Source: Octopus sinensis (lineage: Eukaryota). From it: a stretch of 64,000 bases of DNA. The stretch is taken from NCBI RefSeq assembly GCF_006345805.1, contig NC_042997.1:44144001-44208000 (forward strand), read 5' to 3'. The translations under genes were made by a program, and so were the position numbers. Positions within the stretch are counted from its first letter, which is position 1, and every line of letters starts with the position of its first letter. Below are positions 1 to 64,000 of the stretch, in pieces. A model generated the notes under the pieces. The model was given only the letters and a program-made list of their open reading frames with translations. It did not search any database and had not been told where the DNA came from.

Positions 1-369
<369 letters not shown>

Positions 370-2012
370 GGCCTCAGTATGGCCTGGATTGACTACAAAA
401 AGGCGTTTGATAGCATCCCCCACACATGGAGCCTCGAAACACTAGCCATTAACAAAGTAGCACCAACAATCATAAAATTCATAGAGCACTCTATGAATAA
501 ATGGCAAACAGTCCTACACCTCCAAACAAAAGAGGGACTCATGAAAACCAAAGACATCCCCATTAGAAGAGGAATATTCCAGGGAGACACGCTCTCTCCA
601 CTCCTTTTCTGCTTGGCACTGTCACCTCTATCTGATATGCTAAATAGAACTGGATGTGGATATAAATGTTACGGCAAAACGATCAACCACCTTTTATATA
701 TGGATGACCTAAAACTATACGCTGCAAATGACAAACAGCTGGAAACACTATTAAAGACAGTTCATGGATTTACCAAAGAAATAGATATGAAATTTGGATT
801 AGAAAAATGCGCCAAAGTAACCATGAAAAGAGGAAAACTAGTTAAGAGTAACAACATCACACTAGATAAAACCAATGAAATAAAAGAATTAGACCAAAGC
901 CAAACTTACAAATACTTAGGAATCCATGAACTAGATAAGACACAACACACACAAATGAAAGAGAAAAAAAATAAAAAAGAATATTATAGACGAGTTAGAT
1001 CAATACTAAACACAGAGCTCAATGCTAAAAACAAGATAATAGGTATCAACACTTTAGCTGTCCCAGTTATAAGTTACAGCTACAATATCCTTAACTGGAC
1101 ACGAAATGAACTGACCAAAATAGATAGCAAAACAAGAAAAATAATGACAGGATCTAGGATGCATCACCCAAAATCTGACATAGAAAGACTATATATACAA
1201 CGTATAGAAGGTGGTAGAGGCCTTATACAGCTGGAAAACTACTATAAAATAACCACCATAGGACTGCAAAAATATCTACTTCAGAAGGAAGGAAACTGAT
1301 CCAGATAGCGGCAAAACACGAGCAAAACAAAAACTGTTCTCAGTATTTAAGGAAGCTGACAAATACAAACAAGAAATCATACCACCTAATAAACATGAAG
1401 AAGAAGAAGATGAAGAAACAACAAAAGCTATAAAACAAATGAAATCCAAACTAAAAATAGAACAGCAACGAACCATGATAAAACGATGGCAAGAAAAGCC
1501 CCTTCATGGTAAATACTGGACTAAACTTAACGCAAAAGAAATAGACAAAGAAAAATCCCAGCAATGGTTGAGAAGCTCAGGACTCAAAGCAGAAACAGAG
1601 GGATTTTTAATTGCAGCACAAGACCAAAGCCTCCCCACCAGAAATTACCAAAAACATGTAATGAAAAGAAATATTACAAATAACTGCAGAATATGTAGAG
1701 ATGGACAAGAAACAATAAATCATATTATCTCTAGCTGCCCAGTCCTGGCTAAGAAGGAATATATTCACAGACATGACAGAGTTGGAACCTACATACATTG
1801 GAAGCTATGCCAACATTATGGAATAACAACAGAAAAAAGATCGTATAGGCACACACCAGAAAAGGTCACAGAAAACGAGAAAGCAACCATACTCTGGGAT
1901 ATGCCGATACACACAGATAGAGAAATTAAGGCCAACAGACCAGATATAGTTGTCAGAGATCATGAAAAAAAAAAATGCTTTCTAATTGATGTATCAATAC
2001 CGGCTGATGACA
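370..2012 (+). mobile_element. 5'-truncated R4/Dong-type LINE: reverse transcriptase, CCHC knuckle and restriction-like endonuclease, frameshifted
   Basis: ORF 379-1299 has WIDYKKAFDS, GIFQGDTLSP, YMDDLKLY, YKYLG, GGRGL; ORF 1439-2035 has CRIC..ETINHIISSC..HDRV and RPDIVV..IDVSIP. Confidence 0.93.
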
Positions 2013-2233
2013 ACTGTTCCTTACCAGTGAATTAAGGTAACATCCCTTATTTTTCCAGAGGTTCCAGGCAGTGCTGTTTTCTGCAAGTGTTCCACTCTTA
2101 TTGCAGCCCCTATTTGTTCCATGTACTTCTCAAAATTTTTACTCGCTGTTCCGACAATTATTGGTTCTACTAACACCTTTTACATCGACCACAACTGCTT
2201 AACCTCTCACGCTAACCTGCCATATCTATTGAC

Positions 2234-2236
<3 letters not shown>
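2012..2236 (-). mobile_element. 3' fragment of a second RLE LINE family, tail-to-tail with the preceding element
   Basis: Closely matches 57120-57370. Confidence 0.75.
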
Positions 2237-2293
<57 letters not shown>

Positions 2294-2296
<3 letters not shown>

Positions 2297-2430
2297 ATGT
2301 TTGACTTTTGCTTTGTATTTGTACAAGTTGACTCCAAGTTCCACCCAAAGACCTCAAGAGACAAGTTAGAAGTTCATGTTGGTGCTATGCCTAGGATGTC
2401 GTATATTTGGTTTTGCACAAAGTATTGTTC
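2294..2430 (-). mobile_element. Inverted copy of the RLE LINE 3' UTR seen at 128-260, with (TTA)n at 2238-2294
   Basis: Near-exact reverse complement of 128-260. Confidence 0.85.
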
Positions 2431-2431
2431 A

Positions 2432-2818
2432 GTTTGGGGGAGAATTTGAGTCGATTACGTTGACTCCAGTGCTTAACTGGTGCTTATTTTATCGACCCCG
2501 AAAGGATGAAAAGCAAAGTAGACTGCGGCGGAATTAGAACTCAGAACGTAATGGCGGACGTAATACCGCTAAGCAATAGAGAATTAACATTAGTGACGAA
2601 CTTAAGGCGGCAAGCTGGCAGAATCGTTAGAAAGTCGGGCAACATGCTTAGCAGCTTTTCGCCCGTCTTCATGTTTCCAGTTCAAATTCCGCTGAGGTCG
2701 ACTTTAGCTTTCATTCTTTTGGAGTCGATAAAATAAGTACAATTGAGTACTGGGCTCTATATAATTGACTTATCCCCTCCCTGAATTCACTGGCCTTGTG
2801 CCAAAATTTGAAACCAAG
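2432..2818. mobile_element. Two divergent MetaSINE-type SINE copies (minus about 2432-2575, plus about 2605-2818)
   Basis: Head GGCGGC.AGCTGGCAGAATCGTTAG and a core resembling GCCTTTCATCCTTTCGGGGTCGATAAA.TAAGTACCAG, repeated throughout the window. Confidence 0.8.
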
Positions 2819-4299
2819 ATAAGAGGGGTAATGGGTTATAAACATTAAATCCAGTTTATCAGGTGCTGCTTGGCCGATAATGGAGATAGTTTTACTTACA
2901 TTGCAATTACTAGAATCTGTCCTACATTTTATTGCGGCTTTTGCAGGGCCATTCCACCAATACTCTTTCATATTATGAGTGGCTTCGGTCTCTCCCACAT
3001 TGTGGGTTCTTATCTCTTTGGCTTCAGAATTATGCTTCCGACGGATCACATTGTGCATTTCATCCGATGATATGTTGCAGTAGTTATGCAACTTCTTTGG
3101 GCATGTATTCGATGTTATCAGAGAGAAAATATTTCTCGAGGAGCTGCTTTCTAAGTCTCATGATGTCCTCTGCTTTGTGTATGTAAGCTTGATCAATGAA
3201 TGCAATTCGACACTTGTTGACAAAGGGATATAATGTAACATTCAAAAGATGTCTGGATCGATGTTACACTTCAGCAAGAACAAAGAGTTAAACTAAAATG
3301 TAAAACCAAAGAAAAAAGCCCAGAAAGTCATATTACTGAACTAAAGCTTCATCAACATCAAAATTAAAAGAATATATGACCATTCCTCAATACTAGCAGA
3401 ATTGATTACCTATTAAACTCCTCAATGACGGGCCCTTCACAGTCAAACTTTACTCATTTCCTCTGAATAACACATCATCATCCTCATTGCTATCTTGGTC
3501 CACTGCTATGACTCTTGCCACAACTAATCAAGAAGGTCAACAAGCACAGTCACTGCTTATTACTAGTACAATTGATAACCTATTAAATAATACACTCCCT
3601 GGCTCTTCTTCACGGTCAGGCTTTTCAAATTTCTCATTCTCTCAGAATAGCACGAAAGATCCATCATCAGCATTGTCATCGTATTCTACGATTACAACCG
3701 TTGTCACAACTACAACTCCAATTCGTGAAGGATCACTCTTTTCTCCTCCCCACTGTCAGCCTCAATTCGAATGTATACCCAACAGCTACGTGATAAATCT
3801 GCTAACTATAAACAAAGTAAAATCTACGAACACATGAAACCCCAGAAATATGCCGCTATTCTCAATGCAAAAAACTATGCATTCGCTGTAACTGCAGCTT
3901 CACCCATTTACTTGGGACACTATGCACAATTCATACAAGCAATACCGGCTCACGTCGAAGCACACATCATACAACACTACCATCACCACCAAATACTAAA
4001 TCACGCTTAATAGTTTCTACACATGTAATCCAGAATCCTAAAATCTGCTGCTATTTCCAACCAGAAAGATTATGTCTGAAGCGTGTCTGTCCTTTCACTC
4101 ATCTTCCAGGGACTCGATGCACTATTAAAAGTATGACTCCAAGCCACCGGAAATCCATAGTAGAAACATCCTTTACAGTGACTGTGTTAGTCCAGACTTT
4201 CACTGAAACCCAGAAGTCACTGAATACAATGGTAAAATCAACAGGCGCCAATAATATAACTGTCTTCAGCTGTGCAACTATAACAACTTCAGATAACAA

Positions 4300-5525
4300 T
4301 AAAATAAAATTTTTTTGGTTAGTCACGATGAATCTGGCAAAAGAATTTTAAGGTCTATCATACATCACAAATCGAGCAAAAGTATCACATCTTAGAAGCT
4401 TTGCACATCGAGAAAAGACGATATGTGTAGTACTAAGTAAGACACCCCTGACCTCAGACATATTGGATGTAGAAGTACATATGTCAGATTATGTACTACA
4501 CAGAACTTACCACAGAATAAGAAAACAAGGAGAAATAGCGATCTTCATCCAAAAAGATTTGGCAACAAATGTCCTCCTCTCCCACTCCAACACGTCTGCG
4601 ATACACTATTAATAATTCATGTGATCGACTTCACTTTGACCAAAAGCATTACCTACCATCCTCCTGACGCAGCAAATCACAGAGGTCACTTCAGATATAC
4701 TTTGTCGCTCGTAAGTCAAACCCCAAATGAGGTCAGCCCACTGGCCAATGTACTTTAAATAGCAGACTTAAATTTTCCTAGTCTCAACTAGCCTGAGAGT
4801 TATGTCTGTCCTGGAATATGATATGAATTATCTTCTCTGGATATGAATTATCTAGTCTACACCTCTAAAGCCTTTCTCATGTAACAAATCATTGCTCGTC
4901 CAGCTGGGGGAAATAACATACTTGACCTAGTCTTTACCACCAATACAGACTCCGTTCGCAATCTTCAGGTCATTCCCACAGCTATTTCCGACTATAACAT
5001 TATACAATTATCTGTATGTGGTTCAAAGAGGTCAACACGCACAAATAACACCAAACATGACTCGCTCCTTATGAACTTGAATTCCAGGAAGGCCAAGTGG
5101 GAGAAAATCGAAACTGAAACACTCGAAACCAACTGGTCTCTGCATATAGGCGACCTCAGTGTTAACAAGAGAATGAAGTTTCTGTGCAAAGAGTTAATCT
5201 GTCGAAAGCACGCCCCATATAAACATGCCTATCCTCGAAAGAACTTGATTCCATCAGATGACGGATATTAATGTGTAACAGAGACAAACCAACAAAACAA
5301 TTAAAAAAAGAACTCTCCCAAAAGATGAGTTGGAATAAAAAAAAACGAAGAAAATAAAGAACATCAACTGGACCTAAAACTATCTTATTAAAAGGGAACT
5401 TAGTTAAGAGAACACCGAACAGTGGGAAATAGAAATATATTCCTAAGTTCTTTTTCCACTTTGCTAAACAAAAATCAGCTACTCATAACCAGATTGGATC
5501 CCTAATTGATGAAAATAGATCATAT
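4300..5525 (+). mobile_element. Decayed CR1-group LINE, endonuclease/linker region; continues at 12665-13971 and 16361-17100
   Basis: GNNILDLVFT endonuclease motif near 4910; 4962-5525 is repeated at 12665-13215, which runs on into RT-proximal sequence. Confidence 0.6.
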
Positions 5526-6186
5526 GAGTGGAGGAGCTGCACTCTGTTGTAACCAAAGTTCAGTATCAAGGACCGGGTATTCTATTGTTAGGGGCCTAGT
5601 GGGGTAATCTATAGCTCCCTTGATACTTTTTGTAGATGCTGGATGCTCTCCATTATGCTACACTCGGTTTCTACATTGCAATTACTAGAATCTGTCCTAC
5701 ATTTTATTGCGGCTGTGACATTATTGGTAGATATGCTCTTAGTCTGGTTTAGTGTTCTTACCTTCACAACACACAGGAACATTTTGTCCTGACTAAACTC
5801 CAATCTTATATCCTTTGAGATTGTTGTAATTAGGTGTATACTCTTGTTTGCATTTCATGCATTTTTTGACATACAGCTTCCAATCATCCACAAAGAAGCC
5901 GTGTGTAATGTTCGTATTTCTGTGTGAATCGATGAGATACTCTTCAGACTTCCTCAACATGAACGACAAGGAGTTTACTGAAAATATGAAGAGTATCACC
6001 GAGAGACGCTCTCATTCTCTGCGAGGCTGTAGTTATCAGTGATAATACAACAGTTCTCGTTTTTAACTTCAAGATGGTGGCTCAGGACGGAAGTCAGATG
6101 GGCTATGGCTACGATTATGTTCTCTGGAACTTTAATAAATCAAAAGGCCTCTAGCATCTACGAGTGGAGGACAGAGTCAAAAGCAT
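5428..6186. repeat. About 760 bp block, copy 1 (LINE junction plus minus-strand RLE-type RT remnant)
   Basis: Near-identical to 9241-9998; minus strand reads THGFFVDDWKLY, equivalent to the YMDDLKLY motif. Confidence 0.9.
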
Positions 6187-6881
6187 ACATCATACATACA
6201 CATAGAGACATACAAACATACATACATACACACAGACATAGACACATACATACATACATACATACACTAACACACATACATACATACATACATACAGAAC
6301 ATACACACAGACATACATACACACATACATCATACATACATACACACATACACACATACGCACATACATACATACATACATACACACATACATACATACA
6401 CACATACACACATACATACATAGATACACACATACATACATACATACATACATACATACATACATACATACACACATACACACATACATACACACATACA
6501 TACATACACACATACATACATACACACATACATACATACATACATACTCACATACATACATACACACATACATACATACATACATACACACATACATACA
6601 TACATACATTCATACATACATACATATACACATACATACATACACACACATACATACATACATACATACATACATACGCACATACATACATACACACATA
6701 CATAGACACATACATACATACATACATACATACATACATACATACATACATACATACACACATACACACATACATACACAAACACATACACACACACATA
6801 CATACGTACATACATACATACACACATACATACACACATACATACATACACACATACATACACACGCACACATACATACAT

Positions 6882-6912
<31 letters not shown>

Positions 6913-9240
6913 AACATACATACATACATACACACATACACACACATACATACATACACACATACATACATTCATACACACGTACATACACACATACATA
7001 TATACATACATACATACATACACACATACATACATACATACACACATACATACACACATACATACACACACATACACACATACATACATACATACATACA
7101 TACACAGACACACATACATACATACACACATACACACACACATACATACACACATACACACATACACACCAACATACACACATACACACATACATACATA
7201 CATACATACATACACACATACACACATACACACATACATACACACACACATACATACATACACACACACATACATACATACATACATACATACATACATA
7301 CATACACACATACACACATACATACACACATACACTCATACATACACACATACATAGATACACACATACACACATACACACATACATACATACATACACA
7401 CATACATACATACACACACATAGACACGCACATACATACATACATACATACATACATACACACATACATACATACATGCATACATACACACATACATATA
7501 CATACATACACACATACACACACATACATACATACATACATACACACATACATACACACATACACACATACATACATACATACATACATACACACATACA
7601 CACATACATACACACATACATACTCACATACATACATACACACATACATACATACATACACACATACATACATATACGCATACATACATACATACACACA
7701 CATACATACACACACATACATACATATACACATACATACATACACACATACATACATACATACATTCATATATACATACACACACACATACACATACTCA
7801 CATACATACACACACATACATACATACATACATACATACATACACACATACATACACACACATACATACATACACACATACATACATACACACATACATA
7901 CATACATACATACATTCATACATACATACATACACGCACACATACACATACTCACATACATAAATACATACATACATACATACATACACACATACACACA
8001 TACATACATACATACACACATACATACATACATACACACATACAAAGATACACACATACATACATACATACATACATACACACATACATACATACATACA
8101 CACATACACACATACATACACACACATACATACATACATACATACACACATACATACACACACATACATACACACATACATACATACACACATAGATACA
8201 TACATACATACATACATTCATACACACATACATACACACATACATACATACACACACATACATACACACATACATACATACACACATGCATACATACATA
8301 CATACGCACATACATACACACACATACATACATACATACACACATACATACATACATACATACATACATACATACATTCATACATACATAAATACACACA
8401 TACATACATACACACATACATACATACATACACGCATACACACACATACAGACACACACATACACACACATACATACACATATACATACATACACACATA
8501 CATACATACATACATATATACATACATTCATACACACATACATACACACATACATACATACACACATACATACATACATACATACAAGCATACATACATA
8601 CATACATACATACATACATAAATACACACATACATACATACATACATACATACATACACACATACATACATACATACATACATACACACATACACACACA
8701 TACATACATACACACGTACATACACACATACATACATACATACATACACACATACACACATACATACACACATACACACATACATACACACATACATACA
8801 TACATACATACACTCATACACACATACACACATACACACATACATACATACATACACACATACATACATGCACACACACATACACACACACATACACACA
8901 TACATACATACATACACACATACATACATGCATACATACACACATACATACATACACACATACACACACATACATACATACACACATACACGCATACATA
9001 CATGCATACACACATACATACACACACACACATACATACATACATACATACATACATACATACACACATACATACATACATACATACATACACACATACA
9101 CACTTACATACACATATACATACATACACACATACAACATACACACATACATACATACATACACACACATACATACATACAGACACACATACTACACACA
9201 CATACATACATACACACATAATAAATACACACATACATAC
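6186..9240 (+). repeat. About 3 kb compound (TACA)n/(CA)n microsatellite array
   Basis: Directly visible; explains the long HT/YI and MYVC ORFs. Confidence 0.98.
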
Positions 9241-9998
9241 AATAGAATATATTCCTAAGTTCTTTTTCCACTTTGCTAAAGAAAAATCAGTACTCATAAC
9301 CAGATTGGATCCCTAATTGATGAAAATAGATCATATGAGTGGAGGAGCTGCACTCTGTTGTAACCAAAGTTCAGTATCAAGGACCGGGTATTCTATTGTT
9401 AGGGGCCTAGTGGGGTAATCTATAGCTCCCTTGATACTTTTTGTAGATGCTGGATGCTCTCCATTATGCTACACTCGGTTTCTACATTGCAATTACTAGA
9501 ATCTGTCCTACATTTTATTGCGGCTGTGACATTATTGGTAGATATGCTCTTAGTCTGGTTTAGTGTTCTTACCTTTCACAACCACACAAGAACATTTTGT
9601 CCTGACTTAACTCCAATCTTATATCCTTTGAGATTGTTGTAATTAGGTGTATACTCTTGTTTGCATTTCATGCATATTTTTGACATACAGCTTCCAATCA
9701 TCCACAAAGAAGCCGTGTGTAATGTTCGTATTTCTGTGAATCGATGAGATACTCTTCAGACTTCCTCAACATGAACGACAAGGAGTTTACTGAAAATATG
9801 AAGAGTATCACCGAGAGACGCTCTCATTCTCTGCGAGGCTGTAGTTTATCAGTGATAATACAAACAGTTCTCGTATTTAACTTCAAGATGGTGGCTCAGG
9901 ACGAAGTCAGATGGGCTATGGCTACGATTATGTTCTCTGGAACTTTAATAAGTCAAAAGGCCTCTAGCATCTACGAGTGGAGGACAGAGTCAAAAGCA
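9241..9998. repeat. About 760 bp block, copy 2
   Basis: Near-identical to 5428-6186 with a few indels. Confidence 0.9.
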
Positions 9999-11792
9999 TA
10001 CATACATACATACACACACACATAGATACATACATACATACATACATACGCACATACATACATACACACATACATAGACACATACATACATACATACATA
10101 CATACATACATACATACATACACACATACACACATACATACACACACACACATACACACACACATACATAAGTACATACATACATACACACATACATACA
10201 CACATACATACATACACACGTACATACACACATACATATATACATACATACATACATACACACATACATACATACATACACACATACATACACACATACA
10301 TACACACACATACACACACACATACATACACACATACACACATACACACAAACATACACACATACATACATACATACATACACACATACACACATACACA
10401 CATACATACATGCATACACACACATACATACATACACACACACATACATACATACATACATACACACATACATACATACATACATACATACACACATACA
10501 CACACACATACATACATACATACGTACATACATACACACATACACTCATACATACACACATACATAGATACACACATACACACATACACACATACATACA
10601 TACATACACACATACATACATACACACACATACACACGCACATACATACATACATACATACATACACACATACATACATACATGCATACATACACACATA
10701 CATACATACATACATACATACACACATACATACATACATACATACATACATACACACATACACACATATACATACATACACACGTACATACACACATACA
10801 TACATACATACATACATACACACATACACACATACACACATACATACACACATACATACATACATACACACATACACACATACACACATACACACATACA
10901 TACATACATACATACATACACACATACATACATGCACACACATACACACACACATACACACATACATACATACACACATACATACATGCATACATACACA
11001 CATACATACATACATACACACATACACACACATACATACATACACACATACACGCATACATACATGCATACACACATACATACACACACATACATAATAC
11101 ATACATACATACATACATACATACTACATACATACATACTACATACATACACACATACATACATACATACATACACACATACACACATACATACATACAT
11201 ACACACATACATACATACATACATACACACATACACACATACATACACATATACATACATACACACATACATACATACACACATACATACATACATACAC
11301 ACACATACATACATACATACACACATACATACACACACATACATACATACACACATACATAAATACACACATACATACATACATACATTCATACACACAT
11401 ACATACACACACACATACACACATACATACACATATACATACATGCATACATACATACACACATACACACATACATACATATATACACACACATACATAC
11501 ATACATACACATATACATACATACACACATACATACACACATACATACATACATACATACATACATACATACATACATACATACATGCATACATATATAC
11601 ATACATACATACATACATGTGTGTGTACATACATGTGTGTGTACATACATACATACATACACATACATACATACATACATACATACATACATACATACAT
11701 ACACACATACATACATACATACATACAAACACACACACATACATACATACATACATACATACATACATACATACATACATACACGTACGTAC
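9996..11792 (+). repeat. About 1.8 kb compound (TACA)n array
   Basis: Directly visible. Confidence 0.98.
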
Positions 11793-12351
11793 ATTCGTTC
11801 ATCCATCCGTCGGTTCCTTCAAGTTTTACATTTTTTTCGTTAGCTTCTTGTGGATCGAATCCATCTGACGTTTCTTATGCCTTTCTGTATTCGGTAGGCT
11901 ACAAAATTAACCCATATCCTATTAAAATGACCCTCTTCCTGTAAACCCAAAACGAATCCGCATCACCCACTTTTGTCATTATAGGATTGGTAGATCGCTT
12001 AGTTTAGATGACAAAACTTGTGGCGGTAAATTTGCGGCGCTGCGAAGCAAGTAATTACTGAAATACTGCGTCAATGCGATTCGTAATTTTAACCCTTTAC
12101 GGAAGGCTAAAAGGTGGGGTTGTTAATAAGATAGTAGTTGTAATATTGGTTCAACTAACTTCTTGGAAAAAAACGACCAGCTTTTCGCTTGAAAAGCAAA
12201 GGTGCGCAATGCCCCTGAAATAGGGTGTGCAGGGGTGTGCTTGCACCCCCTTGGATTTTTCGTGGGAACGCAAAATCAAAATTTGTGCCCTCTACTTACC
12301 TTTCCCAGGTTTAGGAAAATATTTAAAAAGTGATTTATAAAAAGTTGCTTC

Positions 12352-13215
12352 AAGAGTTAAACTAAAATGTAAAACCAAAGAAAAAAGCCCAGAAAGTCAT
12401 ATTACTGAACTAAAGCTTCATCAACATCAAATTAAAAGAATATATGACCATTCCTCAATACTAGCAGAATTGATGACCTATTAAACTCCACAATTACGGG
12501 CCCTTCACAGTCAAAATTCCTCATTTCCTCTGAATAACACATCATCATCCTCATTGCTATCTTTGTCCACTGCTATGACTCTTGCCACAACTAATCAAGA
12601 AGGTCAACAAGCACAGTCATTGCTCATTACTAGCAGAATTGATAACCTATTAAATAAGCCTCAACTTCAGGTCATTCCGACTATAACATTATACAATTAT
12701 CTGTATGTGGTTCAAAGAGGGCAACACGCACAAATAACACCAAACATGACTCGCTCCTTATGAACTTGAATTCCAGGAAGGCCAAGTGGGAGAAAATCGA
12801 AACTGAAACACTCGAAACCAACTGGTCTCTGCATATAGGCGACCTCAATGTTAACAAGGGAATGAAGTCTCTGTGCAAAGAGTTAATCTGTCGAAAGCAC
12901 GCCCCATATAAACATGCCTATCCTCGAAAGAACTTGATTCCATCAGATGACGGATATTAATGTGTAACAGAGACAAACCAACAAAACAATTAAAAAAAGA
13001 ACTCTCCCAAAAGATGAGTTGGAATAAAAAAAAACGAAGAAAATAAAGAACATCAAACTGGACCTAAAACTATCTTATTAAAAGGGAACTTAGTTAAGAG
13101 AACACCGAACAGTGGGAAATAGAAATATATTCCTAAGTTCTTTTTCCACTTTGCTAAACAAAAATCAGCTACTCATAACCAGATTGGATCCCTAATTGAT
13201 GAAAATAGATCATAT
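12352..13215 (+). repeat. Duplicate of 3283-5525 with an internal deletion (3283-3590 joined to 4962-5525)
   Basis: Near-identical sequence; duplicated ORFs MLS.STAMTLATT and MNLNSRKAKWEK. Confidence 0.9.
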
Positions 13216-13971
13216 ACTAATGTTCCATCACAAAAAGGCACATTCTTGAGTTATCAGTGTAACTGAATTTTCACATTTTCCCAACCTATAGTTAACAAGA
13301 TAGCATATAAGCCAAACGAATTCTTTAATCCTCAGAACTCAACTGCAGAGGCACCTCTAAAAATTAATGATATTATGGAAGATTATATACTTACTGCTAG
13401 TAACCTAGATTCAAACTCAGCATCTGGACCAGATAAGCTCCCAGCCATACTGTAAAAACGTGCAAATACAGACGGATGAACCATCAAAAATACTATTTCA
13501 AAAGTCGCTCGATGCCAGCATATTCCCAGAACTACTGGAAGATACAATAGTAACACCTATACACAAAGGAGAGTAGCAGGGGTGAAGCTAAAAATTACAG
13601 ACTTCTTTGTCTCATATCCCACACATCTAAAATTATCAAACGCACTGTCCGAAAAAAAAACAATTACATATCAATTACAAAAAAATAATTACATATCAAT
13701 TACAAATACATATCAATTACAAAAACAACTTCTTAGATGACACACAACATGGTTTTTGAACTGGACGAAGCTGCCTGTTACAACTATTACAGCATCATAG
13801 CACTATTTTCAGTAATCTCTTGAGAGGAAAAAACACCGACTGTATATGTCTTGATTTTGCTACGCGTTTGACAAGATTGTCCATGGAATTATCTGTGATA
13901 AGCAAAGGGATCTTGGTGTCACAGGAAAGCTCGGAGAATGGCTCTGACGTCCTACACTGTAGGAATTAGTC

Positions 13972-16360
13972 TGTAGTGACGCTATACAGCGGCGCGCGCG
14001 CGCACCGTCCATTCCTGTTTCGCGCGTGCGGGTTGGTGCTTTCACCACCGGAAGTAGGACCATTTGCCGACGTGGCAGTTTAGCCGCGAGGCAGGGGATC
14101 GTAGAACGTTTAACCACTAGCAGCAGTCAGCAGCGACTTGAGACATGGCTATCGAAGGTACAACACGTATATTCTCTCTGTCCGAATTTGATTCTAGCAG
14201 CAGTCAGCCTTTTCATAGAAGAAGACGCATGTTATCTTCGTCTCTCCCTGACATTTGTTGCAGACTACATCATCTTCCTTTCTCCGGACGCCATCTTTGA
14301 CAAGTGTCGTTTTGCATTTGAACACCTTCTTATTTTACAGCGATAAGGTTCAGCTGAGATACATCTATACCAAAGGGATGCCAGATACACCAATTATCTG
14401 TTACCACATAAGAGAATAAAGTAGATATATATTATTTACGTTTGCGTCTTGTTGTTTCTGACTGGTAGAGATCTGGATTATTAAAGCAACGGAAAGTGAT
14501 TGCTTCTTGTACCCCGAAAGTACGAGAGAATATATTTCACTAGTTCGTTTCACTGGTGACCCCGACGTGATTCTGGTCTAAAACCAGAGATCACTTAACA
14601 ACAAAGAAATCCAGTTTTTCTGCGAAGTCGGAACACGATTAACTCTACGCATTCATCTTTCGACGATTTGTTTCCGTCCTCTCGGACCGTTATAGAAGGA
14701 GCCCTTTTCTTATTCTTCAACAATGATGACGGACGCCATCATATCATCGATGCCTTTTCTCTACCGTCGTCATCGTCGTCTTAGAACTTCACGTCGTCGT
14801 TATCTTCGTCGCCATCAACACTAAGAACAATGTTGTCTCAAGTCCACTACAGTCGCCTTCCTCCACCACCGTCGCCTTTCAACACCGTCGACCTCCACAA
14901 GATGTACATAGCAACTCGCGGAAGTTTAGCCCACTTGCTGTTCGTGCATAGCGCGCCAAGGAATTAACAGCCCAGCACTATCTGCGAGATTCTTCTGTTC
15001 CAGTTAACATGTCACAGCATTGAAGCCACAACCGCTACACGATATGTGTTCAACCGGCATCTGCATTTGTGATTTCAACATTCTGTTACAGAACGAACTG
15101 CTATTGTGCATCAGGCTATTAGAGACTGGTAAATTAACTCCATTGTCTGAAATAGCCCTGAGAGACATTTTTCCTATGCGCTGTATTTTTATTTTTGCTC
15201 GCATTCACCTTGTTGTATTTTTGTCGCACACACGTACACACACATAAATGCTATCTCTCTCACATACATACGTCACACATGCCTTTCTCGCTTGTTTTTT
15301 CCATGCTAAATTTGCTTTTTGTGGACACACCTCATTTCTATAGACCCTAGGGGTCACGTATACATAGAGAGGGTTGTTTGTCCATTATAACGCGCCAGCA
15401 TGTCATACTATTGTTCCTGTACGAACGAGGCATTCAATCGCTCAACCACTGGCATATTCATTGCTGTTTTTCGGTCTGGCAATCCCTATTGCATTTCATG
15501 CGCCTTTGCTTCGCATGTGTATTGCCTTGTTTTTGCAACACGTTTGCGTTAGCTTAATTCTTTTCCCGACTCATAGAATGTCGGATGTTCACATGCGTTG
15601 CGCCTATGTATAGGCGTAATTTTTTCCCTGTTAGACCCCTGTTGGTCACGTAATTAACAGAGAGACTTATCTGTGTCGCGCATCACACCAGCATGCTTGC
15701 ACTGTCGCCTTTTGTGTTACTAGCGATCTATCTGTCGATTCCATTTCCTCTCCTGCAGCAATTGATTTAACTGCTATTTCGCAGGATCAACCACCTTTAG
15801 AGAAGTTGGATTTTAATTTCGCCTAGGTTCATTAACTGTGAGTTTGCTTTCCTTCCGCTCCCTTCAGCGGAAGGCTCTATACTTTGTGACGTATCCACCT
15901 TCACGAATGCACTTTTGATTTTTGCTCATTTTGAGTATTTTTTCCTTTTGGTGAATTTCTTATGTATATTGTAAATTCTGCCATTTTTATTATATTGTGT
16001 GCTATTTGGTTATCTGGTATCCACCTTGAGTTTTATAGTCACTACAAGGGATTTTGTGTCGTGCTTCGCACTGGGGTGGAGCTCTGTAGTGACGCTATAC
16101 AGCGGCGCGCGCGCGCACCGTCCATTCCTGTTTCGCGCGTGCGAGTTGGTGCTTTCACCACCGGAAGTAGGACCATTTGCCTACGTGGCAGTTTAGCCGC
16201 GAGGCAGGGGATCGTAGAACGTTTGACCACTAGCAGCAGTCAGCAGCGACTTGAGACATGGCTATCGAAGGTACAACACGTATATTCTCTCTGTCCGAAT
16301 TTGATTCTAGCAGCAGTCAGCCTTTTCATAGAAGAAGACGCATGTTATCTTCGTCTTACA
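13972..16360 (+). mobile_element. Non-autonomous LTR retroelement (Gypsy-like)
   Basis: Direct repeats starting TGTAGTG at 13972 and 16085; ends TACA at 16360; 4-bp TSD AGTC (13968-13971, 16361-16364); PBS at 14554; purine tract at 16073-16081; no gag/pol ORF. Confidence 0.9.
14554..14571 (+). promoter_or_regulatory. Primer-binding site complementary to the tRNA-Trp 3' end
   Basis: TGGTGACCCCGACGTGAT is the reverse complement of AUCACGUCGGGGUCACCA, immediately after the 5' LTR end. Confidence 0.88.
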
Positions 16361-17199
16361 AGTCTGTTGTTGCAAATGGTTTTCTCTCTGGTAAGTCATC
16401 TGTAATAAGTGATATAGCCCAGGGAATAGTACTACGACCATTATTATTTATCATCACCCTCTCAGGTATAAGATCACAATTGCATTCGGTCAACTTAACG
16501 AGTTACGCTATCCAAACTCCAGAAGATACCGTATCACTCTAAAATGAGTTAACCCTCATTTATCAATGGGCAGATTTAGGACATCAAAACTTCAGGTTCT
16601 TCTTTATGGAGGGAATACACACACATCCCAATATTTGACACCAGATAACAATGATTCAGAGTGCTAATGAGATACAGGACTTAGGAGCGATCATGCCAAA
16701 TGATGCATCTTTTATTAGTCACATCACCAAACTGACTTCTAAAGGCAAACATCTCGTAGGATGGATCCTGCAAACTTTTCTGACAAGAGAATCGATATTT
16801 TGGCTAACTCTACGGAAAAACCCTAGTTGAGCAGATTAGATTACAGCTTGATATGTTGGTCTTCAAACGCATCCGGCCTCATATAAGAAATCGAAGGGTT
16901 ACAAAGAACATTTACCAGTAAAATATCTTCGGTTAATTACTAAGTCTTAATTACTAAGAACATTTGAAAGGGCTGCGTCTCTACTTTTTTGAGTCCCGAA
17001 GAGAGTGATATTCTGCCACATACATATGGAAAATCCTGGAGGTGCGTGTTCCAAACTTCGGTATTGGAGATAATTTTAACGCATGGTCTGTTAGTTACTA
17101 GTTCATCGAAGAATTAAGGAACATCTTTAGAGAAAGATAACAGCAGTTAGCAGTCCCACTGTTGAAAGATCAAGGAATATCCTTAGTAAAAGTTGATAG

Positions 17200-17595
17200 A
17201 AGTTGCTGGTTCCATCTTCGAAGAGAAAGTTACACATAACACAGGTAAGAACTTTCGACGGATTCGGTGCACAAGTAAGTCAGTGGTTTAAACCACAAGT
17301 TAATTTCGTTTCTGATACCATACAAAATTAAATCCTAGAGTCATATGCTCATAACACCCTGCCTAACATCAGAAAAAGACAGACTGAAGATACTATGTTT
17401 ATTGGTGTTATTTGTGATTGCTCTGGAATAGAACAAGAATCAATTATTGTCCGTTATGTTTCAAAAAAACAGGATGTCCACGAAATTTGTCTTGGTTCTC
17501 AAAAACCCCAAACCCCACACTACCCCGGACTGCTCTTCGGAGACACTGACTAAGATCATTTTAGATGCTTTTCATCACCTAAATATTTCACTAGG
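17200..17595 (+). mobile_element. Possible hAT transposase remnant
   Basis: Fragments IEQESIIVRYV and ETLTKIILDAFHHLNISL resemble the hAT catalytic region. Confidence 0.4.
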
Positions 17596-17942
17596 CTCAA
17601 ATACCGGGATCGATAAAATAAGTATCAGTTGAGCACTGAGGTCGATTTAATTGACTCAATCTCTCTCCCGCCGAACTTGCTGTCCTTGTACCAAAATTTG
17701 AAGCCATTATTATTATTGCTATTGAAGGCAACGAGGTGGTAGAATCGTTTGCACGCCAGGCAAAATACTTAGCGGCATTTCGTCCGTCTTTACGTTCTGA
17801 GTTCAAATTCTGCCGTGGTCGACTTTACCTTTCTTCCTTTCGGGATCGATAAAGTAAGTACCAGTTACACACTGGGGTCGATGTAATCGACTAGCCCCTC
17901 TTCTCAAATTTCAGGCCTTGTGCCTATAGTGGAACGGATTAT
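17590..17942 (+). mobile_element. MetaSINE-type SINEs (a tail plus a full copy)
   Basis: Shared head and core sequence. Confidence 0.8.
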
Positions 17943-17947
17943 TATTA

Positions 17948-18140
17948 TTCTTTTACTTGTTTCAGTCATTTGACTGCAGCCATGCTGGAGCACCTCCTTA
18001 AGGAGTTTTAGTCGAAGAAATCGACCTCAGGACGTATTCTTTGTAAGTCTATCGGTTATCTTTGCCGAACCGCTAAGTTATGAGTACATAAATACACCGG
18101 TATCGGTTGCCAAGCTATGGCATGGGTACAAACACGCACG

Positions 18141-18227
<87 letters not shown>

Positions 18228-18360
18228 ACACACACACATTGTACGACTCACAAGGCTTTGGTCGGGCCGAGGCTATAGTAGAAGATATTTACACAAGGTG
18301 TCACGCAGTGGGACTGAACCTGGAACCATGTGGTTGGGAAGCAAGCTTCTTACCACACAA
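17948..18360 (-). mobile_element. CORE-type tRNA-derived SINE with internal (CA)n
   Basis: Same family as 33245, 35210 and 49930. Confidence 0.8.
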
Positions 18361-18891
18361 CCAAGTATCTGTGTTTGTTTTGACATTAAGATTGAAAAAA
18401 AAGGCAACATTGTTTGTAAAAGATTTTGTGCCTGGGTTTGCACCCGCTGATCAAATTTCGTTCCAGGGCCACTGATCGTGTGCAATTAGCATTTGACCCT
18501 TTTTTAGAGATATTCTCTTTAATATTTCTTCACAGTAAATGTCCCACTGTTTCCTTTATGACTTATTTCGTAACATATTCCTGAATATTTAGAATTTTTT
18601 GAAATATTTCAAAAGTGAGAAATCTTTGCCTTCGTGACCGTTTCAGCGAATCACTCTTCCATGTGGTCACATTATTGGCTGGAAATAGTAGCTAAATTTT
18701 CCTCATAACACAAACTGTTATCTTAAAAGTGGGACAAAACATTCAGTAACGTGATTCTAGATATACTGACCCTGGATGGTCACGACGGGACTGCTTAGCC
18801 TGGATATATTGAGCCTGGTTGGTCGGGATAGTCACGATGGGAATGCTCGATGAGTAATGATGTGAAGTTAAACAACAACAACAACAATAAC

Positions 18892-18931
<40 letters not shown>

Positions 18932-19070
18932 TAATATAATAATAATAATAATAATAATAATAGTAATAGCAACAATTACAACAACGTGATTCTCCTTTAA
19001 AGTGACTATTCATACATCTTTCAGCAAACTCAACATTTACATTGTTTATCTAATTCCTTCAAGAATGGAT

Positions 19071-19449
19071 GGAAGCACTCCGTCGGTTACGACGACGAGG
19101 GTTCCGGTTGATCCGATCAAGGGAACAGCCTGCTCGTGAAATTAACGTGTAAGTGGCTGAGCACTCCACAGACACGTGCACCCTTAACGCAGTTCTCGGG
19201 GATATTCAGCGTGACACAGAGAGTGACAAGGCCGGCCCTTTGAAATACAGGTACAACAGAAACAGGAAGTAAGAGTGAGAGAAAGTTGTGGTGAAAAAGT
19301 ACAGCAGGGATCACCACCATCCCTGCCAGAGCATCGTGGAGCTTTAGGTGTTTTCGCTCAATAAACACTCACAACGCCCGGTCTGGGAATCGAAACCGCG
19401 ATCCTACGACCGCGAGTCCGCTGCCCTAACCACTGGGCCATTGCGCCTC
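19071..19449 (-). mobile_element. Young tRNA-derived SINE (about 380 bp family)
   Basis: A box TGGCCCAGTGG and B box GTTTCGATTCC; TSD TCCTTCAAGAA at 19055 and 19453; near-identical to four other copies. Confidence 0.92.
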
Positions 19450-19809
19450 TACTCCTTCAAGAATAAGACATCTATTAGCAAATAAATAAATAAATAAATA
19501 AATAAATAACATACAATTTTTGGGGGGTTTCGTTTCTCAACATTTCGAGTTCAAGTCTTGCCAAGATCGACCGACAATTTCATATTTCCGGTTTGTAGTA
19601 AACTCTGTTACGGTGGTTAGTCTTTTGCTCACATCCTTTTGCATCACATGGATTCACCAATTATGCTTTCTCATAAATATCTATAGAGAGAGATATATTT
19701 TCTGAAACCCCATATCCTGCTTATTTCTATTTTGAGAAACTTCAATTTTAATAGCCTTTCAATTTCCTTCTTGACGATGTTTTGGTGAGAAGGTACCCGA
19801 TGTTTGTGA

Positions 19810-20135
19810 GGGCGCGTGGCTTAGTGGTTAGGGCATTCGGCTCATGATCGTAAGGTTGTGAGTTCGATTCCCGGCGACGTGTTGTGTCCTTGAGCAAGAC
19901 ACTTTATTTCACGTTGCTCCAGTCCACTCAGCTGGCAAAAATGAGTTGTACTTGTATTTCAAAGGGTCAGCCTTGTCACTCTCTGTGTCACGCTGATTAT
20001 CCCCGAGAACTACGTTAAGGGTACACGTGTCTGTGGAATGCTCAGCCATTTGCACGTTAATTTCACGAGCAAGCTGTTCCGTTGATCGGATCAGCTGGGA
20101 CCCTCGTCGTCGTAACCGGCGGAGTCTTTTTTTTT
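19810..20135 (+). mobile_element. tRNA-derived SINE, related subfamily with the same 3' tail
   Basis: A/B boxes; TSD ACCCGATGTTT. Confidence 0.88.
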
Positions 20136-20444
20136 AACCCGATGTTTACAAGAGTGAATAGGTTTCCCTTTTTTGGCTTTATTAGGATAACTTGGCAATT
20201 CGTTTCGATTTCTTAGTCAAAACTGGCTGGGAAACAAGCGCACTGACTAAATAATTTCTTTTTTTTTTCCTATTAAGTGTGTAGGGTGAAGAAGCAGTGG
20301 AAACGTTTTTTGAACATCACCCTGAAAAACTTCATCGTCAACCGAACGAGCGTAGAAACATTTCTTTTCTTTTTTTTTGGATTTGAACTAATTTGAAGCA
20401 TTACTTTTCCATTATTGGATCAACTGATTTGATAGATATTGGAT

Positions 20445-20751
20445 TGGAAGCATTCCGTCGGTTACGACGACAAGGGTTCCGATCAACAGAACAGCCTGCT
20501 CGTGAAATTAACGTGCAAGTGGCTGAGCACTCCACAGACACGTGTACCCATAACGTAGTTCTCATGGAGATTCAGCGTGACACAGAGTGTGACAAGGCTG
20601 GCCCTTTGAAATACAGGTACTACTCATTTTTGCCAGCTGAGTGGACTGGGGCAACGTGAAATAAAGTGTCTTGTTCAAGGACACAACGCATCGCCGGGAA
20701 TCGAACTCACGACCTTACAATCGTCAGTCGAATGTCCTAACCACTAAGTCA
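20445..20751 (-). mobile_element. tRNA-derived SINE flanked by an about 160 bp direct duplication
   Basis: Same family as 19810; flanks 20278-20439 and 20752-20908 are near-identical. Confidence 0.88.
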
Positions 20752-20958
20752 GTGTAGGGTGAGGAAGCAGTGAAAACGTTTTTTGAACATCACCCTGAAA
20801 AACTTCATCGTCAACCGAACGAGCGTAGAAACACTTCTTTTTTTTTTGGATTTGAACTAATTTGAAGCATTACTTTTCCATTATTGGATCAACTGATTTG
20901 ATAGATATACAGATATAGTAATAATAATAATAATTATTATTATTATATCGGAGTTTTG

Positions 20959-21280
20959 AGGCGGCGAGCTGGTAGAATCTTTAGCAAGCCATGCAAAAAG
21001 TTTAGCGGCATTTCATACGTCTTAACGTGTTGAGTTCAAATTCCGCCGAGGTCGACTTTATCTTCAAGCGTCGATGAAATAAATACCAGATGAACTCTGG
21101 GGTTGATGTAATCGACTTACCCCTCCCCTAAAATTGCTGGCCTTGTGCCAAAATTTGAAACCATCATTATATCGGTGTTTAAGGCAGCGAGCTGGCAGAA
21201 TCGTTAGCACGCTAGACAGAATGCCCAACAGCATTTCGTTTGTCTTTACGTTTTGAATTCAAATTCTGCCACGGTCGAAA
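20959..21280 (+). mobile_element. Tandem MetaSINE-type SINEs
   Basis: Shared head and core. Confidence 0.8.
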
Positions 21281-21892
21281 GACTGAAAAAAATCGACCTT
21301 GTTTGAAAAGAACTTTTGTACATGGATTTACACCTGCTTAGCTAATTTCGTTCCTGCACTCATGTTTGTCAATTTAGAGTCTTGCACCCCAATCAATTTT
21401 ACATGTCAAATTAGGTACATGCTTATGCTATATATGCACAGGTTTTATGTCGGCATATTGTCTAATGGATAACGAAAGCCTTTCGCTCCATTAAGCTTGT
21501 GGGGAATATTTTATTTTCGCCAGACTTCGACGACCAGTTTTCTATTCTTAGTCAGTGCTTTTGAACCACTATTGGCTTTCATATAGGTTCACTTCCTCTA
21601 TATTCTTAAGTTTCTAAATGCTGTCCGAGGAGAAGTTTTCCATTTATTTAGAATATGTTGCAATTTCACTTTGATTTGCTTTTTTAACATTTTATTCTAA
21701 ACATTAAATCTAAACATTTTCCCTCGTTATTCATAGTTTCTTGTTGATACTTTATTGCATAAAGTACGAGGTGGTATCAAAGTCACCGGACTTAGTTATG
21801 TTTAATAAAAACATAACTTATTTACCTCAGTTTTAACATAATCTCCTTCGAAATAGTCCCTTTGCGCAGCAATGCATCGCTCCCAGCGTTTC

Positions 21893-22126
21893 TTATTTAT
21901 TTATTGCCCACAAGAAGCCAAACACAGAGGGGACAAACAAGGACAGACAAATGGATTAAGTCGATTACATCGACCCCAGTGCGTAACTGGTACTTAATTT
22001 ATCGACCCCGAAAGGATGAAAGGCAAAGTCGGACTCGGCGGAATTTGAACTCAGAACGTAACAGCAGACGAAATGCCGCTAAGCATTTCGCCCGACGTGC
22101 TAACGATTCTGCCAGCTCGCTGCCTT
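21893..22126 (-). mobile_element. MetaSINE-type SINE inserted in the mariner
   Basis: TSD GCTCCCAGCGTTTCT on both sides. Confidence 0.88.
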
Positions 22127-22728
22127 TGCTCCCAGCGTTTCTGTCACTTTTGGAATCCAGCCTGGAAGTAGTCGTTTTTCCGTAAGCGAGTCGAGGACCT
22201 TCTGCGATTCGCGCTTGATCTCGACAACGATGTTAAAACGGCAACCTTTGAGCTGCATTTTCATCTTGAGGAAGAGACAGAAGTCCGTAGGTGCTAAATC
22301 TGGTGATCAGGGCGGGTACGGAAGCGCTACCATGTTGTTTTTGGAGAGAAACTCATGCGTGAGGAGAGCTCGGTGATAGGGTGCATTGTCGTCGTGAAGA
22401 ACCCCGATGTTAAGATTGCCCACACGGACCCATACGACAGACCAACAATATTAGCAATGTCATTGATTGTCCTCCGACGATCTTCATGCACAAGCCGATG
22501 AATTTTGTCCATATTTCTTGGTATGACGCTCGTGGCAGGTCTTCCAGATCGCTCAACGTCTTCTAGGAACGTTCTTCCGCTTTTGAAGCACCCGTGCCAC
22601 CCGAAATATTGTATACGACCCATTGCCTCGTCGCCGTAAGCTTGTTAAAGCATGCTCATTATTACACACATGTGAGTGAGAACACTTTGAGATATTTTTG
22701 GTATCTAACATATGTCAGATACTGCGAG

Positions 22729-22830
22729 CGCTGCTTCTGATTGGTCAATCCATGGTGATGACCAGAGGTCACGGTGACAGCGCTGCTTCTGATTGGTCAA
22801 TCCATGGTGATGACCCGAGGTCACGGTGAC
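22729..22830. repeat. Two tandem 51-bp units
   Basis: CGCTGCTTCTGATTGGTCAATCCATGGTGATGACC.GAGGTCACGGTGAC occurs twice. Confidence 0.92.
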
Positions 22831-24033
22831 GGCACTACTTTTGTCATTCATAAGTTACAACTAAACGTGAAGAATTTAGTTATTGGGTTAATAAAATATG
22901 GTCGTTTATTCGTGTGTAATAAATAAAATACCAAACTCATTCCTTATGGATACCGTATTTATTACAACGAGTGGCTTGTAAACGTATCTAACGAGCGAAA
23001 GCGAGTTAGATGCGTTTACAAGCCACGAGCTTGTACAAGCCACGTTTACAAGCCACGAGCTTCTCATAGGGAACTCGTTTGGTATTCTCTCTTTGTCTCT
23101 GCAGCAGACTTCCCGAGTTTAACGCAAAATGTCACGTTAGCTCTTTGTTCCAGCTTCTTGTCCATCACAAAAAATGGCAGACTACAGCATACACGTGATC
23201 ACAAAATCACAAATTTCACAACTTGCGAAATAAACACAGGGATTTCACTCGGCACACTGTCTCATGAAGGTCACTGCTAGCTTTCACTGTACACGCAACC
23301 ATGTGCTGTCACCTGTTAGCGCGCTACAGAACCTTGTTCGGGAACGTTTTGATGCCACCTCGTGTAAAGTTTGTGAAGATGAGTGACCCAGTAGTTAGAT
23401 GCCTGGTTCACTGTGATATGGTCGAGAGTTCAATTTTCAGAGCGGTCAGCACGTTGTGTTCTTGAGCAAAGCATTTTATTTCGCGTTGCTGTAGTCTTTC
23501 TGCTGGAAATGAGTAACCTCTGGGTGCTCGTGCAGTTCTTATTTTTTCTGTTCAGCTGTCACATCCTATGTGCCACTGTGCCAAGAGTGAGTGGACGAAA
23601 GGAGTGTCTGCCCGCAATTAGCCATACTTTCTCATCAGTGACTGTGGCTGTGTTCTAATAAAAAGTTGTTTGGGTTTTTTTTTTTTACATTTTTTCTCTT
23701 TTTTGTGTCTGAGTTTCTATGCACAAATCTTTCTCCTGTTGCTTGCTTCTAATAATTATTCCGAACCTGCAGGGATTACTTTGATCCAGCTATTTGGTAG
23801 GAAACCTAACACACTTCCACAAAAGTTCATCGCATCAACCATAACAAGTAAGCTAGAGTTGATTTGATTGGTCGAGCCATATTCGCGCAGGCGTTGATAC
23901 TTTTCGTTGTCGATGGATTTTCTCCACATTTTCGGGTACAGTAAATCGTTGGCCTTAGCTAGAAAAATTGTAAGTGATTATTCAAAATGCAGCAGGAATT
24001 TCACTACAAGTTGAACAAGGACTATATTTAGAG

Positions 24034-24195
24034 TAGCGTTTCCCAACCCAGGTTCCGCGAAAGGTTACCAGGAATTCTGCGAAATATCGTGGTAAATGGG
24101 TTAATTATTTGCATGTGTGACGCAATTTCGTAGTGCAATTTAGGTTCGTAATTTATTCTACATGCAGAGAACACATCCTTAGGTTGGGAAACACC
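24034..24195. mobile_element. Short hAT-like MITE
   Basis: Inverted ends GTTTCCCAACC and GGTTGGGAAAC. Confidence 0.5.
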
Positions 24196-25039
24196 GGGAT
24201 TTGTAGGTTTCTGAAGAGGACCTGCGGAGTAAATGAGCTCCCAATAGGGAATTGTAGAAAGAACTAGTTTTAAGCAAGGTCTTCATTAAGACAAATTTTT
24301 AAAAACTTACTTTTTAGTGCCTAATTGATTTAGCAGTGCCAAACCTCTCAAAGGCAATTTAATGATTTCTTTAAGCCTTTTGAGATATTTTAATTTCTTA
24401 CCTTCTTCGAGGTTTACAAGGCATTAGAAAGCCACGTCAGTGATACTCTCTGAATAGAAAATTTGGTTTGATTCTTTTAGTAAAGCTTAATGAACATAAA
24501 AAAGAATATTACTTATTTAAAACAGAACGAATTGAAATTACAAAGAGAAATAATACTTTCTATTAAAGATACACGGTCAGATATCGGAGGAGGCGGATTA
24601 ATCGATTAAATCGATCCAGTGTTTGACAGGTAATCGATTTCGTTGCTGAAAGGCTGACAAAGTAAACCTAAGCAGGATTTGAACTCAGAATGTAAAGAAC
24701 CGGTAGTTCACTTCTTATACCATTTTCCACGAGAGCAGAACTAAGGAAACGAGTACCATTTGCCCCCCTTGCCTGGGTTCTTTCTTCTTTTATCCTGCTT
24801 TGCTTTTCTTTTTCTTTTTATATAAAATTGTTTGCCATACTTTTTTTTGTCTGGGAGAGGGCGGTTTCGCAGCATATGTACAACAGACGATATGATTCAA
24901 TGCTTATCCGAGGTTGACTTTGCCTTTCATTCGTTCTGGGTCGATAAAATAAAGTACCGTTCAAGTACTGCAGTCGATATAATCGATTTGCCACTCCCCT
25001 CAAAATTGTTGGCTTTATCCCAAAATTAGAAAGAATTAT

Positions 25040-26970
25040 TATTGAAAAGGTAATTCGAAACGGTATCAGAACCGACGGGTTTGCAGCAAAAATTACCCTC
25101 GACCATTTTTTCAATGCAAAACACGAAGGCTGCGTTGTCAGAGCTAGAGCTTGTTTGTTCAAACAAGAAGGGACAAAAGTCCTTCGATGGGCTCGAGTGG
25201 TAGAGGCACGACGTAGGAACAAATTCGCAATTCAGTATTCGAGAGATCAGAGGGAGACATAATTCGCGGTTTCAAGGGGATATGTGAGACTTTCCAGCAG
25301 CACTTTGCTTAACTCTTCCGAGTAGGCGATAGTTCACATAGAATTATGGACCTTAGTACTGACAGTGACAGCCTGCAGCAACTCTTGGCAGAAAAGGTCA
25401 ATAACAGCAACTGAAATACAGGAAGTATTGAGATGTTGCACAATGGACAAATCGCCCGGTTTGGTTGGCCTGTCCTTTGAGTTTTATGGCAGAAAGAAAC
25501 GGAAGAATTTCCAGTTTTATGCACCAGTGTGTTTTAACATTTTTTGAAAAAGAATACCACCAAAGAGGATATTATAGATATTTTCTGGTTCATAACTCTT
25601 CTAACTGAAGAGTTTTAAATTTTAGCCAAGGTGTTAGAAAAGTGATTGACACTTGTCTTTGATGGTTTAGTCGAAGAAGCTTAAACATGTTCGATCCCCG
25701 GTAGATCCATCAACCACTACCTCTACCTCGTGCAGTCCATCATACAGGAAATGGGTAACATACCTGGTGTTGGTGGGGGCCCATATCAACTTAAATCAAT
25801 CGAAAGCCTTGATAGCAATCCTAAAAGCAACTGGTTTCGGACCTATTTTCAGTGGCTGGATCGCAGCAATGCATAGTGGTACATATTTGGTGATCAAAGT
25901 AAATAACTACTCGGATTTATTTCATATCGCGCGCGCGATCCGCCAAGATTGTCTTCTTCCGTATAAGTTCTGGAGTTCGAGCCACTGTTGCAGAAACTAA
26001 AACTCTTGAGAGGCATCCTCTGCAAACTACCAGGCAGGAATACGGGAGAGCTGTATTGGCGTATGCGGATGACGTCACTTAAATCTTGTGAGACACTACG
26101 GAAGTTCAGGTAGTTGATTTCATTCTAAAGGAACATGATGTGATGGCAGGAATGAAGATAATTCCGAAGAAGTCAGTGGCCTTGCAACTCGGTACCTAGA
26201 GAGGCAAGTCCATGTCAAAGGACAGCATAGTAAGTCGCTGGATAAACATATATGTGAAATTGCTCGGGGTCTGGTTTGGTCCGAACTTCCAGATGGACAG
26301 GAATTGGGACGAGGTTACAAGCAGGTTGACCAGCATCATTCAAAAATGAGTCGAGAAGATACTATCCCTGACAAGTAGGGCAGAAGTGGTGACTTCCTCA
26401 GTTCTAAGGAACCACCTGACCATTGTGCCTTGCCCCAATCCACGTTTGTCAAAACTGGAACGTTTACCTTTCCGCTCCCCGTGGAAAGGACGCGTTCCAT
26501 TGGTCAGGCAGCCCATCTGTTGCCAGCGCCCTCTAGAAAGTGGGATTGGCAGACACATGCTGAGGCTACGCTACTTACGCCACTTACAGATTTTCTTGGA
26601 CGGTGAAATGGTGAGGCTTCTGTTTGTAAGATACGCCTTTCTGTAGCACATCTCTTTGACGGAATTGCGGCCCTTGGTCGTGAAAAGATCAACACTAGGT
26701 GCTTGGAACGTTGTCAGGCGTCACCGTCCTCTACTAGTCAGGAAATGCGGTCGGTTGACTTTCATGCCGGAAACTACGATGGATAACTTTCAGAAATCCT
26801 TGGTTTGGCAGTGCTACTTAGGAGTACTGCTGGTTCGAAATAAATTCTACGGACTCGGAAGTCCACCGAGTGAGACTGCCCGAAATGGGGCAAAACTATA
26901 CTGCACACAGTCGTGTAGTGTCCTATCATTGCTGGCTTGTGGAGCTATGTTGAGCAGCTGTTGTCACATG
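25040..26970 (+). mobile_element. Decayed Tx1/L1-clade LINE
   Basis: KSPGLVGLSFEFY, AYADDVT, KLLGVWFG, WKGRVPLVRQPICC; homologous to 55000-56680. Confidence 0.8.
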
Positions 26971-26972
26971 TA

Positions 26973-27778
26973 AGACGATCCAAAAAGCTATGATGGATGA
27001 AACCGGCCGCAGACCACCAAACAGTCACCATGACTTTCCTTTGGTGCAACTTTGGCTTCGGGAAGTGCCGTGGGGCTTCGTCGGCGTCCGACCACTGAGC
27101 TGAGTTTCGCCGGTTGTCGTAAAGAATCCACTTTTCATCGCAAGTTTCAATCCGGTCGAGAAACGAGTCGTTGCTGCATAACAGAAGGGCAGACGACACT
27201 TAAAAACGGGCGTTTTTTTTTTTGGGGGGGGGGGTTGTCCTTCAATTCGTGTGGCGCCCATTGCTCAAATATTTTTGTTTTTCTAATATCTTTCAAGTGG
27301 TCGGAAATTGTCGTATACGTTACGTCTAATTCAGAAGCAATATCTCGAACAGCTGTGCATGGATTGGCTTCCACTAAGGCTCTTAGTTGATTGTTGTCAA
27401 CATCCGATGACCGACCACTACGCTTATCATCTTCAAGACTCTCGTCATCTCTACGAATTTTCTTGAACCACCATTGTGCTGTACGTTCATTAATGGTTCC
27501 TGGGCCAAATGCATCATTGATATCGCGAGCTGTTTCAGCAGCTTTTCGGCCTAGCATGAACTGGAATAAGAAAATTGTGCGAATTTGCTTTTTGTCTATG
27601 TTGTATTCAACGTTCCGGAAAAAATGGCCTAATTATTCAAAAAGAAAAAGAGTAACACGATTAGAAAGAGCAAAAAACGGGCTTTAAAATGATTTATAAA
27701 GTCAAAGTAATTTCATGAAAAATAATTTGAAAATACATAATTTAAAACCAAAATTAAAAACTTTCTTGACAACCTAAT
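26973..27778 (-). mobile_element. Mariner transposase pseudogene (Hsmar1/cecropia-like), 3'-truncated
   Basis: [55 protein letters not shown]; TIR TTAGGTTGTCAAGAAAGT near 27778; frameshift at a homopolymer near 27220. Confidence 0.92.
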
Positions 27779-27949
27779 ATCACTGTTTTCTAGTTTCTTT
27801 TTTATTTTTTTCAATTTCCATGTCTGTTAACCACGCATTTGTTCTTATTGCTCACTTATCTCAAAGAGTCCTATTCCTATTTCATGCGTTTCGGAATCCT
27901 CTTTTACTGGGTTCACTTCTGACCCAGTATTCAATTGCAGTTCGATTTG

Positions 27950-30900
27950 TCTCCTTGTCTCACCTTTTTCTCTTTGTCTCTGCCTCTGTCTTTGAGTATA
28001 AGCAGTCTCCGGATGACAACCGGGCCTACGCTGTTCTGCCACAGAGCATCTGCTGGGCGAAAGACCTTCACTGTTGATTCCAGCCTCATTCACACAACTA
28101 CTCTTTATCTGGATCTGTCCTCCTTGGCATCTCTCAACAGCTGACCGTGCATCTTCTTATTTTGAACAGGTGTTTTTCCTCTTCGTTTCTCTCTTAACTT
28201 TGTATTTCATCTTACTCTAACTGCTTTGTAATAAACCCGCCTTTCTTACTTATTCTATTAATGCTTCCTTTGTAATCTTTATATACCAAGCAATATTGTC
28301 GTCCTCTGACTGAATATAGTTCTCACAACTTACCAGTCTCCGACCTCCTTTCCTTCTATTAATGTGTAACCTGTCAACAACACTTTTCAGGTGGAACACA
28401 CCGTGTATTGTCAGTAGTTTCTTCCTTTTCTTCCCCAATGATTTCAGTTCCAACGATCGCCAATCTATCACTCGTACTCCGTATCTCAAGCGAACGAATA
28501 CTCATGTTTTAATTGCTCGGAAGTTTAGTCTTCATAAACAGTTCCATCAGTTCAACTACTTCTAATTTGCTAGGACAAACTTGTATCTTTCCTCGTCTGT
28601 TCTCTTCATTACCTCTCCCTGTTGGCAATTTCACACCACCCACATGGTGAATCAACACACCACACTTTCTCAGCCCAAATTCAATTCGTGATATTCGCGC
28701 TAAATCAACACACTGTCTGATTCAGTTACTTTCTGTTTCTCTCATAAAGCTTGATGTGGTCTGTAAAAGGTAGGAGCTTGATCTTATCTGTCTTTTCCCT
28801 TCAACTCACGCTCAGTTTTCGTGTTTCTCAAAACCAAAGACAACATAATCAAAACGAAATGCAACGGTGACAAGCTGTATCTTTGGAAGATGTGAATTCA
28901 GTGGTCCATCCATTCATGCTTTCTCTGAACAGGTTTAGAATATTATGTGCAATTCTGAATATTTCCCAGCAAACCATTATCTACATTTGAGGAACTATAT
29001 CGTGTGCTTTCCGGTAGTCTATCGATGCCATCCCTAAGTTTGTTTCGCACTTTTTACAGTCTCTCAGCACTGGCTCACTTATCAACAGCTGATCTTTGAT
29101 TCCCCTGCGTCCATGTTTGCATCCTTCTGCTCTTCTGGTAAGATGCTATTCTGATACATGAACTCGTGCCTTGCATCTGCCAGTATTCCGGTTAACGCAT
29201 CATGTTCAGGCTGAATATTGGCCTGAAGTCTTCTTGGTAATTCTTTCTAGCATACATTGTTCTGCCTCTAATCAATCTGCCTAGGATTTTCATGTACTCT
29301 TCAAGTTATAATCGGAGGCGCAATGGCCCAGTGGTTAGGGCAGCGGACTCGCGGTCGTAGGATCGCAGTTTCGATTCCCAGACCGAGCGTTGTGAGTGTT
29401 TATTGAGCGAAAACACCTAAAAGCTCCACGAGGCTCCGGCAGGGGATGGTGGTGATCCCTGCTGTACTCTTTCACCACAACTTTCTCTCACTCTTACTTC
29501 CTGTTTCTGTTGTACCTGTATTTCAAAGGGCCGGCCTTGTCACTCTCTGTGTCACGCTGAATATCCCCGAGAACTACGTTAAGGGTGCACGTGTCTGTGG
29601 AGTGCTCAGCCACTTACACGTTAATTTCACAAGCAGGCTGTTCCGTTGATCGGATCAACCGGAACCCTCGTCGTCGTCGCAACCGACGGAGTGCTTCCAA
29701 GTTATAATCATAATTGTTCCGCATTACTTTCGTGACATTCAGTTAATTTCTTCACCTTATAGCCTTGAGCTCCATCTGGGCCTTCCGCTTTCCAGTTGCT
29801 GCTCTTTCTACTCACACTGAATATCCTCTTCGTTTGTCATAATAGCTTCTTGCAGCGGATTTCTATTGGTTCTTTCATTTCGCGTAGCCACCCTACGTTG
29901 CTGTTGTGTGTTTTACCCTTTTCCCTCATAACCTACTCCAAAATCTTTGACTTTGCTTTGTAATTTGTAGCGCATGTATCTTGGTTTATTTATTTCCTGT
30001 TGAAATCTTTCTATTTTGAAGAATCTGCTTTGCCAGGACTGCTTGATTTTCACGTTGAATGATTTTTGCTCTCTTGGCTTGCTCACTCTATTTTAAGTTT
30101 CTCCATTACTGACGGTAATCCATTGAAATCAGTTTCGTAATTTTGTTTTAACTCTTTCTGCAGTTTTACATTTTTTGCATTTCCAAGGATCCTCCTCTTT
30201 CACCATGGTTCATAGTCCATCTTTCTATTCTGTCCACTCCTTTTGCTTAACAGACACGTCACTTTAAATCCCGTATTTCCTACACCACCGCAACATTTGC
30301 TGACTACATCAGTCTATTAGTTTCGATGATATTGTTTGCGTGTATACACATGCTTTAAGAGCCTGTTTGTTACATCCTTTCTTTTATCTGGTACTGTCTA
30401 GTACTGACAGATAACTCTGCATCCATTTTACATCTCCAAAGATTCTACTCTTCTAACCATGGTTCATTGTCTATCTGTTCTGTCCACTGCCATTGCTTAG
30501 TAAACACATCACTTCAAGTCCTACATTTTCTCCCCCCCCCCATACTTGCTTTCATAAGCCTATGCGTTTTGGTGATATTGTTTGTGTATATACTTTAAGG
30601 ACCTGTTAGATTTTCCTGTTTGCAACATCAGTTTCCATTGGTTCACTTTGTTAATGTCGCATATCAGTCCAAAATGCTCCGACTTCATTATCTTCACGAC
30701 CCCATCTACAATTCTTTTTGCTTCATTTGCGATGGCTGAGCTAGTTACCGTTGATATATCGGGCTGATTGATTTGTACCTCTTCAGCAATTTGAAGAACT
30801 ATAGTAGTCTCACCTATCTCTTCTTTATTAGCAGTGTAATGGTTTTCTGCATTGCCGCCGTCTTCTGACAGTTTCTCTGAATTATTTCGAGTCCTATAAC

Positions 30901-30960
30901 TGTTAGCCAGACTTTCTTTCTTGATGCTACTAGTCCCGATGCATCCTTTTTCAACGTTCT
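27950..30960 (-). mobile_element. Decayed R4/Dong-type LINE, interrupted by a SINE
   Basis: Minus-strand fragments NWKAEGPDGAQGY, IDYRKAHDIVP, VDRLHINRRKGGRRLVSCE. Confidence 0.75.
29314..29698 (+). mobile_element. Young tRNA-derived SINE (about 380 bp family)
   Basis: TSD AAGTTATAATC. Confidence 0.92.
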
Positions 30961-31011
30961 TTTATTGGTACTCAATTTTCATCGGTGGGTTGACTAATAA
31001 TAATAATAATA

Positions 31012-31051
<40 letters not shown>

Positions 31052-31139
31052 GCTCTGAGAACTAATTACACCACGTTCCAAATAGATAAGAGTAGAGAAT
31101 CGCCCTTTTGTAGGACGTGCAGCAGCAGAAATGAAATAA

Positions 31140-31800
31140 TTTCGCATATTGTGAATGAGTGTAGCAACTGGCCCAAAAGCACTACAGAAGGAGGCACGAT
31201 AACGTGGCTAAGTTCGTCCACTGGAGGCTATGTGAAAAGTACGGCCTGAACAGAGCACGGAAATGGTACGAACATGAAATAGAAGGAGTCACCGAGAACA
31301 AGGAACATAAGATACTATGGGATTTTACAATCCAATGTGACTCCCTAATCAAGACTCGGAGACCAGAAATTGTTGTGGTAGATGAAGGATAAGAAGAAAC
31401 CAAGATCATAGATATTGCAATACCTGGAGATGCAGGCATAAGTGACAAAGAACTCGAAAAGACTGAAAAGTAAAGACTACTAAAAGACGAAATTGCAAGA
31501 ATGTGGACCATGAGGAGAGTGTCTGTCATTCCAGTGGTTGTAGGGGCACTCGGAGCAACCAAGTTCGAGAAATGTCAAGGAAATCGGAATTGACATGAGA
31601 GCAGAGCAAGCCCCCAAAACTGCTCTGCTGGGGATAGCTAGGATTTTGAGATTAGTACTTGGTTGTTGAATGTCTTCAACGATAATTAACAACCAAAGCT
31701 TATAATGCACGGAAAGAGACCCTGTGAGATCTCTGACAACAGGCTGCTGTCCGCTCCCACAGAATCTACCAGAACAAACAAGACCGAACGTTCTCAGAAG
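31140..31800 (+). mobile_element. RLE LINE 3' portion
   Basis: HWRLCEKYGL, ILWDFTIQCD..RRPEIVV..IIDIAIP; lies between TAA tracts. Confidence 0.85.
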
Positions 31801-31837
31801 TAAAGTGATAATAATAATATTATTGTTGTTGTTTTTT

Positions 31838-31869
<32 letters not shown>

Positions 31870-32133
31870 ATACACACAACAGATTAAACTGTTGGAAAAA
31901 AAAAATCCTAACATCGGGCCACAAGTAACCTTAGATGCCGAGAACCCTCCTAAGTATCCTAGCTGTCCCCAAATAACACTGTTTTCTGGAGCTGCACTAA
32001 CCTGGGTTTTATGCCTATTTCCTCTATCCATCAATTTAGGGATGCTTTCCATTGCACATATAACTACAGGGATACATTTTACCCGCACTTTCCATAGTCT
32101 CTGTAATACAATGGCGAGGTCCTGGTACTTTGC

Positions 32134-32135
<2 letters not shown>
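31870..32135 (-). mobile_element. RLE LINE 3' end fragment
   Basis: VKCIPVVICAMESIP followed by a UTR and (TGA)n. Confidence 0.65.
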
Positions 32136-32167
<32 letters not shown>

Positions 32168-32721
32168 GAGTGAGAGAGCAGTGCATGCCATCAAAGTGAC
32201 ACTGGGGTAAAATATGCGAAGCCCAGTATACCCATTATGACTACCCGTCTGATAAGGGTACACCAGGCACATGCATCACAACTATATGTGCGCGACATGG
32301 TGATATCATAAAAAGATAAACAGCACATGACCTTGCAGGTGGGGCCCAGTTAGAATTTTCTTCTGGTTGAGTAGCCCATCCCACTCAAAAGGTCCCTGAA
32401 TAAGGGTTGTTTAAGGATGTTGAAAGAACCACCCATGTTTCCAGAGGTGAATTATTCAAACCCTAAAGAATTCCTCTCAACACAAGGGTATGATGCTCCC
32501 CCACTACTTCTGCTCGTGATCAGAGATGCACATATCATCAGCCACCAAGGGACATGCTCAACTGGTTACGGTCAAACAACTGACAAGCAAATCTGTGGTA
32601 TTGAGCAGAATATTTGCTGTAGCCCATCTTTTATACCAAGACAAAACAATGTACATGATAACACTTCCAATCGGTTAAGATCAGAAGTCATGAGGGCCAC
32701 TGCCTGGTACTGCATCAGGGC
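32168..32721. mobile_element. About 555 bp non-coding interspersed element inserted in a (TTA)n tract
   Basis: Sharp boundaries with ATT repeats on both sides, higher GC than flanks, no credible ORF. Confidence 0.55.
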
Positions 32722-32879
32722 ATTATTATTATTATTTTTTTTTTTCTTCTTTCAAATTTGCTTCCATTTCTTGCCGAGTGTCTTCCCGACTCCTAGGGCA
32801 AAGAAACTTATAATATACATTGGTAGGCCATTAAACCAAACTCAGTAGTTCGTTAATTTTTTTTTTTTTTTTTTAAAGT

Positions 32880-33080
32880 TAAATTAAAATACATGAGCAG
32901 CAACAGTTCTCACATCGACAATGCTCTTCTCAATACGTGTGATGTACCAGTTAAGACAATCTTTTGCACTTCTTGCAGGGATAGTAAGCCAGGGATCATT
33001 CTCATATAATTTTCGGTTCCCTTCTTGATCATTCCTAGTGCTCCTACGATCACTGGTATTGTAACCGCCTTGAGATGCCA

Positions 33081-33082
<2 letters not shown>
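32880..33082 (-). mobile_element. RLE LINE 3' end fragment
   Basis: Degenerate IVVGALGMIKKG..LQEVQKIVLTGT motif next to (TTA)n. Confidence 0.6.
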
Positions 33083-33141
<59 letters not shown>

Positions 33142-33244
33142 GGTTTAACTCAGATTCGGTCATATTCCTGGTAGGATTTATGAGGGTAGCGGGTTACTCT
33201 ATACAGCTCAACGTTTTCTCTTTTCCTCTTGCATGTACTCTTTT

Positions 33245-33600
33245 ATTCTTTTACTCGTTTCAGGCATTTGACTGCGGCTATGCTGGAGCACCACCTTCAG
33301 AGGTTTTAGTCGAACAAATTGACTCCAGGGCTTATTTTTTAAAGCCTAATACTCATTCTATCATTTTCTTTGACTGAACCGCTAAGTTACGGGGACGTAA
33401 AAACACCAACACCGAATTTCAAGCGGTGATGTGGTGGTGGGTGGGGGGAAACACAGACACAAAGATACACACACATAAATATATACATGTATATACGACG
33501 GGCTTCTTTCAGTTTCCGTCAACCAAAACTGCTCACCAGACTTTGGTCAATCCGAGGCTATATTAGAAGACACTTGCTCATGGGGCCACATAGTGGGACC
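33245..33600 (-). mobile_element. CORE-type SINE
   Basis: Family match to 49930-50337. Confidence 0.8.
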
Positions 33601-33730
33601 GTGGGAAAGTATGTATGCAAGTAGTATATATGTACATGACATTTTTTAAAGGTTCCTTAAGAGTAAAACTTTTGGGCAACTCCGAATTAGAGATTATGCT
33701 TAGCCAAACTAAGCACTCATTGCTGTAGAA

Positions 33731-34114
33731 TGGAAGCACTCCGACGGTTACGACGATGAGGGTTCCGGTTGATCCGAATCAACGGAACTGCCTGCTCGTG
33801 AAATTAACGTGTAAGTGGCTGAGCACTCCACAGACACGTGTACCCTTAACGTAGTTCTCGGGGATATTCAGCGTGACACAGAGAGTGACAAGGCCGGCCC
33901 TTTGAAATACAGGTACAACAGAAACAGGAAGTAAGAGTGAGAGAAAGTTTGGGTGAAAGAGTACAGCAGGGATCACCACCATCCCCTGCCGGAGCCTCGT
34001 GGAGCTTTAGGTGTTTTCGCTCAATAAACACTCACAACGCCCGGTCTGAGAATCGAAACCGCGATCCTATGACCGCGAGTCCGCTGCCCTAACCACTGGG
34101 CCATTGCGCCTCCA
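33731..34114 (-). mobile_element. Young tRNA-derived SINE (about 380 bp family)
   Basis: TSD CTGTAGAAT. Confidence 0.92.
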
Positions 34115-34757
34115 CTGTAGAATATAACATAGCCATATAGCTGCGTTATTTGGTAGTAAATCGTTCTCTCAAGGAACTACCTTAATTGTTCAAAAACGCT
34201 TCCATCCAGGAAATAACCTACGTCTGTGGGAAAACTTTCATTTTTGTACTGTTACTGAATCCAATTATAAATTCGTAAATCGTTTTTACAACTAATGACA
34301 GTCTACTCCCCACCTCTCTCTCTCTCTCACACACACACACACTTTCTTTCTTTCTTTTTTCTTTCCTTTTTCTCTCGCATTGTCCTCAATACGAACTGCT
34401 GTCTGAACGAATGAACGCTACAAGGAACTCTAAACCGCAAAACCACAGAGCTACTGGAAAATTAACACTCTTGAATAAACGATAACAACACCAGTAGTGT
34501 AAATGAGAAAGGAACCAGCTCTTTTCAGTTTTCACTAAAAAACTCATTAAGGACTGCTCAGCTCTCCTTTCAGCTGTCGAAGAAATACATAGAAATGTTC
34601 AAAAGCAAAAAAAAAAAAAAAAGAAAAAAGAAAAAGGAGAAAACCAAATAAGTTACAATAAAACAAAATAAATAAGTAAAATGCATTGATTACCACGAAT
34701 TAATAACTTCCGAGTCATTTGTTATATTTTGTTTACATTGCTACAAGAATCTATATA

Positions 34758-34898
34758 TTAGGTTGTCCCAAAAGTTCGTAAACACTTGCGAAAATTGAAT
34801 TTTTACTCGCCAAGTACTAACAAAAACAACAAAAATTATTCCTCAAAATAAAGACCATTATTTTCCAAGACTTTCTACGAACTTTTGGGACAACCTTA
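34758..34898. mobile_element. Mariner-derived MITE (about 140 bp)
   Basis: TIR AGGTTGTCCCAAAAGTTCGTA and TACGAACTTTTGGGACAACCT, TA flanks; resembles the mariner TIR near 27778. Confidence 0.85.
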
Positions 34899-35209
34899 TA
34901 CTTCTTCACTCCAGTAGTTGGAAAGTAACGAAAGCCATCCCTGATGAAGTTTTGGTGAAAGACGTAATAAGCCAGTTGTGTCCTAATCTTAAGCTTTCGA
35001 AGGTCATGAAAATTTATCCGGGGATATGAAAAATATATCTTTAAACAAGGGCACTGGGAATGTTAATATATACATGCATCGCATTCTTTCTAGCTTTCTT
35101 TCTCTCTCTCCCTCTCATTCTCCCTCTCTCTCACATTCTATCTCAAACACATACACATATACACATACGCACACATACACACACACGCACACATTCATGC
35201 ATATAAACC

Positions 35210-35580
35210 TGAAACTCGTTTGCTTGCCAATCTCGTGGTTCCGGGTTCGGTTCCACTGCATGGCACTTTGGGCAAGTGTCTTCCACAATAGCCTTGTAAA
35301 TAGATTTGGTAAATGGAAAATGATAGAAGCCCATCGTATATGTGTGTGTGTGTGCGTGTGTGTGTGTGAGTGTGTGCGTGTGTGCGCGCGCGGGTTTGTG
35401 TCTGTGTTTGTCCTCTATCATTGCTTGATAACCGGTGTTTGGTGTGTTTACGTCCCTGTAACTTAGCGAAAAAAAATCGATAGAAAAAGTTCCAGGCTTT
35501 AAAAACAAATAAGTACTGGGGTTGATTTATTCGACAAAAAATTCTTCAAGGCGGTGCCCCAGCATGGCCGCAGTCTAAGA
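35210..35580 (+). mobile_element. CORE-type SINE
   Basis: TTGGGCAAGTGTCTT core; tail GGCGGTGCCCCAGCATGGCCGCAG. Confidence 0.8.
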
Positions 35581-35789
35581 GGAAAATTTGGGGAAACGCC
35601 GAATTAGAGATTATGCTAAGATTATGCTAAGCCAAACTAATACCAAGCAACACATATTGCTGTAGAACAGTGGTTCCCAAACTTTTTTCTTAGTGCCCTC
35701 ACCCCAACTAACCATCACAAAGATAGACCACTTTCTGAAGCAAATTCAAAGTAGCTGTATTTCACAAATAATATTTAACCTTCTGGTCA

Positions 35790-35965
35790 AGGCGGCGAGC
35801 TGGCAGAACCGTTAGCACGCCGGGCGAAATGCTTAGCGGCATTTCGTTTGTCCTTACATACTGAGTTCAAATTCAGCCGAGGTCGACTTTACCTTTCGCC
35901 CTTTCGGAGTTGATAAATTAAGTACCAGTTGCGTACTGGGGTCGATCTAATCGACTGGCCCCCAC
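35790..35965 (+). mobile_element. MetaSINE-type SINE
   Basis: Family match. Confidence 0.85.
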
Positions 35966-36139
35966 TCTCTATTGTGATCATTCGTCTTTTGGTTTCCTGT
36001 AGCTTTGCTCTCTTTTACAAACCCAGTGAACATATATTTCCTATTTCAAAGAAATTCAAACAATAGATATAAGACACAAGTTAAAAAGATTCTCAACAAT
36101 TCAACTTCTCTGGTTGACATTAAGATGCCCACCCCCAAA

Positions 36140-36429
36140 TAACTCATTTTTGAGCTCCATGACCTTCATTTTTCAGGAGCAAAATCTTTTTAACCGGTTC
36201 AATAAGACTGGAATTTTGGAATACGCGCATAAAAATCAGTAGTATGGGATATATGTGGCACGATTACAATTTTTTTTTGGGGGGGGGGGTGTAAAGCGGG
36301 AAATAACCCTCATCTGCAATTTTGATGAAATTCGAAACATATATATTCCAGTTCATAAGAGAAAATATAACAGAAAAGTCTAATTCTTCAATTGTATGTA
36401 ACACGGGCAACGCCGAGTATCTCTGCTAG
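36140..36429 (+). mobile_element. Helitron-like 3' end (5' boundary uncertain)
   Basis: CGGGCAACGCCG hairpin then CTGCTAG|T, as at 53635 and 63210. Confidence 0.6.
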
Positions 36430-36949
36430 TTATTCGTATGTTTAACATCGGCGTATTTGGTAGGAAAATATTGAGTGAATTATCAATTCAGATATTTTTT
36501 TTTTGAATTTAGTGGCAGAATTAAAGATATCCTTATTTATTTATATTTTTTTCATCATAATATGTAGTAATTTTAAATAAAATATATTTTCTACTCCACC
36601 ATATTTTTTTAATATATTACATATTTTATAGGTATTGATATATTACAAAATGGCCAGTGATTATTTTCGATTAAAATACTTTCCGATTAATACTATTGGA
36701 GATCCATAAGAACATTTCCTGACCGTTGTAAATTTTCTTTACCTAATTATTTTATCTATTTGAATTGTGTTGTTCTTTTTATTGTATTTATCATGTATTT
36801 GAATTATTAACGCTTATGCTTCTAAACATAGGTATTTTTTGAATCAGTATTTTTGAAATTTGGTAGTCCTTACATGGAATTTCGTCTGTTTTTTTAAACC
36901 ATGGCCCTTGAGAGGTTTGTATACATAGATTTATTAATTTTTTAATTTA

Positions 36950-38635
36950 TTTATCAGTTCCACCTCAAAGCTGTAGCCATGCTGGGTCACCACCGTTTTA
37001 AGCCTCCTCTTATTTGTGGCATTTGGTAAACAAGGGAGTTTTTGATATCGCTGTCCTGATTTGCACCTCCTGCCACGAGGGAGGTTCATCTGGGACTCTC
37101 GACAGGAAGCGATTCAGTTTTGATTTGAAAACTCCTACTTCCACTCTGAGTAGGTCCCTCAGGCTCTTTGGGAAAATATTAAAAAGCTGTAGGCTCCTGA
37201 ATCCCAGGCTGTTGCAGTAACGAGTCCTGAAGCGCGACGGCATTACTGAGATATTTGGTACCGTGCAATGGCGACCCGTTCTAGCATTTGTGTGGCTTTC
37301 AATGCCAAAGTTTGGCACAATACCTTCCAGGATCTTCCATATGTATATTACTGCATATCTCTCCCGTCTTTGCGGGAGTCTTAGCTGTTTCAGCCTTTCC
37401 CAGTAGCTGAGCCGTTGCAATAAGACGATCGTTTTTGTGAAGCTTCGCTGTATTGCTTCAAGGTCCGCTGTTAATTTTACACTGTGGAGTGATCATAGTT
37501 GGGAGCAGTAGTCCAGGCGGCTGAGGACGAATGTCCTCCAGAGGACCATCATAGTTTCCTTCTCTCTGGTTCTGAAGGTTCTCAGGATCCAGTAAGCCAG
37601 CGGTCTGTATTTTGTCGCCATCTTGGTAATGTGCACTTGGAAAGAGGTATCATTACTGATGTCGATACATGATTTAAGTTCTGGGATTGTAATCCACCGT
37701 GGGCCAGTGTACCCTGTAAGTTTCACGTTCAGTTTTGGCCGCTGGTAGCGCAGGGTTTGAAATTTTCCAGCATTAAACTGCATAGTATTTTCCTCAGTCC
37801 ATTTCTAAATTAAGTCCAACTCCTGCTGCAGGCGTGCAACATGGCAAGGATTTTGTATTGTCTGTGAGACTTTCGTATCGTCTGCGTGGCTAGGAAGGGT
37901 GGTCATCGGGACAGCTGAGGGCATATCTGAGAGGGTCACTATGAAAAGCAGTGGTCCCAAGACAGTGCCCAGTGGAACACCACTCACTATTTGTGTTTTC
38001 TTTGAGGTGGTTCTGTTGTCCACCACTGCCTGACTTCTATTTTCAGTCATGTAACCACTCTCCAAGTTTTCCAACTATGCCAGGATCACGCAGTTTGTGA
38101 CATATCATACCAAGATCAACATTATTAAAAGCATTTGCAAGGTCAATGTATATTACGTTCACATTTGAGTTGTTGAGTAACTGCCTCAACACCCAGTCAT
38201 AGTTCTGTAGGAGCTGGGTTAGGCAGCTCCTACCTGGTCGAAAACCATGCTGGGTATCACTCAGCAAGTCGTTTTCTTTAAGGAATGCGATTAGTTTCCC
38301 TCTGACTATTCGTTCCATGACTATGCTGATGTGCTAAGTCAGAGAGATAAGCCTACAATTTTTGGCATTTGCCCTTCTACCTCCTTTATGGATTAGGCAT
38401 ATTATTCCCTCTTTTAGTTTGCTCGGCAACTTGCCATTTGTAAGAAAACTCTGGAAGAGAATCTGTAGTGGTTTCGCCAGGGCACGTTTACACGATTTGA
38501 AGAGGATAACTGGCAAACCATTAGGGCCAGTAATTAAGTTTGTGTCCATGGCTAGTATTATATCTTCTTCACCAATGTTCACTTGTCTGTGTTCCAACGG
38601 GGTGGTAAAGACACTTTTGAACTAGTCATTCAGTT
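36950..38635 (-). mobile_element. 5'-truncated CR1-group LINE (RT to 3' tail), frameshifted
   Basis: QHGFRPGRSCLTQLL, SGVPLGTVLGPLLF, HADDTK, SRLDYCSQL, SYWERLKQL; (TAAA) tail. Confidence 0.92.
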
Positions 38636-39473
38636 TTTATAATTCGGGTTTTTATAAATTTTTATGATCCTGGTTTTTATGAATTCATTAGTGTATATGA
38701 GTTGAAACAAATATTATTAGAGATCCTTAAGAACATCTTATGACCGTTGTAAATTTTCTTTACCTAATTATTTTATCCATTTGAATTTTGTTGTATTTTT
38801 TAATGTATTTATTACGTATTTGAATTATTAACGCTCTTGCTTCTAAACACAGGTATTTTTTGAATCTATATTTTTGCAGTTTGGCAGTCCTTACATGGAA
38901 TTTCGTATGTTTTTTGGGTTTTTTTTATCAAAGAAGCCCGTATACATAGATGGGAATTTGTTATAATTCACCAGTGTATATGAGTCGAAGCAATTTATTG
39001 ACTTTATATGTGTTTTTTTTTAAATTTGCTATGTTCTGTTATTTTATGTTATATTTTTTAAAGTATACTACTACTATGGCAATCCCTCAAGGTCGAGGAT
39101 GATGGTCTTCGCGCAAATTTATTGGTGAGTCCGCAGGTGACTGATAAGACCAATTCTTGCTCGAAAAGATCGGTCACAGTGCGGACAATTTCACGCACAG
39201 GCGTCTTCGCCACCACTCTTCTTCTTCTTTCCATTTTTTAAAGTATATTGTATAATATTATAATGTAAATAAATTTTTAGTTTGTCAATCGTATTTCTCT
39301 ATTTCATCTTATATTTGTATATTGTATTTATACCCTTTTATCTGTGGTATTCAACCGTTGTACCAGTGAGAATTGCATATTTTACATCCCTTTGAAGGAA
39401 TTGCTTTTTCCTTCGTTTGTTTTATTATTATTATATAAAATGTATATATACACACACAAACGTACATTTGCGC

Positions 39474-39532
<59 letters not shown>

Positions 39533-39619
39533 ACACATACACACACACATACACACACACACACATACACACACACATGCGCACACACATACACACACAC
39601 ATACACACACACATACACA

Positions 39620-39661
<42 letters not shown>

Positions 39662-39675
39662 ACATACACACACAC
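39474..39675 (+). repeat. (CA)n compound microsatellite
   Basis: Directly visible. Confidence 0.95.
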
Positions 39676-39953
39676 GTATTACTGCAGTATTTATCTTGAG
39701 ATATCATCTCGTATGAATGAGCTGTTAAAAACGCAATAGATATCGAATAGAGACTCAACTGCCGCATCCTTGTCCCATCCTCAATGCATGCTGGAGGCGA
39801 CGAATTTCCGTCCGAGCATTTGGCTATCTACAAGTACTCGCTTTTGGAAAAGCACAAGAAAATGGAAATGCTTCTGGCGTTCTCGCTTGCTGGGATAAAC
39901 TTTCGTCTTCGTCTATTTATTGTTTTTCACACTGCACGTCCATAAGAGATTTT

Positions 39954-40409
39954 GGCAATCTTTCGTCTCTAGTAGACCTTTCCGTCGATTTCCGTAATTT
40001 TTTTTTTTTTTACATATGGGCTTGCGGAAACTTTTGAAGTAATATACATACATATACACATACACCAAGTAAAAAATTTCAGTTATCTCTTTCTTTCACA
40101 CATTACTCTGTCTCTTCACACACACTAACAGAAGCACTTCACTTACACAACATACTGTCTGTCTCCCACACCCCATCAAACACACACACACACACACGCA
40201 CATACACACACACACACGCACATACACACACATGTACATCAATGCTTCCCCTGGACGGTAACTTCAAAAGAACTTCCCTAGTCATACAATCGCTTTCTCT
40301 TAGTCTCTTTCGCTCTCATTACTTCAAAAGTTCCCGCAAGCCCATATGTAAAAAAAAAAAAATTTTTACGGAAATCGACGGAAAGGTCTACTAGAGACGA
40401 AAGATCGCC
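39954..40409. mobile_element. MITE with about 90 bp TIRs and 8-bp TSD (Merlin-like)
   Basis: TIR GGC(A/G)ATCTTTCGTCTCTAGTAGACCTTTCCGTCG; TSD GAGATTTT at 39946-39953 and 40410-40417. Confidence 0.9.
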
Positions 40410-40796
40410 GAGATTTTATCTTAGGACAACTACCGTTGTAACTAGTTTATCAACAATGTATATTAATTGTGATATACCAATGAGTACCTAAATTAAACAC
40501 TGCCTCAGTTGCTTAACCCGGGTATTTATGAATCTGTATAAATATAGATACATACGTATATATAGGTAGTTTCTGTCATTAAAAAATTTCTGTTCTATAA
40601 ATAAATACAGGTGTGGGAGGATGCATTTATGGGTGCGTATACATACACGTAATATGTTCGTAATTTGATAAAAGCTTACCTGTTATCCAGCCTAAAATGG
40701 GACATTGATTATTAACAATAGGAAAAATATCGGTGTCGTTAAATATCCGGTTTATGAGGAAATACAATATAATACAATATTATAATAAAGGTAACA

Positions 40797-40858
<62 letters not shown>

Positions 40859-41233
40859 ACACACACACACACACAATATTTATATTATACATGCGTTATA
40901 CATACAAATGCACATATAAATATAAATATATTTAGATTGGAAATTTGAATGACAGTTGTTTTTTTATTCATAAAGAATGTAAAGCATTTTACTGATAGAA
41001 TTTATTTATAGATTTGTAACTTTTTCATCTTGCAGAATGTTAAGAAACTTTTCCATATCTGTCTTTCTGTTGAGAACATTCTTGATTAAGAATGATATAT
41101 ATATATATTATATTAAATTGAGACAAAACCACTATTAGGCAAATCAAACAATGAAAAACTTAAGCCAATACATATGATTAATTTATATTATTTAAATATA
41201 TAACAAAATTATTAAAAAATATAATTAATATCA

Positions 41234-41297
41234 CACTACGATCATTTCATGCCTGCTAACATCTTCAAATTTTTGAGTTGCAGTCATTCATCAGGTG
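41234..41297 (-). ncRNA. Type I hammerhead ribozyme (stem III C-to-U variant)
   Basis: Minus strand CAC-CUGAUGA-AUGACUGC..GCAGGCAU-GAAA-UGAUCG-UA-GUG. Confidence 0.75.
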
Positions 41298-41329
41298 GTT
41301 TAAATATTTTTCTTTGCGAGGTTTTAAAC

Positions 41330-41393
41330 CACCTGATGAATGACTGCGACTCAAAAATTTGAAGATGTTAGCAGGCATGAAACGATCGTAGTG
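41330..41393 (+). ncRNA. Type I minimal hammerhead ribozyme
   Basis: Stem I CAC/GUG, CUGAUGA 41333-41339, stem II AUGACUGC/GCAGGCAU, GAAA 41379-41382, palindromic stem III CGAUCG, cleavage triplet GUA ending at 41390. Confidence 0.88.
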
Positions 41394-41516
41394 TGATATT
41401 AATTATATTTTTATAATAATTTTGTTTATATTTAAATAATATAAATTAATCATATGTATTGGCTTAAGTTTTTCATTGTTTGATTTGCCTAATAGTGGTT
41501 TTGTCTCAAATTTTTA

Positions 41517-41580
<64 letters not shown>

Positions 41581-41586
<6 letters not shown>

Positions 41587-42945
41587 ATGTTACATTACTC
41601 GGTAGTCAAGATAAACTCTGAGTTTCAGATGCCGAACGGTTGTCAATTTCTTAGACGTTTCCTTAGATCTTAATAATAATATTTATAAGCCTTATAGGAA
41701 GCCCAATGATAGACTAAGTTATATTAATGTAGGTTCATGCCATCCCCCTATAGTATTCAAAAATTTAGTTAAAAATATTAGTAAGAGGATTTCTAGCCTC
41801 TCATCTAATGAGGACATCTTCAATAGCGTTGCCCCAGTTTATAATAAAGCTTTAAAAGATAGTGGTTTTAGCGAAAAAATAAAATATACACCTATCACCA
41901 GCCCAACAATAAGGAAAAGGAATAATAGAAATAGGAAGGTCATCTGGTTTACGCCCCCTTACTCACCCGAGGTGGCCTTCAATATAGGTAAATATTTCCT
42001 AGCACTGAAGATAAGACATTTTCCAGTTAACCATGCTTATAGGAAACTCTTCAATAGACACAATTTAAAAATTAGTTTTAGTTCAACTACCAATTTTAAA
42101 AACATAATCAATCATAACATACAAAAAACACAAGAAGAAAACAGCTGTTCATGCAGGAATAAAAATTGTGCCCGCTAAATGGAGCTTGCATGTCCAAGAC
42201 CATCATATATGAAGCTACCGTAAACTCTATAACCACTAAAGACACCCGTTTCGACGAAGAATACGTGGGCCTGACAGAGGGTAATTTCAAGGCCAAGTTC
42301 ACTTTGAGCTTTAGGCACTGGAACAAAAGAAAAGCGACACAATTATCCAATCATATTTGGTCTTTAAGAGATAAAGGTGTCGATTATAACATACAATGGA
42401 AGATTTTGGCCAGATGTAAGCCCTATACTAACGGCAGCGGAAGGTGCGGTTTATGCGACATGGAGAGATGGCTTATCTGGAAAAGCAGCTTAGACCCTAC
42501 CACATGTCTAAATACAAGGACAGAGCTTTTCGGATCATGCCCACATGTGACTAAATTTCTGTTACGTTTTTGGTCCCCTAAAGAAAACGGATAGAACATG
42601 CTTTCTGTGTTATGTCCCAAGAAGATTTTATATATTTTTATATATTTTTATATATTTTTATGTATTTTTATATAATTTTTATGACGAAAAATGCGAGCGA
42701 TGTATAAGTACGCAGGCAAAGCAGAGTTATAACAGAGTAATTTCCCTTCATTTTTAACGGTATTTTTCATAACGTTTTCAAATAGCCAGATAACCGATGA
42801 GATGGTGTTGTGGATTTCCACTTCGGCATCTGAAACTCAGAGTTTTATCTGACTACCGAGTAATGTAACATATTGTATAGATAAATTTCCTCTATTTACA
42901 TAATATTGAGGTCTCTTTCTTTCTTTGTTATCTTACCGTTTTAAT

Positions 42946-42948
<3 letters not shown>
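41581..42948 (+). mobile_element. 5'-truncated Penelope-like element: RT thumb plus GIY-YIG endonuclease, with inverted pseudo-LTR fragment
   Basis: NFLDV..YRKPND..SCHPP, IWFTPPYS, CSC..CPLNGAC, IIYEA..YVGLTE, CGLC..E, LNTRTEL..CPH; 41581-41636 is the inverted copy of 42822-42878. Confidence 0.92.
42788..42850 (+). ncRNA. Hammerhead ribozyme in the Penelope pseudo-LTR (core variant CCGAUGA)
   Basis: AGAUAA-CCGAUGA-GAUG..CAUC-U-GAAA-CUCAGAG-UU-UUAUCU. Confidence 0.75.
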
Positions 42949-42986
<38 letters not shown>

Positions 42987-43265
42987 ATGTAGAAAAATAC
43001 AACTCGGACAAGAACGTAAAGCATTTAGAAGACGATACAAAAACACGGACGGGACATTCGAAGCTTCAATCTTAAGTCAAGAACCGGATCATCCTAGCAA
43101 TTTCGGTGATTAATCTTGAGATCGCTCCAATCCGGCCAGCCAAGGAAAAACTAAGCTACGAGCATTAGATTTCTTGGAAGAAGGATCGAATGTATACGAA
43201 AAAGGGACAGAAAAACGGACGGTGCCACACGAATATAAAATACAAAAACAATAATGGTAAAAACA

Positions 43266-43344
<79 letters not shown>

Positions 43345-43495
43345 CATACATACCTACATATATATGTATATATGTACGTATGTATGTATGTATGTATGTA
43401 TGTATGTATGTATGTATGTATGTATGTATGTATGTATGTATGTATGTATGTATGGCATGGTATGTATGTATGTATGTATGTATGTATTATGTATA

Positions 43496-43870
43496 TATAA
43501 GGCAAATAAGAAAATAGAGAGGATATAAAATTGACTAACATCAGTCAGTAAACAATCCATTATACCTATTTATTAAATGATAACAAACATGTGTTTAAGT
43601 GGTACAAGTAAACGAATGAGATCAGCCAATAAATACATAAACAGATATATATATATATATATAGAGAGAGAGATGAATGAATAATAATAGATGAGTGTAC
43701 GGATACAAATCACTTACGGCCGTTTCTACCATGAAGCCTCAGAATCTTCCAATCTTACTTGAACCACTTTAATACATGTTTGTTATCATTTAATAAATAG
43801 ATATAATGGAATGTTTACTGGCTGATGTTAGTCGATTTTATATCCTCTCCATTTTCTTATTTGCCTTATA
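43496..43870. mobile_element. Fold-back element with about 115 bp arms and a partial hammerhead in the loop
   Basis: 43496-43611 is the inverse of 43755-43870; minus strand GAAA-CGGCCG-UA-AGUG at 43711-43726. Confidence 0.8.
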
Positions 43871-44034
43871 AATTGTGGGTAAATTTCGAATTTACCCCCA
43901 CCCATCCCTAGTATTCAATTGCACTATTGTCATGCAATAATAAGCACTTGGTTAGAAATACGTATGTGTACATCCAGTAGTATACTGGATATTTAATATC
44001 CCTTAGATGGTTTATTAACATCTAATATATATTC

Positions 44035-44070
<36 letters not shown>

Positions 44071-44072
<2 letters not shown>

Positions 44073-44350
44073 AAATATAATATGTGACAATTATTCGGTA
44101 ACCATGATAAAACTCCGAGTTTCGGATGTCGGGGCGGAAACCCACGCCGGCATCTCTTCAGTTATCGGGCTATCAAAAAATGCTATGAAAATGACCGTTA
44201 AACAAAGGGAAATTACTGTGTTGCATAGTAAAACTCGGAGTTTTATCATGGTTACTGAATAATTGTCACATATTATATTTACAGATAAATTCCTCTATTA
44301 ACATAATATCGAGGTCTCTTTCATTCTTTTGTTGTCTTACCATTTCTATC
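44071..44350. mobile_element. ORF-less fold-back relative of the Penelope pseudo-LTR
   Basis: About 52 bp inverted arms (44071-44122, 44230-44282); tail 44283-44350 is homologous to 42880-42948. Confidence 0.85.
44106..44166 (-). ncRNA. Type I hammerhead ribozyme
   Basis: Minus strand GAUAA-CUGAAGA-GAUGCCGG..CCGACAUC-C-GAAA-CUCGGAG-UU-UUAUC. Confidence 0.82.
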
Positions 44351-44907
44351 AATGTATGTGTGTGTGTGTATGTGTGTATATAAAGAGAGAAATTGAAGTA
44401 TTATTGGCAGAAGCAAAAGCACCATATGTATGTATGTTTGCGTGTTTGTATGCATACATGCATGTACTTATGTATGTATGTATGCATGCATGCATGTATG
44501 TATGTATGTATGTATGTGTATTTGTGTGTGTGCGCAACTGTATGAGTGTGTATAGGTTTATGTTTACAACCAAACAACAGATTGCTCAATACATGGTGTA
44601 CAGTTTACACATTATAAGTTGTATCATAGGTTACAGATAGGATCATATGTTTTTTCCTTTATTTTATTACTTGCCCTTGAAACTTATGATATAACGAAAA
44701 TAATTTGTTAACATAGGAAACAAATCCGGGGAAAAATTGTTGAAATTTTTCTGGTTTGATATTTTGTAAATTTCAATTTCAATATTCTGAAGTTTTCCTA
44801 TTCAAATAAGAACCCTCGTTGAACCGAACTAATAAAAGGAAAGATTTTCTGTTTTATCCAATTGTCTAAGTTAACCGACAGGAGGGCTTATTACTGTATA
44901 CGTACAA

Positions 44908-45502
44908 AGGGCGGCAAGCTGGCAAAATCGTTAGCACGCCGGGCAAAATGCATAGCGGTATTTCGTCTGCCGTTACGTTCTGAGTTCAAATTCCGCCGAG
45001 GTCGACTTTGCCTTTCATCCTTTCGGGGTCGATTAAATAAGTACCAGTTACGCACTGGGGTCGATCTAATCGACTGGCCCCCTCCCCCAAAATTTCGGGC
45101 CTTGTACCAAGAGTAGAAAAGAATTATTAGCACGCCGGGTGAAATACTTAGCAGTATTTCGTCTGTCTTTACGTTCTGAGTTCAAAGTACGCCGAGGTTG
45201 ACTTTGCCTTTCATCCTATCGGGGCCGAAAGTACAAGTGAAACACTGGGGTCGATCTAATCGACTGGCCCCCTCCCCCAAAATTTCGGGCCTTGTACCAA
45301 GAGTAGAAAAGAATGGTTAGCACGCCGGGTGAAATACTTAGCAGTATTTCGTCTATCTTTACGTTCTGAGTTCAAAGTCCGCCGAGGTTGACTTTGCCTT
45401 TCATCCTATCGGGGCCGAAAGTACAAGTGAAACACTGGGGTCGATATAATCGACTGGGCCCCTCCCAAAAAATGCTTTGTGCCTTCAGTAGAAAGGATTA
45501 TT
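44908..45502 (+). mobile_element. Three MetaSINE-type copies head-to-tail (about 190 bp period)
   Basis: Units start near 44908, 45126 and 45316; units 2 and 3 share diagnostic changes. Confidence 0.9.
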
Positions 45503-45599
45503 GTACACGTACACTATATTGGCAATATAGAAACAATGACGCTATATCAATGTCTCTATATCAATGATGATACAGAGACAATAACACTGCTTGAGTTTG

Positions 45600-46870
45600 A
45601 TATGCAAAATACATATAAGCAGTCCTTTAGGTTGGTGGCAGTCTATGCTCCAAAAGAGGATAGTCAAGCAGTCTTTTTTCGGGACTTGGAGAATTTCCTA
45701 GTGACGTCGAAAACTTCACTTTTAACAGGAGACTTCAACACTATTCTCAACGTGCGGGTGAATAGTGTAGGCTCGAATTACAGAAGAGGAAGCGGATCTT
45801 TTCCTTTTGAACGGCAGACAATTTCTAGTTAACTAAACACTTTAAAACTTCGTATACTGGTAGAATGTGTCAAAATAAAACATTTTTTTCTCTTGGCTTT
45901 CTTGAGAAAATTGTAATTTGTTTGTTTAACGTAGTTTAATTTTTCGAATTTTAACTAATCCTATGCTCTCTTTTGAGCTAAAATCCTTTGCTGCGTCTAA
46001 AACTGAGACAACATCCTGTAACTAACCCTAAACCTCCCTTAAAGATTTTGGCCAAGGTGCTGGCAAAAAGGTTGACGGTTGTCGCGGAGAAAATTGTCGG
46101 GAAGGCGCAAACATGTGCCATCCCTGGCAGGTCGATCCAGGACAATCTTCATCTCTTACGCTACACCTTAGACAGGGTAGGTAAAGTTTCCGGTGAAGAT
46201 GGGGCACTGGTCCATTTAGACCAGAGTAAAGCCTTCGATAGGGTTGACCAACCTCCCTGGAGGCATTTAAACCCGGTTTGATTAAAAGACTAAACACGAC
46301 TGAATGGCAAAGGGAATGTCGGCAGGCACTTGCACTAATCGACGCGGCGGGTAAGGAAGGCCAGCATCGGAAATACCACGTCTGCATTTTACAAAGGGTT
46401 GGTAGAGTTTAAAAGTGACGACGTTCTAGGAGAAACTCTGGGACTCGATAGGGACCAGCTATCCAACCTGTTTCGGAACACTTTCGGGGTAGGGTATTTG
46501 GACAATTACCAAAGATCCCTGACCTGGCAGTGTTTCAGGAACGCGTTACCTGTTTACGAGAAATTGTCCAGGCACGGGATTTCAGTGCCACCCGAATGTC
46601 CAAGATGCGGCCAGGATAAGGTTCCTTGTTTTCTATGTACAGTCGCAGTCATGAAAGAGTGTGCATGGAGAACTAGAATGCAAGGTTTGACGTCAGGGAA
46701 CTTCATCTCCGGCTCTGGAATGCTATATTACTTCAGGTACCACCTGAAAAGCAAGATAGGGCTGGAGAGAAGACACCTGTCGAAAATAGCGTATGAGGAA
46801 AGATGGAAGGATGTGGTAAGGAAGTTGGGAGTGTATGTCCCTACTTAACCCATTCAGGATAAAATAAAGG
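45600..46870 (+). mobile_element. Fragmented Tx1/L1-clade LINE
   Basis: LVAVYAP..LTGDFN (endonuclease), KILAKVLAKRL..GRSIQDNLHL..DQSKAFDRVD (RT), CPRCG knuckle. Confidence 0.85.
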
Positions 46871-47262
46871 TGTAGCCGTTGGAACTTTAAAAATAAAGTA
46901 ATAAGTCAGAACTAAAGTAATATCAAAAAAAAAAAACAAAACATATGTCATTTTAATATATTTTTGTAAAAAATAACTCACTAAATAACCCTTCTAAATG
47001 TTTGTAGTGCCCTGTGTTGTCCCATCTGTGTCTGATTGTATAATCGTAATAAAGAGAATTGCTGGGTTCGGCTATTCTGCATTGATAAGGGGCAAATACA
47101 CTGAAACTAGTCTGCAGATGCTTGACCAGCAAGGGGAAGCGTCTGACCTCCCCTGTTCGAAGGTTATAATGGACACAGGTTCGTGTGATGGCCTCTTGGA
47201 GCTAATCAACGGCAGCATTCGTCCTATATTTCCGGACTGCCATATTAGCTTGGGGATAACTA

Positions 47263-47510
<248 letters not shown>

Positions 47511-47596
47511 TAACAATAAAAGAATAGGACCTCGATATTAGGTAAATAGAGAACATTTATATGTGTATGATTTAGAACAAGCAGTAAGTTGTCATA

Positions 47597-47655
47597 ATAG
47601 CCGATGAGAATACATCATAGCTCTTAGCTCTGGCATTCGAAACTCTGAGTACTAT
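47597..47655 (+). ncRNA. Hammerhead ribozyme (core variant CCGAUGA) closed by an about 40 bp extended stem I
   Basis: AUAG-CCGAUGA-GAAU..AUUC-GAAA-CUCUGAG-UA-CUAU; 47561-47600 pairs with 47652-47692. Confidence 0.78.
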
Positions 47656-47696
47656 CATGACAACTTACTGATTGTCCTAAACTATACATACATATG

Positions 47697-47737
<41 letters not shown>

Positions 47738-47805
47738 GGTAAGATGAGAAAATAGAGAGGTAATTAATAAATTATTATTTATTAATTAAAAAATTAACAA
47801 ATACG

Positions 47806-47888
47806 CCTTATAGCTGTTTCAATTCCAGAGCTTCGGGAAATCAAGTAATAAAATTTAAAATTATTTTAAAGTCGAATCTCTTCAGAGG
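47806..47888 (-). ncRNA. Degenerate type I hammerhead
   Basis: Minus strand CCU-CUGAAGA-GAUUC..GAAUU-GAAA-CAGCUA-UA-AGG; one mismatch in stem III. Confidence 0.6.
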
Positions 47889-47997
47889 TATTTTAAGATA
47901 TACAAAATAGGTGTTCAATTCCTACATGTTGAGTAAACGGCTACAAATCGTTAACGGTTGCAGCCGTTCTATATATATATTATATATGCTCTCTCTC

Positions 47998-48029
<32 letters not shown>

Positions 48030-48039
<10 letters not shown>

Positions 48040-48235
48040 TAAATTAGAGATAAAACCACTATTAGGCAAATCATACAATGAAAAACTTAAGCCAATACAT
48101 AAGATTAATTAATTTATATTATTTAAATATATATCAAAATTATTAAAAAAGATAATTAATATAACACTACGATCGTTTCATGGCTGTTCAATTCTTAAAA
48201 TTTTCGAGTTACAGTCATTCTTCAGGTGGTTTACA
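48030..48235 (-). mobile_element. Single-arm copy of the 41100 element with an intact hammerhead at 48165-48228
   Basis: Homologous to 41105-41302; minus strand CAC-CUGAAGA-AUGACUGU..ACAGCCAU-GAAA-CGAUCG-UA-GUG; starts at (TA)n. Confidence 0.85.
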
Positions 48236-48380
48236 TATCTAAAATATAATCAATATTTTTAAGATATAAATAATATATATAATATAATAATTTTACTTAT
48301 AATAAACTCTATTATCAAATATGATTATATCCAAATCGACTATAATTTCCCTGTAAGTTTGGATTTATTCCCTAATATTT

Positions 48381-48450
<70 letters not shown>

Positions 48451-48551
48451 TTACTTGGAAATGGATGCGTGGCGTTGAATCAAATAATAATAATATAAAT
48501 AATGTATATATATATATATATGCATACACACACATACGCACACGCACACAC

Positions 48552-48627
<76 letters not shown>

Positions 48628-49253
48628 GCATATACGGGTACAGGACGTCACAAACAGTAAACGACATCAAATACGAAAACAAATGTGTGGAATACGCAAA
48701 CAACGAGAGAAAAAATGGGAAACAAGACGGGTAACAAAAAAACGACCCTTCATCAGTTGTCGCCTGCCCATCTACTCCTTATTTCGAGCGTTAAACGACA
48801 ATATGAGCCTTCGAAGGCAGTTGCTCCCACAAAAGCCAAAATAAAATTTGGGATTTCTGGAGGGTTAAAGTTGGGAGAAAAGAGGATAGTGGAGACATAC
48901 AAGGAAACCGAACGAAAACAAACATGGAGGGTTGTTCGAACAGAACGTGGGACAAATAGGGAACAGTGAGAGAAATATTTTCTTTGAAAAGTGAAAAGAT
49001 AGAAGAGTGAGTCTGGAGATGTCCAGTCCTTAGAACGTCCGAGCAAGAAAGAAAGCTGGTCATGTAAAGGTCAAAGTTACGAACAAAAACAGGACAGTGG
49101 AGACACACAAGGAAACCGACCGGAAACAAACATGGAGGGTTGTTAGACCAGAACGAGGGTAAAATAGCGGAGACTGGAGAAATATGAGTATTCAATGTCT
49201 AAGAGGATGGTCCAAATTACGTGTAGCCTTGAGTAGTACGTTGTTGGTATGGG

Positions 49254-49624
49254 TGGAAGCACTCCATCGGTTACGACGACGAGGGTTCCGGTTGATCCGA
49301 ATCAACGGAACAGCCTGCTCGTGAAATTAACGTGTAAGTGGCTGAGCACTCCACAGACACGTGTACCCTTAACGTAGTTCTCGGGGATATTCAGCGTGAC
49401 ACAGAGAGTGACAAGGCCGGCCCTTTGAAATACAGGTACAACAGAAACAGGAAGTAAGAGTGAGAGAAAGTTGTGGTGAAAGAGTACAGCAGGGATCACC
49501 ACCATCCCCTGCCGGAGCCTCGTGGAGCTTTAGGTGTTTTCGCTCAATAAACACTCTGGGAATCGAAACCGCGATCCTATGACCGCGAGTCCGCTGCCCT
49601 AACCACTGGGCCATTGCGCCTCCA
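49254..49624 (-). mobile_element. Young tRNA-derived SINE (about 380 bp family)
   Basis: TSD TTGTTGGTAT. Confidence 0.92.
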
Positions 49625-49810
49625 CCTTGTTGGTATACTCTAGAGTAGTCGACAAGTCATAAATCCGTTGGTTTATTGTAATCGAGGCCAGCTATGAATG
49701 GGAGAATGAACAACAGCTAACATAGTTGCTCATTCTCCCATTCATAGTTGGCCTTGACAGACATATCTCAGCTGTATTCCTGGATATTCTTTTGTTTTGT
49801 AAAATTACTT

Positions 49811-49904
49811 CTCATCTGATGATTACGGTCTTTTATAATGACGTAATGTTCTCACGTGGTAACGTTCTTCTATTAAAAGATACCTGAGAAACAGCTGTAA
49901 TGAG
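49811..49904 (+). ncRNA. Type I hammerhead ribozyme
   Basis: CUCAU-CUGAUGA-long stem II (UCUUUUA/UAAAAGA)-GAAA-CAGCUG-UA-AUGAG. Confidence 0.82.
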
Positions 49905-49929
49905 CTGACAATTATCCATCGTATACTCT

Positions 49930-50337
49930 TTTTACTCTTCTACTCTTCTACTTGTTTCAGTCATTTGACTGCGGCCATGCTGGAGCACCGCCTTTAGTCG
50001 AGCAAATCGACCCCGGGACTTATTCTTTGTAAGCCCAGTACTTATTCTATCGGTCCCTTTTGCCGAACCGCTAAGTGACGGGGACGTAAACACACTAGCA
50101 TCGGTTGTCAAGCGATGTTGGGGGGGGCAAACACAGACACACAAACACATACACACATATATATATATATACATATATACGACAGGCTTCTTTCAGTTTC
50201 CGTCTACCAAATCCACTCACAAGGCATTGGTCGGCCCGGGGCTATAGTAGAAGACACTTGCCCAAGATGCCACGCAGTGGGATTGAACCCGGAACCATGT
50301 GGTTGGTTAGCAAGCTACTTACCACACAGCCACTCCT
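49930..50337 (-). mobile_element. Full-length CORE-type tRNA-derived SINE
   Basis: Head GGAGTGGCTGTGTGGTAAG..GGTTCAATCCC, core TTGGGCAAGTGTCTT, LINE-like tail. Confidence 0.88.
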
Positions 50338-50488
50338 GCACCTATCCTAACATCGTATGTTATTATTCATTTGATTTGTGTGTGTGTGTGTGTGTGTATG
50401 TGACTGTATCAACCAGCATATACCATGCTGGTCACAATGCTCTTCCTCACATTGTTATAGCTGGCTTGGTGGGAAGGGCCAAATTACC

Positions 50489-50717
50489 TATTTCTTTATT
50501 ACCCACAAGGGGCTAAACACAGAGGAGACAAACAAGGACAGACATAGGTGTTAAGTCGATTACATCGACCCCAGTGCGTAACTGGTACTTAATTTATCGA
50601 CCCCGAAAGGATGAAAGGCAAAGTCGACCTCGGCGGAATTTGAACTCAGAACGTAACGCAGACGAAATACCGCTAAGCATTTCGCCCGGCGTGCTAACGT
50701 TTCTGCCAGCTCGCCGC
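50489..50717 (-). mobile_element. MetaSINE-type SINE
   Basis: Near-identical to 21893-22126. Confidence 0.88.
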
Positions 50718-50923
50718 TGTGTAATACACTTGGGCCAAATTACCCCCCTGAACGGAACGCCTGTCCGTGGCACGATTGCCATTTTACCGCTGAATGGACT
50801 GGTGCGACGTGCAACGAGGGTTTGTTCAAGAACACAACGTAGCGTCGGTCTGGATATCGAAATCACGATCGCAAGATCGTGTGTATAGCCGCCTAACCAC
50901 TAGGCCAAGTACCATCATACACA

Positions 50924-50983
<60 letters not shown>

Positions 50984-51005
50984 GTGTTTGTGTGTATGTG
51001 TGTGT

Positions 51006-51388
51006 GGAGGCGTAATGGCCCAGTGGTTAGGGCAGCGGACTCGCGGTCATAGGATCGCGGTTTCGATTCCCAGACCGGGCGTTGTGAGTGTCTATTGAGC
51101 GAAAACACCTAAAGCTCCACGAGGCTCCGGCAGGGGATGGTGGTGATCCCTGCTGTACTCTTTCACCACAACTTTCTCTCACTCTTACTTCCTGTTTCTG
51201 TTGTACCTGTATTTCAAGGGGCCGGCCTTGTCACTCTCTGTGTCACGCTGAATATCCCCGAGAACTACGCTAAGGGTACACGTGTCTGTGGAGTGCTCAG
51301 CCACTTACACGTTAATTTCACGAGCAGGCTGTTCCGTTGATTCGGATCAACCGGAACCCTCATCGTCGTAACCGACGGAGTGCTTCCA
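51006..51388 (+). mobile_element. Young tRNA-derived SINE (about 380 bp family)
   Basis: TSD TATGTGTGTGT. Confidence 0.92.
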
Positions 51389-51997
51389 TATGTGTGTGTG
51401 AAATCTTTTTAGTTTTTCTTTAACGCCCACTCCTCCATAAATCATGAGATTTCGGCTTTTTTACCATTAAAAAATCAAATCATTGTTAACACTATACGGA
51501 CAGTCCGATTCTGCAATTTGTTTCTGTTTATGATTTCAAAATAATTTTCAGGCGAAAAAGTTTGTGATTTAAGGGAGATTTAGCTGTTACTTCTAGCACA
51601 TCCCACCGCCACCTGCTACCTTACTCGCTTCTTTGTCACTCTGACATTATTGATGTTTTTCAATATTTTCTCCCAATAAAAGCATTTTCTGGAATGATGA
51701 TGCCGTGGAATGATGATGCTGGTATGTAAGCAGCAGCAACAAAAATTATAAATTAGATTTTTAATCCCCCATCCCGCATCAAACAAGTCCGTGTGTGTGT
51801 TTAAGAAAAAAAACATATTTACTAACAGAAAATACTGGTAGAATAAATTATCATTTACATGCCTTTTTTAAATCACTTGGTCGCCTTAACGAAGTCCCTT
51901 ACACACATGCATACAAACACAGACAAACGCAAACACACACATTGCATGAGCGGTATACCTTTATAGAGGGTGAGAGTGAGAGAGATAGAGAGAGAGT

Positions 51998-52066
<69 letters not shown>

Positions 52067-52269
52067 TGAGAAATAGGGGAGAAAGTTGGAGAGAGAGAGG
52101 ACGAGATCTTTTCTGTTGCTGTCGCAGATTTTGAAATTTTAGAATTAAGTGAAAATTTTCAAATTTGGTATATTGATGCACTTTTTCACGCTGAATCCGA
52201 GTTTGTGATTCATTTACTCAAGAACATTTTTTAGAAAAATGTTACAGAAGTTTAAAGTTTAATTTTATT

Positions 52270-52662
52270 CATTGATTTATCTTCTGTGTTGATGGGTATA
52301 TTTTGGATGATAATGTTGAAGGCTTCGTTGTTTCTAGGGTTATGTGTGGATATGTATGGGAGTATTTTTAAGTCTTCTGTAGTATTTCGGTTGACTTCAC
52401 TTTACTGTTCGTCACAGATTCTAAACAACACCTATTATTCAACTCATGCCACCCCAAACACATAAAAATTAATATACCTTATAATCTAGCGAAAAGAATC
52501 TGTACCATAGTTTCGGACACCTATACTTGTGAACGAAAACTCCTTGAACTCAAATCAATACTAATCAAAAGACATTACCCAATATCATTAATAAATGATG
52601 GCATTAAACGAGCTTAGGAAATAGATATACGAACATTAAGGGAAGTCAACCGAAATACTACA
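52270..52662. mobile_element. Penelope-like RT-thumb fragment with an internal inversion
   Basis: Plus strand TDSKQHLLFNSCHPKHIKINIPYNLAKRICTIVSD; its continuation EVNRNTTEDLKILPYISTHNP is on the minus strand upstream; 21 bp inverted overlap at 52378-52398 and 52642-52662. Confidence 0.8.
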
Positions 52663-52674
52663 CCAGTAGAAATA

Positions 52675-53015
52675 GATATTTCGTCTGCCGTTACGTTGTG
52701 AGTTCAAATTCCGCCGAGGTCGACTTTGCCTTTCATCATTTCGGGGTCGATAAATTACGTGCTAGTTGCTTACTGGGGACGATCTAATCGACTTAATCCG
52801 TTTGTCTGCCCTTGTTTGTCTACTCTATGTTTAGCTCCTTATGGGTAGTAAAGAAATAGGTATTTCGCCTGACGCTACGTTCTGAGTTCAAATTTCGCCG
52901 AGGTCGGCTTTGCCTTTCATCCTTTTGAGGTTGGTAAAATAAGTACCAGTAAGACACTGGGGTCGATGTAATCGACTAGTCCTCTCCCCTAAAATTTGTG
53001 CCTATAGTTGAAAGG
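52675..53015 (+). mobile_element. Two 5'-truncated MetaSINE-type copies
   Basis: Family match. Confidence 0.8.
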
Positions 53016-53238
53016 AAAGCAACAACAAAAACACCATCACCACCAACAGCAGCAACAATAATAACACGATGAACTTCAACAAAGTTACTTCCTTTTCTAC
53101 AGCCGTTAGCAATTGAACTATTTTTTTTTTCAGTAGACGACTTTAAAAATAAGTCACTGAAATACAAAAGTGACATTATGAAACTAGGTGTTATGTGCCT
53201 TAGTGAAAAAGAGAAAAAAAGCTCCGAAAGACGAACAA

Positions 53239-53635
53239 TCTTTATATATAAAAGTGAAGTTGTGTGTCTGTCTCCTACGATTTAGATTCCTAACTACTCC
53301 CACATTTTGCGGTGAAGTTTAACCAAAACCGGGTATCTTATAGTCGTGATTCATATTGAGCCCTTCTGGGTATTAGCGCGCGTCTACGATGAGTCTACGA
53401 TTTAAAAAAAAAAATTACCATAATTTTTTTCCATTTTAATGCATTTTTTTCGCTATTATATAAGGGAAGTAACTCTCTAAAAATGTCTACGATGAGTCAA
53501 CGATTAAAAAAAAATTTACCATCATTTTTTTCCATTTTTAATGCATTTTTTGCTATTTTTTGGCTATAACTCTCTAAAAATGCTTATATAGTTATTTCCC
53601 TTACAAATCCGAGCAACGCCGGGCGATACTGCTAG
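53239..53635 (+). mobile_element. Non-autonomous Helitron
   Basis: A|TC start, subterminal hairpin CCGAGCAACGCCGG, CTAG|T end, no TSD; second copy at 60811. Confidence 0.85.
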
Positions 53636-53639
53636 TTGT

Positions 53640-56600
53640 TTATAAACGTGTTTCTCGCAAGGAGAGGAAACTTAAATTTCCTACTCCGGCAGAGACTGAT
53701 AAATATCTTGAAGATGTCTGGCCCTCGGTGCTACACTTATAGAAAGGTAAATAATATGGGAAGGTAGCTGCTATATACAGCAGTGTGCAAGAGGCCAGAA
53801 GAATGGCTACTATAACCAGCACGTGCCAGGATTTTGTAATGATTTCCCATTACATGGGTAAAAGTTTGGCTCGAATTCAAGTAAAGAACGTGCCGGGTCA
53901 CCGTGACCCGGCGAGGGTTTTAGTCATTCTGGAGGATCATGGGGAGATTGTGGAGGTGAAGCCCACCCCAAACTCAAAAGGACTTCTTATGGAATTGCAG
54001 ATACTTGTTTCTCCAGAGGAAATAAATGGCATTCCCGATTTTTTCTGTTTCGGGGAATGCGAATAGATGCCTGTTTCTATAGAAGGAAAAAAAACAGAAG
54101 TGTTTTGAGTGCTGGAATTCGAACCACATCAAAGTCTTTTGCCCCGCGGTGGAGAAAGCACGAAGCTCTCCACTGTTACTACCATCTCCTCAAGGTGGGG
54201 ACAAATCTATTACCTCGCATCTGCCTCCTTCCTCCAATCAGGCGTCGCAAAAGCAAAGTCTTCATTGACATCGCATCAAAAGGCCTTTGTCGGAGATAAG
54301 AGAAAAACTGATAATGAAACAAACAGAGAACGGTCAAAGTTGAAGGCCCTAAGACATGACAGAAAAAAACAAAATCCGTCGCGACTCCAATTTAAAAGCA
54401 AATCAACACCAACATCAACATCTTCATTGCAAACACATTCACATCCAAAAGAAACATGAAAACAAAAATAAACACCTGAGAAACAAAATGACTAACAGTC
54501 ACACTCTCGGGTACGTTCTTCTTTCATCGACTTCACTGTCGTTCAGAAGAGCAACATTAACTTGATTGAGAAAGTAGTTCATAACAAAAACATTACAAGC
54601 GAAATTTTTGCGCAACTCCTCCAGAAAGCTCCACCGGACAGGATGTTAATCCAAACAAACACGGACATGTATCTTTATTTAAAACAGAAATTCTCCCAGG
54701 ATATTGGAGGGTTTAGCAAGTACCCCGCAAAAATAACTTTCTAGGAAAACCCTTCCCCACTCCCCTTCTACCAAAAAGAAGACTGTGTCAGCAGTCATCC
54801 CCGAAGACCAAGATACGTAATTCCATTTTCTTTCCTCAAAGTTACACAAAGAGTTGGCTGTGTAAGTGTTCGGGGCCTGGGTTCGACTTGGAAGCATGGT
54901 CACCTGCTCAACAATTTCGATGTAACAGCAATTAGGGAGTCGAGAATTGCCGGGAAACATGCTCTTGCAACCATTTTTGAAGATTACAAGGTATTATCCT
55001 CTTGTGGTTTGTCGGAAGGGGCGGCGAGAATACTTGTTCAGTCAGCACGGATAAGGATAGTATAGGGTGTCCACAATTCAAATTGGTCGGCTACGAGCAA
55101 CAAAATTGGAGATGCGATGAGCAACAAAACCACGATCGGTCTTTGACGGAACGGGACGGGCGCGTGCTACATGGTTCTGAGCAGATGTGTGCGGCTTTTC
55201 AGCAGCACTTCGCGCAACTGTTTGGAGGTGGCGATAAGTCAACAACTGTAGCGGACTTTAGTTTGTACCTAGCTGGCCTGCTGCGGCTCTCGGTAACGGA
55301 CGTAAAGTTCTGCGAAAAGCCGATAACGGCCACTGAAATACGAGAGGTGATGAGCGATTGTACAAGTTCTGCCCTATGAATTCTATATATTTTTGCCAGA
55401 TTTGTTTGGCGATCTTTTGGCAAACGTTTACCGCAACTGACAACAGAACGGAAGAATTCCCAGTGCTGCTAGTCGGGTGTGGTGACACTGCTGAAGAAGG
55501 ACGCCGACAGTGGGGACATACAAGGTCTCGACCTCCAGGTGAATAAGAACTGGGACGAGGTGACGAACAGGGTGGCCAGTCTTATCCAGAAATGGGCTGA
55601 GAGAAAGCTGTCCTTGAAAGGTCTGGCAGAGGTAGCGAATGCCTATATCCCCTACGTCATCATTTATCCTCTGACCGCTGTGCCTTGTCCCAGTTATTGC
55701 TTGATCAAATTGGAGCGTCTCTTGTTCATGTTCTTGTGGAAGGGACGCGTTCCAATGGTCAGGCAGTCAATCTGCTGCCAGCTCCCTCTGCGTGGCGGCT
55801 TAGGCATGCCGGGGTTTTTGATGCGCCGACATGCGCTCAGGTTGCACCACCTGCAACGATTTCTAGAAGGTGAATGTGTGTGGGCTCCGTTTGTGAAGCA
55901 TCTATTTCCACAACTCGTCTCTTTAACGGAGCTGCAGTCCTGGCTGAAGGATAGACCAAGACTGAGCGCCTTGCACTTAGAATGTCGTCAGGCTGTTTTC
56001 TACCAATCGGGCTATAGGATCGGTGGATGTTCTCCTTCAGCTATTTATAGAGTATTAGTAGCGGGTAAGTGCGATGATGTCCTAGGGAAGACTCTGGGCG
56101 TTGACGAAGATGAACTGACTAGTCTGTTCCAGAGGACTTTCAGGTCGGGGACTATTATGGATAATTTCCAGGTGTCTTCGGCTCAGCAGTGCTACCGGAA
56201 GGGTGACGCTACCGGTTCGAGATAAACTCTACAGGCACGGATGTGCCGTCAGACGGGCTTGTCCGAGGGGGGCGCAGAGTGACGAAACCGTTCTGCATGC
56301 ACTCGTTCTGTGTCCGGCAATTTCTGACTTGTATAGTTACATCGAACAGCTGCTGTAGCGTGTGGAACGGATCAGTCTGTCGTCTGAGTCCATAATGATG
56401 ATTGTCCAGCCGCCCTCCTTTAATCGGGCTGGCAAGACAGTTTTCCTTTGTCTGGTTGCTGTGACGAAAGAGGTTGTCTGGTAGACGAGGCTGAAAAGAA
56501 TGAAGACAGAAAAATTCCTCTTCGGTAAAGCCCTCATCGACATTTTCAAGTTTCACTTGAAGAGGAAAGTCAGGGTGGAGAGGGAGGTGCTATCCTCGAG

Positions 56601-56950
56601 TGGAGTTATGAAAAGGTGGGTGAAAGTTGCGAAACTGACAAGAGTGATAGCACCACTCTCAATGTAGATCTGTGAGTCGAAGTAAAGGAGTTGGAAAAGG
56701 TATTTGTCCGGGGTATTCAGGGTGGTCTTGGATGGTGGGGTTTCTCGATCACCCCTAGAAGTCCTCCTGTATCAGGAGGACCTCATCACGATTTTTTTCT
56801 GATTGTTCTATACTATGTATACATCACTCCTTTTAATGTATACTAAGTATACTTTTATTTATTTATTTATTTATTTATATGTCATTCCCTTATATGTAGA
56901 CCCCCACACTTTATGTCTTTGTATCGTCCCCTTTATCATTCGCCCTGGTG
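53640..56950 (+). mobile_element. Decayed Tx1/L1-clade LINE (ORF1-like remnant plus ORF2)
   Basis: KPITATEIRE, WAERKLSLKG, FLWKGRVP..RGGLGMP, CPRG..ETVLHALVLCP. Confidence 0.8.
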
Positions 56951-56989
56951 GCAAATAAAAGAAATCATCATCATCATCATTATTATTAT

Positions 56990-57033
<44 letters not shown>

Positions 57034-57089
57034 TTATTATTATTATTATTATTGTTCTCATCATCATCATCATCATTGCCTTTGTACAG

Positions 57090-57611
57090 CTTCTAACGCT
57101 GAAGATGTACTACAGTGTCAGCTGTCCCCTACCAGTGAACCAAGGTAACACCTCTTAGTTCTCAAGCACCTTCCGGAGTATTCGAGCGGTTCCAAGCAGT
57201 GCTGTCTTCTGCAAGTGCTCCACCCTTATTGCAGCCCCTATTTGTTCCATGTACTTCTCGAGATTTTTACTCACTGTTCCCTGGGCTCCAACAATTATTA
57301 GTACTACTACCACCTTTTTCATCGACCACAACTGCTTTGCCTCCCAAGCTAACCTGTCATATCTCTCGACTTTTCTTTCTTCCTTATCGCATACCTTGTT
57401 TTCAGCTGGACATGCTATATCTATGATCCAGCATAGTTTACTTTCTTTCTCAATTAAGACTATGTCTGGCTTCCAATTTTCTATCTCATGGTAGCACCGA
57501 ATCCCACAGGGTCCCACAGAATCTTTGTATTATCATTTTCGATGATGCCTTCGGGTTTGTGGTCGTACCAATTTTTTCTCTGTCAAGACCATACTTGTAG
57601 CAAAGCGTCCA
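57090..57611 (-). mobile_element. RLE LINE 3' end between (TTA)n tracts
   Basis: KPDIVLIEK..IIDIACP..IVGAQG..LQKTALLGTARILRKVLE. Confidence 0.88.
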
Positions 57612-57674
<63 letters not shown>

Positions 57675-57959
57675 TGCGTTCCTAAAACGACATCATCGGT
57701 CTTCGGTCTTTCACAAAAGGTAGAAGGAAGGAAAGAAAGAAAAATGAAAAAGAAAAAAAAGAATTGGGGAAAAATCATTCAGTCAAAACGTTTAGTGTAA
57801 ATATGGTGGAATTCTCCTGCCATTTTATTAATTCCTCCAGGCTGAGATGTCAACAGCTCACAAATATATCTATCCTCATGGGTTTTGGGGACTAAAAGTA
57901 CAGTGGAGTGAGGGGTTTTTTCCATCAAGAATTATAACAGAAATGCTATGATTTAAACA

Positions 57960-58200
57960 GGGGGGACCTGTAAAGATTCCCATTTGGTGTATGCAGCAGA
58001 ATGCGCCAAATACAAAATGATTTGTGCTGGTTGCACAACAGAACGATTACAAAAGAGATTTATCGGACATAGCTACAACGTCAGGCATAATAACACTGGT
58101 TCCACGAAACTTGGGGAGCATTTCACATCAAACAGGTGTAAATTTGAGGAAAACCTGAAGGTGCACTTTCTGTCCTCAAAACCCATGAGGATAAATCCTT
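57960..58200 (+). mobile_element. Penelope-like GIY-YIG endonuclease fragment
   Basis: TCKDSHLVYAAECAK..GCTTERLQKRFIGH..LGEHF. Confidence 0.6.
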
Positions 58201-58480
58201 AAAATCCTTTAAAATGTTTTAGCCCGAAGGCCGCGGCTATGCTGGGGCACCACCGCTGAATAGATATATTTTTAAATACCGAATGGCTATGAGGGTCCAC
58301 CAGAATAAAATATTAATCAAAGGGGTCCATAGGCAAAAAGTTGTTGAGAACCCTTGTTCTTCAACCCTGAAAGCTCTCAAAAGTCAAGTGAAAATTGTGA
58401 CCGAAGTACCATCGATTGTATCATGAAACAAGATGTAAAAACATGATGCGTGCGTAAAAGACTAAAAATGCTGCAAGTAG

Positions 58481-58512
<32 letters not shown>

Positions 58513-59182
58513 GGGAAGTGAGCAACTAGCAAGTAGGTAAAAAAGAATCTGTTCTGGGAAATACGAAAAAGACCTTCGATCCTGCTCAGCTAAATATTGT
58601 CCAATAATATAATTTGACGGAAGTAAATAAGGTTTATGGGTAGTGGCTAGATCGAGCCCTGTTATTGAGGGGCGGAACAAAAGTTTAAGATCAAGAGATC
58701 AAAAGTAAAAAAAAAAAGAAACAAGGTCATGAGCTTCCGTACAAATCAGGTTTTGACATAAACTCATGTCATTATAAAAATTAATATGAAGAAGTGGAAG
58801 TGTGACCTGTAAAACACGAATCTTCCTTCGTCACTATTCAATGAACAATTAAAATACTATATTAGCAACTTGTAAATAATTAAACCAACAAAAAAGAAGT
58901 TGTTTGTTGGTTACGATCAAACGAAATTACTTCGACATCCTTATTTCCTTCCTCTAAAAATAGATTTTCAATATATTCTGAAAGAGGATGTAGCCTGAAA
59001 GTTGGATATTTTAAGGAAAGAAAATAGATTAATGAACTGATTTGCATAAATACAAATATTGTCGACAAAATATTCAGAATAATTTTCTAATAATAAATAA
59101 AGGATCTGCATGACTTAATTCCATTATCCCGTTCATTAAGGGCTTATCATGATGTAATAAATTTTCCACTCGCACGAAATCC

Positions 59183-59190
59183 TATAAATA
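59183..59190 (+). promoter_or_regulatory. Candidate TATA box of the IL-17-like gene
   Basis: TATAAATA about 210 bp upstream of the ATG in repeat-free sequence. Confidence 0.55.
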
Positions 59191-59399
59191 CGGCTTGTTA
59201 GCAAATCCTTCAATAGAACTCATCCAACTTTGGTTGCGATAACTTCAAAAACCTTCTAAAGTAGATTGAGATTTCAACACTTCACTATTTTGAACGAAGA
59301 GCAGAACATTCAAACGCATTTGCCAATCCATCAACAATACAGACCATTCAAGCTTATTCTTTCACCACAATTGACAAGTTATACTTATTCCCTGGAAAG

Positions 59400-59429
59400 A
59401 TGCAAAAATTGATCATCGCAGCAATTCCT
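59400..59429 (+). CDS. Exon 1 of the IL-17-like gene (MQKLIIAAIP, start of signal peptide)
   Basis: AAGATG Kozak context, ten codons, then a GTAAGT donor; phase 0 matches the acceptor at 62286. Confidence 0.8.
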
Positions 59430-59599
59430 GTAAGTATAATTATTGAAGTTACTTTTCTTACTTTTCTTTCTTATGTATGGTATGCGTACATAATTTTATA
59501 TTGACCAACACGGCTAACATTAAACATGCGTAAGTGTGAGCATTTTTAAGTTTGTGCACTTATATATACATATATATAAATATATATATATAAAATATA

Positions 59600-59843
59600 G
59601 ATGCGCCCTTTTAAAGCCTAGCCAGGCTCATGGGCCCGGTTTTCCCGGTTTCCGTGGCGTATGTGTTCCCCAGCTGGACGGGACCCATCGCATCATTACT
59701 CATTTTTGCCAGCTAGTGGACTGGAGCAGCGTGAAATGAAGTGCTTTTGGCTCAAGACACAACGCATCGCCCGGCCCAAGAATCGAAACCACAATCTTAC
59801 GATCATGATGCTGACACCCTAACCACTAAGCTACGCGCCTCCT
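59600..59843 (-). mobile_element. tRNA-derived SINE in the intron
   Basis: Head related to the 19810 family, different tail. Confidence 0.8.
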
Positions 59844-59861
59844 TTATATATACATATATAT

Positions 59862-59902
<41 letters not shown>

Positions 59903-60007
59903 TATATATATATTATATTATAATATATATATATATACTATATATATCTATATATATATATATATATATATTAATATATATATATATATATATATATATA
60001 CTATATA

Positions 60008-60048
<41 letters not shown>

Positions 60049-60209
60049 TCTATATATATATATACATATATATATATAACTATATATATTATAAATTACA
60101 TTATATATCTATATATATATATATAATATATATTATATATATATACATATATATATATCTATATATATATACTATATACTATATTATATATATATACATA
60201 TATATATAA

Positions 60210-60251
<42 letters not shown>

Positions 60252-60445
60252 TAATATATAATATAAATATATATATATATAAATAATGCCACTTGGTGTT
60301 GAATAGATATGCTATTAAATTAGTATCTAATTCTCTCACCCTTATTAATTAATTATATATATATATATTCTATATATATATAGGTATATATATATATTTA
60401 TATTATATATATATATTTATATATATGCATATATATATATATAGT
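59844..60445. repeat. Degenerate (TA)n arrays
   Basis: Directly visible. Confidence 0.95.
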
Positions 60446-60495
60446 TAAAAAGAAGAAAAGAAAATGGAGATAAAGAAGTTAATAATTATTTAATT

Positions 60496-60810
60496 ATTAT
60501 CAAATTTGTCATCTTCACTTCTTACAGCCCTTTCAGTTAATACTCAATAACTTAATTACAAATTTGTACCTTAAATTTGCCTTTATGTGACATTAGCATA
60601 ATTCCATCAGAGAAAAGAAAAAGAGATGTGTCTTGGGATGTTATATGTGGACCTGTCCATTTAATTCAGCAGAATCTGAAATGAATTGATTGGTCCCTGA
60701 GGAAATTATGCGCATGTCACATAAATGCAAATTTAATGTACAAATTTGTAATTAAATACGTGAGTATCAACAGAAACGGCCGTAAGATGCGAAGCTGACC
60801 AATTTGGTAA
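60496..60810. mobile_element. Older fold-back element (about 115 bp arms) with degenerate hammerheads, intronic
   Basis: 60496-60610 is the inverse of 60697-60810; plus CUGAGGA..GAAA-CGGCCG-UA-AGA; minus UCU-CUGAUGG..GAAA-GGGCUG-UA-AGA. Confidence 0.75.
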
Positions 60811-61059
60811 TCTTTATATATAAAAGTGAGGAGGTTGTGTGAGTGTCTGTCTCCTACGATTTAGATTCCTAACTACTCCCACATTTTGCGGTGCAGTTTA
60901 ACCAAAACCGGGTATCTTATAGTCGTGATTCATATCGAGCCCTTCTGGGTATTAGCGCGCGTCTACGATGAGTCTACGATTTAAAAAAAATTTACCATCA
61001 TTTTTTTCCATTTTAATGCATTTTTTTCGCTATTATATAAGGGAAGTAACTCTCTAAAA
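60811..61059 (+). mobile_element. 3'-truncated non-autonomous Helitron
   Basis: Near-identical to 53239-53485. Confidence 0.85.
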
Positions 61060-61708
61060 TGTATGTATGTATGTATGTATGTATGTATGTATGTATGTAT
61101 GCATGTATGTATGCATGTATGCATGCATATTTGTACATGTATATGTGTATGTATATATTATACATACATACATACATACATACATACATTTACATATACA
61201 TATACATACATACGTATGTGAAATCAGAAGAGACGAAACAATAGTTCAAACTTACTGCAAACTGTAAATATATAAGTCTAAAACACCCGGCCTTTAAACG
61301 CTGGGTTTTCTTACTAGACTCTTGGTTTTTATGAACATTATTGGGTGTGTGTGTGTGTATCATAGTAAGAGGGACGAAACTAATGGATGTTTTTGGTATT
61401 ACTATATATGTTTCTGTAGTGAAATTTTATTTAAAACACAAGAACATTATATAATTTAGCATGTAACAATATACAACCTCATATAGCATCATGTAGCACT
61501 GCACTTTCACACGCTACACCATCGTAACCTTCGATGCCAATAAATTGTTATTGTTCCTGGCCGTATACTGTCCACCTTTTTGTTTTCTGTATCTGCTACG
61601 GACTGCTTGAAGCTTACAAACTTCCTACACTTGGATCCATGGATCTTACCCTTGTATCTGTATCTATATCTTTATGTATATATATATTGTATATATTTAT
61701 GTATTTAC

Positions 61709-62137
61709 GGATCTTTTTGGTTTGAACGGCAGTTTTTTCTAGCGGTGTCATACGAAATTGTTACCCATAATTATGACCCTAGAATCGATCTATTGCATTT
61801 CAATCTCTTTTAGGGTTAGGGTTAGTTAGGGTTAGGGTTAGGGGTGGGGAAGGGTATCTTTTTTTTTCTTCACAAATGTAAATAACCAATCTGTTTCTTA
61901 AACGAGGGACATGTTTATACGCACAGAACTTTTTTAACTCATAGACGTCCCTGATTGGTTGAAATTGCCAGAAATTGAAGAAAAAAACAACAAATATCTT
62001 ACAAACTATAGAATTTTCTCAATAAAGCCAAGAGAAAAAGATGTTTTATAAACACATTCTACCAGTATACGAAGTTTGAAATTCTTTTAGTTACCTAGAA
62101 ATTATGTTAAAAACTGCCGTTCAAACCGAAAAGATCC
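61709..62137. mobile_element. MITE with about 27 bp TIRs, 8-bp TSD and internal TTAGGG repeats (Merlin-like)
   Basis: TIR GGATCTTTT.GGTTTGAACGGCAGTTTT; TSD GTATTTAC at 61701-61708 and 62138-62145. Confidence 0.9.
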
Positions 62138-62286
62138 GTATTTACGATAATATACATACACGTACACACACACATACACGCACACACACACATGCTTGCG
62201 CGCAACCATATTTATGCACATAGTAATATGTGTATGTAAAATTATCTGAAGAGTCTTTAAACATTTTCTTTGTTTTACATTTACAG

Positions 62287-62673
62287 CTGATGTTTATCAT
62301 ATTGCAAGCTGCCGTTATGCTGGACGCGAAATGCGTCCCGCTACACAAAGAGCTGACTCTTGGCGCCTCCATTAGATCCACGTGTCCCAACGCTAGCAGC
62401 GAAGAGTTGTGCCCATCAAAAACGGTTATTAACAACGATACTGAGCATCGGCTGCCAATGATATTGCTTGAACGTCGTTGCTGTACGAAATTGTGTTTGA
62501 GCGGGAAACCCCACGTTTGCAAAGAGCAGTACATGGAGATCATTGTCATGAAACGACCGACTGTGAACGACCCCTACGTCAAGAAGAGCATGAACATTTC
62601 GGTTGGCTGTGTCTGCATGCGTAAGCGGGAGAAGATTGATTTGCCCGAACCGACAATGGAGGAAGAGCGATAA
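62287..62673 (+). CDS. Exon 2 of a secreted IL-17-like cystine-knot cytokine (138 aa spliced)
   Basis: Polypyrimidine tract plus TTACAG acceptor; CP..N.D..R.P..L.E..C..C..C..Y..I.V.K..Y..ISVGCVC matches the invertebrate IL-17 pattern; intact frame. Confidence 0.85.
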   Translation: MMFIILQAAVMLDAKCVPLHKELTLGASIRSTCPNASSEELCPSKTVINNDTEHRLPMILLERRCCTKLCLSGKPHVCKEQYMEIIVMKRPTVNDPYVKKSMNISVGCVCMRKREKIDLPEPTMEEER

Positions 62674-62854
62674 CAACATCAACAACAACAACATGAACAA
62701 CAAACAACAACAAACAACAACAACGACGTCGACAAAGATTTGAAATTACGATACACCTTTTATTTTTTTAAAAATAATTTTAAATGAAATGGTTAAACTC
62801 GAAAAAGTCAAGATGTACATACACTACATATGCAAACATACATACATACATATA

Positions 62855-63210
62855 TCTCTTCATAAACGGCAGTTGTCTGCGTTTTCTGTGTGTTGTTTTC
62901 GTACCCTCACTCGACCACGGCTTTCAACCGATTCTGAATGAAACTGACACACACATAGCCCAATGTCATATTCAAAACTAACGATGTAAAATTTTAAAGT
63001 TCCCCCAGTTCTGAAAAAAAACATAATATTCGACATGGGGTCGAGAATCAAAACGCAAACCCATACCGTCTAGGGGACGCAACTCCCCTTTTTAACTCTC
63101 AAAAAAAATTACCTAATTGTTTCCCATTTTTTTGGTATTTTTTGGCTATACTCTCTAAAATGCTTTATAGTTATTTCCACAAACCTGAGCAAGCCGGGCG
63201 ATACTGCTAG
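62855..63210 (+). mobile_element. Non-autonomous Helitron, related family
   Basis: 3' part homologous to 53500-53635, ending GGGCGATACTGCTAG|T. Confidence 0.75.
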
Positions 63211-63350
63211 TATATATATATATATATATATATTATAGTATATATATATATAAATATGCATGTATGTCTGTATTATGTATGTATGCAATTATATAATATA
63301 TATATTATATAATACATAATTACACATACATACAACATATGTACATACAT

Positions 63351-63384
<34 letters not shown>

Positions 63385-63557
63385 GCATACATACATACAC
63401 ATACATAATACATACATACATACAATACATACATGCATAATACAAATCTACACATACATACAAACACGTACATATATGTATATACATGTACACACATACA
63501 TAGAAACATACATATATACATACATACACATTTCAAAACATACATACAAAAATATAA

Positions 63558-63614
<57 letters not shown>

Positions 63615-64000
63615 GCAATAGAGAATATGCAAACCTTAGACCAACTTCTCTATCAACATAGAAACAGTGACAACCATTGAAAGCGTAACTTTGCAATACT
63701 CTCTACTCCACTACATTCCACGTTTTACTGTCTTTTTTTTTGTCCCCTTATACAGCAGTTATTGATATAAGATATGGAGCTGAGGTGGTTGTCCGATGGA
63801 ATAATATCCTACCATCTTTAAAAAATTCACACAAGCATACAAAAATACACATTGACAGTTTAGTCATGGTTATACAACAAAAATATTTGAAATAGAAAAA
63901 AGATATTTTTTACATTATACAACCTTTTTTTTTTACAAATTTGCATAACTATTTTACAATATTATATAATGATACATTTTTATACTGCATTTTATAACAC

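Follow-up and report, generated by a model that had tools for sequence, protein, structure and literature searches.

The locus

The window analysed here, a stretch of 64,000 nucleotides of Octopus sinensis DNA (NC_042997.1, positions 44,144,001 to 44,208,000), contains a palindrome made of two inverted arms of 199 nt each, with a hammerhead motif on each strand (Table 1). Ungapped complementarity between the arms is 92%, and in a gapped alignment of one arm against the other 202 of 209 columns are identical. The differences are restricted to two substitutions (41279/41348 and 41244/41383) and three indel events of 1, 1 and 3 nt. The initial annotation, made from the letters alone, had described a near-perfect palindrome with few differences between its arms, which these numbers bear out; the spacer, given there as 20 nt, measures 18 nt (41305–41322). 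RNA folding, which had been proposed as a check, predicts a very stable hairpin for the palindrome (−293.9 kcal/mol, z −41.8), and none of 100 shuffled sequences reached equal stability. The palindrome is a real structure.

Both ends of the palindrome are bordered by (TA)n, as is the 3′ end of a solo copy of the same repeat family (48021–48238), a trait that is not exclusive to the Hydra clade of Penelope-like retroelements (PLEs). The palindrome copy has no direct pseudo-LTR (pLTR) and no ORF is left in it, and a target-site duplication is unreadable inside the (TA)n microsatellite.

Table 1. Palindrome, hammerhead motifs and related elements in the window, with the basis of each row
Feature	Position	Strand	Basis
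Left (TA)n, putative remnant of the target tract	41095..41108	.	Sequence
Left arm, putative element 3′ end (part of the pLTR), sense on the minus strand; longer, probably primary copy, which includes the spacer	41106..41304	-	Arm alignment; contig pieces 14, 15 and 19 and a loose end behind 41324 run through the spacer
GTTTAAA, inner microhomology partner at the junction	41298..41304	+	Sequence
18-nt spacer, predicted hairpin loop; family sequence upstream of the left-arm hammerhead	41305..41322	-	Two X9 contigs aligned to 41324; X3 piece 19 spans 41219–41324
TTTAAAC, outer microhomology partner; putative 5′ truncation point	41323..41329	+	Sequence, contigs
Right arm, shorter inverted copy of this 3′ end	41323..41521	+	Arm alignment
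Right (AT)n, putative target tract, common to the palindrome and the next element	41517..41582	.	Repeat scan
Minimal type I hammerhead motif of the left arm: 3-bp helix I, CUGAUGA core, long helix II, GUA site; palindromic helix III altered by a C-to-U change at a CpG	41234..41297	-	Descriptor, folding
Minimal type I hammerhead motif of the right arm: palindromic helix III of 8 nt intact; cleavage predicted after 41390	41330..41393	+	Descriptor, folding
Solo copy of the palindrome family, 89.9% identical, same 3′ end in (TA)n; hammerhead 48165–48228 with a CUGAAGA core	48021..48238	-	Window self-comparison, descriptor
5′-truncated, Hydra-clade-like PLE of another family: inverted arm 41572–41636, frameshifted RT-thumb/linker/GIY-YIG ORF 41615–42594, hammerhead 42787–42851, 3′ tail at one end only (42887–42947)	41572..42947	+	Self-comparison, protein homology, descriptor
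Putative head-to-head PLE stub related to the preceding element (79%), hammerhead 44106–44166, tail on the short arm (44284–44345)	44070..44345	-	Self-comparison, descriptor
Putative head-to-head stub, arms of 43 nt, hammerhead 47597–47655 in the spacer	47558..47694	+	Descriptor, self-comparison

Hammerhead motifs

Each strand carries one hammerhead motif with its CUGAUGA core pointing outward, as initially annotated, at 41330–41393 (plus) and 41234–41297 (minus). Both arms contain the parts that define a minimal type I hammerhead, namely CUGANGA and GAAA cores, a UH site, helices I and II and a palindromic helix III; here they comprise a 39-nt helix II region, GAAA, an 8-nt palindromic helix III and a GUA site. 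In the left arm, helix III contains a U-G wobble, and the CpG-type change there weakens the self-duplex energy from −10.0 to −6.4 kcal/mol. The motif lies about 125 nt from the 3′ end in both arms and in the solo copy, which sits 7 kb from the palindrome.

Rfam returned 0 matches at gathering score over the whole window, and none of the 62 matches obtained at E ≤ 10 in 41000–48500 belonged to a hammerhead family. Rfam matches of a miRNA-like kind were rejected as generic hairpin hits, with scores under their own cut-offs. An initial hammerhead descriptor demanded four perfect pairs in helix II and was escaped by both arms; its single match, at 13261–13339, is probably due to chance. A second, relaxed descriptor, written after the motif had been seen, found six cores in the 64 kb, all within 41.2–48.3 kb. 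In 100 shuffled sequences it found 0.02 cores on average and never more than 1, a contrast that is somewhat inflated because the descriptor was tuned on the seen motif. Folding of single motifs was no better than that of shuffles (z −0.2 to −0.6), as is expected for dimer-type motifs, and the computed active monomer fold of the arm hammerheads amounts to only −1.5 and +1.3 kcal/mol.

Neighbouring elements and other features of the window

The combination by which PLEs are recognized, a single ORF with a telomerase-like RT and a GIY-YIG domain, was found only in the next element (41572–42947), which belongs to a family other than that of the palindrome. Its ORF aligns with residues 387–710 of a 713-aa relative (E 8e-65). 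Among its best 150 relatives, 16 are 650–800 aa long, and these carry DKT (13/16), an N-terminal RWK-like motif (11/16), CxCX5C (9/16) and CxxC with CxH (16/16); the marks given for the Hydra clade are RWK and DKT, a CxCX5C linker and an EN that lacks CCHH and has CxxC and CxH (PMC8557442). Pfam gave no match for the two ORF pieces of this neighbour, and for its full-length relatives weak RVT_1 or GIY-YIG matches, under the cut-off, in two of six. A homologue search with the endonuclease piece against longer proteins yielded 67 candidates, none of them at E ≤ 0.001.

Further units with inverted arms occur at 43493–43873, 60487–60820, 39954–40409 and 19817–20751 (arms of 119, 127, about 90 and about 300 nt, respectively); none matches the hammerhead descriptor, and they are possibly older PLE stubs. 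Other repeats are frequent in the window. A non-LTR-type RT ORF (RVT_1, zf-RVT; 128–2430) lies between 195-nt inverted repeats that are 97% alike (128–318 and 2236–2430), a (CATA)n array of 5.6 kb at 6184–11783 is unusually long, mariner-type transposase fragments (HTH_48, Transposase_1) occupy 26948–27632 on the minus strand, and a short interstitial TTAGGG run is present at 61810–61843. A repeat of about 386 nt has five copies (19065–19453, 29314–29699, 33730–34116, 49249–49625 and 51004–51389), and since these are 94–98% alike the family is taken to be young. An abundant SINE-like repeat of about 190 nt, which presumably resembles an octopus SINE, is found as a 2.8-copy tandem at 44907–45502 and at about ten other sites. 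An open frame with an IL17 domain (62227–62670, plus strand; Pfam PF06083, E 1.6e-05, just above the cut-off) is located 21 kb from the palindrome. When 148 of the 307 non-repetitive ORFs were scanned with Pfam, a scan that short exons would escape, the clear matches were transposon domains and IL17.

The repeat family in sequencing contigs

Logan contigs of four of 24 runs (X1, X2, X3 and X9) were compared with 40885–41516 at 88% likeness; runs with a small share were left out. Summed contig depth over the element 3′ end (41127–41148) is 2.1e6 in X1, 1.8e6 in X2 and 6.1e5 in X3, against 42, 33 and 6.7, respectively, in the unique flank and about 6e4, 4e4 and 6e3 near the centre (41325–41346). 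The depth profile fits a high-copy, 5′-truncated retroelement with a 3′ bias, summed depth being no copy number.

Joints within the contigs point to further copies of similar build. Of 15 joints, 13 skip into the right arm on the same strand; 12 of these begin in the left arm, between −43 and +25 relative to the mirror position, and one begins at the spacer end. Two joints were found in two runs each, one with the identical 8 letters between its sides. The sides are short (21–30 nt at 88% likeness) and several are AT-rich, which makes chance possible. Judged by sequence, the 13 same-strand joints are other head-to-head copies of the family, although some rows may be unreliable. Several joints other than the palindrome's own form tight hairpins in which hardly any loop is left.

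At 41175 and 41375 and at their mirrors, the two arms agree with each other where most of the family depth carries another base, and we infer from these shared minority bases that both arms derive from one template. Each arm appears to have gained one substitution since the duplication. Likeness between the arms is 97%; in the largest class of family contigs it is 90–95%. A conserved extension or loose end before 41104, present in 11, 7 and 4 contigs of X1, X2 and X3 and missing from the palindrome copy, looks like an optional PLE tail or a continuation from the pLTR into the body. Beside the solo copy, a stretch of about 100 nt (48270–48383, plus strand) shows, by eye, a loose likeness to the 3′ extension of the family and may be an inverted end with a tail.

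X1 piece 2 passes from unique flank into the element end with 0 differences, and no contig crosses the palindrome's own centre among the pieces listed (32 of 6,469). A metagenome scan yielded 11 loci, all of them chance 19-mer matches confined to the pattern and a few bases, and linked no ORF to the family. At 41072, X1 contains two alleles, with depths of 24.8 and 30.8, and a contig of depth 30.8 departs from the window at 41095; the alignment of X3 piece 17 ends at 41108. The palindrome insertion may differ between haplotypes.

The centre junction

Two X9 contigs run along the left arm and the entire spacer up to 41324 and go on with different letters, starting AAAC. Because they continue through the spacer, we read it as family sequence that lies upstream of the left arm. 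Relative to these two contigs, the window has one extra T at the junction. The upstream sequence of the family includes a short palindrome; its end, TTTAAAC, is the complement of GTTTAAA, which lies 18 nt back. X3 piece 19 halts at the same centre position and resumes at the hammerhead AAAC (41380), which would be a second use of a microhomology unless the piece is an orthologous allele with a 55-nt deletion; with 8 differences in 106 nt, as opposed to 3 in 166 nt of flank, it is more likely to be another copy than an allele. A weaker hint comes from the stub at 44070–44345, the junction of which lies on a 5-nt match that is found upstream in the related neighbour. The position of the junction on the TTTAAA microhomology favours a snap-back, or the annealing of two cDNA ends.

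Transcription, pairing and editing

According to the initial annotation, RNA transcribed from either side would hold one ribozyme and its full antisense copy, and geometrically this is correct. Whichever side transcription comes from, the antisense arm precedes the ribozyme in the read-through RNA, and about 98% of the hammerhead nucleotides are predicted to pair with that arm. The accompanying claim, that the hairpin competes with ribozyme folding, is a weak one: the monomer fold is itself weak, each RNA contains only one sense copy, and a single minimal hammerhead (min-HHR) showed no in vitro cleavage (PMC4209133), so that the hairpin has little to switch off. The same inactivity is stated for the minimal hammerhead class in a review (PMC6765202), and the Anolis PLE hammerhead motif is reported to require protein (PMC11167929).

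Read-through would yield an RNA hairpin of about 200 bp, on which ADAR or small-RNA silencing could act as on other palindromic repeats. Repeats of this kind are established targets of ADAR, and in lizard Penelope undergoes heavy editing (PMC5625713); by analogy, ADAR editing of the locus is plausible if it is transcribed. In X9, an RNA-like run whose kind is guessed, contigs give no cover over the unique flank 40885–41082, and a piece at 41094–41154 runs into other sequence, a pattern as compatible with a transcribed as with a silent locus. By eye, 41020–41089 on the plus strand contains an acceptor-like site (a pyrimidine run with AG at 41034–41035) and a 17-codon frame that ends with TAA before the palindrome; if this were a last exon, the hairpin would fall in the 3′ UTR.

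Origin of the palindrome

We consider it highly probable that the palindrome is the stub of a PLE insertion, that is, the 5′-truncated last 200 nt or so of the element placed head to head with its own inverted copy in a (TA)n tract. This reading is based on the solo copy, the depth profile, the joints, the spacer with its microhomology, the shared alleles, the possible tail, the similarly built neighbour and literature precedent. Counting against it are that no ORF was linked to the family, that no listed contig crosses the centre, that joint sides are short and partly AT-rich, that the upstream sequence comes from two contigs, which lack the extra T, that Rfam misses the hammerheads and that a target-site duplication is unreadable. 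Assignment to the Hydra clade is likely. The two hammerheads are best read as one pLTR ribozyme that was duplicated and is a passenger in this stub.

As PLE biology would suggest, a GIY-YIG endonuclease would have nicked the (TA)n tract, and the reverse transcriptase would have copied the RNA from its 3′ end and halted after about 225 nt, just past the hammerhead. We lean, by a little, towards the cDNA 3′ end having then folded back at TTTAAAC/GTTTAAA and extended on itself, and the second, inverted copy would end in the other half of the (TA)n tract. In an active element, tandem transcripts would be processed by this ribozyme, acting as a dimer or aided by protein. What the sequences themselves show is a repeat family that has a hammerhead motif at its 3′ end, inserts into (TA)n, is truncated to varying extents at its 5′ end and has repeatedly been duplicated head to head at short microhomologies. 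It is possible, though less likely than not, that this abundant family leaves head-to-head stubs with microhomology junctions and a preferred cDNA stop at the small palindrome just upstream of the ribozyme.

The inverted copy could also have formed if a dimeric PLE protein primed both target strands with two RNAs, and the truncated cDNAs annealed at TTTAAA and were filled in. In vitro, a PLE protein of Anolis both cleaves the two strands and extends them, and it has been modelled as a dimer (PMC11167929), the microhomology fits such annealing equally well, and tails on a single arm (42887–42947; 44284–44345) fit two separate priming events. However, the arms share minority alleles and, at 97%, exceed the 90–95% likeness of the largest contig class, so that both RNAs would have to come from one source copy, and the tight hairpins with almost no loop at several other joints also speak against it; we regard this route as possible but doubtful. 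A fold-back artefact of the assembly is very improbable. Inverted repeats of such a kind are described as troublesome for assemblies (PMC8557442) and the centre is not crossed by a listed contig, but the arms differ at five places with a private change in each, the outer flanks are not mirrored, the spacer genuinely belongs to the family, X1 piece 2 connects unique flank and element end, and similar junctions occur in contigs of X1, X2 and X3, many of them near single-copy depth.

The hairpin shape and the TA context would suit a non-autonomous DNA transposon (MITE) with long terminal inverted repeats (TIRs). Such an element should have fixed TIRs and a uniform size, and is largely refuted by junction positions that vary among copies and by the solo single-arm copy; the arms moreover carry a PLE-type hammerhead, and we attach next to no probability to this origin. 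The palindrome might also be a selected regulatory RNA, in which the hairpin keeps the ribozyme off until ADAR editing opens it, or feeds Dicer. The great stability of the hairpin, the predicted occlusion of the hammerheads on both strands, the hyper-editing of palindromic repeats elsewhere (PMC5625713) and the acceptor-like site with its short frame ending at 41089, just upstream, could be taken in its favour. Yet at least three further cases of the layout lie within 7 kb and many more elsewhere, helix III of the left arm has been weakened by its CpG-type change, and the 148 ORFs scanned yielded no host gene domain near the site. Furthermore, all nine variant rows of the RNA-like X9 also occur in DNA-like runs, contigs being a poor record of editing, and monomers of the min-HHR type were inactive in vitro (PMC4209133). 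Selection for such a role is thus very unlikely in our judgement.

Comparison with known systems

Inverted 5′-truncated copies, tails and (TA)n or microsatellite targets are standard among PLEs (PMC8557442). The supplement of the same paper contains Penelope-13_HM, whose two strands each carry a hammerhead, as well as Hydra hammerheads with the layout seen here, and a Hydra family, Hydra-1_Obim, is listed for O. bimaculoides; PLEs are reported to have been active recently in Octopus vulgaris (PMC13282606). The palindrome, read as a PLE stub, resembles the Hydra-clade PLEs described there in its (TA)n target, in a hammerhead roughly 100–200 nt from the 3′ end and in an inverted 5′-truncated copy that leads to a hammerhead on each strand (PMC8557442). 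It also shares with such elements, of which Penelope-13_HM and Hydra-1_Obim are examples, the order of core, extra base, helix II, U-GAA and palindromic helix III. Its helix II with loop, 39 nt, is longer than in the Hydra motifs listed, its motif differs from the listed row of Hydra-1_Obim when the two are compared by eye, and its truncation is so deep that the ORF is gone.

Minimal hammerheads on opposite strands, 100–700 bp apart, were reported in 2014 (PMC4209133), and the palindrome is similar to the min-HHR described there in its short helix I and long helix II, in the base left unpaired after the core, in its palindromic helix III and in its opposite-strand pair. In contrast to that class, its helix II opens with U-A instead of G10.1-C11.1 (most listed Hydra motifs also have U-A), it has an A-G mismatch, and helix I is only 3 bp. 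Self-priming was proposed for inverted pLTRs in 2013 (PMC3846280), and Penelope of Adineta vaga, as presented in that study, likewise has a head-to-head inverted pLTR shorter than the direct one, a junction palindrome and an optional tail; units there usually flank an ORF and have readable TSDs, whereas the palindrome is a pLTR end only. Non-LTR retrozymes (10.64898/2026.07.22.740005) are also small, non-coding, derived from PLE pLTRs and equipped with a type I hammerhead, but the ones described are head-to-tail tandems with same-strand hammerheads, while the palindrome is head to head, and a retrozyme-type tandem of its unit is absent from the window. Palindromic Harbinger repeats of Xenopus are similar in being self-folding repeats of about 200 bp with a short loop (PMC5625713); they originate from a DNA transposon and their editing has been demonstrated, whereas editing of the palindrome is a prediction. 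Among the titles and abstract openings listed in the literature searches, none describes the palindrome family, which repeat libraries or the PMC8557442 supplement may already include.

Significance

The palindrome is best read as an ordinary by-product of insertion, of a known kind, and not as a purpose-built RNA switch. The single locus is of little weight, since at least four inverted PLE stubs with hammerheads, this one included, lie within 7 kb. It nevertheless serves as a warning that, in animal genomes, a pair of opposed hammerheads is usually the scar of a PLE insertion, and that Rfam models miss such pairs. The formation of inverted ends in PLEs was named as unresolved by a 2021 paper on these elements (PMC8557442). 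If the family does leave stubs with microhomology junctions and a preferred cDNA stop, a census of junctions across the family would be a direct genomic test between snap-back and both-strand priming, and such stubs might supply the host with a sizeable amount of tight-loop dsRNA for hyper-editing.

Follow-up and report, generated by a model that had tools for sequence, protein, structure and literature searches.

Previous reports define the Hydra clade of Penelope-like retrotransposons (PLEs) by a C-terminal endonuclease, a CxCX5C linker, the absence of a CCHH motif and C-terminal CxxC and CxH motifs, with RWK and DKT motifs, hammerheads and (TA)n targets as further marks (PMC8557442). An octopus member, Hydra-1_Obim, is described there as a 2507-bp consensus from Octopus bimaculoides (Files S1 and S7, Fig. 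S7). Inverted 5'-truncated copies, a tail at one side only and (TA)n targets are documented for PLEs in the same source, which records an inverted 5'-truncated copy for Penelope-13_HM of the Hydra clade, and inverted junctions at palindromes have been documented as well (PMC3846280). Pairs of hammerheads on opposite strands, 100-700 bp apart, have already been ascribed to truncated PLEs (PMC4209133).

The stretch of DNA analyzed here (the window, 64 kb) is AT-rich animal DNA, dense in microsatellites and retrotransposon fragments. The host is probably an octopus, to judge from this make-up and from how closely one of the elements matches an Octopus PLE. It holds three related elements, E1 (41581-42949), E2 (44071-44353) and E3 (~47505-47692), and a profile search revealed no further family member in the window. 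All three are broken, partly inverted PLE copies, none of which is able to move by itself, and all are dead now. Our main reading, to which we assign a probability of roughly 75%, is that they are separate, incomplete insertions from related Hydra-clade PLE families into microsatellite-rich surroundings. They add members to an already described clade by way of ordinary truncated and inverted insertions, and the family of E1 may already be catalogued. As things stand, their value is modest: they are extra copies of the octopus-type Hydra PLE lineage, and the main reading presents the nearby ORF-less hammerhead fold-backs, E2 and E3, as truncation products of known retrotransposons.

Coding region and clade of the long element

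The following features were assigned to E1:

41581-41637, minus strand: inverted arm, a tail-less copy of 42822-42878 (3' side of stem II, GAAA, stem III, 3' strand of stem I, flank), with (TA)n at its left
41636-42166, plus strand: coding piece 1, with RT motif 7 (NFLDV), thumb, basic stretch and linker Cys 1 and 2; 5'-truncated, without YRDD, by the published alignment
42146-42189, plus strand: Cys linker with Hydra-type CxCX5C spacing and a frameshift in an A-run at ~42161-42166
42169-42594 (coding 42169-42591), plus strand: coding piece 2, a GIY-YIG endonuclease without CCHH, with C-terminal CxxC..E..N..CxH, Arg changed to Lys, and three codons gone including that of a conserved His
42595-42786, plus strand: 3' UTR, AT-rich, homologous from 42731 to the inverted arm of E2
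42787-42851, plus strand: predicted type I hammerhead with a 7-bp stem I, CCGAUGA core, long stem II and palindromic stem III; predicted cleavage after 42844
42852-42878, plus strand: flank between hammerhead and tail
42879-42949 (~71 nt), plus strand: tail, present at one end only, with (TA)n next to it

An earlier reading of the window, made from the sequence only, held that E1 encodes an RT thumb, a Cys-rich linker and a GIY-YIG endonuclease. Our results confirm this assignment, given the match to relatives, the predicted fold and the position of the linker between the two domains; the coding region is no single ORF, being split by the frameshift at ~42161-42169. The first piece aligns with RT motif 7 and the thumb of long relatives (best P0151, 56%, E 1.4e-54), and the two coding frames align end to end with single relatives. 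The second piece (42169-42591) has a predicted GIY-YIG fold (pLDDT 93.6), and the top matches of this model in VIA were I-TevI (Z 8.2, rmsd 2.7, 89 aligned), T4 EndoII (Z 7.0) and UvrC (Z 6.0). For the thumb model the best VIA match reached Z 3.8, and group II intron RTs appeared at Z 3.3 and 3.1 amid unrelated helical matches; Foldseek returned nothing for either model at E up to 0.001. PDB sequence searches gave zero matches in one case and two irrelevant weak matches in another. Pfam found no family in either E1 piece, which we count against the best explanation. Among five long relatives Pfam found no RT or GIY-YIG match save a weak GIY-YIG in P0001 (E 0.035), and at E up to 0.1 its GIY-YIG family was detected in 21 of 81 alignment members, E1 not being one of these. 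Searched against longer proteins, the endonuclease piece had no match in a word-index search and 4235 matches at E up to 0.001 in an exhaustive one.

A YxDD motif is present in all nine long relatives, each of which aligns with both pieces of E1, and in each of them RT motif 7 is found at residue 390-405, ~45 residues past YRDD. Because E1 starts at motif 7, downstream of YRDD in these relatives, it is without the catalytic core; missing are ~390-405 N-terminal residues of a ~700-765-residue protein. Moreover, a conserved endonuclease Arg, present in 154 of 157 relatives, is Lys in E1, and a conserved His (153 of 165 relatives) disappeared with the three lost codons. The published alignment of the Hydra clade marks both positions, among others, as conserved (PMC8557442). 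A sequencing error might explain the frameshift, which falls in an A-run, but neither the truncation nor the residue losses are of such a kind. Truncation, frameshift and loss of Arg and His thus argue that E1, previously presented as autonomous, is not: it offers no intact ORF in which an RT catalytic motif is combined with the catalytic residues of the endonuclease.

That E1 is a non-autonomous member of the Hydra clade we regard as very probable. The sequence-only reading had named Penelope, Neptune and Naiad as candidate clades; Hydra was not among them, and it is the Hydra diagnostics that fit. Judged by sequence, E1 agrees with every Hydra diagnostic that its surviving part is able to show. 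As in the clade described in PMC8557442, the RT comes first, followed by a CxCX5C linker, whose spacing fits when read across the frameshift, and then by a C-terminal GIY-YIG endonuclease without CCHH, in which CxxC and CxH flank a conserved E and N (compared with the text of Fig. S7). Also shared with the clade are a type I hammerhead in the 3' region, a palindromic stem III and (TA)n targets: E1 has (TA)n at both sides, and E2 and E3 sit amid mixed TA/TG/AAT repeats. Relatives of E1 of at least 650 aa display DK[TS] (9/9), never DKG (0/9), RW[KRF] (7/9) and CxCX5C (7/9); E1 itself is without the RW/DK region. More generally, the marks of endonuclease-bearing PLEs (EN+) are present, namely an RT joined to a GIY-YIG endonuclease, terminal repeats (inverted or tandem) with the tail at one side only in all three elements, and, by motif scan, a predicted type I hammerhead in the terminal repeat.

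Neptune, Nematis and Penelope-Poseidon elements are reported to have a CCHH motif with two Cys between GIY and YIG (PMC8557442), and were rejected for E1, which has zero Cys between IIY and YVG. Naiads are described as having no canonical hammerhead (PMC8557442), and Naiad and Chlamys, with the endonuclease N-terminal to the RT, were rejected on the order of the domains, RT first, and on the presence of hammerheads. In a tree of 38 sequences, in which E1 was placed among unnamed relatives only, it was sister to P0151 (support 0.97). Elsewhere in the window, a GIY-YIG-like fragment at 57868-58215 (profile iE 1e-4) is decayed and bracketed by inverted arms of 35 nt that are 86% complementary; its Cys pattern is, by eye, unlike Hydra, and it is perhaps Naiad or Neptune.

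The closest described relative of E1 is Hydra-1_Obim, which, counted by eye, shares 64 of 86 residues with it across RT motif 7 and the thumb. The C-terminus of the endonuclease is similar in both and the hammerhead is in the same place, whereas E1 is clearly more diverged past the thumb and has a different stem III palindrome and stem II. Furthermore, the published Hydra-1_Obim consensus stops shortly after the hammerhead, without a tail, while E1 is tailed. Since endonuclease, hammerhead stems and 3' end differ, we take E1, by eye, to represent a sister family.

Fold-back architecture, hammerheads and tails

The two short elements consist of the following parts:

44071-44227, minus strand: inverted tail-less arm of E2, with 3' UTR, a complete predicted hammerhead at 44106-44166 (CUGAAGA core, predicted cleavage after 44111) and flank; (TA)n(TG)n at its left
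44230-44283, plus strand: direct arm of E2, 5'-truncated inside GAAA at the stem III palindrome, 52/53 identical to the inverted arm
44284-44353 (~70 nt), plus strand: tail of E2, with 90% identity to the E1 tail; TG-rich repeat next to it
47505-47562 (~57 nt), minus strand: tail of E3, with 86% identity to the E1 tail, merging into (AAT)n and (TA)n
47563-47600, minus strand: direct arm of E3, its first base being the first 3' of the predicted hammerhead cleavage site; 33/39 identical to the other arm
47597-47692, plus strand: inverted tail-less arm of E3, with a predicted hammerhead (CCGAUGA core at 47601, predicted cleavage after 47651) and flank; 47597-47600 is stem I and common to the direct arm

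E1, E2 and E3 have one plan in common, in which an inverted, tail-less 3' end is joined to a 5'-truncated copy with a tail of 57-71 nt, the whole lying in microsatellite DNA. E3 had been noticed as a third relative of the tail, inverted at 47528-47560; a minus-strand copy does lie there (near 47505-47562), but it is part of a whole fold-back with its own hammerhead (47505-47692), an entire element of the E1/E2 plan in reverse, and no lone tail. In E2 the inverted arm is 157 nt long with 79% identity to E1 42731-42878, and the tailed arm, from 44230, is without the first core box and stem II. PLE coding sequence is absent from E2, as the earlier description of an element without ORF had it. The 5' arm of E1, by contrast, is no inverted copy of the tail as that description proposed: against the tail alone it scored 16, a score reached by 464 of 500 shuffles, whereas local alignment to 42822-42878 gave 55 matches, no mismatches and two one-base gaps. 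The outer ends agree, in that all three tail-less arms stop within a few bases of the tail start. In E1-equivalent coordinates the inner reach of these arms is 42822 in E1, ~42725 in E2 and ~42790 in E3, and the direct copies start at ~41637, ~42833 and ~42845, respectively. The short forms consequently do not recur with one fixed structure; their inner breakpoints differ.

A motif scan for type I hammerheads identified four cores in the window, three of them in E1, E2 and E3, and none in each of 20 block shuffles. The fourth match, at 13265-13335 on the minus strand (core at 13335), has a long stem II and a non-palindromic stem III and may be due to chance. A type I hammerhead was therefore found in both E1 and E2, as claimed earlier, with the correction that in E2 hammerhead and tail lie on opposite strands (core 44161, minus). 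Stem III is palindromic in all three, so that two copies could pair with each other (self-duplex -7.4 to -9.7 kcal/mol), and a dimer-type arrangement with palindromic stem III has been described for animal PLE hammerheads (PMC4209133). The hammerheads of E1-E3 are of this usual PLE type, with weak, dimeric action predicted. Minimum-energy folding favored the hammerhead in E1 only (z -2.5, 4/200 shuffles; E2 47/200, E3 48/200). Across the three copies 87% of cells in the hammerhead pairing were paired, a value equalled by 12 of 500 shuffles, and covariation was weak (37/500). Rfam reported no hammerhead in the window at the gathering score, nor among 65 matches at E up to 10, these sub-threshold matches being mostly microsatellite or hairpin noise. 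Hammerhead position 4 is C in E1 and E3 and T in E2, although E2 is closer to E1. All 26 Hydra rows of File S2 (PMC8557442) begin CTGA, in contrast to the C of E1 and E3.

The refuting condition attached to the proposed homology of the E1 and E2 tails, an absence of significant similarity, was tested, and the homology holds: no shuffle out of 500 reached the observed score in any of three pairwise tests (E1-E2, 63 matches and 7 mismatches; E1-E3, 48 and 8). A 24-nt tail motif has three exact matches in the window and none in 100 shuffles. The motif quoted in the sequence-only reading is exact for E2 and fits E1 only with one extra base. The tails are better conserved than the hammerhead region (90% versus 81% for E1-E2, 86% versus 71% for E1-E3). 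At 57-71 nt they are about twice the PLE norm of 30-40 bp given in PMC8557442, which we count against the best explanation. Each can form a short, small hairpin, which by eye resembles the hairpins that end other Hydra consensus sequences in the published material; compensatory change was seen in none of its eight pairs, and in two of three copies it was no stabler than in shuffles.

Origin of the inverted arms

How the arms became inverted is a separate question, on which we favor priming from both ends of the target at about even odds. According to this scheme an intact element elsewhere would supply the RT-endonuclease, which would cut both strands of AT-rich microsatellite DNA, and reverse transcription on element RNA would be primed from each of the ends so produced, one cDNA beginning at the far end of the tail and the other just before it. 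Both cDNAs would stop early and join head to head via short complementary stretches, which the hammerhead may provide (stem I in E3, the stem III palindrome in E2), so that the length of the cDNA runs would decide whether the product looks coding (E1) or is an ORF-less fold-back (E2, E3). At the E2 junction there is also a possible 5-nt match in the UTR, weak and found with E1 as proxy.

Two lines of evidence bear on the scheme. First, in vitro work with purified Poseidon protein showed that it cuts both strands of AT-rich DNA, that it extends both, and that its RT has two start sites on the RNA, one at either boundary of the tail; this was demonstrated for a Poseidon and not a Hydra element (PMC11167929). 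The element in question, Poseidon_Ac (PAc) of Anolis, has a one-sided tail, a terminal-repeat hammerhead and AT-rich targets in common with E1-E3 and provides a model for two RT start sites, but it belongs to another clade and its tail sits within the ORF start. Secondly, the tail-less arm of E2 and E3 reaches further 5' than the tailed arm, and is thus not a plain copy of the tailed cDNA. We found no twin-priming account of PLE inversions in the open-licence literature, which does not show the idea to be unpublished.

A less probable alternative, though one to be taken seriously, keeps the same origin of the elements and ascribes the inversion to a single template that folds back on itself and self-primes at a palindrome, the endonuclease trimming the tail away at one side. 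Hammerhead palindromes or stems do lie at the junctions of E2 and E3, self-priming has been proposed from such junctions (PMC3846280), the tail has been ascribed to resolution by the endonuclease (PMC8557442), and the arms of E1 and E2 are near-identical; what is more, self-priming with trimming predicts the same junctions as priming from two ends. On the other hand, the two RT start sites seen in vitro explain the tail without trimming (PMC11167929), and no palindrome is visible at the junction of E1, as judged from its truncated copy. A genome rich in short insertions would offer countable cleavage-site junctions, and these would let two-ended priming be tested against fold-back.

It is an unlikely variant that Hydra inversion junctions record hammerhead chemistry in vivo: the RT would run off ribozyme-cut RNA, stems would guide the joining, the conserved ~70-nt tail, with its small hairpin, would be a signal recognized by the RT, and fold-backs would be recopied in trans. 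If this were true, short hammerhead-tail fold-backs would be the non-tandem counterpart of retrozymes. The tailed arm of E3 does start exactly at the predicted cleavage site +1, but this was seen at one junction, where stem I complementarity explains the start equally well. In vitro, PLE hammerheads were dispensable for insertion, and no RNA ends were found at the cut site (PMC11167929).

Relation of the long and short forms

Over UTR, hammerhead and flank, identity is 81% between E1 and E2, 71% between E1 and E3 and 63% between E2 and E3, and the arms within one element are far closer (E1 without substitutions, E2 52/53, E3 33/39). Since divergence between elements greatly exceeds that within them, we conclude that they are separate insertions from different subfamilies and that E1 is not the parent of E2 and E3. 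The proposal that E1 is the specific autonomous partner of the short forms was therefore right about the lineage, a PLE lineage related to E1 and identified by it, and wrong about the partner (81% and 71% identity). Insertions of this pattern are on record for PLEs, so the simplest account of E2 and E3 is that sister families (63-81% identical) gave rise to them as shorter truncation products, and we think it probable that all three elements are independent truncation products. Counting against this, the sample is three copies in 64 kb, each of a different subfamily.

Nothing observed requires a non-autonomous family mobilised in trans. That E2 and E3 are hammerhead and tail mini-elements, transcribed and then mobilised by intact Hydra elements, in effect the sequence-only reading with an intact relative in place of E1, we consider unlikely, for although the tail is the best-conserved part, as a trans-mobilised short form would also show, the junctions of the two differ, their identity over hammerhead and flank is 63%, each form occurs once in the window, and the same plan is seen in E1, which is plainly the result of truncation. 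There are precedents for such mobilisation: a pLTR alone seems to be enough in a rotifer (PMC3846280), non-autonomous Chlamys elements have 3' ends in common with autonomous ones (PMC8557442), and retrozymes have been proposed as derivatives of PLE pLTRs (bioRxiv 10.64898/2026.07.22.740005). The non-LTR retrozymes (PMC7229834; bioRxiv 10.64898/2026.07.22.740005) resemble E2 and E3 in being short and non-coding, in their type I hammerhead and in a proposed PLE origin. As described there, however, their units are repeated in tandem, head to tail, and every unit has a hammerhead, whereas E2 and E3 each consist of a single fold-back, joined head to head, in which one hammerhead is complete, and neither contains a same-strand tandem pair of hammerheads. 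We rejected E2 and E3 as non-LTR retrozymes on this ground, at least two tandem units with complete hammerheads being needed and one inverted unit being found in each.

That E1 is a working autonomous element and the source of E2 and E3, its frameshift being a sequencing error, is ruled out by the truncation, barring misassembly of the locus, for while the frameshift and both arm indels fall in homopolymer runs and arms without substitutions indicate a young insertion, the RT catalytic core is missing, with the coding piece directly abutting the inverted arm, the losses of Arg and His are not homopolymer events, and E2 and E3 differ from E1 by 19-29%.

The idea that the ribozyme fold-backs of the region belong to a single PLE lineage stands for E2 and E3 but not for 41115-41512, 48040-48238 and 43499-43867, which gave no BLAST or nhmmer match; as these other nearby fold-backs have no match to the E1 family, the lineage link ends at E2 and E3. 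When six other fold-back or AT-flanked segments were compared with the 3' end of E1, the observed scores were reached by 73, 1, 64, 43, 5 and 100 of 100 shuffles. The borderline segments at 43499 and 48040 were dropped as kin when BLAST and nhmmer gave no support.

The fold-back at 41115-41512 (94%) and a related single copy at 48040-48238 display a different type I hammerhead-like motif beside (TA)n, with cores CUGAUGA and CUGAAGA, a self-complementary stem III and a short stem I; they are probably another PLE family, unmatched to that of E1. The segments 43499-43611 and 43755-43867 form a 113-nt inverted repeat (93% identity) with a microsatellite inside, in which hammerhead scans were negative. 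Short non-repetitive segments between TA-rich repeats, unlike the 3' end of E1, lie at 42995-43268 and 47740-47965.

Other repeats in the window include a non-LTR retrotransposon fragment at 128-2430 (RVT_1 at 370-1296, E 2e-21; zf-RVT at 1262-2032), with an inverted repeat of 135 nt (96% identical) on either side, and decayed LINE-like fragments between E2 and E3 (45431-46848), with weak AP endonuclease and zf-RVT matches. An abundant SINE-like repeat occurs in partial tandem at 44907-45502, with relatives at ~2433, 17734, 20960, 21959, 35791, 50554 and 52677, and a 380-nt repeat is present as an inverted pair, 1.4 kb apart, at 49254-49622 and 51007-51388 (95% identity). Finally, an ORF at 62227-62670 contains an interleukin-17 domain (Pfam IL17, E 1.6e-5, above the curated cut-off) and is probably a host gene exon.
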